A stretch of DNA of 64,000 nt, taken from the NCBI GenBank assembly GCA_963718615.1, contig OY970368.1:3347973-3411972 (forward strand). Reading direction: 5' to 3'. Of this stretch, positions 1 to 64,000 are shown piece by piece. Positions within the stretch are counted from its first letter, which is position 1; every line of letters begins with the position of its first letter. This DNA is from an uncultured cyanobacterium (lineage in GTDB: Bacteria > Cyanobacteriota > Cyanobacteriia > PCC-9006 > JAAUQQ01). The translations under genes and the position numbers were made by a program. Under the pieces are notes generated by a model. The model saw only the letters and a program-made list of their open reading frames with translations, had not been told where the DNA came from and searched no databases.

Positions 1-3000
1 AATGAGCAATTTGTCGATCAATTTGTTTATGCGGCTTTCACTAATGTTGGTGAGCAGCAGGCTAGTGGTCAGATTAACGGGATTAATTTTACCTACACAA
101 CGACTCAGACTGTCCTCAACATTACAAACTCAATGTATAACCATGGGACTTTCCCATCTGAGTACGATGTTCCCAATGTAAATCCCACCATTCGCAATGA
201 CCAAGCCTCAACGAATCAATTGGTATTTGAGCAGCCAATGCTCAATCCAGTGCTGGTTTTTTCGTCGATTGGCAATCCTTTGACTCCTGTGCCAATTGAG
301 TTTGGAGCGCCAGTTGAAATTCTCTGGTCTCAAGATGTAACGATTAATAGCCCCACTAGTATCACAGGAGCAGAAGGGTTTGCGATCGTTCGATTTAACG
401 GCCTGTTTGATGTCATTGATTTTCAATATCTAGCAGACGAGACATATGTAAACTTTGCCTTTGGGGCTAGCTTTAAACAGGGGGAGGATACCGACGGTGA
501 TGGTATTCAGGATTATCTGGACCTCGACTCCGATAACGACGGTATTACCGACAATGTCGAGGCGCAAACGACAGCCGACTATATTGCGCCGACCGGCACC
601 GATAACGATGGTGACGGTCTCGATGATGCCTATGAGGGCGCGGGTAACCAGGGGCTGACTCCGGTCAACACCGACGGCACGGATGCCGTCGACTATCTGG
701 ACTCAGATTCTGATAACGACGGCATCAGCGATGCTGCCGAGCGTGGAACCGGTGGACCCACAACGAATGCAACGGGACTCTCCGACGCGACCACCGATGC
801 TGACGGCGATGGTCTGTTCGACGTTTTCGAAGGAGGTACGCCCAACGATGGCTTCGACGTCAACGGTGACAACCTGACGGGCACGACTTTTAATCTCGCC
901 GATACTGATAACGATGTCCTCTCTGATGGCAGCGATGCCATTGCCCGATCTAATGATCTCGACTATCGCGACAACAGCACCGAAGTTTCGATCACCGCTA
1001 ACGATGCTAACGCGGCTGAAGCCGCCGACAACGGTCAATTCACCGTCACCCTAAACCAGCCCTTCAGTAGCGACACCACCGTCAACTACAGCATTAGTGG
1101 AACGGCCAGCAATGGCACAGACTACACAACCCTGACCGGCTCGGTCATAATTCCTGCTGGTGCCACTTCCGCGCCCATCAATATCGCTGTTACGGATGAT
1201 CCCTTAGTGGAGCAGGATGAAACCGTCATCCTAACCCTTACCAGTGCCACCAACCCCAAGGGCACTGTGACGCTAGGAAGTGAAAATACTGCAACGGTCA
1301 ACATCACTGATACAGATACGGCTTTAGTGTCTATCAGTGCTACGGATGCGATCGCGGCAGAAGATATCAACAATGGGCAATTTACCGTTAGCCTCACGAA
1401 TCCCAGCGATGTTGATACCGTCATCAGCTACAGCATCGGGGGAGATGCAACCCCCGGCAGTGACTATACGCCCCTTACCGGAACGGTCACCATTCTGGCA
1501 GGTAATACCAGCGCCACCATCAACGTATCGGTTCTAGATGACAGCCTTAGTGAGCTCGATGAAGCCGTCACGGTTACCCTAATAGCCATAACCAGTGGGG
1601 ATAGCGATGTTTCCATTAACCTCGCCCAAAACGCTTCGACAGTAACGATTCTGGCGGATACCGATGGCGACAATGTTCCTGACATCATTGACCTAGACGA
1701 CGACAACGATGGCATCCTCGACACGGTTGAAGCTGCCACTGCTCCTGCGAATGGTGACACCGATGGAGATGGCATTCCGGATCGCCTCGACCTTGATTCT
1801 GACAACGACGGCATCAACGATGTCATCGAAGCGGGTCATGGCGTCACCGATACCGATGGCGATGGTATGCTCGATGGGCCTGTCGGTAGCGATGGGATTC
1901 CCGATGCCGTTCAATCTAGTCCGAATAGTGGCATCGTCAACTATGCTCTGGCGAATACCGATGGTGATGGTCAGCCTGACTTCCAAGACCTCGACTCCGA
2001 TAATGATAGTCTCTCCGACCTGATCGAAGGCGGCAGTGGCGGAGCCGATGCAAATAACGATGGCGTAGTGGATGGTCCCGATACCGATGGCGATGGCATC
2101 CAGGATTCAGTTGATGCAACACCTACGACCTATGGTGATGGAGCCAGTCCTGCACTGCCCGATGCCGATAGTGCAGCCAATCCCAATACCCCCGACTATA
2201 TCGATGTTGATAGCAACAACAACGGAATCAACGACATCGCTGAAGCGGGCAATGGCATTCTCGATCCCAATGGGGATGGGGCGATCGATAACATCACCGA
2301 CAATGACAAAGACGGCATTCCCGACGTCGTCGACGATTCCGATCTCGATGGAATTCCTGACGCCGTTGATGGCACACCCAATCCAGCTTTCGGGGGGCTG
2401 GGAGAGCCCGATAGCGATGGGGATGGCATTGCAAACGTTGATGACCTCGACGACGACAATGATGGAATTTTAGATGCGGTTGAAGAAGCAGGAAACGCCA
2501 TTCGCGACACCGATGGCGATGGAATTCTCGATCGCCTAGACCTAGACTCTGATAACGACGGCATCAACGATGTGCTCGAAGCGGGCCACGGAGCACCGGA
2601 TGCCAATGGCGACGGCATCCTCGATGGTCCCGTTGGAAGTGATGGTATTCCCGATTCAGTCCAGGCTTCACCCAATGATGGCACCGTGAACTACGGTTTA
2701 CCTGCCAACAGTGACAGCGACCCCATCCCCGACTTCCAAGACCTCGACTCTGACAACGACAGCCTCAGCGACCTCTACGAAGGCGGGAGCGGTGGCCCCG
2801 ATGCCAACAATGATGGCGTCGTTGACGGGATTGATAGTGACGGCGATGGCATTCTCGACGCAGTAGATGGTGTGCCTGCAACCTATGGGGATGCGGGAAG
2901 TCCTGCACTGCCCAACGCTGATAATGACCTAGTCCCGAACTACATTGACCCCGACAGCGATAGTGATGGGGTCAATGACATCGATGAAGCTAGCAATGGT

Positions 3001-6000
3001 AGTTTAGATGTCAATAACGATGGCGAGATAGATGACCTTGCTGATGCCGATGGGGATGGTGTTCCCGATGTCATTGATGACTCCGATTTAGATGGCACGC
3101 CTGATAAAACTGATACCACGCCCAATGCTGGCTTTGGTGGTCTGGGTCTTGTGGACACGGATGGCGATGGCGTTGCTGATATTGCAGACCTGGATGACGA
3201 CAACGATGGCATTCTGGATACTGTTGAAGAGGCAGGGAATCCGGATCGAGATACTGATGGCGATAGCATTCTAGATCGTTTGGATCTAGACGCCGATAAT
3301 GACGGCATCAATGACTTGATTGAAGCTGGACATGGTGCCATTGATGCCAATGGCGATGGCTTGGTGGATGGCAATGTCGGAGCCAATGGTTATGTGGATA
3401 TTCTAGAGACCACTCCCGATTCCGGCGAAGCGAATTTTGCACCTCGTAATAGCGACAACGATGCCAATCCCGATTTTCAAGATCTTGATGCTGATAATGA
3501 CAGCATTAGCGATCTGATTGAAGGCGGCAGCAATGGTGCAGACGCCAACAACGATGGCGTGGTGGATGGACCCGACACCGATGGAGATGGTATCCAAGAT
3601 AGTGTGGATGGCACACCCAATAGTTTTGGGGATAGCGGCAGTCCTGCGGTCCCCAATGATGATGCAGACACAACACCCAACTACATCGACCCAGACAGCA
3701 ACAATGATGGCACTCATGACATCCTCGAAACCGGCAACGGTGTTCTAGATGGCAATGGGGATGGGGTCATCGATAATGCCACAGATCTGGATGGAGACGG
3801 CATTGCTGATGTCATTGATGATTCTGACAACGATGGCACACCTGATGCAGTAGACACGACACCGAATGCAGCCTTTGGCGGTTTAGGGGGGCCTGCACCG
3901 GATGCAGATGGGGATGGCATTGCCAACGATGCAGATCTCGACGATGACAACGATGGCATTTTAGACAGCATTGAAGAAGCGGGAGACCCAACCAGGGATA
4001 CGGATGGAGATGGCATTCCGGATCGCCTCGACCTTGATTCTGACAACGATGGCATCAACGATGTCATCGAAGCGGGTCATGGCGTAACCGATACCGATGG
4101 CGATGGTATGCTCGATGGGCCTATCGGTAGCGATGGGATTCCCGATGCCGTTCAATCTAGTCCGAATAGTGGCATCGTCAACTATGCTCTGGCGAATACC
4201 GATGGTGATGGCCAGCCCGACTTCCAAGACCTTGATTCTGATAACGATAGCCTTAGTGACTTAGTTGAAGGCGGCAGCGGAGGTAATGATAGCGATGGCG
4301 ATGGCGTCGTCGATGGTCCCGATACCGACAAAGATGGAATTCAAGATTCCGTCGATGGTAACCCAGGTCTCTATGGGGATGGAGGAAATTTCGCACCGCA
4401 AAACAGCGATAGCGATCCAAATCCGGATTACATCGATATTGATAGTGACGGAAATGGCGTTGATGATATTGACCAGGCCGGAAGTACAATTCTCGACGGG
4501 AATAACGATGGCAGAATCGATGACATTACCGATAACGATAACGACGGCATTGCTGATGTTATTGACGATTCCGATCAAGATGGGATTCCTGATATTTCCG
4601 ATAGTGATCCCCAAAGCTTTGGCGGGCTAGGTAAGGCCGACACCGATGGCGATGGCATTCTCAACTCGGAGGATTTGGATGATGATAATGATGGGATTCT
4701 GGATACCGTTGAAGAAGCTGGAGATATCGATCGCGACACCGATGGCGATGGCATTCTAGACCGTTTGGATCTCGACAGCGATAACGACGGCATCAACGAT
4801 GTGCTCGAAGCGGGTCACGGAGCACCTGACGCCAATGGCGACGGCATCCTCGATGGTCCCGTTGGAAGCGATGGTATTCCCGATTCAGTGCAGGCTTCAC
4901 CCAATGATGGCACCGTGAACTACGGTTTACCTGCCAACAGTGACAGCGACCCCATCCCCGATTTCCAAGACCTCGACTCTGACAACGACAGCCTCAGCGA
5001 CCTCTACGAAGGCGGGAGCGGTGGCCCCGATGCCAACAATGATGGCGTCGTTGACGGGATTGATAGTGACGGCGATGGCATTCTCGACGCAGTAGATGGT
5101 GTGCCTGCAACCTATGGGGATGCGGGAAGTCCTGCGCTGCCCAACGCTGATAATGACCTAGCCCCGAACTACATTGACCCCGACAGCGATGGTGATGGGG
5201 TCAATGACATCGATGAAGCTAGCAATGGTGGTTTAGATGTCAATAACGATGGCGAGATTGATGACCTTGCTGATGCCGATGGAGATGGTGTTCCCGATGT
5301 CATTGATGACTCCGATTTAGATGGCACGCCTGATAAAACTGATACCACGCCCAATGCTGGCTTTGGTGGTCTGGGTCTTGTGGACACGGATGGTGATGGC
5401 GTTGCTGATATTGCAGACCTGGATGACGACAACGATGGCATTCTGGATACTGTTGAAGAGGCAGGGAATCCGGATCGAGATACCGATGGCGATGGCATTC
5501 TAGATCGTTTGGATCTAGACGCCGATAACGACGGCATCAATGACTTGATTGAAGCTGGACATGGTGCCATCGATGCTAATGGCGATGGCTTGGTGGATGG
5601 CAATGTCGGAGCCAATGGTTATGTGGATATTCTAGAGACCACTCCCGATTCCGGCGAAGCGAATTTTGCACCTCGTAATAGCGACAACGATGCCAATCCC
5701 GATTTTCAAGATCTTGATGCTGATAATGACAGCATTAGCGATCTGATTGAAGGCGGCAGCAATGGTGCAGATGCCAACAACGATGGCGTGGTGGATGGGC
5801 CCGACACCGATGGAGATGGTATCCAAGATAGTGTGGATGGTACACCCAATAGTTTTGGGGATAGCGGCAGTCCTGCGGTCCCCAATGATGATGCAGACAC
5901 AACACCCAACTACATCGACCCAGACAGCAACAATGATGGCACTCATGACATCCTCGAAACCGGCAACGGTGTTTTAGATGGCAATGGGGATGGAGTCATC

Positions 6001-8328
6001 GATAATGCCACAGATCTGGATGGAGACGGCATCGCCGATGTCATTGACGATTCTGACAACGATGGCACACCTGATGCAGTAGACACGACACCGAATGCAG
6101 CCTTTGGCGGTTTAGGGGGGCCTGCACCGGATGCAGATGGGGATGGCATTGCCAACGATGCAGATCTCGACGATGACAACGATGGCATTTTAGACAGCAT
6201 TGAAGAAGCGGGAGACCCAACCAGGGATACGGATGGAGATGGCATTCCGGATCGCCTCGACCTTGATTCTGACAACGACGGCATCAACGATGTCATCGAA
6301 GCGGGTCATGGCGTCACCGATACCGATGGCGATGGTATGCTCGATGGCCCAGTGGGGGCCAATGGCGTGGATGATGCTGTTGAATCCTCACCGGATAGTG
6401 GGATTGTGGATGCTCCTGTCAACAGCGACAGTGATGCTCAGCCAGATTTCCAGGATTTGGATGCGGATAACGATGGTCTCTCTGATTTCCTCGAAGGAGG
6501 TGCGCTGTTCAATGGCGGATTTGATGCTGACGATAATGGCGTAATTGATGGACCAGATACAGACAAGGATGGTATTCCTGATTCGGTTGATGGCACACCC
6601 AATGCCTATGGAGATAGCGGCAGTCCGGCATTGCCCGATGGCGATAGTGCTACGGATCCAGATTCGCCGGATTATCGCGATCGCACCAACAACGAAAATG
6701 GCCTCAATGACATCAATCCCGATCTAGATCTCAACAACGACGGTGAAATCGACGATGTCACCGATAACGATAACGATGGCATTGCCGACATCATTGATGA
6801 CTCTGACAGCGATGGTATGGTCGATGCAAACCCCGCAGAAACCGATCCTCAAAGCTTTGGCGGTCTGCCCGCAACGGACACGGATGGGGATGGCGTGCCT
6901 GACAGCCGTGACCTAGACGATGACAACGATGGCATTCTTGACAGCGATGAAGGCAACGGCAAGATTGATACCGATGGCGACGGAATTGTTGATTCCCGCG
7001 ACCTAGATACGGATAACGACGGTATCCTTGATGTGGAAGAAGCGGGCCATAGTCAAGCCGATATCGATGGAGATGGACGGGTTGATGGTCCTGTCGGTAA
7101 TAACGGACTGCCAGATACCGTTGAATCGACTCCCGACAGTGGCATTCCTAGCTATACGGTGTTGGATACCGATGGGGATGGCATTGAGGACTTCAAAGAC
7201 CTCGATTCCGACAACGACGGTATCAATGATGTGATTGAAGGGGGTGGCCAAGACCCCGATGGAGACGGGACGATCCACGGCGGTGGTCCGATTGTGGATG
7301 TGGACCGAGATGGCATTTTGGATGTCATTGATCCGTCCCAAGGGGGAAGTCCTGTTCCTGTGCTGGATACGGATGGCGATGGCATCGAAAATTATCGGGA
7401 TTTAGATTCTGACAATGATGGCGTCAAAGATATTGTCGAAGGTGGAAATGCGGCTGCCGATGCTGATGGGGATGGTCGCATTGACGGGCCAGATGCCGAT
7501 GGGGATGGCATTCCTGATCGGGTCGATCCGTCCCTCGGCTTTGGCGACTCGGGCGATGGCACTGCACCGGATAGCAATGGTGATGGTATTCCCGATTTCC
7601 TCCAACCCGGCAGCAACACGGGCTCCGGCAGCCAAGGCACTGGCGGTAGCGATGTGATTAATGGCGGTGCTGGGGGCGATATTATCAATGGTCTCAGCGA
7701 CGACGACGTTTTGGACGGTGGTGCAGGCGATGATGTGATCAATGGCGGCAGCGACCAAGATACGACTGTTGGGGGAAGCGGCAACGATATTGTTAACGGC
7801 GGTAGCGATGGTGACCAAGTCAATGGCGGCGATGGCAATGACATCGCGAACGGCGGCAGTGGTAATGACCTCATTGCTGGGGATGACGGTGACGATATCA
7901 TGAACGGCGGTAGCGGTCTGGATACACTCTATGGTGGTCTCGGGAATGACATCCTCAATGGCGGCAGTGGAGATGACCTGATCTATGGCGGTGCAGGCAG
8001 TGACATTATTCGTGGCTCTACGGGCAATGACATGCTGGTAGGCGGCGATGGTTCCGATCTGTTGTTTGGTGGTCAAGGAGATGATCGCTTTGTCTACGAA
8101 TCCCTGAGCGAATTCGGCGATACGATTCTTGATTTTGAGATTGTGCGCGATCGCATCGATCTCCAAGGCATTTTCAACGGTAATGCGGCCCTAGGTAGCA
8201 ATGTGCAAGCGCAACAGCTCGGTCTGCATTCGCTGATTCTTGCCAATACAGGCTCCGGTATGCAACAGGTTGCCATGCTGCTCAATGTTAATGCCAGTAC
8301 CTTAGATAGCAGCAACTTTATCTTCTAA
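1..8328 (+). CDS. Giant secreted calcium-binding repeat protein (5' partial; thrombospondin-type-3-like Asp-rich repeats, two Calx-beta domains, 7 tandem ~247-aa units, C-terminal RTX nonapeptide block)
   Basis: Frame is open from nt 1, so the gene continues upstream of the window (ORF track starts at an internal Met, 133). Dense DxDxDGxxD motifs; Calx-beta-like segments (e.g. 'NYSISGTASNGTDYTTLTGSVIIPAGATS...DDPLVEQDETVILTLTS'); GGxGxDxxx repeats at about nt 7650-8090; C-terminal region typical of type I secretion substrates. Confidence 0.85.
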   Translation, partial: NEQFVDQFVYAAFTNVGEQQASGQINGINFTYTTTQTVLNITNSMYNHGTFPSEYDVPNVNPTIRNDQASTNQLVFEQPMLNPVLVFSSIGNPLTPVPIEFGAPVEILWSQDVTINSPTSITGAEGFAIVRFNGLFDVIDFQYLADETYVNFAFGASFKQGEDTDGDGIQDYLDLDSDNDGITDNVEAQTTADYIAPTGTDNDGDGLDDAYEGAGNQGLTPVNTDGTDAVDYLDSDSDNDGISDAAERGTGGPTTNATGLSDATTDADGDGLFDVFEGGTPNDGFDVNGDNLTGTTFNLADTDNDVLSDGSDAIARSNDLDYRDNSTEVSITANDANAAEAADNGQFTVTLNQPFSSDTTVNYSISGTASNGTDYTTLTGSVIIPAGATSAPINIAVTDDPLVEQDETVILTLTSATNPKGTVTLGSENTATVNITDTDTALVSISATDAIAAEDINNGQFTVSLTNPSDVDTVISYSIGGDATPGSDYTPLTGTVTILAGNTSATINVSVLDDSLSELDEAVTVTLIAITSGDSDVSINLAQNASTVTILADTDGDNVPDIIDLDDDNDGILDTVEAATAPANGDTDGDGIPDRLDLDSDNDGINDVIEAGHGVTDTDGDGMLDGPVGSDGIPDAVQSSPNSGIVNYALANTDGDGQPDFQDLDSDNDSLSDLIEGGSGGADANNDGVVDGPDTDGDGIQDSVDATPTTYGDGASPALPDADSAANPNTPDYIDVDSNNNGINDIAEAGNGILDPNGDGAIDNITDNDKDGIPDVVDDSDLDGIPDAVDGTPNPAFGGLGEPDSDGDGIANVDDLDDDNDGILDAVEEAGNAIRDTDGDGILDRLDLDSDNDGINDVLEAGHGAPDANGDGILDGPVGSDGIPDSVQASPNDGTVNYGLPANSDSDPIPDFQDLDSDNDSLSDLYEGGSGGPDANNDGVVDGIDSDGDGILDAVDGVPATYGDAGSPALPNADNDLVPNYIDPDSDSDGVNDIDEASNGSLDVNNDGEIDDLADADGDGVPDVIDDSDLDGTPDKTDTTPNAGFGGLGLVDTDGDGVADIADLDDDNDGILDTVEEAGNPDRDTDGDSILDRLDLDADNDGINDLIEAGHGAIDANGDGLVDGNVGANGYVDILETTPDSGEANFAPRNSDNDANPDFQDLDADNDSISDLIEGGSNGADANNDGVVDGPDTDGDGIQDSVDGTPNSFGDSGSPAVPNDDADTTPNYIDPDSNNDGTHDILETGNGVLDGNGDGVIDNATDLDGDGIADVIDDSDNDGTPDAVDTTPNAAFGGLGGPAPDADGDGIANDADLDDDNDGILDSIEEAGDPTRDTDGDGIPDRLDLDSDNDGINDVIEAGHGVTDTDGDGMLDGPIGSDGIPDAVQSSPNSGIVNYALANTDGDGQPDFQDLDSDNDSLSDLVEGGSGGNDSDGDGVVDGPDTDKDGIQDSVDGNPGLYGDGGNFAPQNSDSDPNPDYIDIDSDGNGVDDIDQAGSTILDGNNDGRIDDITDNDNDGIADVIDDSDQDGIPDISDSDPQSFGGLGKADTDGDGILNSEDLDDDNDGILDTVEEAGDIDRDTDGDGILDRLDLDSDNDGINDVLEAGHGAPDANGDGILDGPVGSDGIPDSVQASPNDGTVNYGLPANSDSDPIPDFQDLDSDNDSLSDLYEGGSGGPDANNDGVVDGIDSDGDGILDAVDGVPATYGDAGSPALPNADNDLAPNYIDPDSDGDGVNDIDEASNGGLDVNNDGEIDDLADADGDGVPDVIDDSDLDGTPDKTDTTPNAGFGGLGLVDTDGDGVADIADLDDDNDGILDTVEEAGNPDRDTDGDGILDRLDLDADNDGINDLIEAGHGAIDANGDGLVDGNVGANGYVDILETTPDSGEANFAPRNSDNDANPDFQDLDADNDSISDLIEGGSNGADANNDGVVDGPDTDGDGIQDSVDGTPNSFGDSGSPAVPNDDADTTPNYIDPDSNNDGTHDILETGNGVLDGNGDGVIDNATDLDGDGIADVIDDSDNDGTPDAVDTTPNAAFGGLGGPAPDADGDGIANDADLDDDNDGILDSIEEAGDPTRDTDGDGIPDRLDLDSDNDGINDVIEAGHGVTDTDGDGMLDGPVGANGVDDAVESSPDSGIVDAPVNSDSDAQPDFQDLDADNDGLSDFLEGGALFNGGFDADDNGVIDGPDTDKDGIPDSVDGTPNAYGDSGSPALPDGDSATDPDSPDYRDRTNNENGLNDINPDLDLNNDGEIDDVTDNDNDGIADIIDDSDSDGMVDANPAETDPQSFGGLPATDTDGDGVPDSRDLDDDNDGILDSDEGNGKIDTDGDGIVDSRDLDTDNDGILDVEEAGHSQADIDGDGRVDGPVGNNGLPDTVESTPDSGIPSYTVLDTDGDGIEDFKDLDSDNDGINDVIEGGGQDPDGDGTIHGGGPIVDVDRDGILDVIDPSQGGSPVPVLDTDGDGIENYRDLDSDNDGVKDIVEGGNAAADADGDGRIDGPDADGDGIPDRVDPSLGFGDSGDGTAPDSNGDGIPDFLQPGSNTGSGSQGTGGSDVINGGAGGDIINGLSDDDVLDGGAGDDVINGGSDQDTTVGGSGNDIVNGGSDGDQVNGGDGNDIANGGSGNDLIAGDDGDDIMNGGSGLDTLYGGLGNDILNGGSGDDLIYGGAGSDIIRGSTGNDMLVGGDGSDLLFGGQGDDRFVYESLSEFGDTILDFEIVRDRIDLQGIFNGNAALGSNVQAQQLGLHSLILANTGSGMQQVAMLLNVNASTLDSSNFIF
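1690..6909 (+). repeat. Intragenic tandem array: 7 units of 738-753 bp (types A-C-B-A-C-B-A), each starting with 'DLDDDNDGILD'; higher-order period 2229 bp
   Basis: Unit starts read at 1690, 2443, 3187, 3934, 4672, 5416, 6163, next at 6910. Units 2-3 and the first part of unit 4 (about 2500-4125) are near-identical at DNA level to units 5-6 and the first part of unit 7 (about 4730-6355). Antisense ORF-track entries 2940..3386 and 5169..5615 are near-duplicates exactly 2229 bp apart. Confidence 0.9.
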
Positions 8329-8378
8329 GGTGTTGAGCTTGCTTCTCCTCCTGGAGAAAAGGGTGGATGCTTAAAAGT

Positions 8379-8411
8379 CTAGATTGGGTTAATTGACGAA
8401 ACCCAATCTAG
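8379..8411 (+). terminator. Stem-loop downstream of the giant gene (11-bp perfect stem ctagattgggt / acccaatctag, 11-nt loop); no clear U-tract
   Basis: Inverted repeat read directly in the sequence about 50 nt after the stop at 8328. Confidence 0.35.
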
Positions 8412-8505
8412 GCTGAAAAGAGGTTTCGAAAGAAGGTTAAAAATGAGTTTCAGTGGGGCATTCTAGCAACTTTTAAATTTTGAATTGAAAAGGCAGAGTT
8501 TTTCC

Positions 8506-10242
8506 ATGGCTGAGCTGACCCCGGTAGAGTTGGGTAACCCTGTTTCCTTGCTCAACGAGAGTGATTATGCTGCGCTTCAGGCGTTGTATATTAACACGGA
8601 TGGTGAGCAGTGGAAAAATAATCAAGGTTGGCAAGATTGGGATTTTTTAAGCCCAACACCACCCGAACTGTCGGTCATGAATGGCTGGTTTGGAGTCAGT
8701 TTGAGTGGCGATCGCATCACCACTCTCTCCCTCGGCAGCAATCGACTGAAGGGCAACTTACCAACGGCCTTAGGCCAACTCTCCGACCTCAAAACGCTCT
8801 ATCTTTATGGTAATCAGTTAACCGGTGTTATCCCGGAATCCCTGGGAAATTTGAGCCAGCTTAATCACCTAGCATTGAGTGGTAATCAACTGGATGGAGC
8901 ATTGCCTTCAAACCTGGGAAATCTTGCTAATTTACAATATCTTTATCTGAACAACAATCGTTTACAAGGGGTGCTACCGACAGAATTTGCCGATCTGGAA
9001 GAGCTGATTTACCTCTCTCTTGCAGACAACCAATTCAGGGGTGAAATCCCGGAGACTTGGGGCAGTTGGCCCAACCTTAAAACCTTGCAATTGGCCAATA
9101 ACCAACTGAGCGGAACGGTTCCCCCAGCGCTAATAGATGCAATTCATCAAGGGAGCGGTTCTTACAATCTCAATAACCCGATCGCGGTGACCGGTTTGCC
9201 AGCGACCATTGCCCTCATGGAAGCGATTGAACCCACTGCGATCGCCTTGACGTTCAGCGATCTCGATGCTCTGGGCAGTGACGATCTGGAGACTTTGGCC
9301 CTCACCGCAACGGTCGATCATCCCGATCTCGTGACCCTCGAACTCACTGGAACCGGGGCCGATCGAACCCTCAACCTCATGCCCCAACCCAATCGAGCTG
9401 GAACCACAACGCTGCGGCTAACCGCCCAAGATGACAGTGGCGAACAAACGACGGTGGCGATCGCCCTCACACTCCAGGACCAACCGGAAACCGGAAGTTT
9501 TAGCGCTGTTAGGGATTTGTTGTGGCGCAATCCCACCACAGGCGAAAATCTCCTTTGGCGGATGGCCGGACTCGATCGAGTTGAAACAATTGCGCTCACG
9601 GCAGGATTGGATGCTAACTGGGAATGGGTCGGCCTCGGCCAATTTAATGGGGATGATCAGACGGATTTGGTCGGGCGAAATGCTCAAACGGGCGAGACCC
9701 AACTGTGGCTGATGAATGGCAATGCCTTGGCCGAAACGGTGACTTGGACTGCGAACCAAAACGAAGGACAGTTGGTAGGATTAGGTGATTTTGATGGCGA
9801 TGCTCAAACCGATTTGATTTGGCGAAATTCCCAAACAGGGCAAAATTATATTTGGTATTTGAACGGTAATGCGCTGCGTCAGCGTCAGCCATTGATGGCG
9901 ATCGCCGACTCCCATTGGCAGATCGTCGGCACAGGACAATTTAATCAGGATGCCTACAGCGATCTAATTTGGCGCAATCTTAAAACAGGGCAAACTTTGC
10001 TTTGGCTCATGCAAGCCGGAAGCCCCATGGCGGCCTTACCGCTCCCATCCGTATCCAATCTAGACTGGCAACTGGTGGGGACCCGAGATTTAAATCAAGA
10101 TGGTGGATCAGACCTACTCTGGCAAAATGCCCAGACCGGGGCCGCAGTGGCTTGGTTGATGCAGAGCGGTCAGCGGCTGTCGGCCCATCACTTGAACCCT
10201 GCGGGAGATTTGGGAGCATCGGCCCATTGGAGTTTGAGTTAA
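8506..10242 (+). CDS. Leucine-rich repeat protein fused to FG-GAP/VCBS-like beta-propeller repeats
   Basis: N-terminal half has about 7 LRRs of the LxxLxxLxLxxNxLxGxIP type ('LSDLKTLYLYGNQLTGVIPESLGNLSQL...'); C-terminal half has repeated 'GxFxGDxQTDLIWRNxxTGQ' motifs. ATG at 8506; ORF track begins at an in-frame TTG at 8485. Confidence 0.75.
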   Translation: MAELTPVELGNPVSLLNESDYAALQALYINTDGEQWKNNQGWQDWDFLSPTPPELSVMNGWFGVSLSGDRITTLSLGSNRLKGNLPTALGQLSDLKTLYLYGNQLTGVIPESLGNLSQLNHLALSGNQLDGALPSNLGNLANLQYLYLNNNRLQGVLPTEFADLEELIYLSLADNQFRGEIPETWGSWPNLKTLQLANNQLSGTVPPALIDAIHQGSGSYNLNNPIAVTGLPATIALMEAIEPTAIALTFSDLDALGSDDLETLALTATVDHPDLVTLELTGTGADRTLNLMPQPNRAGTTTLRLTAQDDSGEQTTVAIALTLQDQPETGSFSAVRDLLWRNPTTGENLLWRMAGLDRVETIALTAGLDANWEWVGLGQFNGDDQTDLVGRNAQTGETQLWLMNGNALAETVTWTANQNEGQLVGLGDFDGDAQTDLIWRNSQTGQNYIWYLNGNALRQRQPLMAIADSHWQIVGTGQFNQDAYSDLIWRNLKTGQTLLWLMQAGSPMAALPLPSVSNLDWQLVGTRDLNQDGGSDLLWQNAQTGAAVAWLMQSGQRLSAHHLNPAGDLGASAHWSLS

Positions 10243-10243
10243 C

Positions 10244-11368
10244 CTAATCCTTGGGTAAGCGATTGCCTCGGGACGATTGCCATTGATTCAGCCAAACCGC
10301 TAACAGCGTCACCACCGACAGCGGAATCACAAATAGAATCATCGCTCCACTAAAGGGACCTAGGACCGCATGGTCCATAGTTCGCAGCACCAAATAGGCA
10401 ACGTAGGCCGCGTAATAGCCCACAAACACCAGCCCTTCCCAGCGGCTAATGACATTTCCCGTAAAGAAAATCGGCAGACAGGCGATCGCCACCGCAATCA
10501 TAATCGGAATATCAAACCGGACCGCTGCGGAGGATACCGCCAACCCCGCCGGAGAAAACAAACTGGAAAGACCCAAAACCACCAAAATATTAAAAATATT
10601 GCTGCCAACCACATTGCCCACGGCAATATCCCGTTCGCCCTTCAGCGTCGCCACGATCGAGGTTGCCAGCTCCGGCAGCGATGTTCCGGCGGCCACAATG
10701 GTCAAGCCAATCACCAGTTCACTCACCCCGATGGCTTGGGCGATCGCGATCGCAGAAGTCACTAACCACCGAGACCCCAAAAGCAACAACCCAACGCCCA
10801 AACCAATCCAGCCTAGGTTAATGGCCCATGTCTTTAGCGTCATTTTCTGATTGCTCTGGTCTCCGCCTCCATATTCCTGCGCATATTCCGCCCGCACGGC
10901 TTCATTTTGCTCTCGGCGGGATTGGATAATCTGAAAGGCCGTATAGCCAATACCACCTGCGCTCAGGAGCAGCCCATCGGGCAACGTCAGGCGACCATCA
11001 GCACCCAGAACCAGCATCAGAATCGAGACCCCGATCATCACTGGCACATCAATCCGAACCAGCTGTTGGGCGACGACAAGGGGGGCCGCAAGGGCAGACA
11101 ATCCCAAAATCAGCAAGACATTAAAAATATTGCTCCCCACGACATTGCCCACGGCGATATCAATCTGGCCCGTAAGGCTCGACTGAATACTCACCGCCAG
11201 CTCCGGCGCACTCGTTCCGTAGGCAACAATCGTCAATCCAATAATTAACGGCGAAATGCCCAGACTCGTGGCTAAGTTTGAGGCTCCCCGTACCAGCGCA
11301 TCCGCGCCAACCACCAATAGTGCAAGACCCGCAACTAACAGAACGATCGTAGCGATGCTCATACACAA
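10244..11368 (-). CDS. Na+/Ca2+ exchanger (CaCA family, YrbG-like)
   Basis: Polytopic membrane protein with two internal alpha-repeats 'GNVVGSNIFNVLLILG' and 'GNVVGSNIFNILVVLG', the signature of CaCA exchangers. Confidence 0.85.
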   Translation of the reverse strand: MCMSIATIVLLVAGLALLVVGADALVRGASNLATSLGISPLIIGLTIVAYGTSAPELAVSIQSSLTGQIDIAVGNVVGSNIFNVLLILGLSALAAPLVVAQQLVRIDVPVMIGVSILMLVLGADGRLTLPDGLLLSAGGIGYTAFQIIQSRREQNEAVRAEYAQEYGGGDQSNQKMTLKTWAINLGWIGLGVGLLLLGSRWLVTSAIAIAQAIGVSELVIGLTIVAAGTSLPELATSIVATLKGERDIAVGNVVGSNIFNILVVLGLSSLFSPAGLAVSSAAVRFDIPIMIAVAIACLPIFFTGNVISRWEGLVFVGYYAAYVAYLVLRTMDHAVLGPFSGAMILFVIPLSVVTLLAVWLNQWQSSRGNRLPKD

Positions 11369-11567
11369 AGACAGCCGGAGACATCTCTCGGAGGAAAAGG
11401 TTGACGATGTTTAAGAATTTGAGTTAGCCCTCGATTTTCCCACGAAAGCCGGGTCTGGGGATCACGCTGCGATAAATCTTGATTCCTCTGCACGCTTCCT
11501 AGGGAGAGCTGCTACGCTAAAATCGTTAACTTACGTAACAGATTCGCTGAAACTGTTTAGTGAAGTC

Positions 11568-12623
11568 GTGGTGGAATCCCGTGAACGTCAAATTCGCCGC
11601 GAGCTTATTGCCGCCATCTTGCTCTTCTTGGGGGTTCTGCTGATCGGCACGGCAGGATATCGGACGATTGAGCGATGGAGCTTGCTGGACTCCGCTTATA
11701 TGACCATTATTACCCTAAGCAGCGTAGGGTTCGGCGAAATCCAGCCCCTCAGCCCCCCAGGAAGACTCTTTACAATTTCGCTGATTTTGATGGGCCTTTT
11801 GAGCATTGGCTATATTGTCAATCGATTTACAGAGGCTATTGTCCAGGGCTACTTTCAAGATAGCCTGCGTTCTCGCCGGAAACGACGTGTGATCAAGAAA
11901 CTACGCAATCACTATATTTTATGTGGCTATGGCAGGGCCGGTCGCCATGTGGCCCATGAATTTGCCGAGGAGCAGGTACCGTTTATCGTCGTCGATCCGC
12001 AGCCCGAAGCAATTCTGGATGCAAAACAGCGTGGCTACCTTACCTACCAGGGAGATGCGACCCTTGATCAAACCCTGATTGCAGTGGGAATCCAGGATGC
12101 CAATTGCATTGTGGCGGCGATGCCTTCGGACTCGGACAATCTTTACACCGTGCTTTCCGCCAAAGCCCTGCGACCAGGTTTACGGACGATCGCCCGCGCC
12201 AATACCGAAGAAGCCGTCATCAAGATGCAGCGAGCGGGGGCCGATGCGGTGATCTCTCCTTATATTACGGGGGGAAAACGGTTGGCCGCAGCAGCACTAC
12301 GCCCTCAGGTGATGGATTTTGTAGATGGCATTGGATTGGGAGGCGATCGCTCCTTTTATCTAGAGGAGGTCGTGATTCACGCCCAGGACTGTCCCTATGT
12401 GAATCAGGAATTGCGGGAGACGGATTTGCGATCGCGCAGCAGCGCTCTCATCCTGGCGATTCGTCGCACCGAGGGGGAGCTAATTCCAGGGCCTACCGGA
12501 GAAACTCGCTTGCTGGATGGCGATTTGCTGATTTGCATGGGAACAGCAGAACAACTCCGAACGCTCATCAAAATTCTGATCCCCCTGGGCTCGACCATGC
12601 CGCGTTTGCCCCGCAATCAGTAA
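11568..12623 (+). CDS. Two-TM K+-channel-like protein with cytoplasmic RCK (TrkA-N/TrkA-C) domain
   Basis: Pore segment 'TLSSVGFGE' between two hydrophobic helices; Rossmann motif 'ILCGYGRAGRHVA' of TrkA-N/RCK follows. GTG start. Confidence 0.8.
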   Translation: MVESRERQIRRELIAAILLFLGVLLIGTAGYRTIERWSLLDSAYMTIITLSSVGFGEIQPLSPPGRLFTISLILMGLLSIGYIVNRFTEAIVQGYFQDSLRSRRKRRVIKKLRNHYILCGYGRAGRHVAHEFAEEQVPFIVVDPQPEAILDAKQRGYLTYQGDATLDQTLIAVGIQDANCIVAAMPSDSDNLYTVLSAKALRPGLRTIARANTEEAVIKMQRAGADAVISPYITGGKRLAAAALRPQVMDFVDGIGLGGDRSFYLEEVVIHAQDCPYVNQELRETDLRSRSSALILAIRRTEGELIPGPTGETRLLDGDLLICMGTAEQLRTLIKILIPLGSTMPRLPRNQ

Positions 12624-12700
12624 AATTCCTTAAAATTGCTTGCAACCCAAAAGTTGACCGGACCTTCGGCTTAATCTCCGCACAATTTCGATGGCGTGTC

Positions 12701-12913
12701 CTAATTGAGCTTGAGCGCTGCAACCGGAACCTCATCCCAGGAGGAAACCCTATACATCCGAACGGTCCATCCCTGAGCTTTTTGAGCATCGCTTAAATTT
12801 TCCTGAAAGGAAACATAACATTCCCTGGCTTGCTCTTCATTGCAACAAGCGATACAGGCATAGAGAATCCCAGCCGGATCCACCTGTTCATTTACCCAAA
12901 TGGTTTTAGACAT
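12701..12913 (-). CDS. Small hypothetical protein (70 aa)
   Basis: ATG-initiated ORF in the gap between the channel gene and psbA; no recognisable domain. Confidence 0.3.
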   Translation of the reverse strand: MSKTIWVNEQVDPAGILYACIACCNEEQARECYVSFQENLSDAQKAQGWTVRMYRVSSWDEVPVAALKLN

Positions 12914-13148
12914 GCTTTCACTTTACAAAAATAAACAAAGCTTGAGCAAATACTCAAACAAACTACAAATAAGTTAATGGCAAGGTTTTTGAAAGTCTTG
13001 TAGCCTTTAATTAAGGCATTGCAACGAAAGTTGACTGTCTTTTCATAATTCGCATTCCTAGTTAAAAGCTTACAGGCAATTTGTCTAAATGGCTTTAGCC
13101 GGGATTGTCAGTCTTTATCTGTACATTTCTCGCAATTCATAAATCACC

Positions 13149-14231
13149 ATGACGACTACACTTCGCGGACGCGAAAGTGCCAGTACGTGGGAGCGCTTTT
13201 GCGCTTGGATCACAAGCACCAACAACCGCATTTATGTGGGTTGGTTTGGCGTTCTGATGATCCCTTGCCTGCTTACTGCCACGATTTGCTTCATTATTGC
13301 GTTTATCGCAGCACCTCCCGTCGATATCGATGGCATCCGTGAGCCTGTGGCTGGCTCCTTGCTCTACGGCAACAACATCATGTCTGGCGCGGTTGTGCCC
13401 TCTTCCAACGCCATTGGCCTGCACTTCTACCCCATCTGGGAAGCAGCTTCCCTCGATGAGTGGTTGTACAACGGCGGCCCTTACCAATTGGTTTGCTTCC
13501 ACTTCCTCATCGGCATTTTCTGCTGGATGGGTCGTCAGTGGGAACTCTCCTACCGCCTCGGCATGCGTCCTTGGATTTGTGTGGCTTACTCTGCACCTGT
13601 AGCAGCAGCAACCTCAGTTTTCCTGATCTACCCGATCGGCCAAGGTTCGTTCTCCGATGGTATGCCCCTGGGTATCTCCGGTACATTCAACTTCATGTTC
13701 GTGTTCCAGGCTGAGCACAACATTCTGATGCACCCCTTCCACATGCTCGGTGTGGCTGGCGTCTTCGGTGGAAGCTTGTTCTCCGCAATGCACGGTTCGT
13801 TGGTGACTTCTTCCTTGGTGCGTGAGACCACTGAAGTAGAATCCCAGAACTACGGCTACAAGTTTGGACAAGAAGAGGAAACCTACAACATCGTTGCAGC
13901 CCACGGCTACTTCGGTCGTCTGATTTTCCAATACGCTTCGTTCAACAACAGTCGTGCACTGCACTTCTTCTTGGGTGCATGGCCGGTTGTAGGCATTTGG
14001 TTGACCGCAATGGGCATCAGTACCATGGCATTCAACCTCAATGGCTTTAACTTCAACCAGTCTGTGATTGATAGCCAAGGTCGCGTTGTTGCAACCTGGG
14101 CCGATGTCCTCAACCGTGCGAACCTGGGTATGGAAGTGATGCACGAGCGCAATGCTCACAACTTCCCCTTGGATCTCGCTTCGGGTGAAGCTACTCCCGT
14201 TGCCCTGACTGCTCCTGCGATCAACGGCTAA
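13149..14231 (+). CDS. psbA: Photosystem II reaction centre protein D1
   Basis: Translation is unmistakably D1 ([39 protein letters not shown] ... [23 protein letters not shown]), including the C-terminal extension removed by CtpA. Confidence 0.97.
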
Positions 14232-14290
14232 GAGTAATCTGAAAGAGCTAATCATTGACCGATTTTCGGGACTCTGATTTAGCAGGCTTA

Positions 14291-14320
14291 AAAAGGCGCT
14301 CTCTTCGGGGAGCGCTTTTG
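14291..14320. terminator. Intrinsic terminator hairpin between convergent psbA and tex (aaaaGGCGCTC-loop-GAGCGCtttt)
   Basis: GC stem flanked by an A-run on one side and a T-run on the other, so it can terminate transcripts from either strand. Confidence 0.6.
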
Positions 14321-14393
14321 ATTTGCATATTTTTTGTGCGAGCTCGTTTTAAGCTCAATTATCGGGCGCGGAATGCGCGCCCCAACACAAGGA

Positions 14394-16754
14394 CTAAAGC
14401 TTGCGGCCAAACTTGCGCTTGAGTTCATCCAGGGAATTGCCCGAGGTCGAGTGAGTCTGGCGAGGCCGCTGGGTCGCTGGATTTTGCGGTGCGCCGGAAA
14501 GCTTTTGATGCACAGGATTTGGCTTGCTCGGTCGACTGGTGCTGGGAGTAGCAGACAGTATTTCTGCCCCAGGCTGAGCCCCACCGCTCACGGCTTTCAT
14601 CGAAAGGCCAATGCGTTTGAGCTTTTCGTTCACCTCCATGACCCGAACCTTGACCACCTGACCCACCTTCACCACATCCTTGGGATCTTGAACAAATTGG
14701 TTAGCCAATTGAGAAATATGAACCAAACCATCTTGGTGCACGCCGATATCGACAAAAGCGCCAAAATTTGCCACATTAGTGACAATTCCTTCTAGCTCCA
14801 TGCCTTCCTTGAGGTCACTCATTTCGTTGATATCTTCCCGGAACTGGGCATAGGTAAACTGGGCACGGGGGTCACGACCTGGTTTTTCGAGTTCTTGAAG
14901 AATGTCTCGCAGCGTTGGTTCGCCCACCGTATCAGTCACATAACGTTTGAGGTCAATCCGATTAATTTCTAGATTCTTCAGAAAATTGGGGGATATTGTA
15001 TCGACCTGAGCATCGCTCAAAATGCTTGATACAATGCCATAGCTTTCCGGGTGAACGGCAGTATTATCCAGGGGGTTTTTGCCCCCGCGAATCCGCAAAA
15101 ACCCTGCACATTGTTCAAAGGCTTTGGGTCCTAGTTTAGGCACTTTGAGCAACTGTTTGCGATCGCCAAAGGCCCCATTCTCATTGCGGTAGCTAACGAT
15201 ATTGTTGGCGATCGCCCCAGTAATTCCCGACACATACATCAGCAATTCTTTTGAAGCGGTATTAAGGTCAACCCCCACATAGTTCACACAGCTTTCAACC
15301 GTTTCTGCCAGCTTTTGTTTGAGCAATTTCTGATCGACATCATGCTGATATTGACCTACACCAATGGATTTTGGGTCGATTTTCACCAACTCAGCCAGGG
15401 GGTCTTGCAAGCGACGACCAATGCTGATAGCACCTCGAACGGTGATATCTAAATCGGGAAATTCGGCGATCGCCACCTCACTCGCTGAATAAATCGACGC
15501 CCCCGCCTCATTCACCATGACCTTAATGGGCGGTTGCTTAAGGCATTGAAACACTTCCCCTACAAAGGCTTCAGTCTCGCGACTGGCGGTGCCATTGCCA
15601 ATGGCCACGAGCTCAATTTTGTACTGTTCAATTAACTGTTGAATCGTTTGAGCAGCCTGTTCGCGCTTGCCGGCTCCCGTGTGGGGAAACACCGCTTGAT
15701 AGTTAAGATATTTGCCGGTCTGATCAATGACAGCGACTTTGCAGCCCGTGCGAAAACCGGGGTCGATGGCCAATGTGGGCTTCATGCCCGCAGGCGCAGT
15801 CAAAAGCAAATCCCGCAGATTGGCCTCAAAGGTTTTAATCGACTCAATATCGGCCCATTCTTTCTTCTCGCCAATCACCCCAGTGACCAGCGAGGTTTTC
15901 ATCAGACGGCCAAAGGCATCTCGAATCAGGGTTTGATAAAACTGACGCAGTTGCGGAGATTGGCTGCGCAGAATGCAGGACTCTAGATAGTCAATCACCA
16001 CATCTTCTTCAAACTCAAGATTCATTCCCAGAATCCCTTCACTTTGGCCCCGCAGCAGGGCCAGGAGATTGTGGGGGGCGATCGCCTTGATGGAAATTTG
16101 ATAGTTGCGATAGGTCTCGAATTTGGTGCTGCCTTCAGGAAACTCAGCTTTGATTTTGGACGTGAAGATTCCGGTTTTGAGCAGAAACTCCCGTACCCAA
16201 GCCCGCAGTTCTGCCCGTTCTGCAATGCCTTCTGCCAAGATATCGGCGGCTCCCTGGAGGGCATCTTCAGCCGTGGCAACGCCTTTTTCTGGATCTACAT
16301 ATTGCGAAGCTTCTGCCCCAAGGTCGGCCTTGGGGGATTGGGGGGTATTGAGGGATTCAAGCCAATCTGCTAAGGGTGCTAAACCCTTTTCTCGGGCCAT
16401 GGTGGCGCGGGTGCGGCGTTTGGGCTTGTAGGGCAGATAGAGGTCTTCGAGATCGGTTTTTTGGCTGCAGGCTGCGATTTTGGCCTGGAGTTCGAGGGTG
16501 AGTTTGCCTTGGTCGGCGATCGCCTTAAGGATGGTTTGTTTGCGATCGCTCAGTTCGCTCAGGTAGCCATGGCGCTCTTGAATCTGCCGCAGTTGGGTTT
16601 CGTCCAATTCGCCAGTGCGCTCTTTGCGGTAGCGGGCAATGAAGGGAATGGTTGCGCCTTCGGCGAAGAGGTCTAGGGCGCTTTGGACCTGAGCCGGGTG
16701 AATGTCAAGTTCTTGGGCGATTTGAGCGGTAAAGGATAGCTGGGGAGAAGACAT
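14394..16754 (-). CDS. tex: Transcription accessory protein Tex (YqgF/RuvC-like, HhH and S1 RNA-binding domains)
   Basis: Full-length Tex-like translation ending in an S1 domain ('GMELEGIVTNVANFGAFVDIGVHQDGLVHISQL'). Start placed at the ATG giving 'MSSPQLSFTAQIAQELDIHPAQV'; the ORF track extends 46 codons further to a TTG at 16892. Confidence 0.85.
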   Translation of the reverse strand: MSSPQLSFTAQIAQELDIHPAQVQSALDLFAEGATIPFIARYRKERTGELDETQLRQIQERHGYLSELSDRKQTILKAIADQGKLTLELQAKIAACSQKTDLEDLYLPYKPKRRTRATMAREKGLAPLADWLESLNTPQSPKADLGAEASQYVDPEKGVATAEDALQGAADILAEGIAERAELRAWVREFLLKTGIFTSKIKAEFPEGSTKFETYRNYQISIKAIAPHNLLALLRGQSEGILGMNLEFEEDVVIDYLESCILRSQSPQLRQFYQTLIRDAFGRLMKTSLVTGVIGEKKEWADIESIKTFEANLRDLLLTAPAGMKPTLAIDPGFRTGCKVAVIDQTGKYLNYQAVFPHTGAGKREQAAQTIQQLIEQYKIELVAIGNGTASRETEAFVGEVFQCLKQPPIKVMVNEAGASIYSASEVAIAEFPDLDITVRGAISIGRRLQDPLAELVKIDPKSIGVGQYQHDVDQKLLKQKLAETVESCVNYVGVDLNTASKELLMYVSGITGAIANNIVSYRNENGAFGDRKQLLKVPKLGPKAFEQCAGFLRIRGGKNPLDNTAVHPESYGIVSSILSDAQVDTISPNFLKNLEINRIDLKRYVTDTVGEPTLRDILQELEKPGRDPRAQFTYAQFREDINEMSDLKEGMELEGIVTNVANFGAFVDIGVHQDGLVHISQLANQFVQDPKDVVKVGQVVKVRVMEVNEKLKRIGLSMKAVSGGAQPGAEILSATPSTSRPSKPNPVHQKLSGAPQNPATQRPRQTHSTSGNSLDELKRKFGRKL

Positions 16755-16776
16755 ATGGGTTATGCAGAAAGGTCGC

Positions 16777-18042
16777 TTAGGAGGAAGCATCATCCGGCGA
16801 TGGCGATGCCTGGAGTATGGTTTTCGAGACGATGCGGGTCTTTTTGCGATCGCTCTCCGATAACTCCTCTCCCGACTGTAACCGCGTCGCATTTTCCTGC
16901 AACACCGTTGCCGCTCGCTGGTCGCCCATTTGCAACGCCGTTTGCGCAGCCGTTTGCAGCATGGTGGCGGCCCCTGTGCGATCGCCCGCCTGAAGTTTCG
17001 CCTCGGCGATCTGGGTTTGTCGATATTTGGCTAGCGTCAAGACTTGCTGTTGGACATCGGCATCCACCTGGGCCGCATGATCCGCCACCGCTTCGACGGC
17101 GATCGCCACCGGCTCAGACAGCAGGCCGGTTTTCCCCGAAGCCGGATCATCGTAACGAACCCGAAGCTGAGCAATGTCGTGGCGACCCTCAGGCAACTGC
17201 TGAATATAGAGATTGACCAACACCTGCCGGGGAAAATCCACCATCAGGTCTCCCAGTCTGGCCTCAATGCGGTTGCCTTCGACGAGGGGCTGTAGCTCAA
17301 TGACATCTGGGCTGACCTGGGCCAGGGGCTTGGTGTTGGCCAACGTCACCCGAGGATCCAGTTCTAGCAGGAGCTGGGCATTGGTCAACCCCACGGTTTG
17401 CATCCGCTGAAAGAGGCGGCTAAATTCTCCTAGAACCTCTTCAGACCGTTCAATGTAGGTGAGGCTGCCGCCGCCCACGTCGGCGATTTGTTCCAGGATA
17501 TTTTGGTTCCAGTGGTCGCCAAACCCCAGCGTATTCACCGTTAGGCCAAAATCCGCCGCCAGTTTCGCAAATTTCAAACAGCGCTCATTGCTGCCATGTT
17601 CATTTTCGCCATCGGTGAGTAGCAGCGCCTGGGACACCGCCTCGCCCTTGCCCTTAGCCAATTCTTCAATGCCGAGCCGGAGTCCTTCGTCAATGGCGGT
17701 GCCCCCGCCCGCCTCCAGTTGGGCGATCGCCCCCCGAATTGTCGCCGGATTGTCGATCACCTGGTTGGGAATTAACAGCCGCGCCCGATGGTCAAAGCTG
17801 ACGACCGACAGGCGATCGCCCGGTGTTAGTTTTTCCAGCAACCGCAAGGCCGCCTGTTTCACCGTTTCGAGGGGACGGCCCCCCATGGAGCCGCTCTGGT
17901 CCAGCATGAGGCAAAGATTTAGCGGCGCACGGCCTGCCCCTGCCGCCAAGGCACTGATCGAGACCGCGAGCTGTCGTTGACTCTGGGGTTGGGCGATCGC
18001 CACCTGGGGGTCACTCAGCGTACCGTTTAAACCAACTTGCAT
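16777..18042 (-). CDS. von Willebrand factor type A (VWA) domain protein
   Basis: VWA signature with MIDAS-like 'DQSGSM', 'LSVVSFDHRA' and 'LLLTDGENEHG'; ATG start. Confidence 0.75.
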   Translation of the reverse strand: MQVGLNGTLSDPQVAIAQPQSQRQLAVSISALAAGAGRAPLNLCLMLDQSGSMGGRPLETVKQAALRLLEKLTPGDRLSVVSFDHRARLLIPNQVIDNPATIRGAIAQLEAGGGTAIDEGLRLGIEELAKGKGEAVSQALLLTDGENEHGSNERCLKFAKLAADFGLTVNTLGFGDHWNQNILEQIADVGGGSLTYIERSEEVLGEFSRLFQRMQTVGLTNAQLLLELDPRVTLANTKPLAQVSPDVIELQPLVEGNRIEARLGDLMVDFPRQVLVNLYIQQLPEGRHDIAQLRVRYDDPASGKTGLLSEPVAIAVEAVADHAAQVDADVQQQVLTLAKYRQTQIAEAKLQAGDRTGAATMLQTAAQTALQMGDQRAATVLQENATRLQSGEELSESDRKKTRIVSKTILQASPSPDDASS

Positions 18043-18285
18043 TCGCCTTTTCCTTTCCGACAGGTCATTCGTTCCAACTGCTTCAACTCAGCGACCGAAC
18101 GGGGGTCTTGTTCTCTATTCTGACCTAAGATTTCGGCCCTGTGGCCCCTCACTCGCTTTCAGTTTGCCCAAATGGAGTTAAAAAGAATTGCAGAAAAAAT
18201 TTAGGGCTGATCAACCGCAGCCGTCTCGTCAAACCGAGCGCTAGTATGGTACTGGTAACGCGCAAAGCCTAGGCAAGACCAATTT

Positions 18286-18981
18286 ATGAGTGGACCGATC
18301 AAAGCTGTTCAAGCGGCTTCCTACGGAGACGCCTACTATCGCACTCCGCCGCCCGATCTCCCTTCACTATTACTGAAGGAGCGGATTGTTTATTTGGGCC
18401 TGCCCCTCTTCTCTGACGACAACGTTAAACGTCAGGTGGGGGTTGATGTCACTGAGTTGATCATTGCTCAACTGCTGTACTTGCAGTTTGATAGCCCTGA
18501 AAAGCCGATTTACTTCTACATCAACTCGACGGGCACCTCCTGGTATGACGGGGCCTCTGTGGGATATGAAACCGAGGCCTTTGCGATTTGCGATACCCTC
18601 AGCTACATCAAGCCACCGGTCCATACCATTTGCATTGGTCAGGCCATGGGCACCGCTGCGGTAATTTTGTCCGCTGGCACCAAAGGCTGTCGGGCCAGCT
18701 TGCCCCACGCCACCATCGTGCTCAATCAGCCTCGAACCGGCGCAGGCCAAGGGCAAGCTACGGATATTCAGATTCGGGCCCAGGAAGTGTTGGACAACAA
18801 GCACACCATGATGGAGATTCTCTCGAAGAACACCGGCCAGCCTATTGAAAAGCTTGTAAAGGATACCGATCGCACCTTCTATCTCACCCCTGACGTGGCA
18901 AAGGAATACGGCATCATTGATCGAGTTCTGGAAAGTACCAAGGACTTGCCTGTCCCGCCCGTTGCGGCAGGGATTGGCTAG
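18286..18981 (+). CDS. clpR: ClpR, catalytically inactive ClpP paralogue
   Basis: ClpP fold but the catalytic-serine motif is replaced ('CIGQAMGTAAVIL' instead of G-x-A-A-S-M-G); lies directly upstream of an intact clpP as in the cyanobacterial clpR-clpP3 operon. Confidence 0.85.
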   Translation: MSGPIKAVQAASYGDAYYRTPPPDLPSLLLKERIVYLGLPLFSDDNVKRQVGVDVTELIIAQLLYLQFDSPEKPIYFYINSTGTSWYDGASVGYETEAFAICDTLSYIKPPVHTICIGQAMGTAAVILSAGTKGCRASLPHATIVLNQPRTGAGQGQATDIQIRAQEVLDNKHTMMEILSKNTGQPIEKLVKDTDRTFYLTPDVAKEYGIIDRVLESTKDLPVPPVAAGIG

Positions 18982-19062
18982 GGCCCAGAGTTGGGCTAAC
19001 CCATTGGTTGGGAATTTTTGTTGAATCTTTGTTGAATTTTTGTCGTTTTTTCCTGAACTTCT

Positions 19063-19656
19063 ATGCCTATTGGTGTTCCTAGCGTTCCCTATCGCCTACC
19101 GGGTAGTCCTTACGAGCGCTGGATTGATATCTATACCCGTTTGAGTCAAGAGCGCATTATTTTTCTGGGCCAAGAGGTCACGGATTCCCTCGCCAACAAT
19201 ATTGTGGCGGTGATGCTCTATCTCGACTCCGAGGACAATACCAAGCCCATCAACCTGTATATCAATTCTCCCGGTGGCTCCGTCACAGCAGGCATGGCGA
19301 TCTATGACACCATGCAATACATCAAGTCCCCCGTAGTGACGATCTGTGTGGGGTTGGCTGCGTCCATGGGAGCCTTTTTGCTCGCCGCCGGTGCGCCGGG
19401 TAAGCGGTTGGCCTTGCCCCATGCTCGGATTATGATCCACCAGCCCCTGGGGGGAACAGGCCGTCGGCAGGCGACGGATATTGAGATTGAGGCGCGGGAA
19501 ATCCTACGGATTAAACACAACCTCAACGAGATTTTGGCCCAGCGCTCGGGTCAAAGCTTGGCCAAAATTGAAAAGGATACCGATCGCGACTATTTCCTCT
19601 CCGCTGCCGAAGCCAAGGAATATGGGTTGATTGATCGGGTGATCGAAGATGCCTAG
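19063..19656 (+). CDS. clpP: ATP-dependent Clp protease proteolytic subunit (ClpP3-type)
   Basis: Catalytic Ser in '[11 protein letters not shown]' and His in 'MIHQPLGG' are intact. Confidence 0.9.
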
Positions 19657-19807
19657 GGCATGACCCTGGCGGCCAGCCTGACGGTGGGGGCGTGAATTCC
19701 ACGCCCTCGTAAATCTTTGCCCTCGTGAATCTTTAGAAATTTGTGACGATTCGGTATCTTCAGGGTAATTTTGTATCTGATGACTCACCTATCGCGATCG
19801 CCAGGGA

Positions 19808-20383
19808 ATGAAGTTGCCCGACTGCTACCGCATCCTAGGACTCCGTGAGGGCGCTTCCTACGAGGATATTAAGGCGTCCTATCGCCGTCTGGCACGGCAG
19901 TATCACCCCGATGCCAATCCGGGTAATGATGACGCTCACGCCAAGTTTGTACGGGTTGCCCAAGCCTACCAGCATTTATCGCAACAGATTTCGCCGCTGG
20001 AAGCACGGAATTTTACGGGTATTTATAACGATCTGCTGGGGCCACCGAGTCCCTCTCCGGCGGAGACCAGTCCTCAAACCCTGGCGCGGGAGAACAAGCT
20101 CAAGCAAGACATCTATGGCAAGCTTCAGATGACCTTGCAAAATCAACGCTTTCCCCGTGCTGTGGCGTTGGTTGAAGGTTTGGCCCAGCGTTTGCCCCAG
20201 GATGCGGAAGTGCGCCAGTGGCAGGCCATCACCTATCAGTATTGGGCGCGTCATTTGATTAGCGAGCGGCAATTCGACAAGGCTCGGGTCTACTTGAGAA
20301 AAGCCCTGCGTGTCGTGCCCCATAACCGCACGCTCACCGAAGAAATGGAGCGCGAACTAGAGCGCATTGAGCAATTGCGCTAG
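19808..20383 (+). CDS. J-domain (DnaJ-like) protein
   Basis: N-terminal J-domain 'CYRILGLREGASYEDIKASYRRLARQYHPDANPG' with the HPD motif; no zinc-finger or C-terminal DnaJ domains. Confidence 0.8.
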   Translation: MKLPDCYRILGLREGASYEDIKASYRRLARQYHPDANPGNDDAHAKFVRVAQAYQHLSQQISPLEARNFTGIYNDLLGPPSPSPAETSPQTLARENKLKQDIYGKLQMTLQNQRFPRAVALVEGLAQRLPQDAEVRQWQAITYQYWARHLISERQFDKARVYLRKALRVVPHNRTLTEEMERELERIEQLR

Positions 20384-20406
20384 CCCAGACCGTTTTGAGC
20401 CTTCCC

Positions 20407-21675
20407 ATGACTCCTCCCCATGACCCTTCTGCCTCGCGATCGCCCCTTCGGTGGCTCACCCCCAAACCTTGGCTGCTCCAGCGCGATCGCCTCACCCACG
20501 GGCTCGAAATCCGCTGGGTCAACCCCTCCTATAGCGGTTGGGTGTTGATAGGACTAGGGGCGTTTTTCTTTTTGGCGGCGAGCAACACCATGGCGGGTTG
20601 GCTCTACGTGATGAGTGGGGTGACCGTGGCGCTGTTGGCGATCGCCACCTACCTGGCTCGGCGCAGTCTGAAAGGATTGACCGTGACTCGGAGCGATCGC
20701 GCCGCCTTTGTCAGCACCGATCAGCCGATTCCCCTGAGCCTCGCGATCGAAAATTCTACAAGTCAGCCCAAAACCCTTCTGGAACTCCAAGAGGGTCCAC
20801 CGCTTGCGGTCGAGAGCTGCTATCGACAGGCGATCGCCCTGATCCCCGCCCGCGATCGCTTGCCCCTGCGCTACAGCCTCCCAGGCCAACCCCGAGGCAT
20901 TCTTCGCTGGGAAACCTTGACACTGCGCAGTGCCGCGCCCCTAGGGTTGCTCTGGCACCGTCGGACCCTAGAGGCTCCCTTCAAAGCCGTCGTCTCTCCC
21001 CCGATTTTGCCCCTTGATCGCTGTTCCCTGGTGGATAGTCTTGGACAGGAGCAAAACCCCAACCTCCTGAAGATTCAGCGATCGCAAACCGCCAACGAAG
21101 GCCTCACCCGCGCCCTGCGACCCTATCGCTGGGGCGACCCCATCCGCATGGTCCATTGGCGAACCAGCGCCCGTTATGGCGAACTGCGCGTCCGCGAACT
21201 AGAAACCCTCCAAGCCGGGGAAGACATTGTTTTTGCCCTGGACGACCAACATCCTTGGTTTGCCATCCCCGAACTGAACCTTACCGGCCTAGGCCAGCTT
21301 CGCCCCCAGGCGATCAATAGCTTCGAGCAAGCCGTCGTCGCCCTCGCGTCCCTGTATCGTTACGCGAGCCGTTATCAGAGCCGAGTTGCCCTCTGGACCC
21401 AAACCCATGGGTTGCTTCGAGGCGATCGCCCCATCCTCGAAGCCCTCGCCGGCATTCAGCCCCCTGCCCCCACGCCCCAAACCATTCGTTCTCCTAGCGA
21501 TCGCCCCCAGCAACCGCTCATCTGGCTGACCCAAACCCCCAACACCCTCAGTCAACTTCCTCCCGGCAGCCGCTGGCTCCTTTGGCCTCATCCTGCGATC
21601 CCTCTTCAATCCTTGAATACCAAGGGACTGACCCTAGATCCCCCTCAACCCCTCCAATTCCAGCTGCAATTCTAG
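20407..21675 (+). CDS. DUF58-family protein
   Basis: N-terminal TM helices followed by the DUF58-like motif 'YRWGDPIRMVHWRTSARYGELRVRELE'. ATG at 20407; ORF track starts at TTG 20395. Confidence 0.65.
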   Translation: MTPPHDPSASRSPLRWLTPKPWLLQRDRLTHGLEIRWVNPSYSGWVLIGLGAFFFLAASNTMAGWLYVMSGVTVALLAIATYLARRSLKGLTVTRSDRAAFVSTDQPIPLSLAIENSTSQPKTLLELQEGPPLAVESCYRQAIALIPARDRLPLRYSLPGQPRGILRWETLTLRSAAPLGLLWHRRTLEAPFKAVVSPPILPLDRCSLVDSLGQEQNPNLLKIQRSQTANEGLTRALRPYRWGDPIRMVHWRTSARYGELRVRELETLQAGEDIVFALDDQHPWFAIPELNLTGLGQLRPQAINSFEQAVVALASLYRYASRYQSRVALWTQTHGLLRGDRPILEALAGIQPPAPTPQTIRSPSDRPQQPLIWLTQTPNTLSQLPPGSRWLLWPHPAIPLQSLNTKGLTLDPPQPLQFQLQF

Positions 21676-21712
21676 AAATCCTTCTTTCTTCTCTCTTTTT
21701 CTTCTTTTCTCT

Positions 21713-22129
21713 ATGCTGCCCCCCGAATTTTGGCAAGGTGCTGACCAGTTCAATCAAAGCGAGTTTTACGCCTGTCACGACACCTTCGAAGCCCTTTGGA
21801 TGGAAACCCTAGATCCCGATCGCACCTTTTATCAGGGTCTACTGCAAATCGCCGTCGGTCTATATCACCTCAGCAACCTCAACTGGCAGGGAGCCGTTAC
21901 CCTCCTCGGCAGCGGCAGCGGTCGGCTGCGGGGCTATGAGCCGGACTACGAAGGCGTTCAGGTCACCCCCGTGCGCGAGGCGGCTCAAGCGATTTTGGAA
22001 TTGCTGCAAACCGAAGGCCCCGATCAGATTAAACCCTGCGCCGAAGCCGTTGGATTACAGCCTGGGGGAGAGCCGGCTCGGCTGACATTACCTCAGATTT
22101 ATCCCCTCGACGAAGCTTCAATCCTTTGA
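21713..22129 (+). CDS. DUF309-family protein
   Basis: 'FNQSEFYACHDTFEALW' matches the DUF309 core (FN-x-G-x-[FY]-x-x-HE-x-x-E-x-x-W). Confidence 0.55.
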   Translation: MLPPEFWQGADQFNQSEFYACHDTFEALWMETLDPDRTFYQGLLQIAVGLYHLSNLNWQGAVTLLGSGSGRLRGYEPDYEGVQVTPVREAAQAILELLQTEGPDQIKPCAEAVGLQPGGEPARLTLPQIYPLDEASIL

Positions 22130-22417
22130 TAGACCTTTATTGAATCGATCATTAATCGAACAATTAACCGAATCACGGCATTGTCCGATGGCTTTGTCCT
22201 GGGGAAATAAAAAATTTCTGGGAAAACTAATAGCGAGCACGCCCTGGGCAGCCCGTCCGGTCGTTAGTAGCCGTAAGCTAAGATCACGAAAGCAGGCAAC
22301 CTTGAGCCCGATTGCACAGTCCCTAGATCATAGAGGCTGACATGGATGGCTCTGGGCCGAAGTCGGTCTGAGTGAATCCATTGTGACTCAGTTCTTGGTT
22401 GGGTGAAGTAATTTCTG

Positions 22418-22918
22418 GTGTTGGTGGCAATCATGGTGGCGTTCTTCAAAACTCCTCGAATGTTTTTAGGGCAAGGCGGATCTCGTAAAACCGCTCTGGT
22501 GGCGGGATTAGTGGCGGTCTGCGTCGGGGGGCTAGGGTCCATCGTTGGGCCGAGTCTGACGGGGGGCGATCGCGCCCAAGCCCAAACGGGTTCCCCCAAT
22601 GCCATCACGCTCGATGCGGATGTGCAGGAAGCCAACGCCAAAACCGGCGTAGTGACCGCCCGAGGCAACGTACGAATTGTCTATCCTGCACGCCAAATCC
22701 AAGCTACAGCTGCCCAAGCCCAATACTTTAGCCAAGAGCGCCGCATTGTCATGACGGGCAATGTCAATGTCATTCAATCCGGGACCAATAGCATTCGCGG
22801 CGAAGTGGTGACCTATTTGATTGATGAAGGTCGGTTTGTGGCCTTGCCCAAGCAAACTCAGCAGGTGCGATCGGTCTATACGATTAATGACCCAAACCCG
22901 GTCCCCGCTGGGCAGTAA
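22418..22918 (+). CDS. LptA/OstA-family protein (LPS transport periplasmic component; could be LptC-like)
   Basis: N-terminal anchor then OstA-like strands ('TARGNVRIVYPARQIQATAAQAQY...IVMTGNVNVIQSGTNSIRGEVVTY'); immediately upstream of lptB. GTG start, ATG alternative at 22433. Confidence 0.65.
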   Translation: MLVAIMVAFFKTPRMFLGQGGSRKTALVAGLVAVCVGGLGSIVGPSLTGGDRAQAQTGSPNAITLDADVQEANAKTGVVTARGNVRIVYPARQIQATAAQAQYFSQERRIVMTGNVNVIQSGTNSIRGEVVTYLIDEGRFVALPKQTQQVRSVYTINDPNPVPAGQ

Positions 22919-22934
22919 GCCGAACCTTGGGTTG

Positions 22935-22980
22935 GTCTTACAGCCTTTAGTCTTACAGCCTTTGGTCTTACAGCCTTTGG
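22935..22980. repeat. Intergenic tandem repeat, 3 copies of a 15-bp unit (gtcttacagccttt[ag])
   Basis: Read directly in the lptA-like/lptB spacer. Confidence 0.8.
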
Positions 22981-23071
22981 TTTCACTGCATAAAGCGAAG
23001 CAATTCAACCGAAGAGTCCACTAGATACCTCTTTAGCGTCCCGTTCAGCCTATTCCCGTTCAGCTCAGGAG

Positions 23072-23806
23072 TTGTCCTTGAAGATTCTGCTTGAAAACGT
23101 CCAAAAGAGTTATGGCAAAAAGCCCATTGTGCGTCGAGTCAATCTCTCGATCTCCCAGGGGGAAATTGTCGGGCTTTTGGGACCCAATGGCGCAGGCAAG
23201 ACAACGACGTTTTATATGGCTACCGGCATTGAAAAACCCGATCACGGACGGGTGTGGCTCGATGACCACGACATTACTCGGCTCTCCATGACCCATCGCG
23301 CTCGTCTGGGGGTGGGCTATTTGGCTCAGGAAGCTAGTATTTTCCGGCATCTGAGTGTCGAAGACAATCTTCGCCTCGTCCTCCAACAGAGTGCGCTGTC
23401 CAGAACTGAGCAAGCGGAGCGCCTGAACCAACTGATGAAAGAGTTTCGGCTCCAGCGGGTGGCCCACACCCTAGGGATTCAGGTGTCCGGGGGAGAGCGA
23501 CGACGGACGGAAATTGCCCGAGCCCTAGCAACCGGAAGCGCTGGGCCTAAGTTTTTGCTCTTGGATGAGCCCTTTGCGGGGATTGATCCGATTTCCGTGG
23601 CGGAAATTCAGGAGATTATCGAACAGCTTCGTCGCAAGCAAATTGGTATCCTCATCACAGACCATAATGTGCGCGAGACGTTGAGTATTACCGATCGCGC
23701 CTATATTCTCCGGGATGGCGAAATCCTCGCAGCCGGGAGCCCCGAGGAACTCTACGGTAATCCCTTGGTTCGCCAATATTACCTCGGCGAAAATTTTCAG
23801 CTTTAG
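23072..23806 (+). CDS. lptB: LPS export ABC transporter ATP-binding protein
   Basis: Walker A 'GPNGAGKTT', ABC signature 'VSGGERRR', Walker B 'LLLDEPFAGID'; size and context typical of LptB. TTG start. Confidence 0.9.
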   Translation: MSLKILLENVQKSYGKKPIVRRVNLSISQGEIVGLLGPNGAGKTTTFYMATGIEKPDHGRVWLDDHDITRLSMTHRARLGVGYLAQEASIFRHLSVEDNLRLVLQQSALSRTEQAERLNQLMKEFRLQRVAHTLGIQVSGGERRRTEIARALATGSAGPKFLLLDEPFAGIDPISVAEIQEIIEQLRRKQIGILITDHNVRETLSITDRAYILRDGEILAAGSPEELYGNPLVRQYYLGENFQL

Positions 23807-23839
23807 TCCACTCTTCTTTGATTTACGCCCAGATCTTCA

Positions 23840-25036
23840 ATGGCCTCTATTACCCCTAGCCTTGCTAAATCCCTTGGTCGCTCCCAGTCTTGGCGATCGC
23901 TTTGGGGTTGGCTACCGATTATGGATCGCTACATTTTTATGCAGCTCCTGGGGCCATTTTTGTTTGGGGTAGGCATTTTTTCCTCCGTGGCGCTCTCCAT
24001 TGGGGTTGTCTTTGACCTGGTACGTAAAGTCACCGAATCAGGGCTACCGTTGGGGATTGCGCTGGAAGTTTTCTTGCTAAAAATGCCGTCGTTTGTGGTG
24101 TTGGCGTTTCCGATGTCGATGCTGCTGGCCACGCTCATGGCCTACAGTCGCTTGTCCAGTGATAGTGAGCTGACGGCGCTGCGCAGTTGTGGCATTAGCG
24201 CCTATCGGTTTGTGATTCCGGCGATTTTGCTCAGCGTTATGGTTACGGGGCTGACGTTTGTCTTTAACGAAGCCGTGGTTCCCGCTGCAACCACCCAGGC
24301 GAATGAGACGCTGAAAATGGCACTGGAGGGCGATCGCCCCATGTTCCAGGACCAAAATATTCTCTACGAACAATACGAGCGAGTGCGGACGCCAGAAGGC
24401 GACAGAATTAATGTCCTTAACCGCTTGTTTTATGCCCAGAGCTATGACGGCGAGCGGATGCATGGTCTGACAATTTTGGATTTTTCACGGGGGAGCCTCA
24501 GCCAAATTTTGACCGCCGATTCGGGCCTCTGGAATATGTCCGCCAATACCTGGGACTTTTTTGATGGTTCTATCTATTTGGTTGCGCCGGATGGTTCCTA
24601 TCGCAATATTGTGACGTTCCAGCAGCATCAGCTCAATTTGGCCAAAACCCCCATCGACTTGAGCCAGCGTAGACGAGATTCGACGGAGATGAATATTGCA
24701 GAATCCAAAGAATATTTAGCGTTGTTGGAGCAGGGGGGCGATCGCAAAAAGGCCCAAAAGCTAGAGGTCCGCATTGCCCAAAAATACGCCTTTCCCTTTG
24801 TTTGCTTAATCTTTGGCCTGATTGGCGCAGCCCTGGGCATTGTGCCCAATCAGCGCACCAGCAAAGCCACGGGGTTTGGCCTGAGTGTGTTGATTATTTT
24901 TGCCTACTACATTACCGATTTCATTTGTGGGGCGATCGGCATTCGTGGCGCGCTACCGCCCTTGGTTGCCGCATTTTTACCCATCCTCATTGGGTTTGGC
25001 GTGGGCACAGGTCTGCTGGTGCGGGCGGCTCGCTAG
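23840..25036 (+). CDS. LptF/LptG-family permease (YjgP/YjgQ)
   Basis: About 400 aa with TM helices at both ends and a central periplasmic domain, directly after lptB. Confidence 0.8.
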   Translation: MASITPSLAKSLGRSQSWRSLWGWLPIMDRYIFMQLLGPFLFGVGIFSSVALSIGVVFDLVRKVTESGLPLGIALEVFLLKMPSFVVLAFPMSMLLATLMAYSRLSSDSELTALRSCGISAYRFVIPAILLSVMVTGLTFVFNEAVVPAATTQANETLKMALEGDRPMFQDQNILYEQYERVRTPEGDRINVLNRLFYAQSYDGERMHGLTILDFSRGSLSQILTADSGLWNMSANTWDFFDGSIYLVAPDGSYRNIVTFQQHQLNLAKTPIDLSQRRRDSTEMNIAESKEYLALLEQGGDRKKAQKLEVRIAQKYAFPFVCLIFGLIGAALGIVPNQRTSKATGFGLSVLIIFAYYITDFICGAIGIRGALPPLVAAFLPILIGFGVGTGLLVRAAR

Positions 25037-25074
25037 GCCTCCTCAGCCCCTTGACGGTCTAAGCCGTTGGTCCC

Positions 25075-27717
25075 CTATGTTGCTTGTAAACTCAGTTCAG
25101 CCTTGGGGGGAGTCCAATCCTGAGGCAATTGTTGAAAGAGCGGATGATCGGCAGCTAATCCCATTTCCTCAGACAAATACTGCGCCACTTGATGCAAATA
25201 ATCCGAAGCCCGTTGATGCACTTCAACCCCCTCGGGCTGTTCCTTGAGCAGCGACACATAGGTCTGGGTCGCCATTTCTAAATGGGCAAACGTCACATTG
25301 GAATTGTGGCTGGACTGGGGCAACATCCCTAGGCGTTGATGTACCAATCCCAGATTGAGCCGAGTGGCCACCGGATCAAACCCAAAGGAGGTTGCCCCTA
25401 CAGCCGTCAGCTCCCGCACCATCTGGAGGGCGGCATCATAGGCAATCACGCTTTGCTCTAGGGATTCTTGGGTGGTTTGTGGATCGGCATAGGGATGGCT
25501 CGCCAGATGCAGGAGCGATGCCCCGAGATTGTTTTGGGTGGCCGCGTGGGACAGGGGGGCTTCTGTACGGGTCCGGTACAGCAGCGCAATTTGATAGGTG
25601 CCGACGGCCAAACGCAAGAGGTCCAGGGATCGCTCCATTTGGCCCAGATGTAGATAGGCCGTTCCTAGGTTGTTCTGGATCATGCCGTACCGGAGGGGAT
25701 CCGTTTCGGGGTCATTGGCTGCTGCCGCTGCGGTATAGGCTGCGATCGCCTGTTGCAGACAGTTTGCGGCGCGATCGCCCATTTCCTGTTGGGCCAAGTT
25801 CCAATAGGCCGTCCCCAAATTATTAGGAATCGCTGCGGCTAGCATCGCAGTGGGTTGGGAGAGAGAGCGTTCGTCGGGGGCGATGTCATCGTTATCGTCC
25901 TCAGCTTTGGCCAACTGGGCTTTTTGACAGGCAGTCCAGGCCACTTCGTAGGCACGCACGGCCAATCGCCAGCTATTTTTGGGATTCTCCAGCGTGGCAA
26001 GACTGCCGTAGGCTTCGCCTAAATGGTCATGCAACTCAATCCAGGCACTAGAGAAGGGGTGCACCTGACAGCGCTGGATACCTTTGCGGTAGGTTTGCAC
26101 CGCTCGATGCAAACTTCTGAGGCGATGGTTGGGCTGTTGTCGACTCAAAGTCCAGTACAGATAGCCCAAATCATCATAGGTTTTGGGGTTGAGTGAGGCG
26201 TCGCGATCCAGATAGGGAAGGGCTTGTTCATAGGCGGCAATGGCAATCACAATATGCATCAAATTGCGCTGCCCTTGATTGACCCGTTCGCGATAGAAAT
26301 CAGCCAGGTTCAACAACCCCGAAGCCACTTGGCTGGCGGGAGGGGGTGCGTCGGTATGGGTCGCGTCCAATTGTTCCCAGATCATCAATGGCGGATAGGC
26401 TACCGAGCCCCCACCGGGCTGTAGTTGTGCCAGTTTTTCGATGAGTTTACCGAGGGGAATCTGTGTGGGTTGATTGATCAGAGCCGCCACCAGATCGGAG
26501 GCCCCAAGCTGGGCCAAATCGCCTTGGGCAAGACTCTGCTCTGTCCGGTTGGTTGCCTCGGAACCGACATCTGGAGGGGATTGGGTGGGGGCTTCTGCTT
26601 CTAGCTGGAAGGCGGTAGCTTCTGGGGCTTCTAGCTCCCCAATCTCCTCTAAATTCTCTAGCTCTTCTGGGTCTTCTAGATTCTCTAGGTTCTCTTCGGT
26701 GGTGGCCCTCCATTCCGCATTGGGCTTTAAATCTGTGTAGGTTTCCAAATCCGTAAACGCATCGGGATCGGGTGGAACAGCAACTGCGGCTAACACCATC
26801 GGCTGAGCAGTTTCCAGCGCTTGCAATGCAGCTAGGGCTTCAGAGGCTTGGCGGTAGCGTTGACGGGTGGCGCGCTGCAAGAGTCGATTTAAAATCGCTT
26901 TGAGCCCTTCACTGATGGCGATCGCGCAGTCTTCTTCCCAGCGCCAACAGTCCTCTTCCAAATCCCACAGCTTTTCAGGATGCTTGCCGGTTAAGAGCTG
27001 AATCGCCGTTACCCCAAGGCTATACAAATCGCTAGACAAAACCAGATTGCCCAGGAGGCATTCCGGGGCACGATAGCGCAATTGCTGCAAATCCTGGATG
27101 CGTTCGGGGGCCGGGGTGACATAGCCCTGGGAAGGATGGCCCACTTGCTTGGGGAGGGCGATCGCCCGATAGCTGACCAACTTAAGCCCCACCTGAGCCC
27201 CGCCGTCCACCAGCGTCAGCGGTCGCAAATCTCCATGAATAATCTGGGCCTGATGGAGTTCATCCAAAGCGCTCAAAACGGTCGTCATGACCGCGCGAAC
27301 TTCTGCCTCAGACAACAGCCCTTGGCGATCCAGACGCTGGGCGAGGTTTTCCCCTTCAATCCACTGATGAATTAAAAACTGGGCTCCTCGATAGGTACCT
27401 CCAGAGGGACCTAATTGCTCAACCACGGCCAAAATTCGGGGCAGGGCCCGCTGGTGACTCAGTTGCTCCAAACGCAGCAGTGCCGACGGTTCCCAATAGG
27501 GGATCGATTGGGTTTCGTCTCCCAGCCGCAAGGCCACCCCTTGGGGCTGGGACGGTAAATGCTCATCCCGCACAATCAGCGATTGGCCCAGTGCCCCCAA
27601 GGGTTGTAGCGGACGAAAGCGATTCACAATCAGGAGGGGGCTACCACAATGGTGACAAAATCTTGCTGTGGGAGGGTTTTGTGGCTTAGAACAGGCGGCG
27701 TTGGAGCAGTAGGTCAT
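25075..27717 (-). CDS. Ser/Thr protein kinase with N-terminal zinc ribbon and C-terminal TPR-like repeats
   Basis: 'CSNAACSKPQNPPTARFCHHCGSPL' zinc ribbon; Hanks kinase motifs ('IIHGDLRP', 'YRAPECL'); long helical repeat region C-terminal. Confidence 0.85.
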   Translation of the reverse strand: MTYCSNAACSKPQNPPTARFCHHCGSPLLIVNRFRPLQPLGALGQSLIVRDEHLPSQPQGVALRLGDETQSIPYWEPSALLRLEQLSHQRALPRILAVVEQLGPSGGTYRGAQFLIHQWIEGENLAQRLDRQGLLSEAEVRAVMTTVLSALDELHQAQIIHGDLRPLTLVDGGAQVGLKLVSYRAIALPKQVGHPSQGYVTPAPERIQDLQQLRYRAPECLLGNLVLSSDLYSLGVTAIQLLTGKHPEKLWDLEEDCWRWEEDCAIAISEGLKAILNRLLQRATRQRYRQASEALAALQALETAQPMVLAAVAVPPDPDAFTDLETYTDLKPNAEWRATTEENLENLEDPEELENLEEIGELEAPEATAFQLEAEAPTQSPPDVGSEATNRTEQSLAQGDLAQLGASDLVAALINQPTQIPLGKLIEKLAQLQPGGGSVAYPPLMIWEQLDATHTDAPPPASQVASGLLNLADFYRERVNQGQRNLMHIVIAIAAYEQALPYLDRDASLNPKTYDDLGYLYWTLSRQQPNHRLRSLHRAVQTYRKGIQRCQVHPFSSAWIELHDHLGEAYGSLATLENPKNSWRLAVRAYEVAWTACQKAQLAKAEDDNDDIAPDERSLSQPTAMLAAAIPNNLGTAYWNLAQQEMGDRAANCLQQAIAAYTAAAAANDPETDPLRYGMIQNNLGTAYLHLGQMERSLDLLRLAVGTYQIALLYRTRTEAPLSHAATQNNLGASLLHLASHPYADPQTTQESLEQSVIAYDAALQMVRELTAVGATSFGFDPVATRLNLGLVHQRLGMLPQSSHNSNVTFAHLEMATQTYVSLLKEQPEGVEVHQRASDYLHQVAQYLSEEMGLAADHPLFQQLPQDWTPPKAELSLQAT

Positions 27718-27831
27718 GACATTCGGTAGCTCATATCTTTATGAGTACCCAATTTGATGACCTGTCTCAGAGAATGGCTCAAATTTCACGGAACGGCATG
27801 ACCCGACAAAGACGCCGGCTGGAAAAAAGAC

Positions 27832-28719
27832 TTAAAGCTTCAAATCTCCCTTAGGGTTCAGCCATTCATTCAATCCCTCACCCAGCAGCGAGAGGCTCAC
27901 CACTAACGTGGTCAAGGCCAGTCCCGGAAACAGCGCTGTCCACCAAATTCCTGTGGGCAACGCCCCCAGAGCCTGTTGCAAATCCTGCCCCCATTCCGGT
28001 GTAGTGGGGGGTAAGCCCAAGCCTAAAAATCCTAAGCCTCCCAGAACCAACACCGCATCCGCCGCATTGAGCGTAAACAGCACCGGTACGCTGGGAATCA
28101 CATTCAAAAATAAATATCGACTGATAATTTTCCAGGTCGACGCGCCCATGGCCTGGGCCGCTTCCACAAACAGCTCGGCCTTGACGCTGACGGTCTGGTT
28201 ACGCACGACCCGATAGTACTGGGGCACATAGGCAACACAGAGGGCCAGCGCCGCATTGAGCAACCCTCGCCCTACCACAAAGGCCAGCGTAATCGATAGC
28301 AACAACCCCGGCAAGGTGTACAGCGTATCCATCAAAAACAGCAGGATCCGATCCAACCCGCCCCCCAAATAGCCGCTGACCAGCCCAAGGGGAACACCGA
28401 TCAGCAAACTGAGCAACGTCGCTAAAACAACCACCTTGAGCGCGGCCTGGGTCCCAAACAGCGTCCGCGAAAACACGTCATACCCCTCTTGGCTAGTGCC
28501 AAACCAGTGGGCCGCTGACGGAGGCTCATGGATCGGATTGATTAGGGATGCTGTGGGATCCTGCACCCAGCCCAACCCTTGGAACAGGGGCGCGAGCAGC
28601 GCGAGCAAGATAAAGGCCAAGGTCATCAGCAAGCCCACCCCCGTCAGCCGCGCCGACAAACTGGGTCCAAATAGACCCCGAATCTGACGCAGTGATCCAG
28701 ATTGAATGAAAGATGCCAT
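27832..28719 (-). CDS. ABC transporter permease (DppC/OppC-type)
   Basis: Six predicted TM helices and an EAA-loop motif 'VEAAQAMGAS'. Start placed at the ATG giving 'MASFIQ...'; ORF track extends to 28788. Confidence 0.7.
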   Translation of the reverse strand: MASFIQSGSLRQIRGLFGPSLSARLTGVGLLMTLAFILLALLAPLFQGLGWVQDPTASLINPIHEPPSAAHWFGTSQEGYDVFSRTLFGTQAALKVVVLATLLSLLIGVPLGLVSGYLGGGLDRILLFLMDTLYTLPGLLLSITLAFVVGRGLLNAALALCVAYVPQYYRVVRNQTVSVKAELFVEAAQAMGASTWKIISRYLFLNVIPSVPVLFTLNAADAVLVLGGLGFLGLGLPPTTPEWGQDLQQALGALPTGIWWTALFPGLALTTLVVSLSLLGEGLNEWLNPKGDLKL

Positions 28720-28965
28720 GGCAGATTGCACCGAATGATTGAACCGAATGCTGTCGCCCCATTCTAAAACTGAAGACAACACAAACAAATGTTAACCAGA
28801 TCGATCGTTTACTTTGCCCCTCTAAAATTCTCGTTTACCATTGGGCCGGGTTGCAGCTCGATGAAGACTTGCTTGCGAGTGATCAGGCAGGTCTGTTTTG
28901 TGCATGAATTCCAGGATTTCCCAGACTTTGCTAACCTAGCTTAGATAGTCTTGGAAGGTTGACGC

Positions 28966-30129
28966 GTGGATATCCAACTGGGAAGGGGTAAGGCTGCCCG
29001 TAGAGCCTATGGAATTGACGAAATTGCGCTGGTTCCTGGCCCGCGTACGTTAGATCCCAGTCTGGCGGATACTCGCTGGAGCATTGGTGGCATCGAGCGG
29101 GAAATCCCAATTATTGCGAGCGCGATGGATGGCGTCGTGGATGTGAAAATGGCGGTCCGCCTCGCTCAGTTGGGCAGTATGGGTGTGATTAATTTGGAGG
29201 GGATTCAGGCCCGCTACGAAGATCCGGAGCCCATTCTAGATCGCATTGCGGCGGTGGGTAAGGACGAGTTTGTGCCCTTGATGCAGGAACTCTATGCCAA
29301 GCCGGTTCAGCCGGAGCTGATTCAACGAAGAATTCGGCAAGTCAAGGACCAGGGGGGCATTGCTGCGGTGAGCGTGACGCCTGTGGGCGCGCTGAAATAT
29401 GGAGGGGCGATCGCCGAAGCCGGAGCCGATCTGCTCTTTATTCAGGCCACAGTCGTTTCTACCGATCATCTCTCTCCTGAGGCCATTACACCCCTAGACT
29501 TAGCTCAGTTTTGCGCGGAAATGTCCATGCCCGTCGTCTTGGGTAACTGTGTGACCTATGACGTTACCCTGAATCTAATGAAAACGGGCGCAGCCGCAGT
29601 TTTGGTTGGCATTGGTCCCGGTGCTGCCTGCACATCCCGTGGGGTCCTCGGCGTCGGAATTCCTCAAGCAACGGCGGTCGCTGACTGCGCCGCAGCTCGG
29701 GATGACTATTTCAAGGAGACCGGACGATACGTCCCGATCATTGCCGATGGTGGGTTGGTGACAGGGGGGGATATTTGCAAATGTATTGCCTGTGGAGCCG
29801 ATGGCGTCATGATTGGCTCTCCCTTTGCGCGAGCACAGGAAGCTCCTGGACGGGGCTTCCACTGGGGCATGGCGACCCCTAGCCCTGTACTACCACGGGG
29901 CACCCGTATCCGGGTCGGAACAACCGGAACACTGGAACAAATTTTGCGCGGTCCGGCCCAACTGGACGATGGCACCCATAACTTCCTCGGGGCTCTGCAA
30001 ACCAGCATGGGAACCTTGGGAGCCAAGGACATCAAGGAAATGCAGCAGGTTGAGGTGGTCATTGCCCCTTCTTTGCTGACGGAAGGCAAGGTTTACCAAA
30101 AGGCCCAGCAGTTGGGAATGGGTAAGTAG
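28966..30129 (+). CDS. IMP dehydrogenase-related protein (GuaB3-like, no CBS insert)
   Basis: 'GRGKAARRAYGIDEIALVPG' N-terminus and 'IADGGLVTGGDICKCIACGADGVMIGS' TIM-barrel phosphate-binding motif. GTG start. Confidence 0.8.
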   Translation: MDIQLGRGKAARRAYGIDEIALVPGPRTLDPSLADTRWSIGGIEREIPIIASAMDGVVDVKMAVRLAQLGSMGVINLEGIQARYEDPEPILDRIAAVGKDEFVPLMQELYAKPVQPELIQRRIRQVKDQGGIAAVSVTPVGALKYGGAIAEAGADLLFIQATVVSTDHLSPEAITPLDLAQFCAEMSMPVVLGNCVTYDVTLNLMKTGAAAVLVGIGPGAACTSRGVLGVGIPQATAVADCAAARDDYFKETGRYVPIIADGGLVTGGDICKCIACGADGVMIGSPFARAQEAPGRGFHWGMATPSPVLPRGTRIRVGTTGTLEQILRGPAQLDDGTHNFLGALQTSMGTLGAKDIKEMQQVEVVIAPSLLTEGKVYQKAQQLGMGK

Positions 30130-30450
30130 GGAGCGTCATGGCGTCGTAAAGAAATGTTGCAAAACCCCGCAACTGTTTATCTTTCAACGCTTTTCCGCTC
30201 ATTTCCTTGTGATATTGCGTGATATTGCACTGATAAATTGAGACGAGGCAACTACAATAAAGTGAGCGGAGACGCATGTTTCCGTTCACTCCTCACACCA
30301 CACTTCGCCTGGACGGAAGTTCAGGCGTTTCTTCTTTTATTTGTCCCCTCGTTTTCTGTATCCAAGTATGTCGGTCCTATTATCAAAATTCTCAGAGTTC
30401 GCTATTGTAGGAAATTGAGGATAATGATTCATTAACCAAGGGTTTTAAGC

Positions 30451-30774
30451 ATGTCAGCAGCCGCTTCGGTGACGGATGCCAATTTCAAGTCGGAAGTGTT
30501 GGAAAGTGAGCTTCCCGTACTCGTGGACTTTTGGGCTCCTTGGTGTGGCCCCTGTCGGATGGTTGCACCGGTTGTCGATGAAATCGCCCAACAGTACGAA
30601 GGTCAAGTCAAAGTGGTCAAGGTCAATACGGACGAGAGTCCAAGCGTGGCCAGCCAGTATGGCATTCGGAGCATTCCGACTCTAATGGTCTTCAAGGGAG
30701 GGCAGCGGGTCGATATGGTTGTGGGTGCTGTCCCCAAAGCAACATTGGCCAATACCCTCGAAAAATATCTCTAA
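30451..30774 (+). CDS. trxA: Thioredoxin
   Basis: 107 aa with the 'WAPWCGPC' active site. Confidence 0.93.
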
Positions 30775-30934
30775 GGTCTCCCTAAGCCCGTTTTCGGCAT
30801 TAGGCCAAAAACAGATTGACGAGCGAGGTCTCAGGACGGGGCCTCGCTTTTGCTAGTCTGATTTTGTGGCGTCTGCGCTTCATTCCCTGAGAAGTCATTG
30901 GGTACAATGAGAGTCCAATTCGTAAGCATCACCT

Positions 30935-32002
30935 ATGGGCTCATCCAATCCGACGGCAGCGCTGGAAACCCTTCAGTCAGAACTCTCTACCCTTATTGCT
31001 CAATTACCGTCCTTAGAACATGGCAAGCTGATTAAGCGTGTTCTAGAAAGCCTCTTGGTGATGGCCCAGGAAGACCTAGAACGCCTGGATTGGAAAATTT
31101 TGCTGGGCTCTTTGCAAGACATGGAGCGAGCCTTCACGCTGTTTTCGCCCTATCGACATATTCGCAAAATTGCGGTGTTTGGTTCAGCGCGAACGCCAAA
31201 GACGGACCCGGATTATCCGATGGCGGTTGAGTTTTCTCGCCGGATGGCGGAGCAAGGCTTCATGATTATGACGGGTGCAGGGGGGGGGATCATGGAGGCA
31301 GCGAATGAAGGGGCGGGGCGATCGCAATCCTTTGGGCTCAATGTCCAACTCCCCTTCGAGCAAAGCGCCAATCCCTTTATCAAAGGGGATAATAAGCTTC
31401 TGCAATTTAAATACTTTTTCACCCGCAAACTCTTTTTTCTGCGGGAAACCGATGCAGTCGCGGCCTTCCCTGGTGGTTATGGCACCATGGATGAACTCTA
31501 TGAATGTTTAACCCTGGTGCAAACGGGAAAATTTGGACCAGCACCGCTCATTTTGGTTGATCGACCGGGTGGAGATTATTGGCAGGAGTGGGAGAAATTT
31601 AGTAAGGATCAGCTTCTTCTAAAAGGACTCATTAGTCCTGAAGATCCTTGCCTATATACGATTACGGATCAAGTCGAAGTTGCCTGTCGAGTTATCTCTG
31701 ATTTCTATCGTGTTTACCATTCTAGTCGCTATGTTGGACCCTTGTTTATCATGCGGCTCAAGGCTGAACTAACGGATGAAGATGTAGAGTTTCTGAATCA
31801 TTCATTCAAAGATATTTTAGTCACCGATCGGATTGAAAAAACTCAAGCCCTGCCGGAAGAGGCCGCCGATGAAACCGTTGGCATGCCGCGCCTTAAGTTT
31901 CACTATAATCAGCGAGATACGGGACGTCTTTATCAACTGATTGCAGAAGTGAATCGATTGGGTGTCAAGTCCCTAGGTGAAGCTCACCCAGAGCAAAAAT
32001 AA
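30935..32002 (+). CDS. LOG-family protein (lysine-decarboxylase-like fold, long form)
   Basis: 'IAVFGSART', 'TGAGGGIMEAANEGA' and 'PGGYGTMDELYE' motifs. Confidence 0.8.
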   Translation: MGSSNPTAALETLQSELSTLIAQLPSLEHGKLIKRVLESLLVMAQEDLERLDWKILLGSLQDMERAFTLFSPYRHIRKIAVFGSARTPKTDPDYPMAVEFSRRMAEQGFMIMTGAGGGIMEAANEGAGRSQSFGLNVQLPFEQSANPFIKGDNKLLQFKYFFTRKLFFLRETDAVAAFPGGYGTMDELYECLTLVQTGKFGPAPLILVDRPGGDYWQEWEKFSKDQLLLKGLISPEDPCLYTITDQVEVACRVISDFYRVYHSSRYVGPLFIMRLKAELTDEDVEFLNHSFKDILVTDRIEKTQALPEEAADETVGMPRLKFHYNQRDTGRLYQLIAEVNRLGVKSLGEAHPEQK

Positions 32003-32311
32003 TTTGATTATCGCATCCTAAGAAGAGTCAATGTTCCAATTTTATAGCATTGACTTTGTGGGCCTAATGATTGCTCTCGACCTTGACTCCAATACAGTTC
32101 TTGGCCCAGTAAATTAATATTGTCTAAAGTTATTCGTGATCATTTTACCAACAGCTTTCTTACGTATTTGAGACAGCTTTATCGATAAATTGGGAAAACT
32201 AGAAGCTAAGCACTACACGATTTAATTTTCTGTTTCTCGGAAAATCGAGGATCTTTATCAGGGTTGCATTTGCTGTACTCCCGTCAGGAAAGTCTACCAG
32301 GACTGTGTCTC

Positions 32312-34924
32312 ATGAGTTACGGCCATGTTTCCGATCTAGCATCTCCTAGGAGCCAGCCAGGTCGGGATGCTGCATCCAATTCTCACCCGACCGACCCGAT
32401 GTCTTCAGGTTGGTCTGAGTTTCAGCATCTGTTCCTAACGCTGAATGAAAGCGATGGCTTTTCTCAGCTTAAACTCGTCTTGGAGAGTATGGATGATGCC
32501 ATTGTTTTGCTTAATGCTCAGAGAGCACTCCTCTTTGTCAACTCAGCCGCTAATCATCTTTTAGGAGATGGGGTGCATAGCTTTGTGCAACAAGATTGGG
32601 CAATTAGGTTAAGCGAGCTCTATGGAGCCCAAAAGTCTGCCCCAATCTCTTTGTCTGCTCAATCTTTTCTAGAGTCTACAGATTCTTCCTCCCTTTCAGA
32701 GGCAAAACCTAGAGTCTTTAAAATTTATAGCACGGATGAGCCCGAGCAATGGATCACAGTTGTTGAACGTCCTCTCCATAATCCTCAACAGCAGTTGCTT
32801 GGCAGTTTAATTATTTGCCGTGATATCAGTGAACATAAGCGGGTTGAGGAAAAGCTGTTACATGATGCTTTCCATGACAAGCTAACGGGATTGCCCAATC
32901 GCAATCTACTACTCAAGCAGTTGGAACGGGCGATCGCCACTACTCAACAATCCTCTAAATATCAATTTTCTGTTTTATTTTTAGATCTTGATCGGTTTAA
33001 GGTCATTAATGATAGCCTTGGTCCCATAGTTGGAGACCAACTACTGATTGCAGTAGCACAACGACTGAAACGTTGCCTAAGGGTAGAAGATATAATTGTG
33101 CGCTTAGGCGGTGACGAATTTGCAATTTTGTTGAATGATATCAAAGATATCAACTATAGTCAGCAGGTTGCTGATCGAGTCAACCAAGAGCTAGTCTTAC
33201 CCTTTAATCTGAATGGACATGAAGTGTTCGCGGATGTCAGTATTGGCATTGCGACTGGTGCCCAGGGGTATGAAAAACCAGAAGAAATTTTGCGGGATGC
33301 AGACATTGCAATGCACCATGCTAAAGAACTGGGAAAATCCTGTTATCAGTTCTTTGATAAAGCGATGCATATCGATGCAGTCAAGCTGCTTCAGCTTGAA
33401 AACGATATTCGTCGAGCAGTTGATCGGAAGGAATTTCAAGTTCACTACCAACCGATCATCTCACTGCACAGCGAGGAAATTGCAGGATTTGAAGCGTTAG
33501 CTCGCTGGCGACATCCTCAACAAGGATTTATTCCTCCCTCAGAATTTATTCCCGTTGCAGAAGAAACAGGTTTAATCATTCCCCTAGGACTTTGGGTTTT
33601 ACAGGAAAGCTGTTGGCAGATGAAAGTCTGGCAACTTCAGTTTCCTGAGGCGCACCAATGGACAATCAGCGTCAACATCTCCGGTCGTCAGTTGATGAAG
33701 CCACACTTTGTGGAGCATGTAAAGCATATCTTAGCTGACACAAATCTCTCTTCTAAAAACCTAAAGCTGGAAATTACTGAGAGTGTTTTACTAAATAGTA
33801 ATCAAGAGGTTACTTATATCCTAAAACAGCTTCAATCAATTGGTATTCAGCTTGCAATGGATGACTTTGGCACTGGATATTCTTCGATGAGCTATCTCTT
33901 AGATTTTCCATTTAATACGCTTAAAATTGATCGATCATTTATTAAGAGCATGGAAGGGTCTAGGAAAAAACTAGGCATTGTTCGTTCCATTATTAACATG
34001 TCAAGCAATTTAGATATGAATGTCATTGCTGAGGGTGTTGAAACTATGGGACATCTGGCTCAGCTCAAAGTTTTAAAGTGTGGCTATGGTCAGGGACATT
34101 TCTTTGCTAAAGCATTAGACTCTCAATCTGCTGAAGGGTTTATTATTTCTGAGCTTGCAAAAGTTGGAAGTAATCGTTATTCCGATCTTGAGATGTCGGT
34201 TGAAGAACTGCGATCTCGAGAACAACTACTTCTACAAATCGAAAGCCTTCAACAGGAATTAAACGAAATTAAGCAAGAGAAAGTCGATCTTGAAATTTTA
34301 TTGGAAACAGCCACAGAACATGCGAGCATTGTCGAACTAGAATTAGAGCAAGAGATTTTCGACTATCAGAAAAACGAAGAGGCTCTTCAAAAAGCCAATC
34401 GTGAACTAGAAAATTTATCTAGCCTAGATAGCCTAACTCAGTTGGCAAATCGCCGTCGTTTTGATGAATATATCAGAGAACAATGGGATATCTTAGGTCA
34501 ACAAAACAAGCCACTCTCGCTTATTCTTTTGGATGTTGACTACTTTAAAAATTATAACGACCATTATGGACATCAAGCTGGAGATAACTGCCTCATTCAA
34601 GTTGCCCAAGTGATGATGCAATCTGTCAAAAGTTCTCAGGATTTAACGGCTCGATATGGTGGCGAAGAATTCGCAGTGATTATGCCTAATACAGGGGCAG
34701 GAAGTGCAATTAGAACTGCTGAGCAAATCCGCATCACATTAAAATCTCGCCAAATTTCTCATGCCGGATCTCTAGTTGGTGAACATGTTACAGTCAGTCT
34801 TGGTATTGTTAGTTTAGTACCAACCGCAACGGGCAAACCAAATGCACTGATTGACTTAGCTGATCGCGCACTCTATGAAGCTAAGTCTCAAGGGCGTGAT
34901 CGGTTTATCTTATTTTCAAGCTAA
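32312..34924 (+). CDS. PAS-GGDEF-EAL-GGDEF signalling protein (diguanylate cyclase/phosphodiesterase)
   Basis: First GGDEF 'RLGGDEFAIL', EAL domain 'FEALARWRHPQQGFIPPSEFIPVAEETGLI', coiled coil, second GGDEF 'YGGEEFAVIMP'. ATG at 32312; ORF track starts at TTG 32264. Confidence 0.85.
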   Translation: MSYGHVSDLASPRSQPGRDAASNSHPTDPMSSGWSEFQHLFLTLNESDGFSQLKLVLESMDDAIVLLNAQRALLFVNSAANHLLGDGVHSFVQQDWAIRLSELYGAQKSAPISLSAQSFLESTDSSSLSEAKPRVFKIYSTDEPEQWITVVERPLHNPQQQLLGSLIICRDISEHKRVEEKLLHDAFHDKLTGLPNRNLLLKQLERAIATTQQSSKYQFSVLFLDLDRFKVINDSLGPIVGDQLLIAVAQRLKRCLRVEDIIVRLGGDEFAILLNDIKDINYSQQVADRVNQELVLPFNLNGHEVFADVSIGIATGAQGYEKPEEILRDADIAMHHAKELGKSCYQFFDKAMHIDAVKLLQLENDIRRAVDRKEFQVHYQPIISLHSEEIAGFEALARWRHPQQGFIPPSEFIPVAEETGLIIPLGLWVLQESCWQMKVWQLQFPEAHQWTISVNISGRQLMKPHFVEHVKHILADTNLSSKNLKLEITESVLLNSNQEVTYILKQLQSIGIQLAMDDFGTGYSSMSYLLDFPFNTLKIDRSFIKSMEGSRKKLGIVRSIINMSSNLDMNVIAEGVETMGHLAQLKVLKCGYGQGHFFAKALDSQSAEGFIISELAKVGSNRYSDLEMSVEELRSREQLLLQIESLQQELNEIKQEKVDLEILLETATEHASIVELELEQEIFDYQKNEEALQKANRELENLSSLDSLTQLANRRRFDEYIREQWDILGQQNKPLSLILLDVDYFKNYNDHYGHQAGDNCLIQVAQVMMQSVKSSQDLTARYGGEEFAVIMPNTGAGSAIRTAEQIRITLKSRQISHAGSLVGEHVTVSLGIVSLVPTATGKPNALIDLADRALYEAKSQGRDRFILFSS

Positions 34925-35231
34925 ATTAGTAAAACTATCTTTTCAAAGAGATACCTTTTAATAACATTTTGATGGACTGTATGAGTGCAAAACTAAATCA
35001 TTAAAAATTGAGAAAGCTATTTACTTCTCTACAGACAATTATTAATCAATGCCTTTGGGTCTGATGAACGACATCTACTGGTGCGAATATATCGAGAATT
35101 TAAAAAGAAAAAACTAGATTTATAGGCTCACAAGGCATTGGCAAGGCATTAGCAATGTCTTACCTCCAAAAAGCATAGACTCGACAACCTCCCAAATATT
35201 CTAAACAGCCAATAAAGAGAAGAAAAAACTT

Positions 35232-35627
35232 TTATTGTATTTCTAGTTTCAGGCTTGGCATCAAACGTTGTAAATTCTTTAGAGATTTACCCTGCCAAGG
35301 AATCTCTTCGTTACCTAGCACAGTTAATTGAACTGTTTTACGCTTCCTAATGTTGATTACAAACTTAGATAATAAGCTAATTCCCAAGCTATTTAGGAAC
35401 TGGAGCGAGCGTAAGTCAATTATAATTAGAGACGACTCTTGGTCTGCCATGGCTTCTAACATAGAGATAATTTGTTGATAATCAGGCTCACTGCCTTGAA
35501 ATCTCATCGAGCCTTCCAGTCGGATAGTTGCTTGATTAGAATCGTAAAAGACACAATATTTTTCATGGGAAATTTTCATATGTAATACTTCTTTGAATGG
35601 AGATTGAGAACTAGGCATGATATTCAA
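35232..35627 (-). CDS. STAS-domain protein (anti-sigma-factor-antagonist / SpoIIAA-RsbV-like)
   Basis: 'IIDLRSLQFLNSLGISLL' resembles the SpoIIAA phospho-serine region (DLSxVxF[MI]DSSGLG); last gene of the minus-strand operon. Confidence 0.5.
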   Translation of the reverse strand: MNIMPSSQSPFKEVLHMKISHEKYCVFYDSNQATIRLEGSMRFQGSEPDYQQIISMLEAMADQESSLIIIDLRSLQFLNSLGISLLSKFVINIRKRKTVQLTVLGNEEIPWQGKSLKNLQRLMPSLKLEIQ

Positions 35628-35695
35628 AAAATGTGAAGCAGAAAGGATCGTTAACAGCTTTAAAGATGACCAAATCGAACAGTAGTCCTATAAGT

Positions 35696-36295
35696 CTAAA
35701 TAGCTAGTTGTACCATAGTCGTAACCGTTATACTATCCTGACTAGTCGACTCATATTCAAACTTCCAGCCTAACTTTGCCGAATAGTCATTTAGCATAGT
35801 AAGTAGACCCAGCCCAGAATCAATATGATTTTCAGCATTTCTTTCGAGCTGACGAATATAAAGCTCTTCTGGATCTGAATTGACAACCTCTTCAATATAG
35901 CGTTGGAAACTTAAAACTGAATGCGGATTGATACTGTTTTTGATAAAGAAGATAATTTTGTCGACATCAAAGCAGAGACGAATTTGCGTATAGTCTACTT
36001 GGTTTTTATAACTAAACTTCATCGCATTTTCCAATAGCTCGTTGGCAATGAAGCTTACTGCATCTTTAATTTCAGCTTGTTTTTTCTGAGCCGCAAGATC
36101 TTCGTCCTTAATTGGTAAACAAGTTACAAGATAATCAGCGAGGAAATCAGCAGATATACCATTATTGCGCCATCTTTTCCTAGGAGGAGCACTACTAGGT
36201 GTGAAATGCAAAACTAGCTGCTCTCTGCAAGGAGGTAAGGCATCAATAAAATCACCAAACGTTGTAGCTGTTGGTATTATATTTCTGATAGTCAT
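35696..36295 (-). CDS. GHKL-type ATPase, anti-sigma-factor-like serine kinase (RsbW/SiaB-like)
   Basis: N-box-like 'ANELLENAMKFS' and G-box-like 'DSGLGL'; about 200 aa with no HisKA domain; adjacent to the STAS gene. Confidence 0.5.
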   Translation of the reverse strand: MTIRNIIPTATTFGDFIDALPPCREQLVLHFTPSSAPPRKRWRNNGISADFLADYLVTCLPIKDEDLAAQKKQAEIKDAVSFIANELLENAMKFSYKNQVDYTQIRLCFDVDKIIFFIKNSINPHSVLSFQRYIEEVVNSDPEELYIRQLERNAENHIDSGLGLLTMLNDYSAKLGWKFEYESTSQDSITVTTMVQLAI

Positions 36296-36323
36296 TGTTT
36301 TTCCTCGGAGTAGTTAATTAGTT

Positions 36324-38126
36324 TCAGTTTTTACGTTTAATAACTAAAAGTGTAATGTCATCGTAAATTTTACTATTGTCGATATGATCGTATAAGTCCT
36401 TAATTACAGTATCCTTAATTTCTAAAGCTGATTGATGACGGCATTGATTGATGCGATCGCACATTCGTTCCAGACCATACAACTTTCCCTCTTTACTCTC
36501 CGCTTCTGTAACACCATCAGTATAAAGAACAATAACGTCTCCTGGATGAATATAAACCTCGGTTTGATCAATAAAATCAAGAATCTCCTCTTCAAGTCCA
36601 ATGGGAAAACCCAAATCAACTGTACTAATTTGATTAATTTTTCCAGATTGAGTAAAGATTAATACTTCCTCATGCTGTCCACTTATCTTTAAACGCCCCT
36701 CATTATAGTCAACTAGCATCAACGTCAGATTTTTATCAGTTTCCATCCTCTTAATGTTGTGAAATATGGTTCGATTAACAACATCAAGAATTCGATTTTG
36801 TTCCGTTTCTCCATTCTCAATCAATGTTCGAATTGTGGTCTGGACCATTAACATTAACACGCCACTTTCTAGGCCGTGTCCCGTTACGTCTCCTATACCA
36901 ATCCGAATAGAGTCTCCATAGCAAATCACGTCATAATAATCTCCTCCAACTTCTTCCGCAGGCGTCATAAATCCTGCAATTTCCAGATCCTCAATTTTGG
37001 CAAGCTCTTTTTCTTTTGGAAGGATCATTTGCTGTAACTTTTGTGTGATTTCTAATTCAGCATTTAGTCGTGTATTTTCTTGTTCTAGCTTTTGATTTAA
37101 TGTTGTAATTTCATGATTAGCTTGTGCAAGTTGGTCGAGATATGAAGTTTCTTGATCTCGTAATCTTTTCTTCTCAAGACAAGCATCTACACGTGCTTTG
37201 AGTAAAACTGGATTAAAGGGCTTTGCTAGATAGTCTTCTGCCCCCATTTCAATGCATTTAACGACACTATCAATTTCGTCTAAAGATGAAATCATAATTA
37301 CAGGTAAATATCGCCAATCGCTGTTTCTTAGCCATTTTAATACCTGATATCCATTAATCTCTGGCATAATAACATCGAGCAACACTAAATCAAAGCTGCC
37401 TGACGTAATTGCTTGAATTGCTTCTAATCCACTCGAAACTTCTGTTTTCTGATGCCCTTGTCGCTGAACATATCGACTTAGTAAATCTCGATTGACAGCG
37501 TTGTTATCAACAATCAAAATATGAGATTTATAACTTAGATCAGACTTGTGTTCAGTATCTTTATTCTTAGAATGACAGTTTATTTCTTGTCTGTAGTCGG
37601 ATAGAGAAGGCGAGAAGTCTGAAATATTTTCTTGTTGCTTTTGAGTCGAAAACTTTAATGGCATTGTAACTGAGCTTTGTTGGATCAAGTCTTGAAAGAG
37701 ACAAGCTGCAACTTCTATTTTCTCAACATCAGCCCTGAAGGATTTAGGTGCTAAAGGTTTAAGATTTTGGCACTTTTCCAGCAATGGCTGAGCCAAAGGC
37801 TGCAACCGTGCTCGAACCCAATGTTTTGCACAATTCGATATCTCAAAAGCTATATTTTCGTCAATGACAAACTCATCTTGCAATGATTCTATCGTTAAAC
37901 CGCGACCAATATAGGATACTAAATGTTTGTTCTTTAGTGAGATCTCATGTAACTGTGACGATAGGATTTGGATATCTTGCAGATCAACTGATTCTTCCAA
38001 CTCCTCTATTAATAGCTCACTGTAGCCTTGAATTGCATTTAAAGGCGTATAAAGCTCATGTCTAAAATGAGCAATCCATGAGCTATAGTCTATTAGTTCA
38101 GCATCTAATGCTTGAGACACATTCAT
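36324..38126 (-). CDS. HisKA-like / receiver / PP2C (SpoIIE-type) phosphatase fusion protein
   Basis: N-terminal H-box 'HELYTPLNAIQGYSELL' with no ATPase domain; REC domain ('ILIVDNN...DLVLLDVIMPEINGY...MISS...KP'); coiled coil; C-terminal PP2C ('GGDYYD...GIGDVTGHGLESG...LYTDGVTEA'). Confidence 0.8.
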   Translation of the reverse strand: MNVSQALDAELIDYSSWIAHFRHELYTPLNAIQGYSELLIEELEESVDLQDIQILSSQLHEISLKNKHLVSYIGRGLTIESLQDEFVIDENIAFEISNCAKHWVRARLQPLAQPLLEKCQNLKPLAPKSFRADVEKIEVAACLFQDLIQQSSVTMPLKFSTQKQQENISDFSPSLSDYRQEINCHSKNKDTEHKSDLSYKSHILIVDNNAVNRDLLSRYVQRQGHQKTEVSSGLEAIQAITSGSFDLVLLDVIMPEINGYQVLKWLRNSDWRYLPVIMISSLDEIDSVVKCIEMGAEDYLAKPFNPVLLKARVDACLEKKRLRDQETSYLDQLAQANHEITTLNQKLEQENTRLNAELEITQKLQQMILPKEKELAKIEDLEIAGFMTPAEEVGGDYYDVICYGDSIRIGIGDVTGHGLESGVLMLMVQTTIRTLIENGETEQNRILDVVNRTIFHNIKRMETDKNLTLMLVDYNEGRLKISGQHEEVLIFTQSGKINQISTVDLGFPIGLEEEILDFIDQTEVYIHPGDVIVLYTDGVTEAESKEGKLYGLERMCDRINQCRHQSALEIKDTVIKDLYDHIDNSKIYDDITLLVIKRKN

Positions 38127-38128
38127 AG

Positions 38129-38515
38129 CTACTCGTTTGAATAGGGCTGCGTTTTTTTGAGCAATGCTTCGATTTTACTAATCAGGCGTTTTAGATCTAC
38201 TGGCTTAGTATCATAGTCATCACAACCGGCTTCTAGTGCCTTTTCGCGATCGCCTGACATTGCATGAGCAGTTAATGCAATAATCGGAATAGATTGAGTT
38301 TGAGGATTAAATTTAATATAACGCGTTGCTTCCCATCCATCTAAAATAGGTAAGCTCATATCCATTAAGACTAAGTCAGGTTTTTCTGCAATACTCATTG
38401 TCACACCTTGGGCCCCATCGGAAGCAATTGCAACCTCGTAGCCACGTCGACTTAATCGTCGAGACAGCATATCTTGATTCATTTCGTTGTCTTCAACCAG
38501 AAGTAGCTTTACCAT
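38129..38515 (-). CDS. Single-domain response regulator (CheY-like receiver)
   Basis: 'LLLVEDNEMNQDM...DLVLMDMSLPILDGWEA...ALTAHAM...KP'. Start placed at the ATG giving 'MVKLLLVED'; ORF track extends to 38560. Confidence 0.8.
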   Translation of the reverse strand: MVKLLLVEDNEMNQDMLSRRLSRRGYEVAIASDGAQGVTMSIAEKPDLVLMDMSLPILDGWEATRYIKFNPQTQSIPIIALTAHAMSGDREKALEAGCDDYDTKPVDLKRLISKIEALLKKTQPYSNE

Positions 38516-38576
38516 AAATTTAAAGGTCAAAATTCTTAAAAAGATTAGGGAAATAGGCAAAAGTTTAAATCTCCAA

Positions 38577-41054
38577 CTAAGATATATATGGTATTAGTAA
38601 TTGAGAGTTTTCTTTTAACCTTTCCTGTCTTTCTATTGCTTTTAATAATAGATCTTTTAATGTTGAAAGGAGAATCTTGCTTTCGCATAAATCTTTAATT
38701 AAAATTTCCTCAACTTGTCCTTGCAAACTTTGACGTTCAATGAAAGTTAGATCTTTAGCAGTCATTAAGATAACTGGGATTGCATCATAGAGACTATCCT
38801 GCCGTAAAGCCTGTAAAAACTCAAAACCATTCATTTTAGGCATCAAAAGATCTAATATAATTAAATTAGGATAGAAACCTGAATTTAATAGATGAAGACC
38901 TTCTATACCATTTTCAGCCGTTTTGACTATCCAACCTGCTGGTTCAAGTTGATGCGTTAATAAGTCTCGAATGATAGGATCGTCATCAATGAGCAGGATT
39001 TCTCGATTTTCTCCCTCTTGACAACAGCGTTGTAAAACCTCATATAGTCTTTGACGATCTATTGGCTTTGTTAAATATTCTGAGGCACCGAGCGCATATC
39101 CTCGACTCTGATCGTTTACAAAACTCATCATAATAACAGGAACCTCAGCTAGTTCTGAGTCGCTCTTAATCTGACTTAAAACAGACCAACCATCAATATC
39201 AGGCAAAATTACATCCAAGGTAATTGCCTGAGGACGGATTTCCCGAGCTAATCGTAGGCCCTCACTTCCTGTCGTAACAGTTTGTACAGCAAATCCCTGT
39301 TTAACAAGAAAACGACGCATAATGTCGTGAACGGCTAGATCATCATCTATGACTAATATCGTTTTTTGTAAGTTAGGCTTTGAAAAGTCTTCGTTTTCCT
39401 GGACAACACTTAAATTATTTTTATGGATATCAACCTTTCTAGGTAGTTGAATTATAAATGTGGAACCCTCTCTCAATTGACTGTCTACTTTAATGCTTCC
39501 TCCCATCATTAAACAGAACTCCTTAGTAATTGCTAATCCAAGTCCTGTTCCTCCATACTTACGGGTAGTAGAAGCATCTGCTTGAGAAAATGCTTGAAAT
39601 AACTTATTTTGCTGCTCAATCGTCATTCCAATACCCGTATCTCGAACTTTAAATAGAATCAAGTTTTGATCACTATCTTGATCCTCGACGATTTCTAAAT
39701 AAATTTTTCCACAACTTGTAAACTTACTTGCATTGCTCAGTAAGTTTAGTAAGCATTGGCGAATTTTAGTTAGATCAGCATACATTTCGCCAATATCGAC
39801 AGCACATTCTATAATCAACTGATTTTGCTGTTTATCTATTAATGGATGTACTGTTGTAACGACGTCCTCTATTAAATCTTGAATTGAAAAAGTTTCTAAG
39901 TAAACTTCCATTCGGCCTGCTTCTATTTTAGATAAATCTAAAATATCGTTGATCAGACCTAGCAAATGCTTTCCCGCACTATGAATTTTAACTAAATCTG
40001 GGACAAAATCTTCTTCGCCTAAATCAAGCGCCTCTTCATGCAGCATCTCACTGTATCCAATAATTGCATTAAGTGGTGTTCGTAGCTCATGACTCATATT
40101 GGCAAGAAACATACTCTTCGCCTGATTTGCCTCTTCTGCAGCGGCTTTTGCCTCACGAGCTTCTTCAATGCTATCCGCTAACTCTGTAGTTCGCTGAATG
40201 ACCTTCTGTTCTAGAGTTCGATTATAGTCTGCTAAATCTTCTTTTGCCTTTTCCAAGTCAATTTGGCTACTTTCTAGAGCTTCTGTTTTATTTTGAATCA
40301 TGCTAGCCATTTGATCAAACGCACGGGAAATTGTTGCGAGTTCATCAGACCCCTTGAGCTGAGCACGCACACTTAAGATTCCCTCTGATAATAAGTTACT
40401 GGCTGAGACTAACCTGGCAGCACGTCGAGTTAAGACCTCTTCAAAAAAGAACCAAACTGCTATACAAAGAAGGGTAAGAACAAAGGTGGATTCTAGCGAT
40501 CGCTTTAAAGCATCTCCATAGGTCTGTTGGCGTAGGCGCTTTAAGTCATAATCTAGGAACAAAATACCAATTTTTGAGGGTAATATTTCGCCTGGATCTG
40601 ACTTGAAAGCAACTGGATATAGGGCTTGAATAGATTGATGATCTGGACTGATTAAAACTTCACCTGCCTGCATTTGACGAATTTTTTCTATCTTTACATG
40701 GAGTTGATCTGCGGGAGTTTCTTCAATTGAAAGACCCTTGAGAAGCTGAGATGTCGTTAGAAGTACCTTATTTTGATCATCGAAGAGAATCGCAGACTTT
40801 AATTCAACTTCGTCTTCTAACTGACTGATCATAAGAGCAGCACCATCCCCGCTGACGCGACGATACAAGTATTCCAAGATACCAGAGGTATGGTCGCCCA
40901 TAAATCTGACGTAGTTGCTTACATTTTGCTCATTGCGACGATGAGCGAGGTATACTTCACGCCGAAATGAGTAAAAGCTAGAAAAACTACCTAAGATTAG
41001 TAAAATTAACGGAATTGAAAGGCGTAGGGGTGGTGGAAACCGCTTTGACATCAT
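38577..41054 (-). CDS. Hybrid sensor histidine kinase (periplasmic sensor region, TM, HisKA, HATPase_c, two C-terminal REC domains)
   Basis: H-box '[19 protein letters not shown]', G-boxes 'RDTGIGM' and 'GGTGLGLAI', then two receiver domains; N-terminal 180-aa region lies between two hydrophobic segments. Confidence 0.85.
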
Positions 41055-41092
41055 CAGCTCCTAAGAAAGGACAAACAACAATCGTTGTTTGA

Positions 41093-42121
41093 CTAAGGAC
41101 GAATACTTTTGATGACGCTGTCGTCCATCAGTAGAGTTGGATCAACTGTCTTTTTCAATAAACCGTTCTGTTTCATAATTGTTACAAGATGTTTTGAGCT
41201 TTGTACTAAAGTAGATTCTTGACTTCCTAATAGAGTTTTATTTTCTTCTAGACTCGGGACTCTTACTCCTTTTAAGGATGCTAAGAAGTCTGTAGACGAC
41301 ATATTGTAATCAGCAGCCAAGAGTTCAGCAGATTTTTGAGGATTTGCTTCTAGATATTCTTGAGCCTTAAACCATCCTTCCAGTAGGTGTTTTAGATTAC
41401 GATGTTGATTTTTGAGCGTCTCTGTATGCACACCCAGAACATCGACAATCTCTCCAGGAATCTGGCTACTATCAAATAGGTGATTTGCACCTTCCGTAAC
41501 CAGTCGAGAGCTCATCGGTTCATAGGTCACTAATCCATCAACCTTGTCTTTTTTAAAGGCTTGACCATGTTCGAAGGTTGCCAAAGGGACGATTTGCAAA
41601 TCCTTAGTTGAAAGATTTACGGTTTCTAGAGCTCGGGTTAGAAGAAACGCACCTAATCCTGATGATTCAACGCCGACTCGCTTCCCTGATAGTTCCTTTA
41701 AACTGGAAATGTCAGGCTTGCCTAAAATCGCATCGGCTCCATGGGAGCTGTCAATAACTAAGACAAAGCGCATATCCTGCATGACCTCAGCGATTGGCAT
41801 TGCATCGTTCATCGTCAATGCAACGGCGTCAAGTTCACCATTTCGAAAGGCTTTGAACATTGCACTATTGGAAGAATAGGTTGTTAGGTTGGCAACATTA
41901 GAATCGTAATACTTTAAGTCCTTTGCAAGATAAAAGCTTGCATATCCTGGCCAAACAACAACACCTATCCTGATAGGATTTTCTCCAATTTGAATACAGG
42001 ACGGCAAAGAAACGGTACAGAACAAAGAAACGAGAAGAAGGGAAATCCATTGAACTTTCAATTGAGAAGCAAACAACTTGATACAAGACAAAGTTTTTGC
42101 TTTCAAGAGACTTAGATCCAT
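41093..42121 (-). CDS. Periplasmic substrate-binding protein (NMT1/SsuA/TauA-like fold)
   Basis: Hydrophobic N-terminus, then 'IRIGVVVWPGYASFYLAKD' and overall class-II SBP layout; no ABC permease or ATPase nearby. Confidence 0.65.
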   Translation of the reverse strand: MDLSLLKAKTLSCIKLFASQLKVQWISLLLVSLFCTVSLPSCIQIGENPIRIGVVVWPGYASFYLAKDLKYYDSNVANLTTYSSNSAMFKAFRNGELDAVALTMNDAMPIAEVMQDMRFVLVIDSSHGADAILGKPDISSLKELSGKRVGVESSGLGAFLLTRALETVNLSTKDLQIVPLATFEHGQAFKKDKVDGLVTYEPMSSRLVTEGANHLFDSSQIPGEIVDVLGVHTETLKNQHRNLKHLLEGWFKAQEYLEANPQKSAELLAADYNMSSTDFLASLKGVRVPSLEENKTLLGSQESTLVQSSKHLVTIMKQNGLLKKTVDPTLLMDDSVIKSIRP

Positions 42122-42174
42122 GACTCAATACCTCAAAAATAAAGAGAAAAACTATATTGGTTTATTAATGAAAC

Positions 42175-43227
42175 CTATTGGTTAGACGCTAGTGCTTCAA
42201 TAAGATGATTGTCAATCAATTCTTCTAGTGGATAAATCTTTTGAAGATGGTGACTTTGTGCCAATTCTTCTTGAAGCTTATGTACACATTTTTCTAACCA
42301 TGATTCTTTGAGAGAGAGCATCCTTGCATTTTCCTCTAAAGTATATTCATGAATTCCTTGCATTGCTTTGAAAAGTTCTTTACTCATTAGCTTATTGCGA
42401 GCAAAAATTATTTTAGCCGCATCTTGAGGCTTGTTTCTGTAGTATTCTTGTGCTTTAAACCAACCGTTTATGAGCTCTTGAAGAGCTAATTTATAGCTTT
42501 CTATTGAATCATCTCGAACCAACAAAACATCAACGATCTCGTTCAGCATTTGATGACTACTAAAGACTTCTTGAGCTCCTTCTGCTATTAGCTGAGAAAG
42601 AATTGGTTCATAGGTGATAATCGTAGAAACTGATGACTGACGGAATGAATTAATTTGATCATTCAGATCAAGGGGAACAACCTGAATATCCTCTATCGTC
42701 AGTCCTGCCAGATCGAGTAGACGTGTGAGCATTAAGGTTCCCCGGCTCGAAGCTTCTATAGCAACAGTTTGTTTTTTTAATTCATAGAGAGATTTTATAG
42801 GATTTCGAGTAATAACAGCATCTGCCCCACAGGAACTACTCAAGATCAAGACAATTTTGAGATGCGGATCTGTATCTGAAAGAAGCAAAGCATCTCCCAA
42901 TGAAAGCAGTAATCCGTCAAGTTGCTGATTGCGAAAGGCACGATTTTTATCTTCAACGGTAGGATAATTAATCAGCCTAATATCTTGTTGATCGTAATAG
43001 CCTAAACGTTGAGCAAGATAAACGTTGTTATAAGAAAGGCCAGTAGTTGTTCCAATTCTGAGAGGAGCTGCATTCGAGGTGCAACTCACAAAGGCTAGAC
43101 TAATAGCGCTAATGAGTCCAACCAAAAGCGTCTTGAAGCGATGTTTTTTGGGAACCGGCGATCGCCAAGCGGAATATATTCTATTGATCAATCTAATTGA
43201 TCTAAGTGGTAGAGAACGGCGCATCAC
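42175..43227 (-). CDS. Periplasmic substrate-binding protein, paralogue of 41093..42121
   Basis: Same layout, with 'LLEGWFKAQEYLEANPQ' in one and 'LINGWFKAQEYYRNKPQ' in the other; first gene of the operon. Confidence 0.65.
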   Translation of the reverse strand: MMRRSLPLRSIRLINRIYSAWRSPVPKKHRFKTLLVGLISAISLAFVSCTSNAAPLRIGTTTGLSYNNVYLAQRLGYYDQQDIRLINYPTVEDKNRAFRNQQLDGLLLSLGDALLLSDTDPHLKIVLILSSSCGADAVITRNPIKSLYELKKQTVAIEASSRGTLMLTRLLDLAGLTIEDIQVVPLDLNDQINSFRQSSVSTIITYEPILSQLIAEGAQEVFSSHQMLNEIVDVLLVRDDSIESYKLALQELINGWFKAQEYYRNKPQDAAKIIFARNKLMSKELFKAMQGIHEYTLEENARMLSLKESWLEKCVHKLQEELAQSHHLQKIYPLEELIDNHLIEALASNQ

Positions 43228-43676
43228 CTTTACTTACCCAACAAACTGCTGGAAATTGACTCATTATCCTTTTGACCCATTAATCGCCTTTAACTCCGTC
43301 TCTGTTTTATAGAAAAGCGGTTTATCTACGGCTTTGGATAGGATGTCCTTCAGTATGCCCAGCGAGATTTTAAAACCGACAAAATTTGATTAGTCCGTAA
43401 AACCTAGGAAGCACTTGAGTCATGATTCTCTAGGAAACCGTGTTTTTACTCAATTCTCCTTAGTCAGGGTTATCTATGCTAGATATGTAGATCTTGTCTA
43501 TGGGCTTCATCTCTATTACTTAGAAGCTGTCTGCTTAAATGTTATCCGTCTTGTCGTTTTCCATCTTGATTGCTATCTAGCGTTGATCACTCAGTTGATT
43601 CATCAAGTTGGTACACTCAATTAGTACGTCGCCATTCTCATCCATCATTCTTGTACGTTGTAGAGTTTTGAACACA

Positions 43677-44900
43677 ATGAAATCCTCTGTGCATAGGCTG
43701 AATGACATTACCCAGCATGAAATTGAGGCACTCAAACATGAATATAATATGTCTGATGCTCATACACATCAATCTCAGTCTCCAAGCCAGAGGAAAATTG
43801 TAGAGCGTCTACCACAGCTTTGGTTTGACGCAGAGAATAAGCGACAACATGAGTTAGAGCAATGCTTCTTAGAAAATTTCTTTCGGGTACAGGGACGACC
43901 TTGGGCGCTTAAAAATAAGCTTCCTATGCTGGTCTATTCAGCTTCAATTGCAATGGCAATTACTGCAAACTACCTGCTTAAGAAAAAGCTGACTGTAAGT
44001 TTAATTCATCCATGTTTTGACAACTTGGTCGATCTGATGAAAAACATGCAGGTTCCACTTCAAGCACTTGAAGAGGAATGGCTGTATGATCCCGAAATGA
44101 TCTATGAGAATCTCGAAAAGAATGTCAAGAGTGACGCTATCTTCTTGGTTGATCCTAACAATCCATCTGGATTTACGCTATATCAGCAAGGAATAGTCGG
44201 TTGGCAAGAGCTAATCCGGTTTGCGAAAGAAAACAAAAAGTTGCTGATTTTTGACTTTTGCTTTGCAGCTTTCATGCTGAATAACAAAAATCTACAGCTC
44301 TTCGACATTTATGAAATGTTGGAGACTTCTGGTGTAAGCTATATTGCGATGGAGGATACGGGTAAGACTTGGCCGCTACAAGATGCTAAGGTTGCTATGC
44401 TTAAAAGCAGTGCTGATCTTTACGCGGATATCTACAATCTTTATACTGCTTATCTTCTGAACGTATCACCTTTTATACTGAATATCGTAACTCAGTATAT
44501 TCTTGATTCTGAAAAAGATAAATTTGCATCAGTGCACGGTTTGCTGAGCCGCAATCGTGCGATCGCTGAAGGAATTCTCAAAGATTCTATTTTAGAACCA
44601 ATGACTCCTTTGGTGAATGTTAGTGTGATGTGGTGTCGAATCAACAGTGAACAGATTCAATCTAGTCAGCTCAAGACTTACTTGACAGAATTTGACATTC
44701 ACATTTTACCTGGAACTTTCTTTTTCTGGAATTCACCCCAGCGCGGCGAACGCTTTATTCGCTTGGCTTTAGCGCGTAATACTGAAACTTTCGAACCTGC
44801 CGTACGAGCCCTTCGAGATGCTGTTGACCAATACGAAGTTTTCCTCTCCGCTCAGAAAACTCAGCGGGATTTATGCTCCCCTAGTAACGCCCTTTTATAA
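43677..44900 (+). CDS. PLP-dependent aminotransferase-fold protein
   Basis: 'LVDPNNPSGF' and a candidate PLP-lysine in 'MEDTGKTW'. Start placed at the ATG giving 'MKSSVHRL'; ORF track begins at TTG 43608. Confidence 0.6.
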   Translation: MKSSVHRLNDITQHEIEALKHEYNMSDAHTHQSQSPSQRKIVERLPQLWFDAENKRQHELEQCFLENFFRVQGRPWALKNKLPMLVYSASIAMAITANYLLKKKLTVSLIHPCFDNLVDLMKNMQVPLQALEEEWLYDPEMIYENLEKNVKSDAIFLVDPNNPSGFTLYQQGIVGWQELIRFAKENKKLLIFDFCFAAFMLNNKNLQLFDIYEMLETSGVSYIAMEDTGKTWPLQDAKVAMLKSSADLYADIYNLYTAYLLNVSPFILNIVTQYILDSEKDKFASVHGLLSRNRAIAEGILKDSILEPMTPLVNVSVMWCRINSEQIQSSQLKTYLTEFDIHILPGTFFFWNSPQRGERFIRLALARNTETFEPAVRALRDAVDQYEVFLSAQKTQRDLCSPSNALL

Positions 44901-45672
44901 GGGACAGTTTGATCAAGACTCACTCTATCGCCTGATGGATACGATTGAGCCCTTTGCAGAGGGATTTGTACCCTGTTTGAGTTCTGGCGAAGGTCAGTTT
45001 CTTTCCCTCTCAACTTGGCAGAATGTTATCCAGGCAACGCGTCAATATACTCAGAAGGTAGTTATTGCGGGGATCAAACGTGAAACTCTACAAGAGACAA
45101 TAGCGTTAGGTAAACTGGCACAACAGTTGGGTTGTGATGCCATTATTGTGCCGGTACCTGTCTCAGATGATAGGGTTACCGTTGGTTACTTCAATCAAAT
45201 TACCGCTGCGATCGCCCTACCCATTGTTATCTATAATACGGAAAGCCATTCTATTCAATCACTAGATGGTTTAAGGCAACTGGAGAGCTTACCTCAAATC
45301 ATTGCTATTAAGGATTCTTCCATGAATGAAGAATTTTTTAAGCTCCTTTGTAATTTGAGAACTCAAGCGCAGCTCCGTCTTTCGGTTCTACAGGGATTTG
45401 AACATCTTTTGCAAGTCCCCCCTGGTTGTGATGGCTATCTCATTGCCTTGGCAAATCTTGAACCAGAGCTTTGCCATCGAATGTTGCTTGAAAATTCTGA
45501 TGTGATCAATAGTGAAATTCTAGATTGCTTTTGGCGTTATAACCTGGGTGCTGATTGGTTTGTGAGTATGAAGGCAATTTTGATGGCTCGCCAAGTCATT
45601 CGCTCTGCGGAACAAGTTAATCTAATGGTTCAACCCGATCTTAAATCGGTTCCTAATTTGGCGATCGCATAG
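44818..45672 (+). CDS. DapA/NAL-family (class I aldolase, dihydrodipicolinate-synthase-like) protein
   Basis: 'GIYAPLVTPF' N-terminal motif and 'IIAIKDSS' candidate Schiff-base lysine. Overlaps the preceding gene by 83 bp; true start may be a non-ATG codon further in. Confidence 0.65.
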   Translation: MLLTNTKFSSPLRKLSGIYAPLVTPFYKGQFDQDSLYRLMDTIEPFAEGFVPCLSSGEGQFLSLSTWQNVIQATRQYTQKVVIAGIKRETLQETIALGKLAQQLGCDAIIVPVPVSDDRVTVGYFNQITAAIALPIVIYNTESHSIQSLDGLRQLESLPQIIAIKDSSMNEEFFKLLCNLRTQAQLRLSVLQGFEHLLQVPPGCDGYLIALANLEPELCHRMLLENSDVINSEILDCFWRYNLGADWFVSMKAILMARQVIRSAEQVNLMVQPDLKSVPNLAIA

Positions 45673-45984
45673 CCATCATCAAGCTTAACTAAGCATGCTT
45701 CCATCATTCCAATGATCGAGTGGATAAAAACAAGTTAACTGATTGCCTGCGATTTTTTTTATGAGTTGCAGGCTTTTTCGATATTTAATTTGATCAATAA
45801 CCCAATGCTGTGTAATTTACTTAAGCTTGAATGTTTTCAAATAAATTTGAAATTTTAGGCTACTTAGTCTGATATTGCTTTTGTTTTATTCATAAAAAGT
45901 TCGGATTGTATCTATGAACTAGGAAGATGGAAATAGAGATGGCTATCACGGTTATTTCTTGCTTATCTTCATTGCTTTATTTCT

Positions 45985-46485
45985 ATGTTGGGCTGGATCT
46001 TCTTGGCTTTTGCAGTTTGTTTGGATGTTCTGGGCACATTTGCTGCAAAATATGCGAATGGGTTTACAACACTGATTCCATCACTCATTACTATTGGGGC
46101 CTATTGTTTATCATTTACAGCGTTGACCTTTTCGATCAAAACACTCGATGTCAGCGTGGCTTATCCGGTTTGGACTGGCTCTGCAATCTTTTTAGTGGCT
46201 GTTTTAGGGGCTGTATTCTTCCACGAAACGGTCAATTTCTTTAAAGTCTTTTCAACACTTTTGGTCGTCTTTGGCATCGTTGGCTTAGTGGTTAGTAGCC
46301 AGCCCGATGCAGCGGCTTGTCCGCCGGAGGTAGAACAAACTCAGCACCTACTCCAGAGCAGTAATCGCCCAAGGCTGTCCATGTCTCCTGTCTTTCATCG
46401 ATTAGGCACACCTGTACTCTATGCAACTGTTAAGGGATACTCTGCCAACGTCATTCGTTTAAAGCCAGAGTTTTCTGAAAACTAA
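45985..46485 (+). CDS. SMR/DMT-like small membrane transporter with about 60-aa C-terminal extension
   Basis: Four TM helices in the first ~105 aa; hydrophilic tail follows. ATG start. Confidence 0.45.
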   Translation: MLGWIFLAFAVCLDVLGTFAAKYANGFTTLIPSLITIGAYCLSFTALTFSIKTLDVSVAYPVWTGSAIFLVAVLGAVFFHETVNFFKVFSTLLVVFGIVGLVVSSQPDAAACPPEVEQTQHLLQSSNRPRLSMSPVFHRLGTPVLYATVKGYSANVIRLKPEFSEN

Positions 46486-46523
46486 GGATGGCAACGCAAT
46501 CTCGTGCTTAGGTTGCCATCCTT
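46484..46523. terminator. Hairpin with perfect 12-bp stem (aaggatggcaac / gttgccatcctt) and 16-nt loop, between convergent genes
   Basis: Starts at the stop codon of the 45985..46485 ORF. Confidence 0.5.
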
Positions 46524-46543
46524 GAGAGACTCAACAGGAAATT

Positions 46544-46580
46544 TTAAGACAAGAATTCTAAGACAAGAATTCTAAGACAG
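46544..46580. repeat. Intergenic tandem repeat, about 2.5 copies of a 14-bp unit (taagacaagaattc)
   Basis: Read directly in the sequence. Confidence 0.8.
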
Positions 46581-46586
46581 AAACTC

Positions 46587-48077
46587 CTAGGACAATACCC
46601 AGTTGACTAGCGTCCGAACCCCATAACCAGTTGCTCCAGCCGGACTGTAACCATGCTCTTTGTCAGCCCAGACGGGTCCTGCAACGTCGAGATGTGCCCA
46701 AGCGGAGGTTTCTTTGACAAATTCCCGTAGGAATAAAGCCGCAGTGATCGACCCCCCTGCCCGTGGACCTGTGTTTTTCATGTCAGCGATCGGGGATTTG
46801 ATGCCTTCAAAATACCGATCTTCTAGGGGCATTTGCCAAAGTTTTTCACCCGCCAAATCCGCTGCTGCCTTGAGGGAAGTTGCAAGATCATCATCAATGC
46901 TCCAGAGCCCCGCAATGTCATTGCCCAAGGCCACGACACAGGCTCCTGTCAAGGTTGCTAGGTCAACGATCGCATCCACTCCCAGCTGATCAGCATAGAC
47001 CAAAGCATCTGCTAGCGTGAGCCGTCCTTCTGCGTCGGTGTTGTTCACTTCAATGGTTTTGCCGTTGGACGCGGTCAGAATGTCGCCGGGGCGCATGGCA
47101 TGACCACTAATCATATTCTCCGTCACAGCGCTGATAAAATGAACCTCCACATCGGGTTTAAGTTGGGCGATCGCCTTAGCCGCACCCAGCGTCGCAGCCG
47201 CTCCCCCCATATCCATTTTCATCGTCTCAATACCACTCCCCGGCCCCTTGAGATTGAGTCCTCCGGAATCAAAAGTTAATCCTTTGCCGACGATCGCCAG
47301 CTTTTTGCGCGGGGACCCCTCGGGACGATAGATCAAATGAATAAACTTAGGGGGTAAATCAGACGCCTGGGCAACGCCCAGGAATGCGCCCATACCTCGG
47401 GCCTCACAAGCCTCTTTTTCTAATATTTCCAAGCTTAAGCCATAATCATTGGCCAGTTGCTGAGCAATGTCTGCCATGGCCGGGGGATCAATCCGGTTCG
47501 GTGGTGCCGCGACCAACTGCCTTGCTAAAACTACACCGGAAACAATTTTTTCGGCTTGGGCGATCGCCGCCTCTTGCTGGTCCAGATCGAGTAAGCTTAC
47601 TCTCTGAATTTCCGAAGGATTCTCATCGTCTGGTTTCGACTTAAAGCGATGATCTTCGTACAGTGCTAACAAGACCCCTTCCACCAAAGCTTGCGTGGTG
47701 GCTGCCGGATCGCCGCTCCAGCAAGGCAAACTCAATGCCAACGTCTGGCACCGCTGTTTTTGAGCCGCCTTGGCGGCGGTGGCCGCTGCGCGTCGCAGAC
47801 CCTCCAGCGTCAACGTTTCTGAGGCCCCTAAGCCCACCAGGATGAGCTTTTTAACGGGACTGTCCCGCCCGACCCGTAGAACCGTACTGCTATTGCTTTT
47901 GCCTGTGAACTTGGCATCAGCGATCGCATCCGAAAGAGCGCCCTCCAAGCGCTCATCCAACGCGCTCCAATTGCTTGAAACCGTCCCATCCTCTTGAATA
48001 TCCGTCTCGCAGAGCCCCAACGCTAGGGCATCACCGGTCCAACTCAACGCGGAAGTAGAAGTTGCTTGAAAATCCAT
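46587..48077 (-). CDS. pepA: Leucyl aminopeptidase (M17 family)
   Basis: M17 signature '[14 protein letters not shown]'. Confidence 0.9.
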
Positions 48078-48259
48078 GCTTGCTATTATCTTCGAAATCC
48101 TACTGATCTTGCTATCCTTCAGTCTGCCGTGATACCCGCATTCCCGGCAATCCTCTTCTCCAGATTCTCCCAGGGATTTGTGAAATAAGGCCCTGTCAAG
48201 GGCACGTTTGCCTCCGTGGGTGAGCGCTTAAAAATCGGCTAGCATCAGCCATATCATGC

Positions 48260-49804
48260 ATGGCTGGGAAATGGAGCCTCATATCAATGGAGATTGTTGC
48301 TGGGTTCGGGTTGCGCTCAGAGACTGCGTTAGGTGTTTTCTCAGACCCCCAGGGGATTGAATCCTGGGAGGGGATTGGGGTCGGGCTCGGAATGCTGGCT
48401 GGGACTGGGGCTGGGATTGGAATTGGAATTGGAATTGGAGCAGAGACGCCACGAGAGGAGTTGGAGCGGTTGAGCGGGGCGATCGCCCAAGACTCGATCA
48501 CCCTGGATCCCACCCAGGAATCGCTCACGTTTTGGCCTAGTCACGACACCAATAATACGCTCACCACAGCCCAATCCTTAGGAATCTTAGAAGACTCGAT
48601 TGTTCTCCAAGGCAGCCTGGGAGAAGCCGAATTTTTAGGACTGGATACCCAGGATTATTTCCAATTTCAAATTGAAGAGCCATCGCGCATTAACTTGACC
48701 TTGGACTATCTGAGTGCCGATGCCGATTTAGAGATTTTGGATGCTCAAGGCAATGTATTGCTTCAATCTAACCGTTGGGGAACCGCGACAGAGGCCATTA
48801 CCTATCGGGTTGAGCAGACTGGGTTCTACTATGCGCGAGTGATTTGGGAAGCACCTCAAACCTTTCCACTGACGTTGCCCGCAACGGATTACGAATTGCG
48901 TTTGGTGTCGCTGGAGAGCGATTTGCAGGTGGGCGATCGCACCTATCCCGATGGCGTTAGTTTCTGGCGTTACGATGCCCAAGGCCAAATTGAACAGGGG
49001 GTGGGTAATGAGGCGATCGCTACCAACCAAAATACAATCCTGGTTATCCATGGCAATAATCCCGATGGCCGGAGCCTCCGCGAAGACACCCAAATTGAGT
49101 CCCTCGCCAAGCAGGCAGCGACGGCCTATCCTGCCTATCAAGTGCTAGCGCTAGACTGGAAAAAACCTGCGGCCAACGGCAAGGACTTGGTCCCGCTGGA
49201 ATCGGCTCAGGCCATTCAGCCTGTGGCACTGTGGGCCAAGGCTACGTTAGAATCTTTAGGATTAAGTGCCGATCAAATCAGTATATTTGGCCATAGTTTA
49301 GGCTCCTATGTGGGGGCCGAAATTGGCCGCTTGTTGAACCAAGTAAATGCATTAGTGGCCTTGGATCCAGCCTTTCCCGCCCAAAACTATGACATCAATG
49401 GCAATGAGCCAGGACAGCAAAAGATTACGAATTTCAACTTGGCAGCTACGCGATCGATCGCCTTTGTGGCCTCCGATGAACGGGGTGGAATTGCTGGGGA
49501 CAATAACCAAGCGGCAACGGCCCAGGCTTCGTTTATTGTGCAGTTTGAAGATCCCCGCTGGTTTGCCTTTACGGCTTTGGAGTATCACGGGGGCGTAGTT
49601 GAAGTATTTTCCAGCTTGCTACAACAGGATCAGTTGATGTTTTCTGGCTATAGCAACAATTGGTTTGGTAATCGGGGCGGGCGCTATCGCAATCCCCGTG
49701 CAACGGCCCATGAAGGGGTTATTGTGGCCCATGAAGTCGATGGTGTTTGGCAGGCGGATCAATGGGGATTTGTGCCGGGGGATGGGGCGATCGCCTGGGT
49801 CTAG
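48260..49804 (+). CDS. PPC (pre-peptidase C-terminal-like) domain fused to alpha/beta-hydrolase (lipase/esterase-like) domain
   Basis: 'DYFQFQIEEPSRINLTLDYLSADADLEILDAQGNVLL...GFYYARV' PPC-like; nucleophile elbow 'GHSLGS'. Start uncertain. Confidence 0.6.
   Translation: MAGKWSLISMEIVAGFGLRSETALGVFSDPQGIESWEGIGVGLGMLAGTGAGIGIGIGIGAETPREELERLSGAIAQDSITLDPTQESLTFWPSHDTNNTLTTAQSLGILEDSIVLQGSLGEAEFLGLDTQDYFQFQIEEPSRINLTLDYLSADADLEILDAQGNVLLQSNRWGTATEAITYRVEQTGFYYARVIWEAPQTFPLTLPATDYELRLVSLESDLQVGDRTYPDGVSFWRYDAQGQIEQGVGNEAIATNQNTILVIHGNNPDGRSLREDTQIESLAKQAATAYPAYQVLALDWKKPAANGKDLVPLESAQAIQPVALWAKATLESLGLSADQISIFGHSLGSYVGAEIGRLLNQVNALVALDPAFPAQNYDINGNEPGQQKITNFNLAATRSIAFVASDERGGIAGDNNQAATAQASFIVQFEDPRWFAFTALEYHGGVVEVFSSLLQQDQLMFSGYSNNWFGNRGGRYRNPRATAHEGVIVAHEVDGVWQADQWGFVPGDGAIAWV
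48413..48439 (+). repeat. Hexanucleotide microsatellite (attgga)x4 encoding GIGIGIGIG
   Basis: Read directly in the sequence, inside the 5' end of ORF 48260..49804. Confidence 0.85.
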
Positions 49805-49938
49805 CCCTCAGGAAAACGATGAAGCGCTTTCCATTGACTCTCTGGCAGTAAATGTCAAAAATCGCTTTGCGATCGACAAATGAGTCCTATTGAATGGCAA
49901 ACCTTTCTTCTTCCTTTCCCGAGTCGCGCGACCTGCTT

Positions 49939-51606
49939 TTAGAACCCCAGATCAGCCTTAGCGGCGGCGGCGGCTTCGAGCAAGTCCGCTGTGGCCATGG
50001 TGTCCCAGTCCATCGCCCCAATATCCCGATAAAATTGCGAATCATAGGCTCGGGTTTGCACGACCACGGGCATGGGCACAGCATGACCCAAAAGCAACGC
50101 CTGTTGTTTAGAATCCAGTTTTGACAGAACCGATCGCAAACTCTGTCCTCCTGAAACCCCGGTAAAAATCGCTTCGATATCCTTATCATCATTGAGCAAC
50201 GCCGTAATTCTGGTGCCTACCTGGGACATCACCTCCGGATCAATCCCCGAAGGGCGTTGGTCTACCACCAGCAGTGTGACAAAATACTTGCGCATTTCGC
50301 GAGCGATCGTCCCGAAAATCGTCTGACGCACCGTGGCTGAATCTAAAAATCGGTGGGCTTCTTCAATGGTAATAACCAGTTGCCGGGGGCGATCGCTCGG
50401 GTTCTTCGACTGCAAAAAACGATCGGCTTTGCGCACATAGGCTTCATGAATCCGGCGAGAAATGAGATTCGTGGCCAGCATATAGGACAACATATTCGAC
50501 TGGGAACCAAACTCGATGACCACATGCTTCCCGGCCTCTAAAGCATCTAAAATTTGGCCAATATAGTTGCGCTTGCAGGAGTTTTGAATATATTTGAGAT
50601 CATCCAATCGGGTGAGCTTGCGCTGCAACGCCATAATCGACGCCTTACTGCCCATTTTGACTTCACAAAATTCCTGAATTTCGCCATTGGTCATCGTCAG
50701 TAACCGCTGAATCCAGGACTTGCCAAACTCATTGCGCAGGATAATCGCATTTTCCAAACTCGCATCGGATAGGTTGAGCTCCTGGCGCACGAGGGCTAAA
50801 TCCTCCACCGAAATCTGGTCATAGCCGATATACAACTCTTGGGCATCGCGGACGCCACGTCGCTGGGTGGATTCCGGATCTAGGGTGTAGATTTGTACCT
50901 GATCTGGAAACAGTTGGCGCAGCCCCTTAACCATGGCAACCCGATGGCGATCGCCCCCTTCACTCGTGGCCTCCCAGCCATACTCCGAGTGCATATCAAA
51001 AATCAAATTCACCGCCGCCTGTTTGCGAATAATTCCTGAAAGCAAGAGTCGGGTTAGAAACGATTTGCCCGTGCCGGATTTACCAAAAATCCCGTTGCTG
51101 CGCTCGACAAAACGGTCAAGATCCAAACAAATCGGCACATCCATATCAATCGGACGACCCACGGCAAAATTGCAGCGATGGGGGTCATCTTCCCAGCCAA
51201 AGACGGCTCGAAAATCGCGTTCGCTCGCCTCATAAACCTGACTAAAATGGCTCGGAATTGTTTTCACCGGCAGCAGTTCTAGCTCCTGATCCCCCAGCGC
51301 CATGCCATCCTTGGGCGTAAACATCAGCATCGGAGCCAGCTCCGCCATCCCGTAGGTTGCAGACCCGGCCAACACCTCCTGCAAAAACAGATTAGCCGGG
51401 TCCGGCGGATCCGCTAAAATTCTCGGACTGCTGGTGCCTAAACTAACATCCGTGAGCATACAAAAAAAACGCGATCGCCGCCCCTGCACCACCAAAAACT
51501 TTCCCACCCGCAACTCTTCCACCGAGATATCCGGGTTGAGGCGAATCTCTAACCCTTTGCTCAGCGAACCTTGTACGACAACGCCAAGGGGGTAATCCAA
51601 ATACAT
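49939..51606 (-). CDS. HerA-like (DUF87) P-loop ATPase
   Basis: Walker A 'GIFGKSGTGKS', Walker B-like 'LLVVDQ'. Start placed at the ATG giving 'MYLDYPLG'; ORF track extends to TTG 51645. Confidence 0.7.
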   Translation of the reverse strand: MYLDYPLGVVVQGSLSKGLEIRLNPDISVEELRVGKFLVVQGRRSRFFCMLTDVSLGTSSPRILADPPDPANLFLQEVLAGSATYGMAELAPMLMFTPKDGMALGDQELELLPVKTIPSHFSQVYEASERDFRAVFGWEDDPHRCNFAVGRPIDMDVPICLDLDRFVERSNGIFGKSGTGKSFLTRLLLSGIIRKQAAVNLIFDMHSEYGWEATSEGGDRHRVAMVKGLRQLFPDQVQIYTLDPESTQRRGVRDAQELYIGYDQISVEDLALVRQELNLSDASLENAIILRNEFGKSWIQRLLTMTNGEIQEFCEVKMGSKASIMALQRKLTRLDDLKYIQNSCKRNYIGQILDALEAGKHVVIEFGSQSNMLSYMLATNLISRRIHEAYVRKADRFLQSKNPSDRPRQLVITIEEAHRFLDSATVRQTIFGTIAREMRKYFVTLLVVDQRPSGIDPEVMSQVGTRITALLNDDKDIEAIFTGVSGGQSLRSVLSKLDSKQQALLLGHAVPMPVVVQTRAYDSQFYRDIGAMDWDTMATADLLEAAAAAKADLGF

Positions 51607-51713
51607 GGCGATCGGAGATAAACAGGATAGGGCGCTATTTCTCAAGCGCTGTTTCCGAGTATAGAACAGGAATAGAAAAAATGTTCTATGGGAAATACTT
51701 CAGGGTTCAGGAC

Positions 51714-53492
51714 TTACCGCATTGGTTTAGGGTAGTTCATCCGCAGCTCAGTGATCGGGGGCGTACTATCCGGTAAGGTTTTAGCCTTTTGGTAGGCCAA
51801 CCGATTGGGGGAAATCTGCCAGCGATCGACCAGATACTGGCGAATGGCTCTATAACGCTGGATGGCGATCGCCTCCGGTTCCTGACGTTCCACATTGATT
51901 TCACAGATCGTTTGCAGCTGGGGATGGTCTTGCAATAACGTGCCTAAGCGATCGAGCGCCGTCTTACTCTCCTCGGAAAGCTCCACGCCATCTAGGTCAA
52001 ACGTTAGCCGTCCGGCGATCGCCGGAATTCGCTCAAACCGAACCTGGGCTTCGGGAAATTGCAGTCGTCGCAGCAACTCTTCCGTTAGCAGCAGTCGGGC
52101 ATCGGGGTCAATCGCGCGGGGACTGAGATAAACCAACGCCACGGTCAGCGGTTGTGCTGGACTGGTGATCACGTCATAGCGCAACAGTTGAGCGGGTTCC
52201 GGCAAACTCAAACCACTCAACGCCGTTTCCACAGCATTCAGCAACTGCTGCTGACTTTCAGTCACAGAGGGCAAGGTCTCAACCACGGGTTCCGGCGGAG
52301 CCTGAATGGTGCGTTGGATCAGCTCATTGGAGGTGGTAGGAATTTCAATCAATTGCAGCAGCACCGACTCTGAGGGACGGCGTAGTCGCTCGGCAACCTG
52401 CTGGGTAAAGACCGCTTTTTCCTCCGGTGAATAGTCTCGACTGGTAAACACCGTCATTTGCAAAATCAGTTGCTTCGGTTCAATTTGGGTTGAAAGCTGA
52501 CTCAAATAGGCCCGAGGCTCACCATTGGCCGTGTTGGCAAAGCTATTCTGCCAAATGTCAGTGGCTACTCTGCGCACCTGATTGTTTTCCTGGCGGGCCA
52601 AAATATCCTTTTGTAACCGTCCGAGGGACTGGTACAGCGGCACGAGCAAAATCACGAGGGGCAGCGCGATCGCCAAAAAGCGACTGGGCAAACTTCCCAC
52701 AATCCGCAGCCGCCCCGACGCGGGAATCCGTCGCAAAAACGACAGCATCCAGCGGCTTTGGTCATCCCGCAAATGGATTTCCTTGATTTCTTTCTTCACC
52801 TCTGGCGTAGCAATATGCAAAATCGAAAACACCACCATGGCCATAAACGTAATCGCAGCCAAATTGGTGACAAATAATAAAGCCCCCCCTCGGGCGATCG
52901 GCCAGCCTTCCACCGGATTAATGCTGAGGGCAAAGCCCAGCCCATACCCTGTGACACAGAGGGGCGGCATCAGGGCGACGGCGATCGCCACCCCTGGAAT
53001 TGAAGTCACTACGCCCTTAGGCTCCTTGCAAGTGGCCACCGAGCCCAGTGCTCCGGAAAATAGCGCAATGACCAAATCCAACGCATTGGGTTGCGTCCGC
53101 GCCAAAATTTCAGCGGTTTGTTCCTTAAACGGCATTACCGCAATCAGCAGCATGGCAAACAGCACTGCCACAACACAGCTTGCGGCCAAACTGGCGATCG
53201 CCCGCAGGGCCAAGACCACATCCCCCGCCGCAAAGGCCATACCGTTGGCCAAAATCGGCCCCATCAGCGGTGAAATCAGCATCGCCCCGATAATCACCGC
53301 CGGACTGTTGAGCAATAATCCCAGCGTGGCAATCCCCGCCGCAAACAACACCTGCAGCCAGTAGCTCACATCTGTCAGCGTCACCGATTGGATCAGGTCT
53401 GTATAGAGCTCTGCTTTGCGGACGGGGGTAATGCCGAGATTGTGGGTGAGGCGATCGCGCCAATCCCTCGGCGATTGAGATTTGAGTGTCAT
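51714..53492 (-). CDS. DUF389-type integral membrane protein with large C-terminal soluble domain
   Basis: N-terminal ~300 aa multi-TM region with glycine-rich helices ('LISPLMGPILANGMAFAAGD'); ~290-aa hydrophilic C-terminus. Confidence 0.6.
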   Translation of the reverse strand: MTLKSQSPRDWRDRLTHNLGITPVRKAELYTDLIQSVTLTDVSYWLQVLFAAGIATLGLLLNSPAVIIGAMLISPLMGPILANGMAFAAGDVVLALRAIASLAASCVVAVLFAMLLIAVMPFKEQTAEILARTQPNALDLVIALFSGALGSVATCKEPKGVVTSIPGVAIAVALMPPLCVTGYGLGFALSINPVEGWPIARGGALLFVTNLAAITFMAMVVFSILHIATPEVKKEIKEIHLRDDQSRWMLSFLRRIPASGRLRIVGSLPSRFLAIALPLVILLVPLYQSLGRLQKDILARQENNQVRRVATDIWQNSFANTANGEPRAYLSQLSTQIEPKQLILQMTVFTSRDYSPEEKAVFTQQVAERLRRPSESVLLQLIEIPTTSNELIQRTIQAPPEPVVETLPSVTESQQQLLNAVETALSGLSLPEPAQLLRYDVITSPAQPLTVALVYLSPRAIDPDARLLLTEELLRRLQFPEAQVRFERIPAIAGRLTFDLDGVELSEESKTALDRLGTLLQDHPQLQTICEINVERQEPEAIAIQRYRAIRQYLVDRWQISPNRLAYQKAKTLPDSTPPITELRMNYPKPMR

Positions 53493-53523
53493 TTTTCAGG
53501 ATCCTTATAGTGTCATGCTCCTG

Positions 53524-54012
53524 CTAATGCCACCCTTGATCCGCCTGATCGAGGACGTATTGGGCCACGGTTTTGATGTCCTCCGGGGAGAGGCGATCGC
53601 CAAAGGCCGACATAATCCCTTTTCCCTGGGTGATCAACGGTATCATCGTCTCTAAAGAATCCACCTGATAGCGCTGAAGCGCCTTGAGTTTGAGGGTTTT
53701 ACCCCGCCGAATAATATTGCCCCCACCGGGATGACAACCGGAACAGTGCAGATCAAATAGGACTGCGCCGTTATCGTGCGGATTATCGTGCGGATGGGCC
53801 AGCTCCGCCGCTTCAACCCCTAAATCCAGCCCCAGGCTTAGACCTATCCATATCCCAAAGCAGACCCCCAGCCAGCCCGTCAGCCAGAGGCCCAGTCCCA
53901 TGCCCCGGCTCAACCGCCGACCCCATTTGCGCCAGACCCGCTCCCTTGTTTGACCCATGACGGCTCGCTCCCTTGTTGCGCTTAACATCAGTGATACGCT
54001 TAATGAGGCCAT
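53524..54012 (-). CDS. c-type cytochrome (c6/c553-like) with N-terminal membrane anchor
   Basis: Haem-binding 'CSGCH', distal Met in 'GIMSAFG', preceded by a TM segment. Start placed at the ATG giving 'MASLSV'; ORF track extends to 54105. Confidence 0.7.
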   Translation of the reverse strand: MASLSVSLMLSATRERAVMGQTRERVWRKWGRRLSRGMGLGLWLTGWLGVCFGIWIGLSLGLDLGVEAAELAHPHDNPHDNGAVLFDLHCSGCHPGGGNIIRRGKTLKLKALQRYQVDSLETMIPLITQGKGIMSAFGDRLSPEDIKTVAQYVLDQADQGWH

Positions 54013-54470
54013 GACACTCGCCCTATTGCAACCCCAGGGGTTATTAAGTCGTGGAATTTGCTGACACCGGAAACCTTGACATGGGGCAATTGTATACAAT
54101 CGCATAGAGTGTAAAATATGACATTTTGCGGATGCATTTAGTCTCGATTTACCCTCATAAACCCACCGGATAGATGATTCAGTGGGTTTGTCGCCTATTC
54201 CTATTAATCTTTGGCCAAATTAATATCCTTCGCGGTACATTGAAGGGCACTACGCAAAGCTAGAGTTACTTTTGTGGCTCAAGTTTTTCGGTGCGTTGGA
54301 ACGCATCCCGTTGGGATGATTGAGCGGCGATTAGCCGGTGTAATCATTTAACTTCGGGGTTTTGGGTCGTTCCAAAACGATGAAGCTAGGGCACACTTCA
54401 ATCGTGGCCCCGTGTATGACGTTGCTGGCGTCCTATTCGCTGCTTTGTTCTTTGTGCCAAGAGTCAGGAC

Positions 54471-55928
54471 ATGCTATCCCTTTCTAAAACGATCGCTCCC
54501 GATCCCCATAGACTTTTAGATCAGATTAATGTTTCTGCTGATTGGGTTGGACTGCGGGTCGTTAAAACCACAGAAACCCGACGGCGCGTTCGAGATGGCA
54601 AGCCCCAGGACAATAGTCGGCGGATGGGCTACGGTGCCATGGTTGAGGTTCTCCATCGAGGACAAATGGGCTACGGTGCCACGAGCTCGCTCTCGCCAGA
54701 GGCGATCCAAGCTGCTGCGGTGACCGCCAAGCTCCAAGCCGAATCAGCCTATCAGTGGTCCTTGGCTCCCTTTACCCCCCAGGTGCGACCTCGGGTAGTT
54801 GGACAGTTTGTCTCGGAGGTGGGGCAGGGATTAAAAGGTCTCAGCCCTCGGGAGATTAACGAACTGCTGATGCGGGTCTGTTACGGCCTCAAGGTCTCGG
54901 ACAAAATTGTTCAAACCAGCGCCACGGCGATCGCCACCGAGCGAGAAACCTGGTTTGTGAGCAGCAATGGTTCAGATATCTATCAGCATTTTACCTCCGT
55001 GACCACGGATTACGATGCCACCGCCACAGCAGGATTGATTACCCAGAAACGCAGCGCCAATGGTTGGTTTGCGCGGGCCTATCAAGGGGGGTGGGAGCGG
55101 CTGATCAACGACGCACTCTGGGACCAGGTTCAGCAGGTGGGCGAACAGGCCGTTGAGCTGTTGAGCGCGCCGGAATGTCCCGATGAAACCCTGACGCTGG
55201 TGCTGGCTCCGGATCAGATGATGCTGCAAATTCATGAAAGCATCGGTCATCCCCTAGAGCTCGATCGCATTCTGGGTGACGAACGCAACTACGCCGGGGG
55301 CAGCTTTGTCAAACCGGCGGATTTTGGTCAACTGGCCTATGGTTCGGCGCTGATGAATGTGACGTTTGACCCCACGGTACCGGGAGAATTGGCCAGCTAC
55401 CGATTTGACGATACCGGAGCCGCAGCGGAGCGCCAATATCTGATTCGCAATGGCATTTTGCAACGGGGGTTGGGGGGCCTCGAAAGTCAGACCCGCAGCA
55501 ACTTACCCGGTGTGGCCTGTGCCCGAGCCTCCTCCTGGAATCGTCCCCCCATCGATCGCATGGCTAATCTCAATATTGAGCCGGGGGAGACCTGCTTAGC
55601 GGATCTGATTGGCGGGGTTAAACGCGGTGTCCTCATGCAATCGAATCGCTCTTGGTCCATTGATGATCAGCGCTATAAATTCCAGTTTGGCTGCGAATAT
55701 GGCCAACTGATTGAAAATGGCGAAATCACCCAAACCGTTCGCAATCCCAACTACCGCTCAACTACGCCTGACTTTTGGCGCAGTCTGGTGCAGGTGGGCA
55801 ATCGCGACACCTGGGAAGTCTTCGGAACCCCTATGTGCGGCAAAGGGGAACCCAACCAAATTATCTGGGTTGGCCACGCGGCCCCCGTCTGCGCCTTTGA
55901 GCAGATTGAAGTGTTTGGCGGCGGATAA
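54471..55928 (+). CDS. tldD: TldD-family metalloprotease
   Basis: 'HESIGHPLELD' (HExxxH) and TldD-like C-terminus. Confidence 0.85.
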   Translation: MLSLSKTIAPDPHRLLDQINVSADWVGLRVVKTTETRRRVRDGKPQDNSRRMGYGAMVEVLHRGQMGYGATSSLSPEAIQAAAVTAKLQAESAYQWSLAPFTPQVRPRVVGQFVSEVGQGLKGLSPREINELLMRVCYGLKVSDKIVQTSATAIATERETWFVSSNGSDIYQHFTSVTTDYDATATAGLITQKRSANGWFARAYQGGWERLINDALWDQVQQVGEQAVELLSAPECPDETLTLVLAPDQMMLQIHESIGHPLELDRILGDERNYAGGSFVKPADFGQLAYGSALMNVTFDPTVPGELASYRFDDTGAAAERQYLIRNGILQRGLGGLESQTRSNLPGVACARASSWNRPPIDRMANLNIEPGETCLADLIGGVKRGVLMQSNRSWSIDDQRYKFQFGCEYGQLIENGEITQTVRNPNYRSTTPDFWRSLVQVGNRDTWEVFGTPMCGKGEPNQIIWVGHAAPVCAFEQIEVFGGG

Positions 55929-56023
55929 TTCGGCTGAGCCCGGATCCCTTCGGCTCCGGTCCTCTGTCGTGTCTCTCCGTTTTTCGTCTTTTTGCTTCGT
56001 CGGTTCGCTTTCGTCTTCTGGCT

Positions 56024-56060
56024 ATTCCCTTCTGGCCATTCCCTTCTGGCCATTTCCTTC
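56024..56060. repeat. Intergenic tandem repeat, 2 copies of a 14-bp unit (attcccttctggcc) plus a partial copy
   Basis: Read directly in the tldD/pmbA spacer. Confidence 0.8.
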
Positions 56061-56162
56061 CTTCACCTAGCACTCTCTGTTGTAAGAACTCCCGTGCTCA
56101 ATACTGGATCCCCTGACCTGTCTCCTGTCTCGGCTGCATTGCCCCTTGAACGTTCGTTTCCC

Positions 56163-57509
56163 ATGAATGCGAAAATTTTGGAGCGATGGGAAAAAACCTT
56201 CTATCGCCTCAGCGATGCGCTTCAAGAGGCCTGTGCTGCGGGCGAAGCGTTCACCCTGGCGCTCACTGCCGAAGACAGTCAATTTACTCGGTTTAACCAA
56301 GCCCGCGTCCGCCAGACGGGTAATGTCTGTGGCGGCACCCTCAAGCTTACCTGGATCTGCAATCAACGCACCTGTAGCGAATCCATTCCCTTTAGCGGCG
56401 AGTGGGAGCAGGACTGGGACTGGGTTCAGCAGGCCCTAGCCCGATTGCGGCAGGAAGTGTTGGAACTGCCCGAGGACCCCTATTTGGTGTTGCCCCAGGG
56501 TCAGGCCCAGAGTCGGGCGGTCTACCTGGGGAAGTTGCTGCCCCAGAAACGGGCGATCGCCGAACTCCTCGGTCCGGTGCAAGGCTTGGATTTTGCCGGA
56601 ATTTATGCCGCAGGGCTTTCGGTTCGAGCCCAGGCGGATTCGGCAGGGCAACGCCATTGGTTTGCCACCGAGTCCTTTACGCTGGATTATTCGCTGTTTA
56701 ATGAACAAAATCGGGCGGTGAAAGGGACGTTTGCCGATCGCACCTGGGATGGTAAAGCCTACCGGGCCAATGTGACGCGATCGCGAGAACAGCTTGCCCT
56801 GCTCAACCGACCGATCAAAGTGGTTTCCAAGGGGAAATACCGCACCTATCTGGCTCCGGCAGCGGTTTCAGAATTGATTTTGATGCTCTCCTGGAGTGGC
56901 CTCAGCGAAGCCGCCATTCGCCAGGGGGGCAGCCCCATAGAGCACCTGCGAACCGGACGCCGAGCGCTTTCGCCCCTGTTTACGCTGCGGGAGAACTTTA
57001 GCCGAGGGCTGGTGCCCCAGTTTAATGGCGATGGCGACATGGCTCCAGATAACTTGCCGCTGATTGCACAGGGACGACTGGTGAATACGCCGATTAATGG
57101 CCGCACGGCTCAGGAATACGGGCTGCAGTCCAACGGAGCCATTGGCAGCGAGGATTTGCGCGCCGCTGAGGTGGATGCTGGAACCCTGGATCCTAGGGAG
57201 ATTCTCCAGGCCCTCGACACTGGATTATATTTATCGAATTTGCACTATCTCAATTGGAGCGATCGCCCCGCAGGCCGCATCACCGGTATGACCCGCTACG
57301 CCTGTTTCTGGGTCGAAAAGGGCGAAATCGTCGCCCCCATTGAAGATCTCCGCTTTGACGACAGCCTGTTTAACTTTTGGGGGGATAACCTGATCGCCCT
57401 GACCCGTCAGCAGGAACTGGTGCCTGCGGTCGATACCTATGACCATCGGGATCTGGGCGGAACTTGGACGCCGGGGATGCTAGTGGAAGACTTTACCTAT
57501 ACACTTTGA
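56163..57509 (+). CDS. pmbA: PmbA/TldE-family protein (TldD partner)
   Basis: TldD/PmbA-like fold without the HExxxH motif, directly downstream of tldD. Start placed at the ATG giving 'MNAKILERW'; ORF track starts at 55992. Confidence 0.8.
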   Translation: MNAKILERWEKTFYRLSDALQEACAAGEAFTLALTAEDSQFTRFNQARVRQTGNVCGGTLKLTWICNQRTCSESIPFSGEWEQDWDWVQQALARLRQEVLELPEDPYLVLPQGQAQSRAVYLGKLLPQKRAIAELLGPVQGLDFAGIYAAGLSVRAQADSAGQRHWFATESFTLDYSLFNEQNRAVKGTFADRTWDGKAYRANVTRSREQLALLNRPIKVVSKGKYRTYLAPAAVSELILMLSWSGLSEAAIRQGGSPIEHLRTGRRALSPLFTLRENFSRGLVPQFNGDGDMAPDNLPLIAQGRLVNTPINGRTAQEYGLQSNGAIGSEDLRAAEVDAGTLDPREILQALDTGLYLSNLHYLNWSDRPAGRITGMTRYACFWVEKGEIVAPIEDLRFDDSLFNFWGDNLIALTRQQELVPAVDTYDHRDLGGTWTPGMLVEDFTYTL

Positions 57510-57551
57510 AGATTCCTTTTGTTGAATCATCGGGTAATAGGACAAAAAACC

Positions 57552-58661
57552 ATGGCAAAGCAGCGGGTTGGGCTTCTCTTCGGCGGTCGTTCCGGAGAAC
57601 ACGAGGTTTCCATTACATCGGCACGGGCGATCGCCACCGCCCTCACCGACCCCCGCGAAGGTAGCCCCAGCAATGCCGAAAAATATGAACTTCACCCGTT
57701 CTATATTCGCAAAGACGGCGTTTGGCTGGCCGGGGCAGCGGCCCAAGCGGTTCTGGATTCCGGCCAGCCAGTTGCCTGCGATGATCGCCCCGCTAACCCG
57801 GCTCAACTCTGGCAGTTTCCGGCTGCGGTGGCTGACGTTGACCTCTGGTTTCCGATTTTGCATGGCCCCAATGGGGAAGACGGTACGATTCAGGGATTGT
57901 TGCAACTGATGCAGGTTCCCTTTGTCGGTTCCGGGGTCCTCGGATCCTCGGCAGGTATGGACAAAACGACAATGCGGATGATTTTTGCCCAGGCCGGGTT
58001 GCCCCAGGTGAACTATTTGGATGTGGATCGCGCCGAAGTCTGGTCCGACCCTTGCCGCTATACCCATCTGATTGAGCAGATCGAAGCAAAACTGGGGTAT
58101 CCCTGCTTTGTCAAACCGGCAAACTTGGGATCTTCGGTGGGGATTGCCAAGGCCAAAACCCAAAAAGAGCTGGAAGCCGCCCTCGATAGCGCTGCTAGTT
58201 ATGATCGCCGTCTCATGGTCGAAGCCGGACTCCAGGGGATTCGCGAAGTGGAATGTGCGGTCCTCGGTAATGATTTTCCCAAGGCGTCGGTGATTGGTGA
58301 GATTACTTACGATGCCGAGTTTTACGATTATGAAACCAAATACACCGATGGTCGTGCCCAACTGATTATTCCAGCGGATTTGCCTCCGGCCCTGGTGCAG
58401 AAAATCCAGGAGATGGCGATCGCCGCGTTCAAAGCCGTCGATGCCGCTGGCCTTAGCCGGGTGGACTTTTTCTATCTAGAATCCACAGGTGAAGTTTTTA
58501 TCAACGAGATCAACACCCTGCCCGGATTCACCGCCTTGAGTATGTATCCCCAACTGTGGCAAGCAACTGGGGTATCCTTTCCGGCCTTGGTCGATCGATT
58601 GGTGCAGTTGGCGCTTGAACGTCAGGGAAATACTGCCCCTGGGCCAACAGCCAACGGCTAA
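57552..58661 (+). CDS. ddl: D-alanine--D-alanine ligase
   Basis: '[16 protein letters not shown]' N-terminus and ATP-grasp motifs. Start placed at the ATG giving '[12 protein letters not shown]'. Confidence 0.9.
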
Positions 58662-59613
58662 GGGACTGCCAAGCCTGCCCCTGAAGCAGGGCATCGAGAT
58701 CGAGGGGATCCTGGCAAGCTGCGGAAAACTGGGCAAAGCATTCGGCCCAATCCATCAACGTTGCAAGGGGGGAACGGTGGGAAAAACCATAGGCCTGCTG
58801 GAGATAATTCACCATGGCAGACGGATGTCCCGTGCGATAGAGATACCAAGCGGCCCAGGTGAGTGTGCCGTAGCGAATCCGTTTTTCGATGAGTCGGGCT
58901 GCGACGGGTAGGTTGGGGTGGTTAAAGGTTTTGTCTAGGAGTTGGGCCAGACATTGGGCCTGAACTAAGCCATTGCCCATGGCGCTGCTGCCGTGCTGTC
59001 GATAGGCGGTGGTGATCTGGGTGAGCCAGCGACTTTGGCAACCGGCGATCGCCAATCGCAACACCAAATCCACATCTTCCGCCGCTGCAAACCGGGGATC
59101 AAATCCTCCAACCTGCAAGAGCTGATCTCGCCGAAACATCATGGCACTGGGCAGAACAGGCTTAAATTGCAACCAGGTGTTTAGATCTAAAACGGGGTAA
59201 TCTTCCCAAGGCTTGACCTCCGTGAGATGTTGGCCTTGGGCATTCACCCGTTGCCAACCGCTATGAACTAGCCCTGTGTCTGGATAGGTTTGAAAGACCT
59301 GAAGCTGGTTCGCTAGCTTGTTGGGTAGGTAATAATCATCGGCATCTAAAAATGCAATAAACCGTCCCCTGGCGACTTGAATTCCATGATTGCGAGCCGC
59401 AGAAACCCCTTGATTTTGCTGACGGATATACCGCAGGTTTTGAGCGTAGGGTTGAATCGCCTGAGCTGTTCCATCCGTTGAACCATCGTCAATCACAATG
59501 AGTTCAAAGGAGCAGTTTTGTTGGGAGAGAACGCTGGCGATCGCCGTTTCAATATAGAGTTTACAGTTATGGACTGGAATAATGACACTGATGTCGGGTG
59601 CAGATGCAATCAC
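58528..59613 (-). CDS. Family-2 glycosyltransferase
   Basis: '[23 protein letters not shown]', '[11 protein letters not shown]', 'AFLDADD' (DxD). GTG start. The 3' end overlaps ddl by 134 bp. Confidence 0.8.
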
Positions 59614-59779
59614 TGCGAGTTTAGAAATAGTGAGAATGGAACAACAGGATTAAACAACAGGGTTGAACAGCAGACTAGGCTTGCCAAGACAGTTTGCCCT
59701 CGCAAGCCTAGTCTTTGTCTTTAAAGACGTTCAAAAGCAGCCAAAGGTTCCTTGAGAGGAAACCACAGATCCTAGAAAG

Positions 59780-60358
59780 TTAGGCGGCTTGCTCTTGCTT
59801 GCGGCGCAGACGACGACGCATGGCACCACCCATGGCAATTACACCGGGCAACAGTGCAGGCGTAGGAACTGCCGTTGCGGGTTGAATGCTAGTTTGCCAA
59901 TTTCCGAATACATCGTCTTCAACAAAGGAAGATCCACCTGGTAAAGTCGCTTGGGCGAAAATAGGACCATTGAAGTTGAGTGCAGCCGTAATATTGGGGT
60001 CAAACATGCCCTGAAAACTTAGATCTAGGCCAGTTCCATCCAGCGTAAAAATGGCTGACGTAATTGGATTATTGATCAGCTTCAGTGAAAAAGGACTTCC
60101 CCCAACACTGCCACTTAAATCTTGCAGAAGAGCCGAAAGATTAGTGAGGTTCGCAACGCGATTGCCATCAACAATATCACCAGTTACCGTTCCCGAGATT
60201 AGGAGTCTTTGACCCAGATCAGGTGCTTTGAAATCATTATTGTACTCGTAGGAGAAATTGATGACGCTGGCAGCCTCTGCACTACCAACACTCAAAGTCC
60301 CATAGGCCACCGTGGCCCCAACAACGACGGTAAATACCGCTTTTGCAGCTATTTTCAT
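59780..60358 (-). CDS. PEP-CTERM sorting-domain secreted protein
   Basis: Signal peptide 'MKIAAKAVFTVVVGATVAYGTLSVGSAEA'; C-terminus 'VPTPALLPGVIAMGGAMRRRLRRKQ' (P-x-P, TM helix, basic tail). Confidence 0.7.
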   Translation of the reverse strand: MKIAAKAVFTVVVGATVAYGTLSVGSAEAASVINFSYEYNNDFKAPDLGQRLLISGTVTGDIVDGNRVANLTNLSALLQDLSGSVGGSPFSLKLINNPITSAIFTLDGTGLDLSFQGMFDPNITAALNFNGPIFAQATLPGGSSFVEDDVFGNWQTSIQPATAVPTPALLPGVIAMGGAMRRRLRRKQEQAA

Positions 60359-60941
60359 CGAAAACAATCCTCAGCTAGCTAAAACGCACAGACAAAAATC
60401 AGGCCAGCAGATTGAAATAGCAACGCGAGCATCTGACTTACGAAAGCACCGATCCAGGAAAGTCATTGTTGTGCGCAAGCTTTTCCTATACACCTCAACA
60501 ACCGTCGCCATCGTAAGTAAACCAATGATTCGCGTTCTTCTCAAAACCGCTGACTACAAGAAACCTGACAAAACCTATGTACGGTAGCACACCAAACGAG
60601 ACCCCTTATGGCTGGCGTCCCATTAAACTCTGCACAGCAGCATAACATGGGCCTCAGCTCCAAGACCATGTGACGATTATGGCACTCACGAAAGCTTTAA
60701 GAAACAGTAAAATTACGCTCACAGAAGGGATATTATCGGAGACTCCCCTTGCGATTCCTCTGGCCGTAAAGTATCTTAACTGACAGGCACCTCAGCCACT
60801 ATCTAATTTTGTGCGCAAGTAAGTATCGCCGCATTCCCGTTCCTTGGCTGAATCGCTAGGGACTTGAGGTGCGGTTCTCTCTGAGTCATGGGCATTTCTA
60901 TCGCAAGTTGATTGTGAAACCTAAGGGAGAACCCAAGTACA

Positions 60942-61676
60942 ATGTCAATTGTAGTCAATGAAACTACGCCACAGTCTTCTGTCGGTAATGATGCAGGCGG
61001 CCAGACGATTACTGGCAAAGCAGGAGAAATCAACCGCATCAACGGCTCAACTGGTGACGATAACTACATTGGAGGTAGTAATACTGATCAGGTTGATGGC
61101 GGTCTAGGTGACGATGAGATTTTAGGTGAGGGAGGTAACGACCTGCTGTTTGGCGGTGCTGGTGACGACCTGCTGAGCGGGGGAGCGGGCCGAGATTTGC
61201 TAGAGGGCGGCACGGGTAACGATAAGTTGTCCGGTGGAGATGACAAAGACTTCCTTCGCGGTGGCTTTGGTGATGATGCTCTCTTTGGCGATGCCGGAAA
61301 TGACTCTCTCTACGGCGATGCTGGCGATGACATTCTGGATGGAGGCCTTGGCAACGACTTCCTCAGTGGGGGTGGGGGTCAAGACTGGCTGAAAGGTGGT
61401 GAAGGCGATGACGTTCTGATAGGGGGTGCAAATAGCGACATCCTTGAGGGTGGCGCAGGTAAAGATACCTTCATCTTTGATGTCAGCGAAACGGGTGTCG
61501 ACCAAGTACTCGACTACAGCCAAGCTGAAGACGTGATTCGGATCTTGGGTGTTACAGATCCCAACAGCGTTACCTACAACGCCAATAACGGTGTTGTCTC
61601 GGTTAATGGTCAAGCCATCTTCAAGCTTGACACAAATCTGACCCTTAATCCTCAAACCGATTTTGAGCTGTTTTAA
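60942..61676 (+). CDS. RTX (hemolysin-type calcium-binding repeat) protein
   Basis: At least 12 consecutive GGxGxDxLx nonapeptides; C-terminal 'DTFIFD' region. Confidence 0.8.
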   Translation: MSIVVNETTPQSSVGNDAGGQTITGKAGEINRINGSTGDDNYIGGSNTDQVDGGLGDDEILGEGGNDLLFGGAGDDLLSGGAGRDLLEGGTGNDKLSGGDDKDFLRGGFGDDALFGDAGNDSLYGDAGDDILDGGLGNDFLSGGGGQDWLKGGEGDDVLIGGANSDILEGGAGKDTFIFDVSETGVDQVLDYSQAEDVIRILGVTDPNSVTYNANNGVVSVNGQAIFKLDTNLTLNPQTDFELF

Positions 61677-61861
61677 GCCTCTGATCCTATGATTGCCGAA
61701 GGCGCGATCGCGCTATCCTGTGTTTCCTGCTGTGTTCCCTAAAAATCGGTGGTTTAGTCTTCCTGTTACTGGCTGTATAGGTCTGAAGATCTCTCTACCT
61801 ACTCAGCCAGTTCCGGGCAGTATTCAGGCAGATCGATACCGAAGACCGCGAAAGCAAAATT

Positions 61862-64000
61862 GTGAACCCAAGTTCTAGTCGTTCAATCCCGTCCACTCCA
61901 GCATCCCGTTATGAAGAATTTGAAAATCACGTCAACCTAGGCCAACACTATAGTCAAAAGTCTCTATTCTCAAAAGCCTGTTGCCACTATCAGCAGGCAT
62001 TGCAGCTGCAACCCCATGCACCTGAAATTCACTACAACCTCGCAGTGGTATTTCATCATTGGGGCGAGTGGGATCTAGCAGAAACTCACTATCAAACTGC
62101 ACTTCAGCAACAGCCCCATTATCCCCATGCCTACTTTAACTTGGGGGTTTTGAAAGCTGACCAGCAGCGCCCTAGCGAGGCCATCGCCTACTATCAACAG
62201 GCCATCGCCCAACAGCCCAATTATTTGAATGCCTATTTAAACTTAGGAGCCCTTTGGGTTCAGCAGGAAGCCTACGGGCAGGCGACGATACTTTATCGAG
62301 AGGCGATCGCCCGTTTTCCCCAACAGGCTTCCCTGCACAATAACCTGGGCCAACTCTATCAAAAACAGGGGGAATTTGCGATCGCCCTAACCCAGTACGA
62401 AACAGCCCTAGGGCTCGCTCCAGGCTTGGCTAAAGTGTACGAAAACCTGGGGTGTTTATGGCTTCAACATCAGGATTATGCGAAAGCCATTCATTATCTT
62501 AAGCAAGCGATCGCCTTTTCTCCCAATCCCAACCACGCCCTCAGCGACTGTGCCGCCGTTGCCCTAGAACAGGGGGATCTAGAGACGGCCCTAGCTGCCA
62601 TTAAACAGTCGATAGATTTGCATCCTGAACCCCTCGCTCGTTACTGCCAGATAACCTTAGAACAGAAAAAGTCTGATAATTTGCTAACTCAGACCCAGCG
62701 TGCTTGCTCATTGTTCATTCAGTCTCTTCAGCAGGGCGACTCCTTGCCGTCTGCCAGTCACAGGTTGTTTCAAGTTTATTGTGGATTGGGGGCGATCGCC
62801 TTTGAATCCAAAGCCTATGCTAGGGCCGCACAATGTTATCAAATGGCTGTGCAAATCGAGCCCCAGGCCCAAGCCCTCTATCGCAAAATTTCCGACTGTT
62901 TAGCTCAGCAAGGGCGTTGGGTCGCAGCCCAAACGGTTGTGCAACTTGCTAATACCTTGACGACTTCTGGGATACAAAAGCATCAAGCAAGCCTACAGCC
63001 TGAAACCCCAAGGATAGATTCTCCTCACCCTAAACCCTCTGTTTATCCGGCGTTAACCACAGCCGAGTGGGTTGCTCAATCATTGCCTCACAAACCGGAA
63101 CGTTTCTCCCAAGCGCCTGTCTATGAATCGCTGAATTTTCAGGTTGAGCAGTGGTTAAGTCGATCGCAAAATTCCTTGATTCGCGTCCTCAATGCTAGCC
63201 CTCTTCCAGTCTGGGAAACTCCCTCGGCTGATTCCTCGACTGGCCAAACTGAACCCGGAAATGCCTGCGGTGGCGTGACTTGCCATCGCTGTATGGAACA
63301 ACTGGTGCAAAGCTTTCGACCGCAACAGCTTGCTGCTGGTGTGTTTCAATGTAATCTCCAAGCTGCTCCTATCTTGCCCAATCCTGCTTTGTTCTGGGCA
63401 ACTATTCCCTTGGGACGGGCCTGGGTTGCTCCCTATGAAAGTGATTGGGTCGCCTGTCACGAAGTAGCTGTGATGACACCAGACCAGTCATTGCTGAGTG
63501 ATTTGTCGCGCTCCTATCCCTGGAAACTGCCGCCCTGTCCTCAGCGACCTCAATCGCAGTCTGGCAGAATCTCAGAGCGCACAACCTTGCCTCCTATTCA
63601 ATATTTAAAGGGTTCTGTTGTACTGCTTTCAACCCTTTCGAGTCATATCTATTACCATTGGATGATTGACCTTTTGCCCCGTCTTCACCTCTTAAAGCTC
63701 GCCGGTGTAGACTTCAATCAAATTGATCGATTTGTGGTGAATAGCTTGCGCCATTCGTTTCAGCGAGAAACGCTGCAAAAACTTGGGATTCCCCTTGAAA
63801 AGGTGATTGAGAGCGATCGCACCCCCCACATTCAAGCCGAACAGCTCATCGTTCCCTCGTTTCCAGGGCATTTAGACTGGATTCCTCCCCATACCATCGA
63901 GTTTTTACGACGGATTTTTGGAGCAGAGCATTCCCGAGCTCAACCGAAATCCCACCTCAAAATTTATATCAGTCGAGCGAAGGCTCGTTATCGCCGGGTC
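61862..64000 (+). CDS. TPR-repeat protein fused to a DUF563/GT61-like glycosyltransferase domain (3' partial, runs off the window)
   Basis: My own translation of frame +2 is open from about 61787 to the window end; it is absent from the ORF track, presumably because no stop is reached. TPR repeats ('AYFNLGVLKADQQRPSEAIAYYQQAIAQQPNYLNAYLNLG'), then 'HIYYHWMIDLLPRLHLLKLAG'. Start codon uncertain (in-frame GTG at 61862). Confidence 0.55.
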   Translation, partial: MNPSSSRSIPSTPASRYEEFENHVNLGQHYSQKSLFSKACCHYQQALQLQPHAPEIHYNLAVVFHHWGEWDLAETHYQTALQQQPHYPHAYFNLGVLKADQQRPSEAIAYYQQAIAQQPNYLNAYLNLGALWVQQEAYGQATILYREAIARFPQQASLHNNLGQLYQKQGEFAIALTQYETALGLAPGLAKVYENLGCLWLQHQDYAKAIHYLKQAIAFSPNPNHALSDCAAVALEQGDLETALAAIKQSIDLHPEPLARYCQITLEQKKSDNLLTQTQRACSLFIQSLQQGDSLPSASHRLFQVYCGLGAIAFESKAYARAAQCYQMAVQIEPQAQALYRKISDCLAQQGRWVAAQTVVQLANTLTTSGIQKHQASLQPETPRIDSPHPKPSVYPALTTAEWVAQSLPHKPERFSQAPVYESLNFQVEQWLSRSQNSLIRVLNASPLPVWETPSADSSTGQTEPGNACGGVTCHRCMEQLVQSFRPQQLAAGVFQCNLQAAPILPNPALFWATIPLGRAWVAPYESDWVACHEVAVMTPDQSLLSDLSRSYPWKLPPCPQRPQSQSGRISERTTLPPIQYLKGSVVLLSTLSSHIYYHWMIDLLPRLHLLKLAGVDFNQIDRFVVNSLRHSFQRETLQKLGIPLEKVIESDRTPHIQAEQLIVPSFPGHLDWIPPHTIEFLRRIFGAEHSRAQPKSHLKIYISRAKARYRRV

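Follow-up and report, generated by a model that had tools for sequence, protein, structure and literature searches.

A giant Asp-rich gene in a window of 64,000 nt from an uncultured cyanobacterium (the window being the whole stretch of DNA analyzed) probably grew through a real duplication, in tandem and in frame, of a block of three units and about 2.23 kb, which corresponds to 743 codons and roughly 30 calcium-binding loops. Judged from the sequence, this reading was given a probability of about 0.68. The gene extends past the 5' end of the window because frame 1 has no stop in positions 1 to 132. Its features are as follows.

1 to 8328, plus strand: giant open reading frame (ORF) of at least 2,775 codons, with its 5' end beyond the window and continuous to the stop at 8328, encoding a predicted Asp-rich, calcium-binding protein of the RTX type.
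1 to 480, plus strand: conserved domain of about 150 aa without a Pfam match, sharing 71%, 58%, and 46% identity with the giant proteins of loci L080, L081, and L082, respectively.
970 to 1650, plus strand: two Calx-beta domains (Pfam PF03160, E = 9.3e-23, two stretches).
1690 to 7656, plus strand: array of eight Asp/Gly-rich units of about 248 aa, each with 9 to 11 DxDxDGxxD motifs, defined by anchor positions, identity matrices, and motif counts.
7663 to 8100, plus strand: block of RTX nonapeptides (GGxGxD; Pfam HemolysinCabind, E = 4.6e-37, 8 stretches).
8101 to 8328, plus strand: nonrepetitive C-terminal tail of about 75 aa, presumed from its position to be a type I secretion signal.

The N-terminal linker is Asp-rich. 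The Calx-beta profile (PF03160) scored 80.9 bits against a cutoff of 27, which places the two domains in that family. The C-terminal block of GGxGxDxUx nonapeptides by which RTX proteins are recognized is present; the HemolysinCabind stretches fall within the last 242 aa, with 12 GGxGxD-type motifs (G[GS]xGxD) at aa 2555 to 2690, and the tail ends in DSSNFIF, resembling the DASNFKF of the L080 homologue. The array contains 83 DxDxDGxxD calcium-loop motifs and is composed of 25.7% Asp and 15.6% Gly. A single repeat unit matched no Pfam family at an E value of ≤1 and no solved structure in a sequence search of the PDB, and an AlphaFold2 model of one unit, built from the eight-unit alignment, was unusable (pLDDT of 48). 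Consecutive DxDxDGxxD loops, a trait of thrombospondin type 3 repeats, occur 9 to 11 times per unit; the thrombospondin type 3 profile (TSP3_bac) reached 20.5 bits, below its cutoff of 25, and this match lay in the N-terminal linker alone. Among the ORFs of 200 aa or longer, none in the 55 kb downstream encodes a type I secretion component (ABC transporter or membrane-fusion protein), the upstream side lying beyond the window; such genes may be unlinked to the gene of their substrate (PMC12153261). From the domain content, we infer that the product is probably a calcium-stiffened surface or extracellular protein that leaves the cell through a type I system.

The units, located by the anchor DLDDDNDGILD, start at 1690, 2443, 3187, 3934, 4672, 5416, 6163, and 6910. 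A preliminary description of the region had counted seven units following an A-C-B-A-C-B-A pattern. Units 1 to 7 were all recovered, but an eighth, more diverged unit at 6910 to 7656 had been left out. As for the pattern, units 2 and 5 (94% whole-unit nucleotide identity) and units 3 and 6 (98%) are indeed near-identical pairs; units 1, 4, and 7 share 70 to 76%, and the remaining pairs share 57 to 69%. Once the near-identical patches are set aside, all units are roughly equidistant from one another (57 to 70% nucleotide identity), and units 1, 4, and 7 away from their shared patches are as distant as any unit pair. An older A-C-B periodicity was therefore rejected, and the "A" class results from local patches alone.

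Base-by-base comparison delimited the near-identical block, which consists of segments X and H of the layout given further below.

2551 to 4118, plus strand: near-identical block, copy 1 (X and H).
4780 to 6347, plus strand: near-identical block, copy 2 (X and the third H).

The two copies differ by 28 mismatches in 1,568 nt (98.2% identity) at an offset of exactly 2,229 nt, or 743 codons, which keeps the frame. A scan of offsets over positions 1 to 8400 returned this offset as the single standout, its best 600-nt stretch being 98.7% identical, against 69% for the runner-up. The preliminary description had set a lower limit of about 95%, and its claim of near-identity over about 1.6 kb at precisely this offset was confirmed; the idea that several units were copied in frame as one block is likewise supported. 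The scattered Ser/Gly or Val/Ala substitutions that it mentioned were also borne out, since 24 of the 28 differences are synonymous and the 4 amino acid changes comprise one Val/Ala and three Ser/Gly exchanges. The block is thus real, but the range of 2443 to 6909 first assigned to it was too wide at its start: the first 108 nt of units 2 and 5 are only 73% identical, and near-identity begins at 2551. Tandem Repeats Finder reported no repeat in the window because the period exceeds the longest one that it handles (500).

A second near-identical patch, missed in the preliminary description, links unit 1 to unit 4: positions 1762 to 1970 and 4003 to 4211 differ at 3 of 209 nt (98.6% identity) at an offset of 2,241 nt. 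Codon-aligned sliding comparison showed that unit 4 equals unit 7 over columns 1 to 185 and equals unit 1 over columns 70 to 278. Unit 4 is thus a chimera that resembles unit 7 on the left and unit 1 on the right. From its start up to 4118, unit 4 matches unit 7 with 2 differences; because it also matches unit 1 from 4003 on, the overlap of 4003 to 4118, termed H, is present three times. The copies of H in units 1 and 7 agree at all 116 positions, while the copy in unit 4 carries 2 private differences, and the flanks of H in units 1 and 7 share 64 to 72% identity. The array as a whole can be written as pre-(H-Y-V1-X)(H-Y-V2-X)-H-T, with the following segments.

1762 to 4002, plus strand: period 1 (H-Y-V1-X), 2,241 nt, from global alignment to period 2.
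4003 to 6231, plus strand: period 2 (H-Y-V2-X), 2,229 nt, from global alignment to period 1.
1762 to 1877, 4003 to 4118, and 6232 to 6347, plus strand: H, 116 nt, three copies; the copy at 4003 to 4118, inside chimeric unit 4, is the putative crossover site.
1878 to 1970 (period 1) and 4119 to 4211 (period 2), plus strand: Y.
1762 to 1970, plus strand: H-Y patch of unit 1, matching 4003 to 4211 in unit 4.
1971 to 2550, plus strand: V1, diverged segment of period 1, 70% identical to V2.
4212 to 4779, plus strand: V2, diverged segment of period 2, 70% identical to V1.
2551 to 4002 (period 1) and 4780 to 6231 (period 2), plus strand: X.

Globally aligned, the two periods match at 2,029 of 2,228 positions (91%). 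The 98.2% identity between the periods against 57 to 70% between units, at a constant in-frame offset, is the mark of a block duplication. Identity does not span the whole period, since V, about 0.57 of the 2.23 kb, is conserved at only 70%; its synonymous sites are saturated (pS of 0.75 to 0.84), as between any two units. No donor for V1 or V2 was found within the window, and plasmid sequences had no megablast match to the array.

In the main block, dS is 0.074 and dN is 0.0033 (dN/dS of 0.045, Nei-Gojobori method); the patch shared by units 1 and 4 has a dS of 0.065 and a dN of 0.0063 (dN/dS of 0.098, same method). With such matching dS values, the two patches are therefore equally old, in line with a single event. 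The 24 synonymous changes make up 86% of the differences, compared with 23% expected from random errors (binomial P = 2e-12), and the differences are therefore genuine selected variants rather than errors. They comprise 24 transitions and 4 transversions, with an A involved in only 9 of the 28. Their spacing is that of a random scatter, in which the longest identical run measures 230 nt (P = 0.30 from random placements), and the copies have therefore long evolved independently, with no sign of recent rehomogenization. The combination of this dS with this dN/dS means that both copies have long been kept, and it indicates that purifying selection has acted on both of them over a time comparable to between-strain divergence. 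The duplication had been called recent, which holds relative to the other units only, as these values are those of long-maintained copies.

The duplication would have arisen by unequal homologous recombination or a template switch between two identical 116-nt copies of H three units apart, with sister or multiple chromosome copies as possible exchange partners. An arrangement of pre-H-Y-V-X-H-T would thereby have become pre-(H-Y-V-X)(H-Y-V-X)-H-T, with chimeric unit 4 arising at the junction. Purifying selection would then have kept both copies while they drifted apart by about 1.8%, almost entirely at synonymous sites. At V, sequence from a donor outside the window may subsequently have taken the place of the original segment, or the exchanging alleles may already have differed there. 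The outcome would be a longer calcium-stiffened extracellular stalk of a type I-exported protein, as its domain content suggests. The exact (H-Y-V1-X)(H-Y-V2-X)-H layout with chimeric unit 4 argues for this course of events, as do the dS values of 0.074 and 0.065 in the patches against the saturated pS of other unit pairs. After a clean duplication, the full period should be the same in both copies, but V1 and V2 share only 70% identity, and one or more additional, unseen events must therefore be assumed. The lack of type I secretion genes in the 55 kb downstream and of a Pfam family, solved structure, or usable model for the unit also counts against this explanation. V is the sole loose end in a well-supported finding.

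The main competing explanation, which is possible but unlikely, is gene conversion without a gain in copy number. Seven or eight diverged units would already have been in place, and parts of them would have been overwritten by one or two transfers from three units away, at 4780 to 6347 (or 2551 to 4118) and at 4003 to 4211 (or 1762 to 1970). Conversion accounts for V without an unseen donor, as near-identity spans only about 1.78 of the 2.23 kb and V1 and V2 have diverged like unrelated units, which is the pattern that patchy conversion leaves. The identity of H in units 1 and 7 despite flanks of 64 to 72% also points to at least one conversion-like event. However, units three apart are no closer than others outside the patches (57 to 70%), and, given that no older three-unit periodicity exists, conversion would have had to copy 1.6 kb between partners only about 65% identical. 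Homologous recombination normally rejects such partners. Moreover, two patches that abut exactly, with equal dS, a perfect tandem period, and a chimeric junction, would be a coincidence if the transfers were independent, and relatives of the array carry block duplications of other periods.

That the locus is hypervariable and actively homogenizing, with frequent conversion or unequal exchange and with copy number differing between cells or strains, appears improbable. Repeat number does vary in other RTX proteins (PMC2257941; 10.1101/2025.09.30.679566), and identical stretches as long as 230 nt provide ample substrate for recombination. Nevertheless, a dS of 0.074 has accumulated, and the randomly placed differences leave room for no long, freshly homogenized tract (P = 0.30). 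For the same reason, the ongoing gene conversion proposed in the preliminary description found no support. More speculative is the view that the V1/V2 mismatch is the trace of a cassette-like replacement of segments by sequence donated from other parts of the genome or from the population, so that both length and cassette content vary; it is regarded as a long shot. If it were true, the gene would encode an actively recombining surface protein in a probably polyploid cyanobacterium, e.g., under pressure from phages or grazers. The array was also considered as the target of a diversity-generating retroelement and was rejected as such, the differences being transitions and transversions of all kinds rather than confined to adenines; no reverse transcriptase was found when the ORFs of 200 aa or longer were scanned.

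The preliminary description had warned that short-read assemblies might collapse or miscount the copies. A 7,062-bp Logan contig (k = 31, run ERR12035938) encodes three downstream proteins with exact sequences, and its first base corresponds to position 6318 of the window, exactly 30 nt before 6348, the first base that distinguishes the copies. The 30-mer at 6318 to 6347 also occurs at 1848 and 4089, and the bases following the copies at 1848, 4089, and 6318 are G, G, and C, respectively. The start of the contig is therefore a forced branch of the k = 31 de Bruijn graph.

6318 to 6348, plus strand: branch point of the k = 31 de Bruijn graph and start of an independent short-read contig (Logan contig position 1 = 6318).

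This shows that the passage from H to T (unit 7) coexists with a continuation from H to Y in independent reads, which leaves the number of copies free. The warning was thus apt as far as short reads are concerned, since the Logan contig does break at the repeat, but an artefact in the window itself is unlikely in view of the synonymous excess among the differences and the 6.1-Mb source contig. A false tandem duplication, e.g., of two strain haplotypes joined head to tail, or an error in the count of repeats is highly improbable: although giant repetitive genes are often misassembled (10.1101/2025.09.30.679566) and the sole other assembly with the locus also breaks at the repeat, the join preserves both frame and register and yields a clean chimeric unit, 86% of the differences are synonymous (P = 2e-12), the branch at 6348 in independent read data requires H to T plus at least one alternative continuation, the neighboring proteins are recorded on a contig of 6,095,823 bp, and V1 differs from V2, which is unexpected under a false duplication.

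Relatives were found separately for the ends and for the array. A search with the N-terminal 563 aa against an index of 5.8 billion proteins yielded nothing beyond generic Calx-beta or Asp-rich fragments of <1,000 aa and thus no orthologue that carries this array; one scan of genome contigs likewise gave no orthologue, and it missed even the source genome. The metagenome homologues L080 to L082 have the N-terminal domain in common with the window protein and lack the array. The L080 protein (2,907 aa) shares the N-terminal domain and linker (61% identity over 324 aa) and the RTX end, and its middle is a different region of cadherin/Ig type. It has 1,345 further residues upstream of the point at which the window starts, including a DUF4347 domain, with which it begins instead of an N-terminal LapG-type retention module; the N terminus of the window gene, with its retention region if it has one, lies outside the window.

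A profile built from the eight units matched 8,869 proteins at an E value of ≤1e-3 and 1,700 at ≤1e-30 among 1.84 billion representatives, many of them giants with 6 to 35 matched stretches. The closest array is that of P0246, a giant protein with DUF4347 and Asp-rich repeats from the cyanobacterial metagenome-assembled genome (MAG) GCA_012034805.1 (locus L083). Its units belong to the same family, sharing 60 to 68% amino acid identity with those of the window, as close as the latter are to one another, and they carry the DLDDDNDGILD anchor. With lengths of 315, 253, 315, 257, and 246 aa, they follow a P-Q-P'-Q'-Q'' pattern, and a 1,869-nt block is duplicated at an offset of 1,704 nt with 77.6% identity. 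P0246 has thus also grown by multiunit block duplication, but the block consists of two units (315 + 253 aa) and is much older (77.6% nucleotide identity), the upstream domains are others, and the reading frame is broken at 12183 in the short-read MAG. A Cellulophaga locus (L020) shows several multiunit offsets with 92 to 99.8% identity, and direct repeats of at least 400 nt with at least 90% identity occur in 7 of the 78 loci fetched. Block duplications in related arrays indicate that this is their usual route of growth, and the duplication in the window is the youngest example among the arrays examined.

Giant RTX adhesins, such as Legionella RtxA, Marinomonas MpIBP, and those of the LapA/SiiE type, are the known proteins that the window gene resembles in its very large product, the RTX nonapeptides at the C terminus, and the long series of tandem repeats in the middle. 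In RTX adhesins, the interior repeats are near-identical, dissimilar pairs of extenders are duplicated in series, isoforms differ in the number of extenders, and short-read data are systematically misassembled (10.1101/2025.09.30.679566). The window array likewise has near-identical interior and diverged outer repeats, a dissimilar set duplicated as a block, and a structure that breaks short-read assemblies. In Legionella RtxA, the repeat number varies by strain (PMC2257941), and the repeats of the Paris strain are thrombospondin type 3-like (PMC2257941; PMC11264772); its "type a" repeats share this trait with the window units. Unlike the repeats of these adhesins, however, the window repeat is a 248-aa superunit of about ten DxDxDG loops instead of an Ig-like fold, the block exists in two copies diverged by 1.8% instead of tens of identical copies, and the host is cyanobacterial, with no adjacent secretion genes seen.

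Satellite higher-order repeats and the megasatellites of Candida glabrata adhesins are comparable in that periods of 98% identity contrast with neighboring units of 57 to 70%, and the accepted cause of higher-order repeats is unequal exchange (PMC2566889). Unlike them, the window repeat is coding and constrained (dN/dS of 0.045), and it has two periods and a partial third with a nonhomologous interruption of 0.57 kb. DDxP proteins are also large and of the RTX type, with modules of 243 to 309 aa that contain DGDGD motifs (PMC7730722); their growth by insertion with target site duplications, however, is not suggested in the window gene. Membership in this group was rejected, as its modules should end in Asp-Asp-x-Pro and the regular expression DD.P had 0 matches in 2,775 aa. 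Duplication is the ordinary growth route for such repetitive genes and involves no new mechanism.

The practical value of the finding is that it marks a locus at which short-read assemblies of the organism break or miscount. If copy number proves variable, as the preliminary description thought likely, the locus would be a ready marker for strain typing by PCR or long reads. It also provides a clean example of how a giant calcium-binding repeat protein may lengthen, with the crossover stretch kept, the junction chimeric, and the copies under purifying selection.

The host is a Leptolyngbya-like cyanobacterium of a lineage without close sequenced relatives. Among other contents of the window, the nearest Tex proteins are 76 to 81% identical and come from "Synechococcales" MAGs, with Leptolyngbya-type genomes at about 68%, and the neighboring proteins form single-member clusters at 90%. 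The window also carries psbA at 13149 to 14231 and the Yfr1 RNA at 30266 to 30329.

In the giant gene (window 1-8328, forward strand), no in-frame stop precedes the listed ATG at 133 within positions 1-132, which indicates that the gene is truncated by the window edge. The homologous giant protein of the metagenome locus L080 carries 1345 extra residues upstream, with DUF4347, Big_9/cadherin-like, and IgGFc_binding domains, and the full-length protein of the window may therefore exceed 4000 aa. A conserved domain of approximately 150 aa (…MLNPVLVFSSIGNP…PVEVLWSQD…ETYVNF.FGA) is common to the window's protein and those of three metagenome loci, which are giant surface proteins of markedly differing architectures, and is encoded at the following positions:

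Window 1-480
L080 10001-10480
L081 10001-10471
L082 8124-8549

Pfam returned no match for this domain. Judged by its sequence, the terminal region of the L081 protein appears to resemble a gliding-motility/type IX secretion system (T9SS) C-terminal domain.

Within the duplicated block, the loop of unit 3 reads DTDGDSILD, with Ser at window 3265 (codon 1045 from the ATG at 133). The loop Gly (DTDGDGILD) is retained in all seven remaining units, including unit 6, the near-identical copy of unit 3. The Ser of unit 3 is a derived substitution, at a calcium-loop position that does not vary in the other units. Three pairs of minus-strand ORFs, equal in length within each pair and 2229 nt apart, were found in the block:

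2940-3386 and 5169-5615, minus strand
3403-3717 and 5632-5946, minus strand
3714-4067 and 5943-6296, minus strand

These ORFs mirror the coding sequence duplicated on the plus strand and do not constitute evidence for antisense genes.

The L080 homologue contains a separate in-frame duplication of a two-domain block (648 nt, 91-94% identity), and an additional repeat (441-nt offset, 92%) occurs downstream of its gene; these repeats lie at L080 12086-13338 and 17434-18686. In the cyanobacterial locus L083, the reading frame of P0246, the closest related giant gene, stops abruptly at about 12183, beyond which, over a minimum of 3 kb, Asp-rich repeat coding continues in a different frame. The break reflects either a frameshift or faulty assembly of the short-read MAG.

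The giant gene is followed directly by three genes and then by psbA:

8506-10242, LRR and FG-GAP protein
10244-11362, minus strand, Na+/Ca2+ exchanger
11568-12623, TrkA-domain K+ channel
13149-14231, psbA (D1)

Together with the calcium-binding giant, the region 8506-12623 may constitute a calcium-handling neighbourhood. The independent short-read Logan contig keeps the identical four-gene order from the giant to the K+ channel. Near 13379 the contig breaks off within psbA, which presumably reflects the presence of several psbA copies in the genome.

Elsewhere in the window, the following features were identified:

30266-30329, plus strand, Yfr1 cyanobacterial small RNA (58.3 bits versus a gathering score of 38)
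49939-51645, minus strand, HerA-type ATPase (DUF87 and HAS-barrel)
51714-53492, DUF389 membrane protein, adjoining the ATPase gene

A second, small RTX protein of 244 aa (60942-61676, plus strand) consists mostly of RTX nonapeptide repeats and matches HemolysinCabind (E = 4.7e-33).

Follow-up and report, generated by a model that had tools for sequence, protein, structure and literature searches.

A single cyanobacterial protein joins an LRR domain like that of plant receptors to a calcium-loop beta-propeller. Its gene appears in the ORF list as one uninterrupted reading frame that can start at the ATG at 8506 or at the TTG at 8485, the most upstream start possible, which adds just MKRQSFS (Table 1). 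The 578-aa product has a computed mass of 62.7 kDa, a computed pI of 4.19 and no cysteine, and consists, in order, of a Cys-free N-terminal cap, six LRRs, an Ig-like spacer and five FG-GAP/VCBS repeats; domain searches of the protein recognised no catalytic domain and no domain for signalling, whether NTPase, kinase or another. Most probably it is an unremarkable binding protein, secreted or located at the surface, made from common parts. To a more specific reading, a non-classically exported bridge with a glycan as the presumed ligand of the Ca2+-loop propeller, a protein or peptide as that of the LRR domain, and the Ig-like domain as spacer, we assign a probability of about 0.5.

Table 1. 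Features of the LRR–Ig–propeller gene and the region upstream of it; positions refer to the 64-kb window, the whole stretch of DNA that was analysed.
Feature	Position	Strand	Evidence
Upstream gene, 2731-aa acidic Ca2+-binding protein	133..8328	+	Calx-beta, HemolysinCabind, direct repeats
Hairpin in the 178-nt spacer, 15-bp stem, no U-tract after it	8376..8414	+	RNA fold
Whole CDS of the LRR-Ig-propeller protein	8506..10242	+	ORF list, Logan gene call
Cys-free, W-rich N-terminal LRR cap, aa 17-68	8554..8709	+	Alignment A3, AF2 pLDDT 91-98
Six tandem 24-residue LRRs of the plant-specific class, aa 71-214	8716..9147	+	Pfam, repeat register, PDB matches, fold
Ig-like beta-sandwich spacer, Big_9/cadherin-like type, ~aa 241-325	9226..9480	+	Weak Big_9 match, AF2, P0002 alignment
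Five FG-GAP/VCBS repeats, predicted closed five-bladed beta-propeller	9514..10239	+	Sequence motif, Pfam, AF2
Cation-loop motif QFNGDDQTD before blade 2, Q for D at position 1, aa 379-387	9640..9666	+	Sequence
Canonical cation-loop motif DFDGDAQTD before blade 3, aa 428-436	9787..9813	+	Sequence, alignment A2
Cation-loop motif QFNQDAYSD before blade 4, Q at position 1, aa 478-486	9937..9963	+	Sequence, alignment A2
Canonical cation-loop motif DLNQDGGSD before blade 5, aa 528-536	10087..10113	+	Sequence, alignment A2

An identical 578-aa product, called from the ATG, is encoded on an independently assembled Logan contig (ERR12035938) that has the same neighbours, with the Na/Ca-exchanger and TrkA-channel genes downstream, so the fusion is no assembly accident. 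Together with the intact ORF, this second copy bears out the preliminary description of the sequence, which had proposed that LRRs and an FG-GAP-like propeller are fused in one protein. It is barely credible that the fusion arose through misassembly, or that the gene is a decaying one left by the accidental juxtaposition of two genes. Such an origin could be argued from the failure to find a second protein with both halves, but not from the gene itself, which has an unbroken reading frame and an identical counterpart on another contig, and whose three domains model with good confidence and clean boundaries. Cap, LRRs and Ig-like domain, moreover, form a pre-existing cassette seen in other proteins.

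For structure prediction the halves were modelled separately, the N-terminal part from an alignment of 22 trimmed homologues (A3) and the propeller from one of 23 (A2); a mixed full-length alignment (A1) was discarded because MAFFT had stretched LRR fragments across the propeller. The six LRR units start at aa 71, 95, 119, 143, 167 and 191, follow the consensus LxxLxLxxNxLxGxhPxxLGxLxx and are 29-54% identical to one another. Pfam models match over aa 70-205 (LRR_1, 2e-22, 74.9 bits against a cut-off of 20.6; LRR_8, 4.4e-21, 74.8 bits against 27; LRR_4, 3e-15), with a further match to LRR_14 (1e-10). The top PDB sequence matches obtained with phmmer are ectodomains of plant LRR receptor kinases, led by GSO1 (1.8e-143) and including MIK2, FLS2, PEPR1, BRI1 and others. 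The AF2 model from A3 predicts a curved solenoid of alternating short strands and helices (aa 11-210, pLDDT 91-99), for which the best size-matched Foldseek matches are the ectodomains of SERK1, SERK2 and BAK1 (TMt 0.80-0.86, 32-39% identity), and PGIP and FLS2 are matched as well. The agreement of HMMs, PDB matches, AF2 and Foldseek supports assignment of the modelled N-terminus to the plant-specific (PS) class of LRRs found in plant receptor kinases, as had been suggested from the sequence.

The tryptophan-rich cap noted in the preliminary description is real and conserved in bacterial homologues, although it lacks cysteine and falls below the LRRNT_2 model. It is predicted to contain a helix (aa 18-30) and carries the motif LxxLYxxTxGxxWxxxxGW...WxGV, in which L24, G33, W36, W42 and W61 are invariant among the bacterial homologues in A3. 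The paired cysteines are absent, and Pfam LRRNT_2 (PF08263) was not reported for the protein even at E values up to 1. On the model, the cap is LRRNT-like and no closer than that, a structurally analogous helix followed by a W-rich segment.

The LRRs are followed by a low-confidence linker in the AF2 model (aa 215-240) and then by the Ig-like spacer, whose Big_9 match in Pfam is weak (E 0.005, aa 242-321), but which is predicted to form six beta-strands (pLDDT 53-89) and aligns with a Big_9 domain of the closest relative of the N-terminal half. An Ig-like domain between the two halves was absent from the preliminary description. The closest relative is a 1004-aa Leptolyngbya protein annotated as 'DUF4347 domain-containing protein' (P0002), with the architecture DUF4347-(cap-LRR-Big_9)x2-RTX; it is 43% identical across the whole cassette and has in common with the protein described here an unusual cap insertion, WKDWDF...TPP. 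An exhaustive search also found the cap-LRR-Ig cassette reiterated in giant bacterial proteins (P0178, P0179, P0191 and P0301). Because the cassette recurs in P0002 and in several giant proteins, the N-terminal 330 aa amount to a pre-existing portable unit.

The C-terminal half matches Pfam FG-GAP (3.7e-12, 46.3 bits against a cut-off of 22.1; best stretch aa 423-452) and FG-GAP_3/VCBS (1.3e-9, 39.0 bits against 26.9). The earlier count of about six FxGDxQTDLIWRNxxTGQ repeats was right about the repeats but not about their number: there are five copies of a DLxWRN core (aa 337, 387, 436, 486 and 536), with a period of 49-50 residues and pairwise identities of 29-49%, and an FxGD-type loop precedes four of these copies, those of blades 2-5, blade 1 having none. 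Of the four loops, two match the canonical form and the other two carry Q in place of the first ligand, and metal binding is putative. The consensus of A2 is GDFNGDGKxD, and its aligned fragment shows little or no variation at D107, D111, D115, D161 and D165. In VCBS propellers, DxDxDG is the cation motif, blade number varies, and carbohydrates are typically recognised, with protein-protein interactions reported too (PMC9218822).

AF2 predicts a closed fold from A2 (pLDDT 86.5, pTM 0.84) with 20 strands, and therefore five four-stranded blades. HWSLS, the last strand, probably belongs to blade 1 and so closes the ring, since it follows the first-strand pattern of each blade and many homologous proteins stop directly after the strand that matches it. 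Relatives of the propeller have 5, 6, 7 or 10 repeats, which fits the variable blade numbers of VCBS propellers. The HMMs and the structure predictions thus found neither an N-terminus other than LRR nor C-terminal repeats other than a propeller, the two outcomes that had been set beforehand as refuting the proposed fusion.

Both halves occur together in none of 310 related proteins examined: not in the 160 homologues obtained with the whole protein or its C-terminal 354 aa, and not in the best 150 matches of an exhaustive HMMER search of 1.84 billion representatives. Those 150 matches, which score at least 554 bits, are all giant multi-LRR or multi-propeller proteins; a 578-aa orthologue at ~40% identity could score below 554 bits, and its absence is therefore unproven. 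GTDB species genomes contain no orthologue, nor do the JGI metagenomes, where just one LRR-only fragment at a contig end was found (L001, 44% over aa 1-154). The exact sequence is missing from a 15-billion-protein collection and is present on one Logan contig. The modules are well known and promiscuous, and only their combination, unseen in any relative examined, is unusual; the protein presents familiar modules in an uncommon order and does not overturn current understanding.

Solved structures found with a sequence profile of the propeller were limited to CRTAC1 (2.7e-7) and integrin alpha-V (~1e-3), in both cases with similarity confined to one or two blades. In fold, the propeller comes closest among solved structures to lectins and hydrolases with five or six blades (UmbA4, tachylectin-2, GH43), and less close to the integrin head with its seven. 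The best fold match is UmbA (PDB 9oee_A and 8w20_C, 18% identity). A Foldseek comparison of the propeller with the PDB was uninformative, giving TM values below 0.5; integrin heads and TcB propellers were also listed. The sequence profile did not detect UmbA, so pocket residues cannot be transferred from it. The UmbA propellers recognise glycans and specify targets in experiments, and comprise families with 5, 6 and 7 blades (PMC13274773); the C-terminal propellers of umbrella toxins combine conserved Ca2+-type loops with variable pockets (PMC13274773, PMC11062931). In the relatives of the present propeller, the preceding domains include matrixin, CAP, subtilase, trypsin, FGE-sulfatase, legume-lectin-like and TIG domains; the propeller is a promiscuous, portable C-terminal targeting module.

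Modelling thus gives a five-bladed propeller that resembles known lectin propellers of the UmbA and tachylectin-2 types in fold, with carbohydrate binding as a putative function, and similarity of propeller fold says little about the ligand. Both ends of the protein might instead bind proteins, the propeller acting like an integrin-alpha or CRTAC1 head and the whole serving as a secreted protein-protein cross-linker or adhesin. This we consider rather unlikely. CRTAC1 and integrin alpha-V are the only structures that the sequence profile recovered, Foldseek lists integrin heads and TcB propellers, and the protein-protein interactions of VCBS propellers (PMC9218822) point the same way. An integrin-alpha-type seven-bladed head was not found, the propeller having five repeats and 20 strands.

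A hydropathy heuristic detected no signal peptide from the ATG or from the TTG, for which a check had been proposed: within the first 45 aa, hydropathy over 10 residues peaks at 1.0, compared with at least 2 in homologues with clear signal peptides. No TM segment was detected either (maximum 19-residue hydropathy 1.25), consistent with the initial impression that neither is obvious, and the 578-aa protein contains no RTX repeat (HemolysinCabind), lipobox or recognised sorting domain. About half of the propeller relatives carry obvious signal peptides or lipoboxes. These are often found in the non-cyanobacterial relatives, and cyanobacterial ones (Leptolyngbya, Calothrix, Nodosilinea) have no signal peptide; relatives of the LRR part frequently carry T9SS sorting domains or RTX signals. 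The DxDxDG loops of integrin and VCBS propellers need Ca2+ at extracellular levels. Among the cyanobacterial relatives, a Leptolyngbya boryana protein without a signal peptide (P0021, 755 aa, computed mass 80.39 kDa) is probably LBDG_07530, a match made by species, annotation and mass and not by accession. LBDG_07530 is an 80.4-kDa FG-GAP protein found by experiment in the culture-medium/vesicle fraction, which also contained TolC and porins (PMC9003413).

By analogy with these relatives, which carry signal peptides, RTX or T9SS signals or, as with P0021, are found outside the cell, and from the acidic, Cys-free composition of the protein, we infer that it is most plausibly extracytoplasmic and leaves the cell by a non-classical route; its acidic pI and lack of cysteine are compatible with type I secretion, though not specific to it. 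The earlier remark that localisation is unclear was fair, but the homologues narrow the location without settling it. A cytoplasmic scaffold or sensor whose LRR and propeller domains bind intracellular partners would explain why neither start codon yields a Sec/Tat signal, a TM segment or a sorting motif, and why secretion genes are missing from the neighbourhood. We regard it as decidedly unlikely, as both module types belong overwhelmingly to proteins that carry a signal peptide, a lipobox or a T9SS or RTX signal, a cyanobacterial relative lacking a signal peptide is extracellular by experiment if matched as above, the loops call for extracellular Ca2+, and no signalling domain accompanies the two binding modules.

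The gene lies 178 nt downstream, on the same strand, of a gene for a 2731-aa protein with two Calx-beta domains (9e-23) and, in its C-terminal 450 aa, RTX nonapeptide repeats (HemolysinCabind, 3.8e-33). This upstream gene contains seven tandem direct repeats of ~745 nt encoding D-rich units of 248 aa; Tandem Repeats Finder returned nothing over 1..10300 because the periods exceed 500 nt, and a direct-repeat search recovered the seven units. From its domains, the 2731-aa protein looks like a type I secretion substrate, and no type I secretion genes lie within the 64-kb window. The spacer between the two genes contains a hairpin that may be a terminator or a processing or stability element (fold of 8329-8505, -50.8 kcal/mol, z -2.2), and scans of the 178-nt spacer for promoter and terminator consensus sequences gave nothing above chance. 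Downstream, and convergent, is the gene for a Na+/Ca2+ exchanger, with that for a TrkA-type K+ channel and then psbA beyond it. The presence of psbA, two tandem clpP genes and similar markers identifies the window as cyanobacterial.

In Synechococcales cyanobacterium CRU_2_2, whose genome is the nearest one found, the exchanger, TrkA and psbA genes form a conserved block, and the site has neither the gene for the 2731-aa protein nor the LRR-propeller gene. Since CRU_2_2 is distant (77% identity in the exchanger), the lack of both genes there lends slight support to the view that they travel as a pair. No conserved partner genes or operon were found around the genes for P0021 and P0002.

This arrangement raises the question of whether the protein is a dedicated accessory subunit of its RTX/Calx-beta neighbour, with the LRR domain docking on the 248-aa units and the propeller targeting a glycan. 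The idea draws on the shared strand and short spacer with no consensus promoter, on the absence of both genes from the syntenic block of CRU_2_2, and on the formal analogy with UmbA, the best fold match of the propeller, whose lectin spokes sit on the repeats of UmbC. It is nonetheless quite improbable: a strong hairpin separates the genes, P0021 and P0002 are not encoded beside giant repeat proteins, no toxin domain or UmbB/UmbC-like component is present, and the CRU_2_2 comparison carries little weight at that distance. Still less probable is the fuller analogy of a two-component surface system in which an LRR adaptor would decorate the repeats of the giant protein with lectin propellers, like the spokes of an umbrella. 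If true, the cyanobacterial pair would provide a Gram-negative counterpart to the spokes with lectin tips on Streptomyces umbrella particles, and its propellers would set the cells or polymers to which the giant protein sticks.

In the preferred reading, that of an exported bridge, export of the protein would need neither a Sec nor a Tat signal, as is the case for other acidic, Cys-free cyanobacterial exoproteins. The Ca2+-stabilised propeller would then serve as a lectin-like anchor, attaching to a glycan of the surface or matrix (sheath/EPS, LPS or the envelope of another cell), the concave face of the LRR domain would hold a protein or peptide partner, and the Ig-like domain would keep the two binding surfaces apart. 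This reading is supported by the recognition of glycans by UmbA and VCBS propellers, by the association of the cassette with RTX repeats in P0002 and by the position of the gene after that of an RTX giant. It is weakened because export is argued only from relatives and composition, with no sorting signal in the protein itself, because the likeness to UmbA is one of fold only, two of the four loops have Q and the window contains no type I genes, and because the searches found no orthologue with which to compare the putative binding surfaces.

If the bridge reading is correct, the protein would be a small binder with two heads and no cysteine, which a cyanobacterium exports with no classical signal. 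As such it would be a further case for how cyanobacteria export signal-less FG-GAP exoproteins, and would bear on what the plant-type LRR cassettes of bacteria bind. More broadly, the five- to seven-bladed VCBS propeller, which serves as a target-recognition lectin in umbrella toxins, appears to circulate in cyanobacteria as a portable C-terminal module.

Each part of the protein has a known counterpart from which the whole differs. The ectodomains of plant SERK/BAK1 and other LRR receptor kinases, and related proteins (FLS2, MIK2, GSO1, PGIP), have in common with it 24-residue LRRs with LxGxIP and an N-terminal capping helix followed by W...WxGV, and a SERK ectodomain, with a cap and five or six LRRs, is the size of the LRR domain described here. 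In contrast to the plant receptors, the present protein has no disulfide-bonded caps, C-terminal cap, TM helix or kinase, and its LRR domain is bacterial and joined to Ig-like and propeller domains. In P0002 and the giant proteins P0178, P0179, P0191 and P0301, the cap-LRR-Ig cassette is repeated, with RTX or other modules at the end of the protein, but none of them has an FG-GAP propeller. Among propellers, the UmbA4 lectin of the Streptomyces umbrella toxin has six blades to the five found here, at 18% identity, and belongs to particles encoded by umb genes, none of which is present, whereas integrin alpha and CRTAC1 heads have seven blades. The L. boryana FG-GAP protein P0021, whose propeller is of the same family (37% identity over that domain), is likewise cyanobacterial, but it combines seven blades with a legume-lectin-like N-terminal domain, where the present protein combines five blades with LRRs and an Ig-like domain.

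Analysis of the gene that lies 178 nt upstream of the LRR-propeller gene, on the same strand, showed that it encodes a giant acidic protein with two Calx-beta domains close to its N-terminus and RTX nonapeptide repeats at its C-terminal end (3.8e-33). It also features seven tandem units of ~745 nt (~248 aa) each, which share 61-83% DNA identity with one another, are rich in DxDxDGxxD thrombospondin-type-3-like motifs and are covered by no Pfam model. This protein is probably an adhesin that binds Ca2+ and is exported by type I secretion.

The spacer between the two genes contains an apparently perfect inverted repeat (TCTAGATTGGGTT...AACCCAATCTAGG), from which a strong hairpin is predicted and which is not followed by a U-tract. 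Loose copies of the hairpin arm (≤2 mismatches) are more common in the window than expected (7 versus 1.6).

Features of the window, with nucleotide positions and strand
Feature	Position	Strand	Content or basis
Giant acidic protein gene, 2731 aa	133..8328	+	Calx-beta, tandem units, RTX repeats
Inverted repeat, 15 bp, hairpin	8376..8414		Between giant gene and LRR-propeller gene
ORF, 426 aa	20395..21675	+	Pfam search
HerA-type ATPase (HAS-barrel + DUF87) and DUF389 membrane protein	49939..53492	-	Domain matches

The exact 578-aa LRR-propeller sequence was reported missing from a 15-billion-protein collection, and homology searches with this protein returned no self-hit. The same sequence is a called gene on a contig of the independent Logan assembly ERR12035938, and was also found in a block with a contig of >1 Mb.

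Elsewhere in the window, G+C falls from about 0.52-0.58 to 0.36-0.42 at ~32000..46000, a region that encodes a PAS-EAL-GGDEF protein, a response-regulator/PP2C (SpoIIE) protein and a hybrid histidine kinase, as well as two NMT1-like binding proteins, an aminotransferase and a DHDPS-like protein. This region may be a signalling island gained by horizontal transfer. The 426-aa ORF has no Pfam match at E ≤1e-5. The DUF389 membrane protein (592 aa) adjoins the HerA-type ATPase; HerA is often a member of defence or DNA-processing pairs.

Comparison with the nearest genome found, Synechococcales cyanobacterium CRU_2_2, showed that a block encoding PsbA, a TrkA-type K+ channel and a Na+-Ca2+ exchanger (77% identity for the exchanger) is syntenic between window positions 10244..14231 and positions 6880..11113 of the matching CRU_2_2 stretch (L002). 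Synteny ends exactly at the 3' end of the exchanger gene, and CRU_2_2 carries a radical-SAM-like gene in place of the LRR-propeller and giant RTX genes.

Follow-up and report, generated by a model that had tools for sequence, protein, structure and literature searches.

The stretch of chromosome analysed here (the window; 64 kb out of a 6.1-Mb chromosome) carries a block of DNA visibly richer in A and T than its surroundings, and the question it raises is whether this block consists of foreign genes or of native genes with a foreign-looking composition. A first-pass annotation had described an AT-rich island of about 14.5 kb, and the sliding-window GC and GC3, tetranucleotide and codon-usage analyses all bear this out, with an extent of about 14.7 kb. 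GC content is 0.392 within positions 32010-46530 against 0.531 across the remaining 49.5 kb of the window, and 1-kb windows range from 0.36 to 0.43 in the block and from 0.46 to 0.60 beyond it. GC3 per gene is 0.29-0.44 (mean 0.346) for the 11 block genes and 0.41-0.68 (mean 0.585) for 30 genes outside (Mann-Whitney p=1.5e-6). First and second codon positions differ as well (GC1 ~0.51 versus ~0.60, GC2 ~0.33 versus ~0.43), as does amino-acid usage, all having moved in proportion to GC3. The resulting GC1/GC2/GC3 values of ~0.51/0.33/0.33 are near the Muto-Osawa expectation for a genome of ~39% GC. The GC-normalised tetranucleotide correlation is r=0.59-0.63 between block and flank segments compared with 0.92-0.98 between flank segments, and delta* is 0.122 for the block, against 0.059 as the mean of the null. 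In composition and codon usage the island is real and statistically strong. The GC3 of the block lies ~0.24 below the flanks and 0.14-0.30 below the orthologues in relatives, with the exception of a gene at its edge, and varies internally, from 0.307 in a signalling operon through 0.355 in a GGDEF-EAL gene to 0.395 in an aminotransferase and DHDPS pair (p=1e-5).

The left edge had been placed just after the LOG gene, which is wrong. The GC3 change-point (maximum likelihood 31471, 2-lnL interval 31363-31534, that is ~170 bp or about ±90 bp) falls within the coding sequence of this LOG/TIGR00730-family gene (30935-32002, plus strand; Pfam Lysine_decarbox, LDcluster4), ~530 bp ahead of its stop codon. 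GC3 steps there from 0.585 to 0.357 (LRT 86), and the gene has a GC-normal 5' half and an AT-shifted 3' third. Sliding GC3 along LOG drops past codon ~180 in the window and does not drop in the LOG of four relatives, and the gene is at its most conserved around the step. The right edge is placed between 45657 and 47034 by GC3 change-point and is poorly resolved, because the gene for an SMR-family transporter of 166 aa (45985-46485, plus strand; PF00893) has a low GC3 in a relative too (0.44 in the window, 0.46 in L150, so no shift). The SMR gene probably lies at or past the right edge. The right flank is formed by pepA (leucyl aminopeptidase; 46587-48077, minus strand; Pfam Peptidase_M17), which is GC-normal, with a slightly lower GC3 of 0.47 over its final ~105 codons.

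Inside the block, a PAS-GGDEF-EAL-GGDEF gene (32264-34924, plus strand, Pfam domains; GC 0.42, GC3 0.36; probable start at 32312, giving 870 aa) is convergent with a signalling operon. The last gene of this operon encodes a small STAS/SiaC-like protein (35232-35627, minus strand; STAS E=0.0013 and SiaC E=0.078, both short of the Pfam cut-offs). Upstream of it on the same strand lie genes for a DUF6272 protein that is a putative RsbW/SiaB-like kinase (35696-36295; PF19788 E=1.1e-6, HATPase_c_2 at E=0.12), a HisKA-like/REC/PP2C (SpoIIE) phosphatase (36324-38126; GC3 0.29), a single-domain response regulator (38129-38560; REC) and a hybrid histidine kinase (38577-41054; HAMP-HisKA-HATPase-REC-REC, GC3 0.29), all assigned by Pfam, followed by two paralogous NMT1-like periplasmic binding-protein genes (41093-42121 and 42175-43227; Pfam NMT1_2, NMT1). 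A class I/II aminotransferase gene (43608-44900) and a DHDPS-family gene overlapping it (44818-45672) occupy the plus strand, both recognised by Pfam, with a joint GC3 of 0.40.

For each of the 11 block genes, the nearest sampled relatives, which are uncultured Pseudanabaenaceae-type MAGs, have an orthologue in the corresponding position, at a GC of roughly 0.46-0.58. LOG, which in relatives is placed after IMPDH-like and trx genes, is followed by the GGDEF-EAL orthologue in L001 and L083 at a GC of 0.52-0.55 (GC3 of the adjoining GGDEF-EAL orthologues 0.59-0.67). At the other end, L150 has the order pepA-SMR-DHDPS-aminotransferase-NMT1-NMT1-HK-REC-REC/PP2C-DUF6272-STAS, identical to that of the window, with block orthologues at GC 0.44-0.52 and 48-92% amino-acid identity. 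Its pepA, 76% identical, adjoins the equivalent block; its SMR protein likewise has 166 aa (73%), its aminotransferase and DHDPS genes (73% and 65%) overlap as well, and its NMT1-like pair (72% and 48%) keeps its order, while its hybrid kinase and response regulator are 68% and 92% identical. L151 has part of the same run. The DUF6272 orthologue is 66-67% identical in L150 and L151, and STAS/SiaC-like orthologues take the equivalent operon position in L150, L151, L152 and L084. In the outgroup L152 the operon and the GGDEF-EAL gene are convergent as in the window. The orthologous block of L150 and L151 itself lies ~5-8 GC points under its own flanks, with its density of HIP1 palindromes halved.

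Database matches tell of the same neighbourhood. The best matches of the GGDEF-EAL protein are 59-66% identical, and those traced (L001, L081-L083) are on contigs that are rich in HIP1 and normal in GC, two of which share the flank synteny. The nearest homologues of the REC-PP2C phosphatase are 64-65% identical (L150, L151), followed by ~53% in Pleurocapsales-type cyanobacteria, and the best LOG matches (71-76%) come from the same MAG group as those of the two block proteins. A search with these two proteins against 5.8 billion proteins returned nothing above 66% identity besides the window's own copy; the lineage is poorly sampled, with a top LOG match of 76%. The signalling cluster is also widespread at ~50-53% identity in low-GC cyanobacteria (GC 0.37-0.38; L084-L086), whose source names include Pleurocapsa, Waterburya and Stanieria. 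The synteny comparison suggested in the first-pass annotation goes against an acquired block, by the condition that the annotation itself had named as refuting it: the closest sampled relatives have the same gene order at near-native GC, and LOG and pepA are adjacent in none of the relatives examined, so there is no empty site. Together, these comparisons show that ~31.47 kb to ~46 kb is a native chromosomal locus, holding a conserved cyanobacterial c-di-GMP/partner-switching signalling cluster, an aminotransferase-DHDPS pair and an edge SMR gene. The gene content is native and the composition alone is foreign-looking.

The HIP1 palindrome (GCGATCGC) occurs at eight sites in the block (32930, 36453, 38246, 40496, 43158, 44559, 45208 and 45661), six of which had been listed earlier. 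As had been judged by eye, it is sparser per kb inside (0.55 versus 1.52 outside), and relative to the expectation from base composition its enrichment is equally strong (observed/expected 105 in the block, 78 outside). Four of the eight sites match L150 sites at orthologous codon positions, including those in the response regulator (shared also with L151 and L152), in the hybrid kinase (nt 551), in the aminotransferase (nt 951) and in the DHDPS gene (nt 390); in the flanking pepA, two of three are kept. The sequence history of the block falls among HIP1-bearing cyanobacteria. The earlier suggestion of another cyanobacterium as donor is plausible for orthologous DNA from a fairly close relative, and not for new genes.

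Relative depth was compared in the GGDEF-EAL gene, the sole block gene having relatives in common with a flank gene (LOG). The distance ratio d(window-L001)/d(L001-L083) is 1.32 for LOG and 1.30 for GGDEF-EAL, and with the few relatives compared we detected no excess divergence or altered topology of block genes versus flanks. Polarised changes number 138 on the window branch and 142 on the relative branch. On the window branch FYMINK residues show 51 gains and 23 losses, against 23 gains and 34 losses on the relative branch. Parsimony polarisation points to a block ancestor near host GC, and the AT shift is derived, having come about on the branch that leads to the window, and is not ancestral.

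The explanation that we tentatively place first, with some reserve, is orthologous displacement in place: homologous recombination would have swapped the resident segment for its orthologue from a lower-GC, HIP1-bearing cyanobacterium, an unsampled sister of this lineage. Natural transformation is one way in which its DNA could have come in. One crossover would lie in the most conserved LOG stretch, around codons 143-200, and the other near the DHDPS/SMR/pepA end. The exchange would leave the genes, their order and their function as before, and the imported DNA would still fall short of host composition. Inferred cases of multi-gene allelic exchange by homologous recombination in cyanobacteria offer a precedent (PMC8995045). 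Several observations count for displacement: synteny and orthology at both ends, with gene order and position as in relatives; the same clade and relative depth as the flanks; an AT shift that the FYMINK bias marks as derived; the sharp left step within conserved LOG; the distinct tetranucleotide signature; and the retained HIP1 enrichment, with half of the sites orthologous. The codon-position GC values are as expected after long evolution in a genome of roughly 39% GC. Other points count against it. In the search with the two block proteins no donor lineage exceeding 66% identity was found, and given the normal divergence and congruence of the block, the donor would have to attach on or near this lineage's long branch, which is ad hoc. 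A donor sister to this lineage would leave no tree conflict, so the lack of conflict lowers the claim and does not remove it. With synonymous sites saturated, DNA of 39% GC should recombine only very inefficiently with DNA of 53% GC. On its right side the block lacks a sharp edge, GC3 is heterogeneous within it, and the view is limited to 64 kb of the chromosome.

Less likely, though still a serious contender, is a regionally confined AT shift in place, in which the block was inherited vertically and its local substitution equilibrium shifted to ~39% GC in this lineage alone. The region could have escaped GC-biased gene conversion or recombination, or AT-richness could have been selected locally, as could rare codons that keep signalling proteins scarce; under universal AT-biased mutation GC3 would fall to ~0.3 and amino-acid composition would follow. 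On the phylogenetic data this account is the most parsimonious, given that clade, relative depth and branch length match the flanks, and it fits the synteny kept at both ends, the unsampled donor and a retention of orthologous HIP1 sites equal to the pepA rate (4/8 versus 2/3). The block is already GC-poorer than its flanks in L150 and L151, and GC3 is graded within it and at its right edge. However, the left edge is a step within ~170 bp of a gene and not a ramp, the codon-position values resemble a long-equilibrated low-GC genome, and the GC-normalised tetranucleotide signature departs strongly from that of the host. We also know of no established mechanism for a 14-point GC (24-point GC3) drop over 14.7 kb of a bacterial chromosome, which counts against such a shift. 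If true, it would be far more novel than displacement.

It is improbable that the locus reflects an ancient acquisition with unequal amelioration, whereby the common ancestor took the cluster from a low-GC cyanobacterium, for example of Pleurocapsales type, after which GC climbed to the host level in the relatives and stayed behind in this lineage. The wide distribution of the cluster in low-GC cyanobacteria, the somewhat depressed GC of the block in L150 and L151, and the mildly GC-ward lean of substitutions on the relatives' branch would suit it. The window branch is nevertheless strongly AT-ward (51 versus 23), so that low GC is derived and not retained, and the boundary cuts LOG, whose 3' third is AT-shifted in the window only. 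A further point against this account is that synonymous sites are saturated between proteins 60-70% identical, so that GC3 shows the present equilibrium, not ancestry.

A classical genomic island, with foreign genes inserted between LOG and pepA, is rejected as highly improbable. Of the first-pass acquisition reading, the compositional island and the missing mobility genes stand and the acquired gene block does not. Atypical GC, codon usage and oligonucleotide signature and the sparser HIP1 sites speak for an insertion, but relatives have every one of the genes in the equivalent position at near-native GC, LOG and pepA adjoin in none of them, the left boundary falls within LOG, and the two block proteins searched have their closest homologues in the clade that also supplies those of the flanks, at matching distance ratios. 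Pfam scans of the 11 block genes and their neighbours found no integrase, transposase or conjugation domains, the 64-kb window has no tRNA, and the direct repeats flanking the block, at 65-86% identity, do not exceed chance level. For integrase, transposase, tRNA and repeats this is as the first-pass annotation had it. No related plasmid copy of the block was found. An assembly chimera, in which the 6.1-Mb contig jumps to a co-occurring low-GC relative in LOG and back near pepA, is just as hard to credit: the record may be a metagenome-derived assembly and the left step falls in the conserved stretch of LOG, where an assembler could switch genomes, but independent Logan contigs from run ERR12035938 bridge both junctions (13.7 kb spanning IMPDH to NMT1 and 26.1 kb spanning NMT1 via pepA to PmbA), which argues that the block is not an artefact, a double switch back to the same syntenic point is improbable, and ~30% nucleotide divergence makes long shared k-mers unlikely.

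Among known systems, the block resembles a classical genomic island or integrative element in being a ~15-kb low-GC stretch with atypical codons and a deviant oligonucleotide signature, and differs in having no integrase, tRNA target, direct repeats or empty site and in the orthology and synteny of its genes with those of relatives. O-antigen and capsule clusters are low-GC replacement loci at fixed slots between conserved flanking genes, and their gene content differs among strains. They share with the block an AT-richness that persists at a conserved slot and, if displacement is right, exchange via flanking homology, whereas the block has the same genes as its counterparts in relatives. Another parallel is the phycobilisome rod region of marine Synechococcus, for which multi-gene allelic exchange was inferred from gene-tree/species-tree conflict (PMC8995045). 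It is alike in that an atypical block lies between conserved genes with position, order and function unchanged, free of mobility genes, and exchange would in the present case, too, be among related cyanobacteria. In contrast, the anomaly here is purely compositional (minus 14 GC points), without a demonstrable donor allele or incongruence, and one boundary is resolved to within a gene while the other is poorly resolved. For the cargo of the block, as opposed to its AT-richness, the likeness is to SiaABCD, by which Pseudomonas aeruginosa controls a diguanylate cyclase through partner switching (PMC7647112, PMC8457831): a PP2C phosphatase (E=7.8e-38), a putative small kinase and a STAS/SiaC-like protein are encoded beside a GGDEF enzyme (E=2.4e-96), an adjacency that is kept in the outgroups L152 and L153. 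The differences are that a REC domain regulates the phosphatase here, with a hybrid histidine kinase and two NMT1-like binding proteins upstream of it, that the kinase candidate is a DUF6272 protein, that the SiaC match is sub-threshold, and that the enzyme is a composite PAS-GGDEF-EAL-GGDEF protein convergent with the operon.

The AT-rich block of the window is compositionally as distinct as the first-pass annotation had described it. Between 32010 and 46530 the GC content is 0.392, compared with 0.531 in the other 49.5 kb of the window, and all 1-kb windows inside the block lie at 0.36–0.43 compared with 0.46–0.60 outside. The use of A/T-ending codons is likewise confirmed, with GC3 values of 0.29–0.44 (mean 0.346) in the 11 block genes and 0.41–0.68 (mean 0.585) in the 30 genes outside, an almost complete separation at the gene level (Mann-Whitney p = 1.5e-6). 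The shift extends to GC1 (~0.51 vs ~0.60) and GC2 (~0.33 vs ~0.43), and to amino-acid usage, in which FYMINK residues are up and GARP residues down. For a genome of 39% GC, the Muto–Osawa relations give GC1, GC2 and GC3 of about 0.51, 0.37 and 0.34; the block is near this expectation, with GC2 somewhat below it, as is also seen in the orthologues. Weak expression or codon selection was considered as a cause and rejected, given that GC1, GC2 and amino-acid usage are shifted too and the step falls mid-gene. The GC-normalised tetranucleotide signature correlates between block and flanks at r = 0.59–0.63 and between flanks at r = 0.92–0.98. The dinucleotide delta* of 0.122 (null mean 0.059) is weak evidence alone, because one repetitive flank segment, holding a giant open reading frame (ORF), scores 0.127. 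The block is also uneven, with GC3 of 0.307 in a seven-gene operon, 0.355 in the GGDEF-EAL gene and 0.395 in the aminotransferase and DHDPS genes (p = 1e-5 and 0.009).

The giant ORF (133–8328, 2731 aa) includes a ~745-nt (~248-aa) unit repeated in tandem about seven times, at 61–83% identity, along with 99/198-nt sub-repeats; the repeats produce regular antisense ORFs, and the tetranucleotide signature of this segment is deviant (r = 0.57–0.66 vs other flank segments). Directly downstream is an ORF with leucine-rich and FG-GAP repeats (8485–10242), around which GC dips to 0.463 (8001–9000). A further dip, much weaker than the block, reaches 0.465 at 60001–61000, where the ORF at 59780–60367 has a GC3 of 0.41. 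The sole tandem array in the window with a period ≤500 and a score ≥80 is a 15-nt repeat, TTGGTCTTACAGCCT, at 22932–22981 (3.3 copies, 94% matches).

The block holds a GGDEF-EAL gene, a signalling operon, an aminotransferase/DHDPS-family pair and an SMR protein. A plus-strand PAS-GGDEF-EAL-GGDEF gene (32264–34924) is convergent with the minus-strand operon (35232–43227), which encodes two NMT1-like binding proteins, a HAMP hybrid histidine kinase (HK) with two REC domains, a REC protein, a HisKA-like/REC/PP2C phosphatase, a DUF6272 protein and a small STAS/SiaC-like protein. On the plus strand are the overlapping aminotransferase and DHDPS-family genes (overlap 44818–44900) and a 166-aa SMR-family protein (45985–46485). 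The flanks carry ordinary cyanobacterial genes, with psbA, tex, an IMPDH-like gene, trx and the TIGR00730-family gene LOG on the left and pepA (leucyl aminopeptidase), lipase-like, HerA-like and PmbA/TldD genes on the right. As called, the aminotransferase/DHDPS overlap is 83 nt in the window and 62 nt (3106–3167) in L150, a 37.8-kb contig from a relative; in a Logan gene call from a near-identical strain the starts lie later, without overlap, and the true starts are uncertain. The SMR protein has 166 aa in both the window and L150 (1463–1963) and continues ~55 residues beyond the 93-position SMR domain in a poorly conserved C-terminal tail (36–63% identity vs 77–97% in the domain).

The first-pass annotation took the block for an acquired island, and it is here that comparison with relatives leads elsewhere. 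The lineage is sparsely sampled, with 76% identity for the best LOG homologue in a search of 5.8 billion proteins, and the nearest species-representative genomes by LOG are uncultured Pseudanabaenaceae/Synechococcales MAGs at 71–74%. Relatives have a common left-flank order of Ser/Thr kinase, ABC permease, IMPDH-like gene, trx and LOG. In two of them, L001 and L083, LOG is followed by a full-length GGDEF-EAL orthologue (60–61% identity by tblastn, 63% by global alignment) with a GC of 0.52–0.55 and a GC3 of 0.59–0.67; these proteins and their kin P0001–P0006 are the best whole-database matches to the window's GGDEF-EAL protein (59–66%). L150 carries, in the order of the window, pepA (76% identity), SMR (73%), DHDPS (65%), aminotransferase (73%), two NMT1 genes (48% and 72%), HK (68%), REC (92%), REC/PP2C (64%), DUF6272 (67%) and STAS (61%), with GC of 0.44–0.52 and GC3 of 0.46–0.63 in these orthologous genes, and part of this arrangement recurs in another relative, L151. 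In the outgroup loci L152 and L153 (51–54% identity, genome GC 0.44), HK-REC-REC/PP2C-DUF6272-STAS and GGDEF-EAL are convergent, in precisely the layout of the window, whose gene arrangement therefore looks ancestral. In the relatives this order no longer holds: GGDEF-EAL and the STAS-like gene have been separated and have gained glyS, glgX or DUF2459 as neighbours. LOG adjacent to pepA, as an empty site would have it, was found in none of 80 genome loci and several Logan/ENA contigs of relatives. Since the orthologous order occurs at native composition in close relatives and LOG is never beside pepA there, the insertion reading fails on the first-pass annotation's own terms. The proposal of acquired foreign gene content thus falls, with the compositional observation behind it intact, and the comparisons show the block to be a native, orthologous and syntenic locus of which only the composition is aberrant.

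Within the clade (L001, L002, L081, L082, L083, L150 and L154), synteny breaks downstream of LOG. GGDEF-EAL is followed by glgX in L001 and L082 and by DUF2459-dynamin-like-Sll1247-murC in L081; DUF2459 comes directly after LOG in L154; an aminotransferase, a PatA-like protein and rplI follow LOG in L002; and STAS is followed by glyS in L150 and L151. The orthologous block in L150 (1463–13117) and L151 (1–5087) is 5–8 GC points below its own flanks (0.48–0.49 vs 0.54–0.55), and a milder AT tendency of the block may predate the split from these relatives. The cargo cluster is conserved in cyanobacteria (L152 6810–15427, L150 4858–13117 and the low-GC loci L084–L086), and among the loci compared only the window and L150 have its two NMT1-like genes. 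More than 100 REC-PP2C homologues share the same architecture at about 47–53% identity, the named ones mostly from Pleurocapsales-type cyanobacteria. Searched at the protein level, GGDEF-EAL and REC-PP2C have no match between 66% and 100% identity, a metagenome scan for a donor returned only relatives at ≤52% identity, and a plasmid search (blastn of 8 kb; tblastn) returned only generic REC/PP2C matches.

The left edge, annotated as just after LOG, is instead inside this gene (30935–32002). A change-point on third codon positions places it at 31471 (2-lnL interval 31363–31534; LRT 86), ~530 bp upstream of the stop codon, where GC3 falls from 0.585 to 0.357. In a codon alignment, the drop beyond codon ~180 occurs only in the window, with four relatives at 0.45–0.70 throughout, and the most conserved protein stretch of LOG ends at the step. 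The right edge, between 45657 and 47034, is poorly resolved because the GC3 of SMR is equally low in the window (0.44) and a relative (0.46). As annotated, the block lacks integrase or transposase domains (Pfam), tRNAs and meaningful flanking direct repeats; a search for att-like direct repeats and tRNAs found none. A 13.7-kb Logan contig (ERR12035938) encodes an identical LOG protein and reaches 2.5 kb into the GC-normal left flank and 11 kb into the block, and a second of 26.1 kb contains an identical SMR protein in the order NMT1b-aminotransferase-DHDPS-SMR-pepA-lipase-HerA-DUF389-PmbA. Both junctions are therefore bridged independently of the primary assembly.

The Kimura distance from the window to L001, relative to that between L001 and L083, is 1.32 for LOG and 1.30 for GGDEF-EAL, and the corresponding ratios for L083 are 1.17 and 1.28; this puts the branching point of the AT-shifted GGDEF-EAL gene level with that of the native flank gene. 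The block proteins are no farther from the outgroups than those of the relatives, and neither the C-terminal part of LOG nor GGDEF-EAL shows extra divergence compared with the native part, so this test does not distinguish between a segment imported from a sister lineage and one that drifted in place. With substitutions polarised by L152 (and L084 added for REC-PP2C), the changes are about equal on the window branch (138) and the relative branch (142), but FYMINK gains and losses are 51/23 on the former and 23/34 on the latter. This puts the origin of the low GC on the window's side of the tree and disfavours retention of an ancestral low-GC state.

Eight sites of the HIP1 octamer (GCGATCGC) lie inside the block. 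They are sparser there per kb, as had been noticed by eye (0.55 vs 1.52 per kb), but relative to base composition they are equally enriched (O/E 105 vs 78). In L150 and L151 the orthologous block has 0.69–0.79 per kb, about half the density of its flanks (1.5–1.9), so the sparsity mostly goes with the genes themselves. Half of the eight (38246, 40496, 44559 and 45208) are at exact orthologous codons in L150 (REC nt 307, HK nt 551, aminotransferase nt 951 and DHDPS nt 390), with one of the four conserved in L151 and L152 as well; in the flanking pepA a comparable two of three sites are common to L150. Synonymous sites around the shared octamers are down to a GC3 of about 0.3. At nt 2584 of GGDEF-EAL, five relatives have a conserved site that two synonymous changes have eroded to CGTGATCGG in the window. 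Positional conservation of HIP1 is known and has been attributed to selection (PMC5861425). Retention of half of the ancestral octamers while GC3 fell from ~0.55 to ~0.33 supports selection on these sites, and the block offers a natural test of it whether it was displaced or shifted in place.

We favour, at slightly less than even confidence, orthologous displacement in place as the source of the composition. The resident segment would have been swapped by homologous recombination for its orthologous counterpart from a sister lineage that is unsampled, lower in GC and HIP1-bearing, with one crossover inside the conserved core of LOG. The step-like boundary within a gene, the equilibrium-like GC1, GC2 and GC3 values and the deviant k-mer signature argue for it, and multi-gene allelic exchange has a precedent in cyanobacteria (PMC8995045). 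However, the searches found no donor, phylogenetic conflict is absent, and recombination between DNA so divergent is expected to be inefficient. On the phylogenetic data it is more parsimonious that vertically inherited functional genes, never exchanged, became AT-rich where they stand, a reading that also fits the graded GC3 inside the block. That would entail a local equilibrium of ~39% GC (GC3 about 0.31–0.40), confined to 14.7 kb of a 53% GC chromosome (49.5 kb seen), with selectively preserved HIP1 octamers, and it must account for an edge sharp to ~170 bp within a gene. We know of no mechanism for such a regionally confined shift, which itself speaks for displacement. Both readings fit the sequences compared; we rate displacement, just short of an even chance, above the in-place shift, which is possible but rather unlikely. 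Ancient acquisition with unequal amelioration is improbable. Classical insertion of foreign genes, for all the deviant composition, and an assembly chimera, with both junctions bridged, are each very improbable.

The block is a clean case against reading acquired gene content into every compositional island, given that GC, codon and k-mer detectors would flag it as foreign although each gene is the positional orthologue of a native one. If the segment was replaced, cyanobacteria can exchange orthologous DNA over ~15 kb despite a GC difference of 14 points, and an unsampled low-GC sister lineage would be indicated. If it shifted in place, it would be an uncommon example of GC evolution restricted to one region, through a regional change of the mutation, repair, gene-conversion or selection regime in a bacterial chromosome, and a handle on what maintains GC content; this would be much more novel than replacement. 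As to kind, we tentatively assign the case, with nearly even confidence, to the known class of replacement-type orthologous displacement. For the operon it carries, we infer a sensory pathway in which two periplasmic NMT1-like binding proteins would signal through the HAMP HK and the REC domains to a REC-gated PP2C, which would act on a partner-switch pair of a candidate DUF6272 kinase and the STAS/SiaC-like protein. Because the matches to SiaC (E = 0.078) and HATPase_c_2 (E = 0.12) are below the family thresholds, membership of the SiaABCD family is not established and the likeness is one of logic: in Pseudomonas aeruginosa the SiaABCD partner switch controls a diguanylate cyclase (PMC7647112, PMC8457831), and here a GGDEF-EAL enzyme is the conserved neighbour of a putative partner switch.

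Follow-up and report, generated by a model that had tools for sequence, protein, structure and literature searches.

The Hsb pathway of Pseudomonas aeruginosa (HptB-HsbR-HsbA-HsbD) uses a separate HPt protein, HptB, and its HsbR has a kinase domain fused to REC-PP2C. Hybrid kinases feed a phosphorelay into this REC-PP2C protein, which sets the phosphorylation state of a STAS protein, leading to activation of a diguanylate cyclase; no sigma factor is needed for that branch (PMC7647112). HptB-HsbR-HsbA-HsbD, SiaABCD and BgrUWV are established as two-component-fed, sigma-less switches with enzyme outputs (PMC7647112), and HenR-All4160 is also counted among the established two-component-fed, sigma-less switches (bioRxiv 10.64898/2026.04.08.717354). 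SiaABCD runs from a PP2C phosphatase through a GHKL kinase and a small STAS-fold protein to a stalk-bearing cyclase; SiaC activates the Pseudomonas diguanylate cyclase SiaD, the stalk of which has two SiaC sites (PMC8457831). In the Sia literature cited here, SiaA figures as a membrane PP2C protein (PMC7278518) without any reported two-component input.

Sigma-less switches of cyanobacteria include HenR-All4160-Alr3423 of Anabaena and HmpWUV and HcyA-D of Nostoc punctiforme; HenR is described as a phosphatase, and the Hcy cluster includes the gene for a hybrid histidine kinase, HcyD (bioRxiv 10.64898/2026.04.08.717354; PMC9127174). For slr1658 of Synechocystis sp. PCC 6803 the literature consists of one genetic study, Zer et al. 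2018, as cited in PMC7555055 and PMC6525291. According to those citing papers the phenotype combines an increase of about 1000-fold in pgr5 with slow recovery after iron limitation; the signalling chain is stated as not known (PMC6525291), and the phenotype is transcriptional, with no second-messenger link identified. A transcriptional phenotype of this kind counts against a second-messenger output model.

The seven-gene locus and its proposed input layer

The window, a 64-kb stretch of DNA from an uncultured cyanobacterium, contains a real seven-gene signalling cluster. A first-pass annotation had placed seven minus-strand genes at 35232-43227; seven ORFs were found at exactly these positions, all on the minus strand, and domain searches agree with the functions proposed for them. 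The intergenic spacers are 53, 38, 16, 2, 28 and 68 bp as called, and it is on spacing and synteny that the seven genes are considered to form one operon; scans for consensus promoters and terminators scored below shuffle expectation and were uninformative. The true starts of g1 and g4 probably lie downstream of the longest-ORF starts: Met17 of g1 (35579) gives a protein of 115 aa, matching the length of its homologues, and Met16 of g4 (38515) is chosen by comparison with 125-aa orthologues. The start of g7 may likewise be downstream, giving a shorter protein.

Gene neighbourhoods were surveyed in 80 related loci. An slr1659-like gene directly follows an slr1658-like gene in 79 of 83 cases, the two also being adjacent in the window; an intact PP2C gene immediately precedes the pair in 52 of 73, and in L065 the slr1658-like and slr1659-like domains are naturally fused. 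Three metagenomic contigs (L082, L083 and L084) have all seven genes in the same order, so the expected conservation of neighbours is found, and the two-component and binding-protein input is lineage-specific within slr1658/slr1659 loci. Among the proteins scanned (ORFs of 180 aa or more, to about 10 kb beyond each end of the cluster) none has a sigma-factor domain, and the first-pass annotation had likewise seen no sigma factor; in RsbU-RsbV-RsbW and SpoIIE-AA-AB systems, by contrast, a sigma factor gene is expected in the locus.

The first two genes, g7 (42175-43227, minus strand) and g6 (41093-42121, minus strand), are paralogues encoding NMT1/SsuA-like periplasmic binding proteins, both of them probable lipoproteins (…AFVSC and …SLPSC, respectively). 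In Pfam g7 matches NMT1_2 and NMT1, and g6 matches NMT1_2 at 5.5e-18; g7 scores 81.7 bits on the SsuA_fam model, which is below its cut-off. Orthologues of g7 occupy the equivalent position in L082 (48% identity) and L084 (34%). The third gene, g5 (38577-41054, minus strand), encodes a hybrid sensor histidine kinase; Pfam and the sequence give the layout TM1 (~8-30), periplasmic domain (~31-188), TM2 (~189-208), HAMP, HisKA (7.5e-21, with the H-box SHELRTPLN), HATPase_c (4e-26) and two REC domains.

Binding-protein-linked transducers with other outputs have N-termini that share 39-44% identity with the sensor domain of g5 (aa 4-205), and g6 homologues (44-47% identity) lie directly upstream of TM-HAMP transducers with a g5-like sensor domain; no ABC permease or ATPase genes are found near those pairs. 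In all six contexts examined (L082, L083, L084, L085, L086 and L087) a binding-protein gene accompanies a transducer of this type without transporter genes, the sensor domains being 39-71% identical to g5 aa 4-205 while the cytoplasmic outputs vary. This recurrence of one binding-protein family beside one periplasmic domain supports the earlier suggestion that the binding proteins serve the hybrid kinase; g6 is likely the ligand-sensing partner of g5, and both binding proteins probably serve it.

LuxP-LuxQ and TorT-TorS are binding-protein-dependent sensor kinase systems, and they too have a periplasmic binding protein gene beside that of a TM sensor kinase with no adjacent transporter; the TorS and LuxQ models match the cytoplasmic part of g5 with good scores. 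The binding proteins here differ from theirs in being of the NMT1/SsuA (NitT/TauT) type and paired, and the periplasmic sensor domain of g5 belongs to a cyanobacterial family that is combined elsewhere with GGDEF-EAL and with other kinase outputs.

Proteins of the proposed relay and switch

The g4 gene (38129-38560, minus strand) encodes a single-domain, CheY-like receiver (Response_reg 2.8e-25) with 125-aa orthologues that are 80-92% identical in L081-L084; those in Pleurocapsales-type loci are 69-77% identical. The g3 protein (36324-38126, minus strand) consists of a DHp/H-box domain without an ATPase domain (His23; HisKA match of 26.6 bits, just under the cut-off of 26.9), a REC domain (Asp251), a coiled coil and a PP2C/SpoIIE phosphatase domain (7.8e-38 in Pfam). 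His23 is present in 13 of 14 aligned sequences; D251 and K302 are invariant in the same alignment, as are the PP2C metal-binding residues D396, D399, D413, G416-H417-G418, D537, D589 and D590. None of the seven proteins has an HPt match in Pfam; going by sequence motifs, the parts of a His-Asp-His-Asp phosphorelay are all present, namely a kinase H-box, a CA domain, a receiver Asp and a second His-containing domain.

It is hypothesized that the two lipoprotein-type binding proteins report a periplasmic ligand to the periplasmic domain of g5, which would autophosphorylate and pass the phosphate to its own receivers and/or to the stand-alone receiver g4. The phosphate would then move to His23 in the ATPase-less DHp/H-box domain of g3; this domain may replace the missing HPt protein, by analogy with Spo0B and ChpT, which act in place of one. 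At the end of the relay Asp251 of the g3 receiver would be phosphorylated and set the activity of the fused PP2C. Such a relay differs from that of Hsb in having no HPt protein, a DHp/H-box domain fused to REC-PP2C, and the putative kinase as a separate slr1658-family protein; unlike SiaA, the PP2C here forms one protein with DHp and REC domains and would take its input from a hybrid kinase.

The last two genes, g2 (35696-36295, minus strand; Pfam DUF6272) and g1 (35232-35627, minus strand), exceed the curated cut-offs of the slr1658/slr1659 superfamily regulator models (NCBIfam NF052618, NF047703 and NF047705). The g2 protein scores 250.1 bits (slr1658_cyano, cut-off 200) and 229.1 bits (cut-off 100), and g1 scores 141.9 bits on slr1659_superfam (cut-off 100). 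The assignment of g1 to the STAS proteins stands at the level of the fold but not in Pfam, where its STAS score (PF01740) is 18.9 bits and below the cut-off of 22.6. The AF2 model of g1 (pLDDT 92.5) has as its top Foldseek match SiaC 6k4f (TM 0.74), and SiaC structures, whether of the protein by itself or bound to SiaB or SiaD, give the best matches (TM 0.72-0.74). Asn63 of g1 (numbered on the 115-aa form) is invariant and Ser64 at least 90% conserved among homologues; this serine, which becomes Ser80 in the numbering of the full ORF, is the candidate phosphorylation site and lies within FLN-S-LG, where helix α2 begins. The phosphosite peptide of SiaC is LLYLN-T68-SSIK (PMC7647112); its N67-T68-S69 context is equivalent to the LN-S-S/L context of the conserved serine in g1 and its homologues, and the LN[S/T]S site lies at the start of α2 in both.

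The GHKL assignment of g2 is likewise upheld by the predicted fold, which matches the partner-switching kinases UsfX/RsbW, SiaB and SpoIIAB, with SiaB as joint-best structural match, but its sequence-level matches are weak: 21.8 bits on the SiaB family model (cut-off 85) and no HATPase family hit in Pfam. Similarity to SiaABCD is thus marginal in sequence, since g1 also has no match to PF09345 (SiaC/DUF1987) at E ≤0.01; one g1 homologue, P0123, has such a match. In comparison with the STAS antagonist and HATPase kinase of RsbU-RsbV-RsbW and SpoIIE-AA-AB, too, it is the folds that match and not the sequences. Together with the PP2C domain of g3, the g2 and g1 folds support the likeness to RsbU-RsbW-RsbV and SiaA/SiaB/SiaC that had been seen at first pass.

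In the switch as proposed, g2 is a putative Ser kinase and partner of g1; it would phosphorylate g1 on the conserved serine at the start of α2, and the PP2C of g3 would remove the phosphate. Kinase activity of g2 is not assured because an invariant Asn120 stands at the canonical G1 Asp position, which was set from AF2 secondary structure and the motif order of SpoIIAB. The Asp at G1 of GHKL ATPases contacts adenine, and D→N there usually kills ATP binding. With the DxGxG glycines also absent, and with no match of the g2 profile to any solved kinase or other solved structure by sequence, g2 could be a pseudokinase, in which case g1 would stay unphosphorylated, the PP2C would have another substrate and g2/g1 would be a constitutive adaptor pair. 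This is considered highly improbable: the N-box E86/N90 and the G2-like GLGL (S-G-L-G-L) of g2 are invariant, the acceptor serine of g1 is conserved in the canonical position, and the frequent PP2C gene immediately upstream is, like these, hard to explain without a phosphorylation cycle. SiaB itself is moreover described as an unusual kinase (PMC7278518).

The DLEILLET motif and the candidate output enzyme

The output enzymes of related loci have in common a helical motif of ~45 residues, "DLEILLET", for which there is no Pfam or NCBIfam family. A gene for a motif-bearing output enzyme (GGDEF, class III cyclase or histidine kinase) is present in the cluster at 56 of 81 loci; of 63 motif-bearing genes, 49 begin no more than 400 bp beyond the slr1659 stop codon in the same orientation, and not one of the 63 is unlinked to the modules. 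The motif is rare, with 71 matches among 1.84 billion representative proteins. The output types that carry it are stalk-GGDEF, PAS-class III cyclase, GGDEF plus cyclase, and HisKA kinases, many with two tandem copies; GGDEF, class III cyclase and HisKA output enzymes act as dimers. Many relatives have a stalk-GGDEF gene directly downstream of the pair, as with SiaD, and SiaD likewise has a helical stalk, with its two SiaC sites; its residues listed in PMC8457831, compared without alignment, show no evident resemblance to the DLEILLET motif.

A motif HMM built from the outputs of related loci was run on the six-frame translation of the window and has a sole match there (E 4.8e-18), just before the last GGDEF domain of gX. 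This gene (32264-34924, plus strand) is convergent to the cluster and not co-transcribed with it. Pfam and motif inspection give its product the layout PAS-GGDEF-EAL-stalk-GGDEF; the first GGDEF domain has a GGDEF motif and the I-site RVED, the EAL domain has EALAR and DDFGTG, and the last GGDEF domain has GGEEF and no I-site. The stalk motif comprises aa 651-694 (SREQLLLQIESLQQELNEIKQEKVDLEILLETATEHASIVELEL; 34214-34345, plus strand). This convergent gene had been guessed to be the target, and the motif common to gX and the outputs of related modules strengthens that guess; as the window has no other copy, gX is likely the output enzyme of the partner switch, and its stalk is proposed as the docking site.

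Conservation of the locus bears on an alternative in which the switch is real, gX is a mere neighbour and the target lies elsewhere (another motif enzyme, a transcription factor or a sigma/anti-sigma pair), with a mainly transcriptional output. Adjacency of gX is not conserved, as the closest relatives (L081-L084) have no motif-bearing gene within 10 kb and a gX orthologue from a related metagenome is located elsewhere (L090); such a distant orthologue is nevertheless compatible with action in trans. A motif gene within 10 kb is also absent in 11 of 14 two-component-fed loci (13 Pleurocapsales-type and L081 loci plus the window), whereas the motif is otherwise tightly linked to slr1658/slr1659 modules and proteins 56-59% identical to gX adjoin the five-gene core in L020 and L021. 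Many genes besides pgr5 change in transcription when slr1658 is disrupted (PMC6525291, PMC7555055), as this alternative would predict, but it must also account for the sole motif in 64 kb falling in gX and for gX and the seven genes lying inside one low-GC block; it is judged decidedly unlikely.

If gX is the target, unphosphorylated g1 would dock on the DLEILLET helix of the stalk, shortly before the C-terminal GGEEF domain, and promote a productive gX dimer, shifting the enzyme towards c-di-GMP synthesis as SiaC does with SiaD. The contact could instead follow RsbW-type logic, with g2 binding the stalk and keeping the enzyme inactive until dephosphorylated g1 removes it; the enzyme would then take the place of the sigma factor. 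One hint that the partner of the motif may be the GHKL protein and not the STAS protein comes from L088, where a motif-bearing kinase gene comes straight after a DUF6272 gene and neither a STAS nor a PP2C gene is nearby; in L088 and L089 alike, the gene directly downstream of DUF6272 encodes a motif-PAS-histidine kinase, and STAS and PP2C genes are absent within 5 kb. The L088 evidence is, however, a single case, and it is almost always the STAS gene, not the GHKL gene, that the motif gene comes after. Among the closest structural neighbours of g2 are true anti-sigma factors with helical targets (UsfX, SpoIIAB and RsbW), and a degenerate G1 box would suit a mainly-binding role, yet g1 is closer to SiaC than to any anti-sigma antagonist, and it is SiaC that binds the SiaD stalk while SiaB does not bind SiaD (PMC7278518, PMC8457831). 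Binding by g2 is rated as unlikely, though the most credible of the alternatives. The three-layer pathway as a whole, in which binding proteins, phosphorelay and a SiaC-like switch act in turn on gX, is held to have slightly better than even prospects of being correct.

Relation to described switches and significance

The HenR, HmpWUV and HcyA-D systems resemble this cluster in being cyanobacterial, in combining a PP2C, a kinase and a STAS protein and in having non-sigma outputs. Their published descriptions give them conventional anti-sigma factor and antagonist annotations, with polysaccharide synthesis or hormogonium development as output, and mention no DLEILLET-type output motif. SiaABCD has the logic and gene order of most relatives of the locus; the output in the window differs in being convergent and multidomain (PAS-GGDEF-EAL-GGDEF), and the outputs of the relatives add class III cyclases and histidine kinases. 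That the arrangement is not a described system was an overstatement of its novelty, since g2/g1 belong to the catalogued slr1658/slr1659 family and two-component-fed, sigma-less switches are established.

It is tentatively suggested, at somewhat less than even confidence, that slr1658/slr1659 is a cyanobacteria-wide SiaB/SiaC-like switch in which the STAS or GHKL partner docks on a DLEILLET stalk grafted onto diguanylate cyclases, class III adenylate/guanylate cyclases and histidine kinases; it would be a plug-in for dimeric enzymes, driven here by a binding-protein-dependent phosphorelay with an ATPase-less DHp domain in place of HPt. These families abound in cyanobacteria (more than 4,000 protein clusters at 90% identity for the slr1658 families and more than 1,200 for the slr1659 families) and have no known mechanism beyond the one genetic study; here they are tied structurally to SiaB/SiaC, and the conserved stalk motif marks likely targets of the pairs. 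The structural tie and the motif together provide a testable model for the control of cAMP/cGMP, c-di-GMP and kinase outputs in many cyanobacteria, and the fully specified input of the window (two binding proteins, a sensor kinase and a relay) makes it convenient for reconstituting a path from ligand to second messenger. If true, the plug-in switch would supply a mechanism for the unexplained slr1658 phenotype of Synechocystis.

Gene content of the cluster and its sensory input

The cluster comprises seven minus-strand genes, g7 to g1 in order of transcription; all seven had been claimed in the first-pass annotation, and an ORF listing recovers them at identical coordinates with Pfam and NCBIfam domains. 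The products of g7 (42175-43227) and g6 (41093-42121) are NMT1/SsuA-type binding proteins with lipoprotein-like N-termini; g5 (38577-41054) contains two TM segments around a periplasmic domain of ~160 aa, as well as HAMP, HisKA, HATPase_c and two receiver domains. g4 (38129-38560) is a lone receiver, and g3 (36324-38126) features an H-box/HisKA domain (26.6 bits), a receiver and a SpoIIE/PP2C domain. g2 (35696-36295) matches Pfam DUF6272 and the NCBIfam slr1658 family (250 bits); g1 (35232-35627) matches the NCBIfam slr1659 superfamily (142 bits), with Pfam STAS scoring just 18.9 bits. The called ORFs are separated by 2-68 bp, and homologue lengths suggest that the true starts of g1 and g4 are Met17 (35579) and Met16 (38515), respectively. 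Scans for consensus promoters and terminators gave counts below shuffle expectation and were uninformative, so co-transcription of g7 to g1 is only inferred. A hairpin with an 8-bp stem and a T-rich tail (41072-41091, minus strand) is located in the 38-bp g6-g5 spacer and could act as an attenuator of transcription running on from g7-g6 into g5; terminator-like sites are no commoner in the real sequence than in shuffled sequence. As Rfam has zero matches across 31-47 kb and no tRNA is present in the whole window, neither a riboswitch nor an integration site offers itself as an explanation.

Homologues of g6 (44-47% identity) were inspected in three unrelated contexts (L085-L087), each directly upstream of a TM-HAMP transducer whose N-terminal sensor domain is 39-44% identical to residues 4-205 of g5. 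The cytoplasmic outputs of these transducers differ (GAF-GGDEF-EAL, GAF-kinase and PAS-kinase), and no ABC permease or ATPase gene was found near the three binding-protein genes; because of this pairing with differing outputs and no transporter, the binding protein and sensor domain, judged by sequence, behave as a portable input cassette. The same evidence supports the earlier proposal that the binding proteins serve g5. An ordinary ABC uptake system was rejected, since the binding-protein genes have neither a permease nor an ATPase gene next to them in the window or in six related contexts. Divergent from the cluster are an aminotransferase gene (43608-44900, plus strand) and a DHDPS-family gene (44818-45672, plus strand), overlapping by 83 bp as called; both also adjoin the two binding-protein genes as part of the conserved cluster in L082, L083 and L084, and may relate to the sensed ligand or may just be carried along in synteny.

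The slr1658/slr1659 pair and its conservation

The predicted structure of g1 (AlphaFold, 25 homologues in the alignment) has a pLDDT of 92.5, and its best solved match is SiaC of Pseudomonas aeruginosa, free or bound to SiaB or SiaD (TM 0.72-0.74); anti-sigma antagonists rank after SiaC. Asn63 is invariant in the g1 family and Ser64 at least 90% conserved, in the context F-L-N-S-(S/L)-G-I-S at the N-terminus of helix α2; the SiaC phosphosite peptide, L-L-Y-L-N-T68-S-S-I-K, is likewise at the start of α2 (PMC7647112, PMC8457831). The g2 model (pLDDT 81.6) is matched in Foldseek by SpoIIAB, UsfX and RsbW, while its sequence link to the SiaB family model is weak (21.8 bits); a few g2 homologues match HATPase_c, and a profile search with g2 against PDB sequences gave no meaningful match. 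Thus the GHKL and STAS assignments made earlier for g2 and g1 stand at the level of fold, and at the level of sequence the matches (STAS, SiaB) are weak. The g2 family keeps an N-box (E86, N90) and a G2-like GLGL, with an invariant Asn120 at the position of the G1 Asp in GHKL enzymes; kinase activity of g2 is plausible but putative.

By their profile matches, g2 and g1 are assigned to the NCBIfam slr1658 and slr1659 families. A literature search on DUF6272 found nothing; for the slr1658/slr1659 family a Synechocystis genetic phenotype is all that has been published, and the papers explicitly call the signalling chain unknown (PMC6525291, PMC7555055). A single 322-aa ORF in a Rivularia MAG (L065:4622-5590) joins an slr1658-like region (aa 5-194) to an slr1659-like region (aa 209-322); it could be a genuine fusion or an assembly artefact, and as a natural fusion supports a direct partnership of the two proteins.

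A scan of species-representative genomes, with ORFs classified against the domains of the window, yielded 80 loci, nearly all cyanobacterial, with Thiotrichaceae and Parabeggiatoa also represented. The gene-neighbourhood check called for earlier bears out the cluster: in 79 of 83 cases an slr1659-like gene comes directly after an slr1658-like gene, the gene immediately before the pair encodes a PP2C in 52/73, REC-PP2C is present in 14 loci, and the full core (hybrid kinase, REC, HisKA-REC-PP2C, slr1658, slr1659) occurs in 11. Full-core loci are, by contig title, mostly Pleurocapsales-type (for example Pleurocapsa, Waterburya and Xenococcaceae; ~37-42% GC). The complete seven-gene order, including both binding proteins, recurs in L082/L083 and L084; L081 holds the 3' part. 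Of 14 aligned g3 orthologues, 13 keep the H-box His, and every one has the receiver Asp and Lys and the full set of PP2C metal ligands.

Duplication seems to be frequent in the family, with two complete modules in tandem in L061, two slr1658 or slr1659 paralogues in L066 and L078, and two successive stalk-GGDEF output genes in L016 and L017. Pairs are also seen on contigs or proteins labelled Thiotrichaceae, Candidatus Parabeggiatoa, Gracilibacteria and Actinomycetota (L058, L072, L021; protein P0224), a distribution that suggests either that the pair has moved out of cyanobacteria or that contigs were binned wrongly; those labelled Gracilibacteria and Actinomycetota are possibly mis-binned.

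A stalk motif in the candidate output enzymes

gX (32264-34924), convergent to the cluster, encodes a PAS-GGDEF-EAL-GGDEF protein with intact GGDEF, EAL and GGEEF signatures. BLAST matches to gX had cast the genes downstream of slr1659 homologues as GGDEF genes; this was rejected, as many are PAS-class III cyclases or kinases by Pfam. The segment of gX that they match is aa ~646-700, the linker between EAL and the last GGDEF, rather than a catalytic or PAS domain, and the matching genes encode PAS-class III cyclases, short stalk-GGDEF proteins, GGDEF+cyclase fusions or HisKA kinases. Common to them is an N-terminal helical motif, here termed DLEILLET (consensus …SREQLLLEIExLRQEVExLKxEKADLEILLETTxEHSDxVE…), which many outputs contain twice in tandem, the second copy being weaker.

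Searched with an HMM of the motif, 56 of 81 loci contain a gene that carries it, and the six-frame translated 64-kb window has exactly one match, gX aa 651-694 (E 4.8e-18). Among 63 motif-bearing ORFs, 49 begin no more than 400 bp after the slr1659 stop on the same strand, 7 are the next gene downstream, 5 are upstream in the cluster, 1 is divergent and none is unlinked. Residues 640-715 of gX gave just 71 matches among 1.84 billion representative proteins; the 57 scanned for domains include PAS (31), GGDEF (15), HisKA (12) and class III cyclase (11). The motif falls outside every Pfam and NCBIfam family, and no description of it was found in the libraries and papers searched.

That gX is merely a neighbour of the cluster is a rival reading: no gene with the motif lies within 10 kb in the closest seven-gene relatives, and a gX orthologue (65% identity) is located elsewhere in a related metagenome (L090). 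However, the five-gene core has a gX-like protein (56-59% identity) next to it in L020 and L021, and gX shares a low-GC block with the operon. Within this block (32000-46500; GC 0.36-0.43 vs 0.53 in the rest of the window) lie gX and the seven-gene cluster, together with the aminotransferase gene, the DHDPS-family gene and an SMR gene; in L081-L084, too, the orthologous cluster has a lower GC than its flanks (0.45-0.49 vs 0.53-0.56), and synteny with L082 extends into a normal-GC peptidase M17 gene. The pattern suggests that a low-GC, Pleurocapsales-like donor supplied the region horizontally, by acquisition or replacement; neither a tRNA nor an integrase was seen at the block borders. Elsewhere, the window contains a 2,731-aa ORF at its start (133-8328, plus strand) and, about 5 kb beyond gX, a gene for an 880-aa eukaryotic-type Ser/Thr protein kinase (25075-27717, minus strand). 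In L020 (1-4965) the gX-like EAL-stalk-GGDEF region runs in one frame into an NRPS-like module (AMP-binding, carrier protein, reductase); this ORF is cut by the start of the contig, and the fusion may be spurious.

Proposed mechanism and relation to known systems

The cluster is very probably a phosphorelay-fed SiaBC-like partner switch, which upholds overall the earlier interpretation of a phosphorelay joined to a partner switch. Ligand-loaded g6 and g7 would modulate g5, whose phosphate would travel by way of the g5 receivers and/or g4 to the H-box domain of g3, which lacks an ATPase domain, and on to Asp251 of g3; the H-box domain would take the part of the missing HPt. Spo0B and ChpT are precedents for an H-box domain in this role. 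Phosphorylation of g1 Ser64 would be set by g2 as kinase and by the PP2C domain of g3, and unphosphorylated g1 would bind the gX stalk, favouring the active C-terminal GGEEF dimer. Each phosphotransfer, the direction of regulation and the contact between g1 and the stalk are putative, and we give the full model slightly better than an even chance. The main rival is RsbW-type logic, in which g2 would bind the stalk. This idea comes from L088 (4272-7274; also L089), a minimal two-gene version of the module where 135 bp separate a DUF6272 gene from a downstream gene for a DLEILLET-motif PAS histidine kinase, and neither a STAS-like nor a PP2C gene lies within 5 kb.

The proposed binding of g1 closely parallels that of SiaD, the diguanylate cyclase of SiaABCD, in which two conserved tandem motifs on a dimeric stalk helix bind four SiaC and stabilise the active dimer; phosphorylation of SiaC Thr68 blocks this binding (PMC8457831). 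The module would work as SiaABCD does, yet it lies outside the sequence-based definitions of SiaB and SiaC, and is best called a distant structural relative. No sigma factor was found within about 10 kb of the cluster, as annotated earlier, and a canonical sigma-factor partner switch was rejected on this ground. Presenting the arrangement as an undescribed kind of system was an overstatement: the slr1658/slr1659 families are catalogued, and the concept is preceded by HptB-HsbR-HsbA-HsbD and BgrUWV (PMC7647112), HenR-All4160-Alr3423 in Anabaena (bioRxiv 10.64898/2026.04.08.717354), and HmpWUV and HcyA-D in Nostoc (PMC9127174). What appears to be new is the pair of binding proteins at the input, the fusion of DHp, REC and PP2C in place of an HPt step and, most of all, the stalk motif, which ties the slr1658/slr1659 family to three classes of output enzyme.
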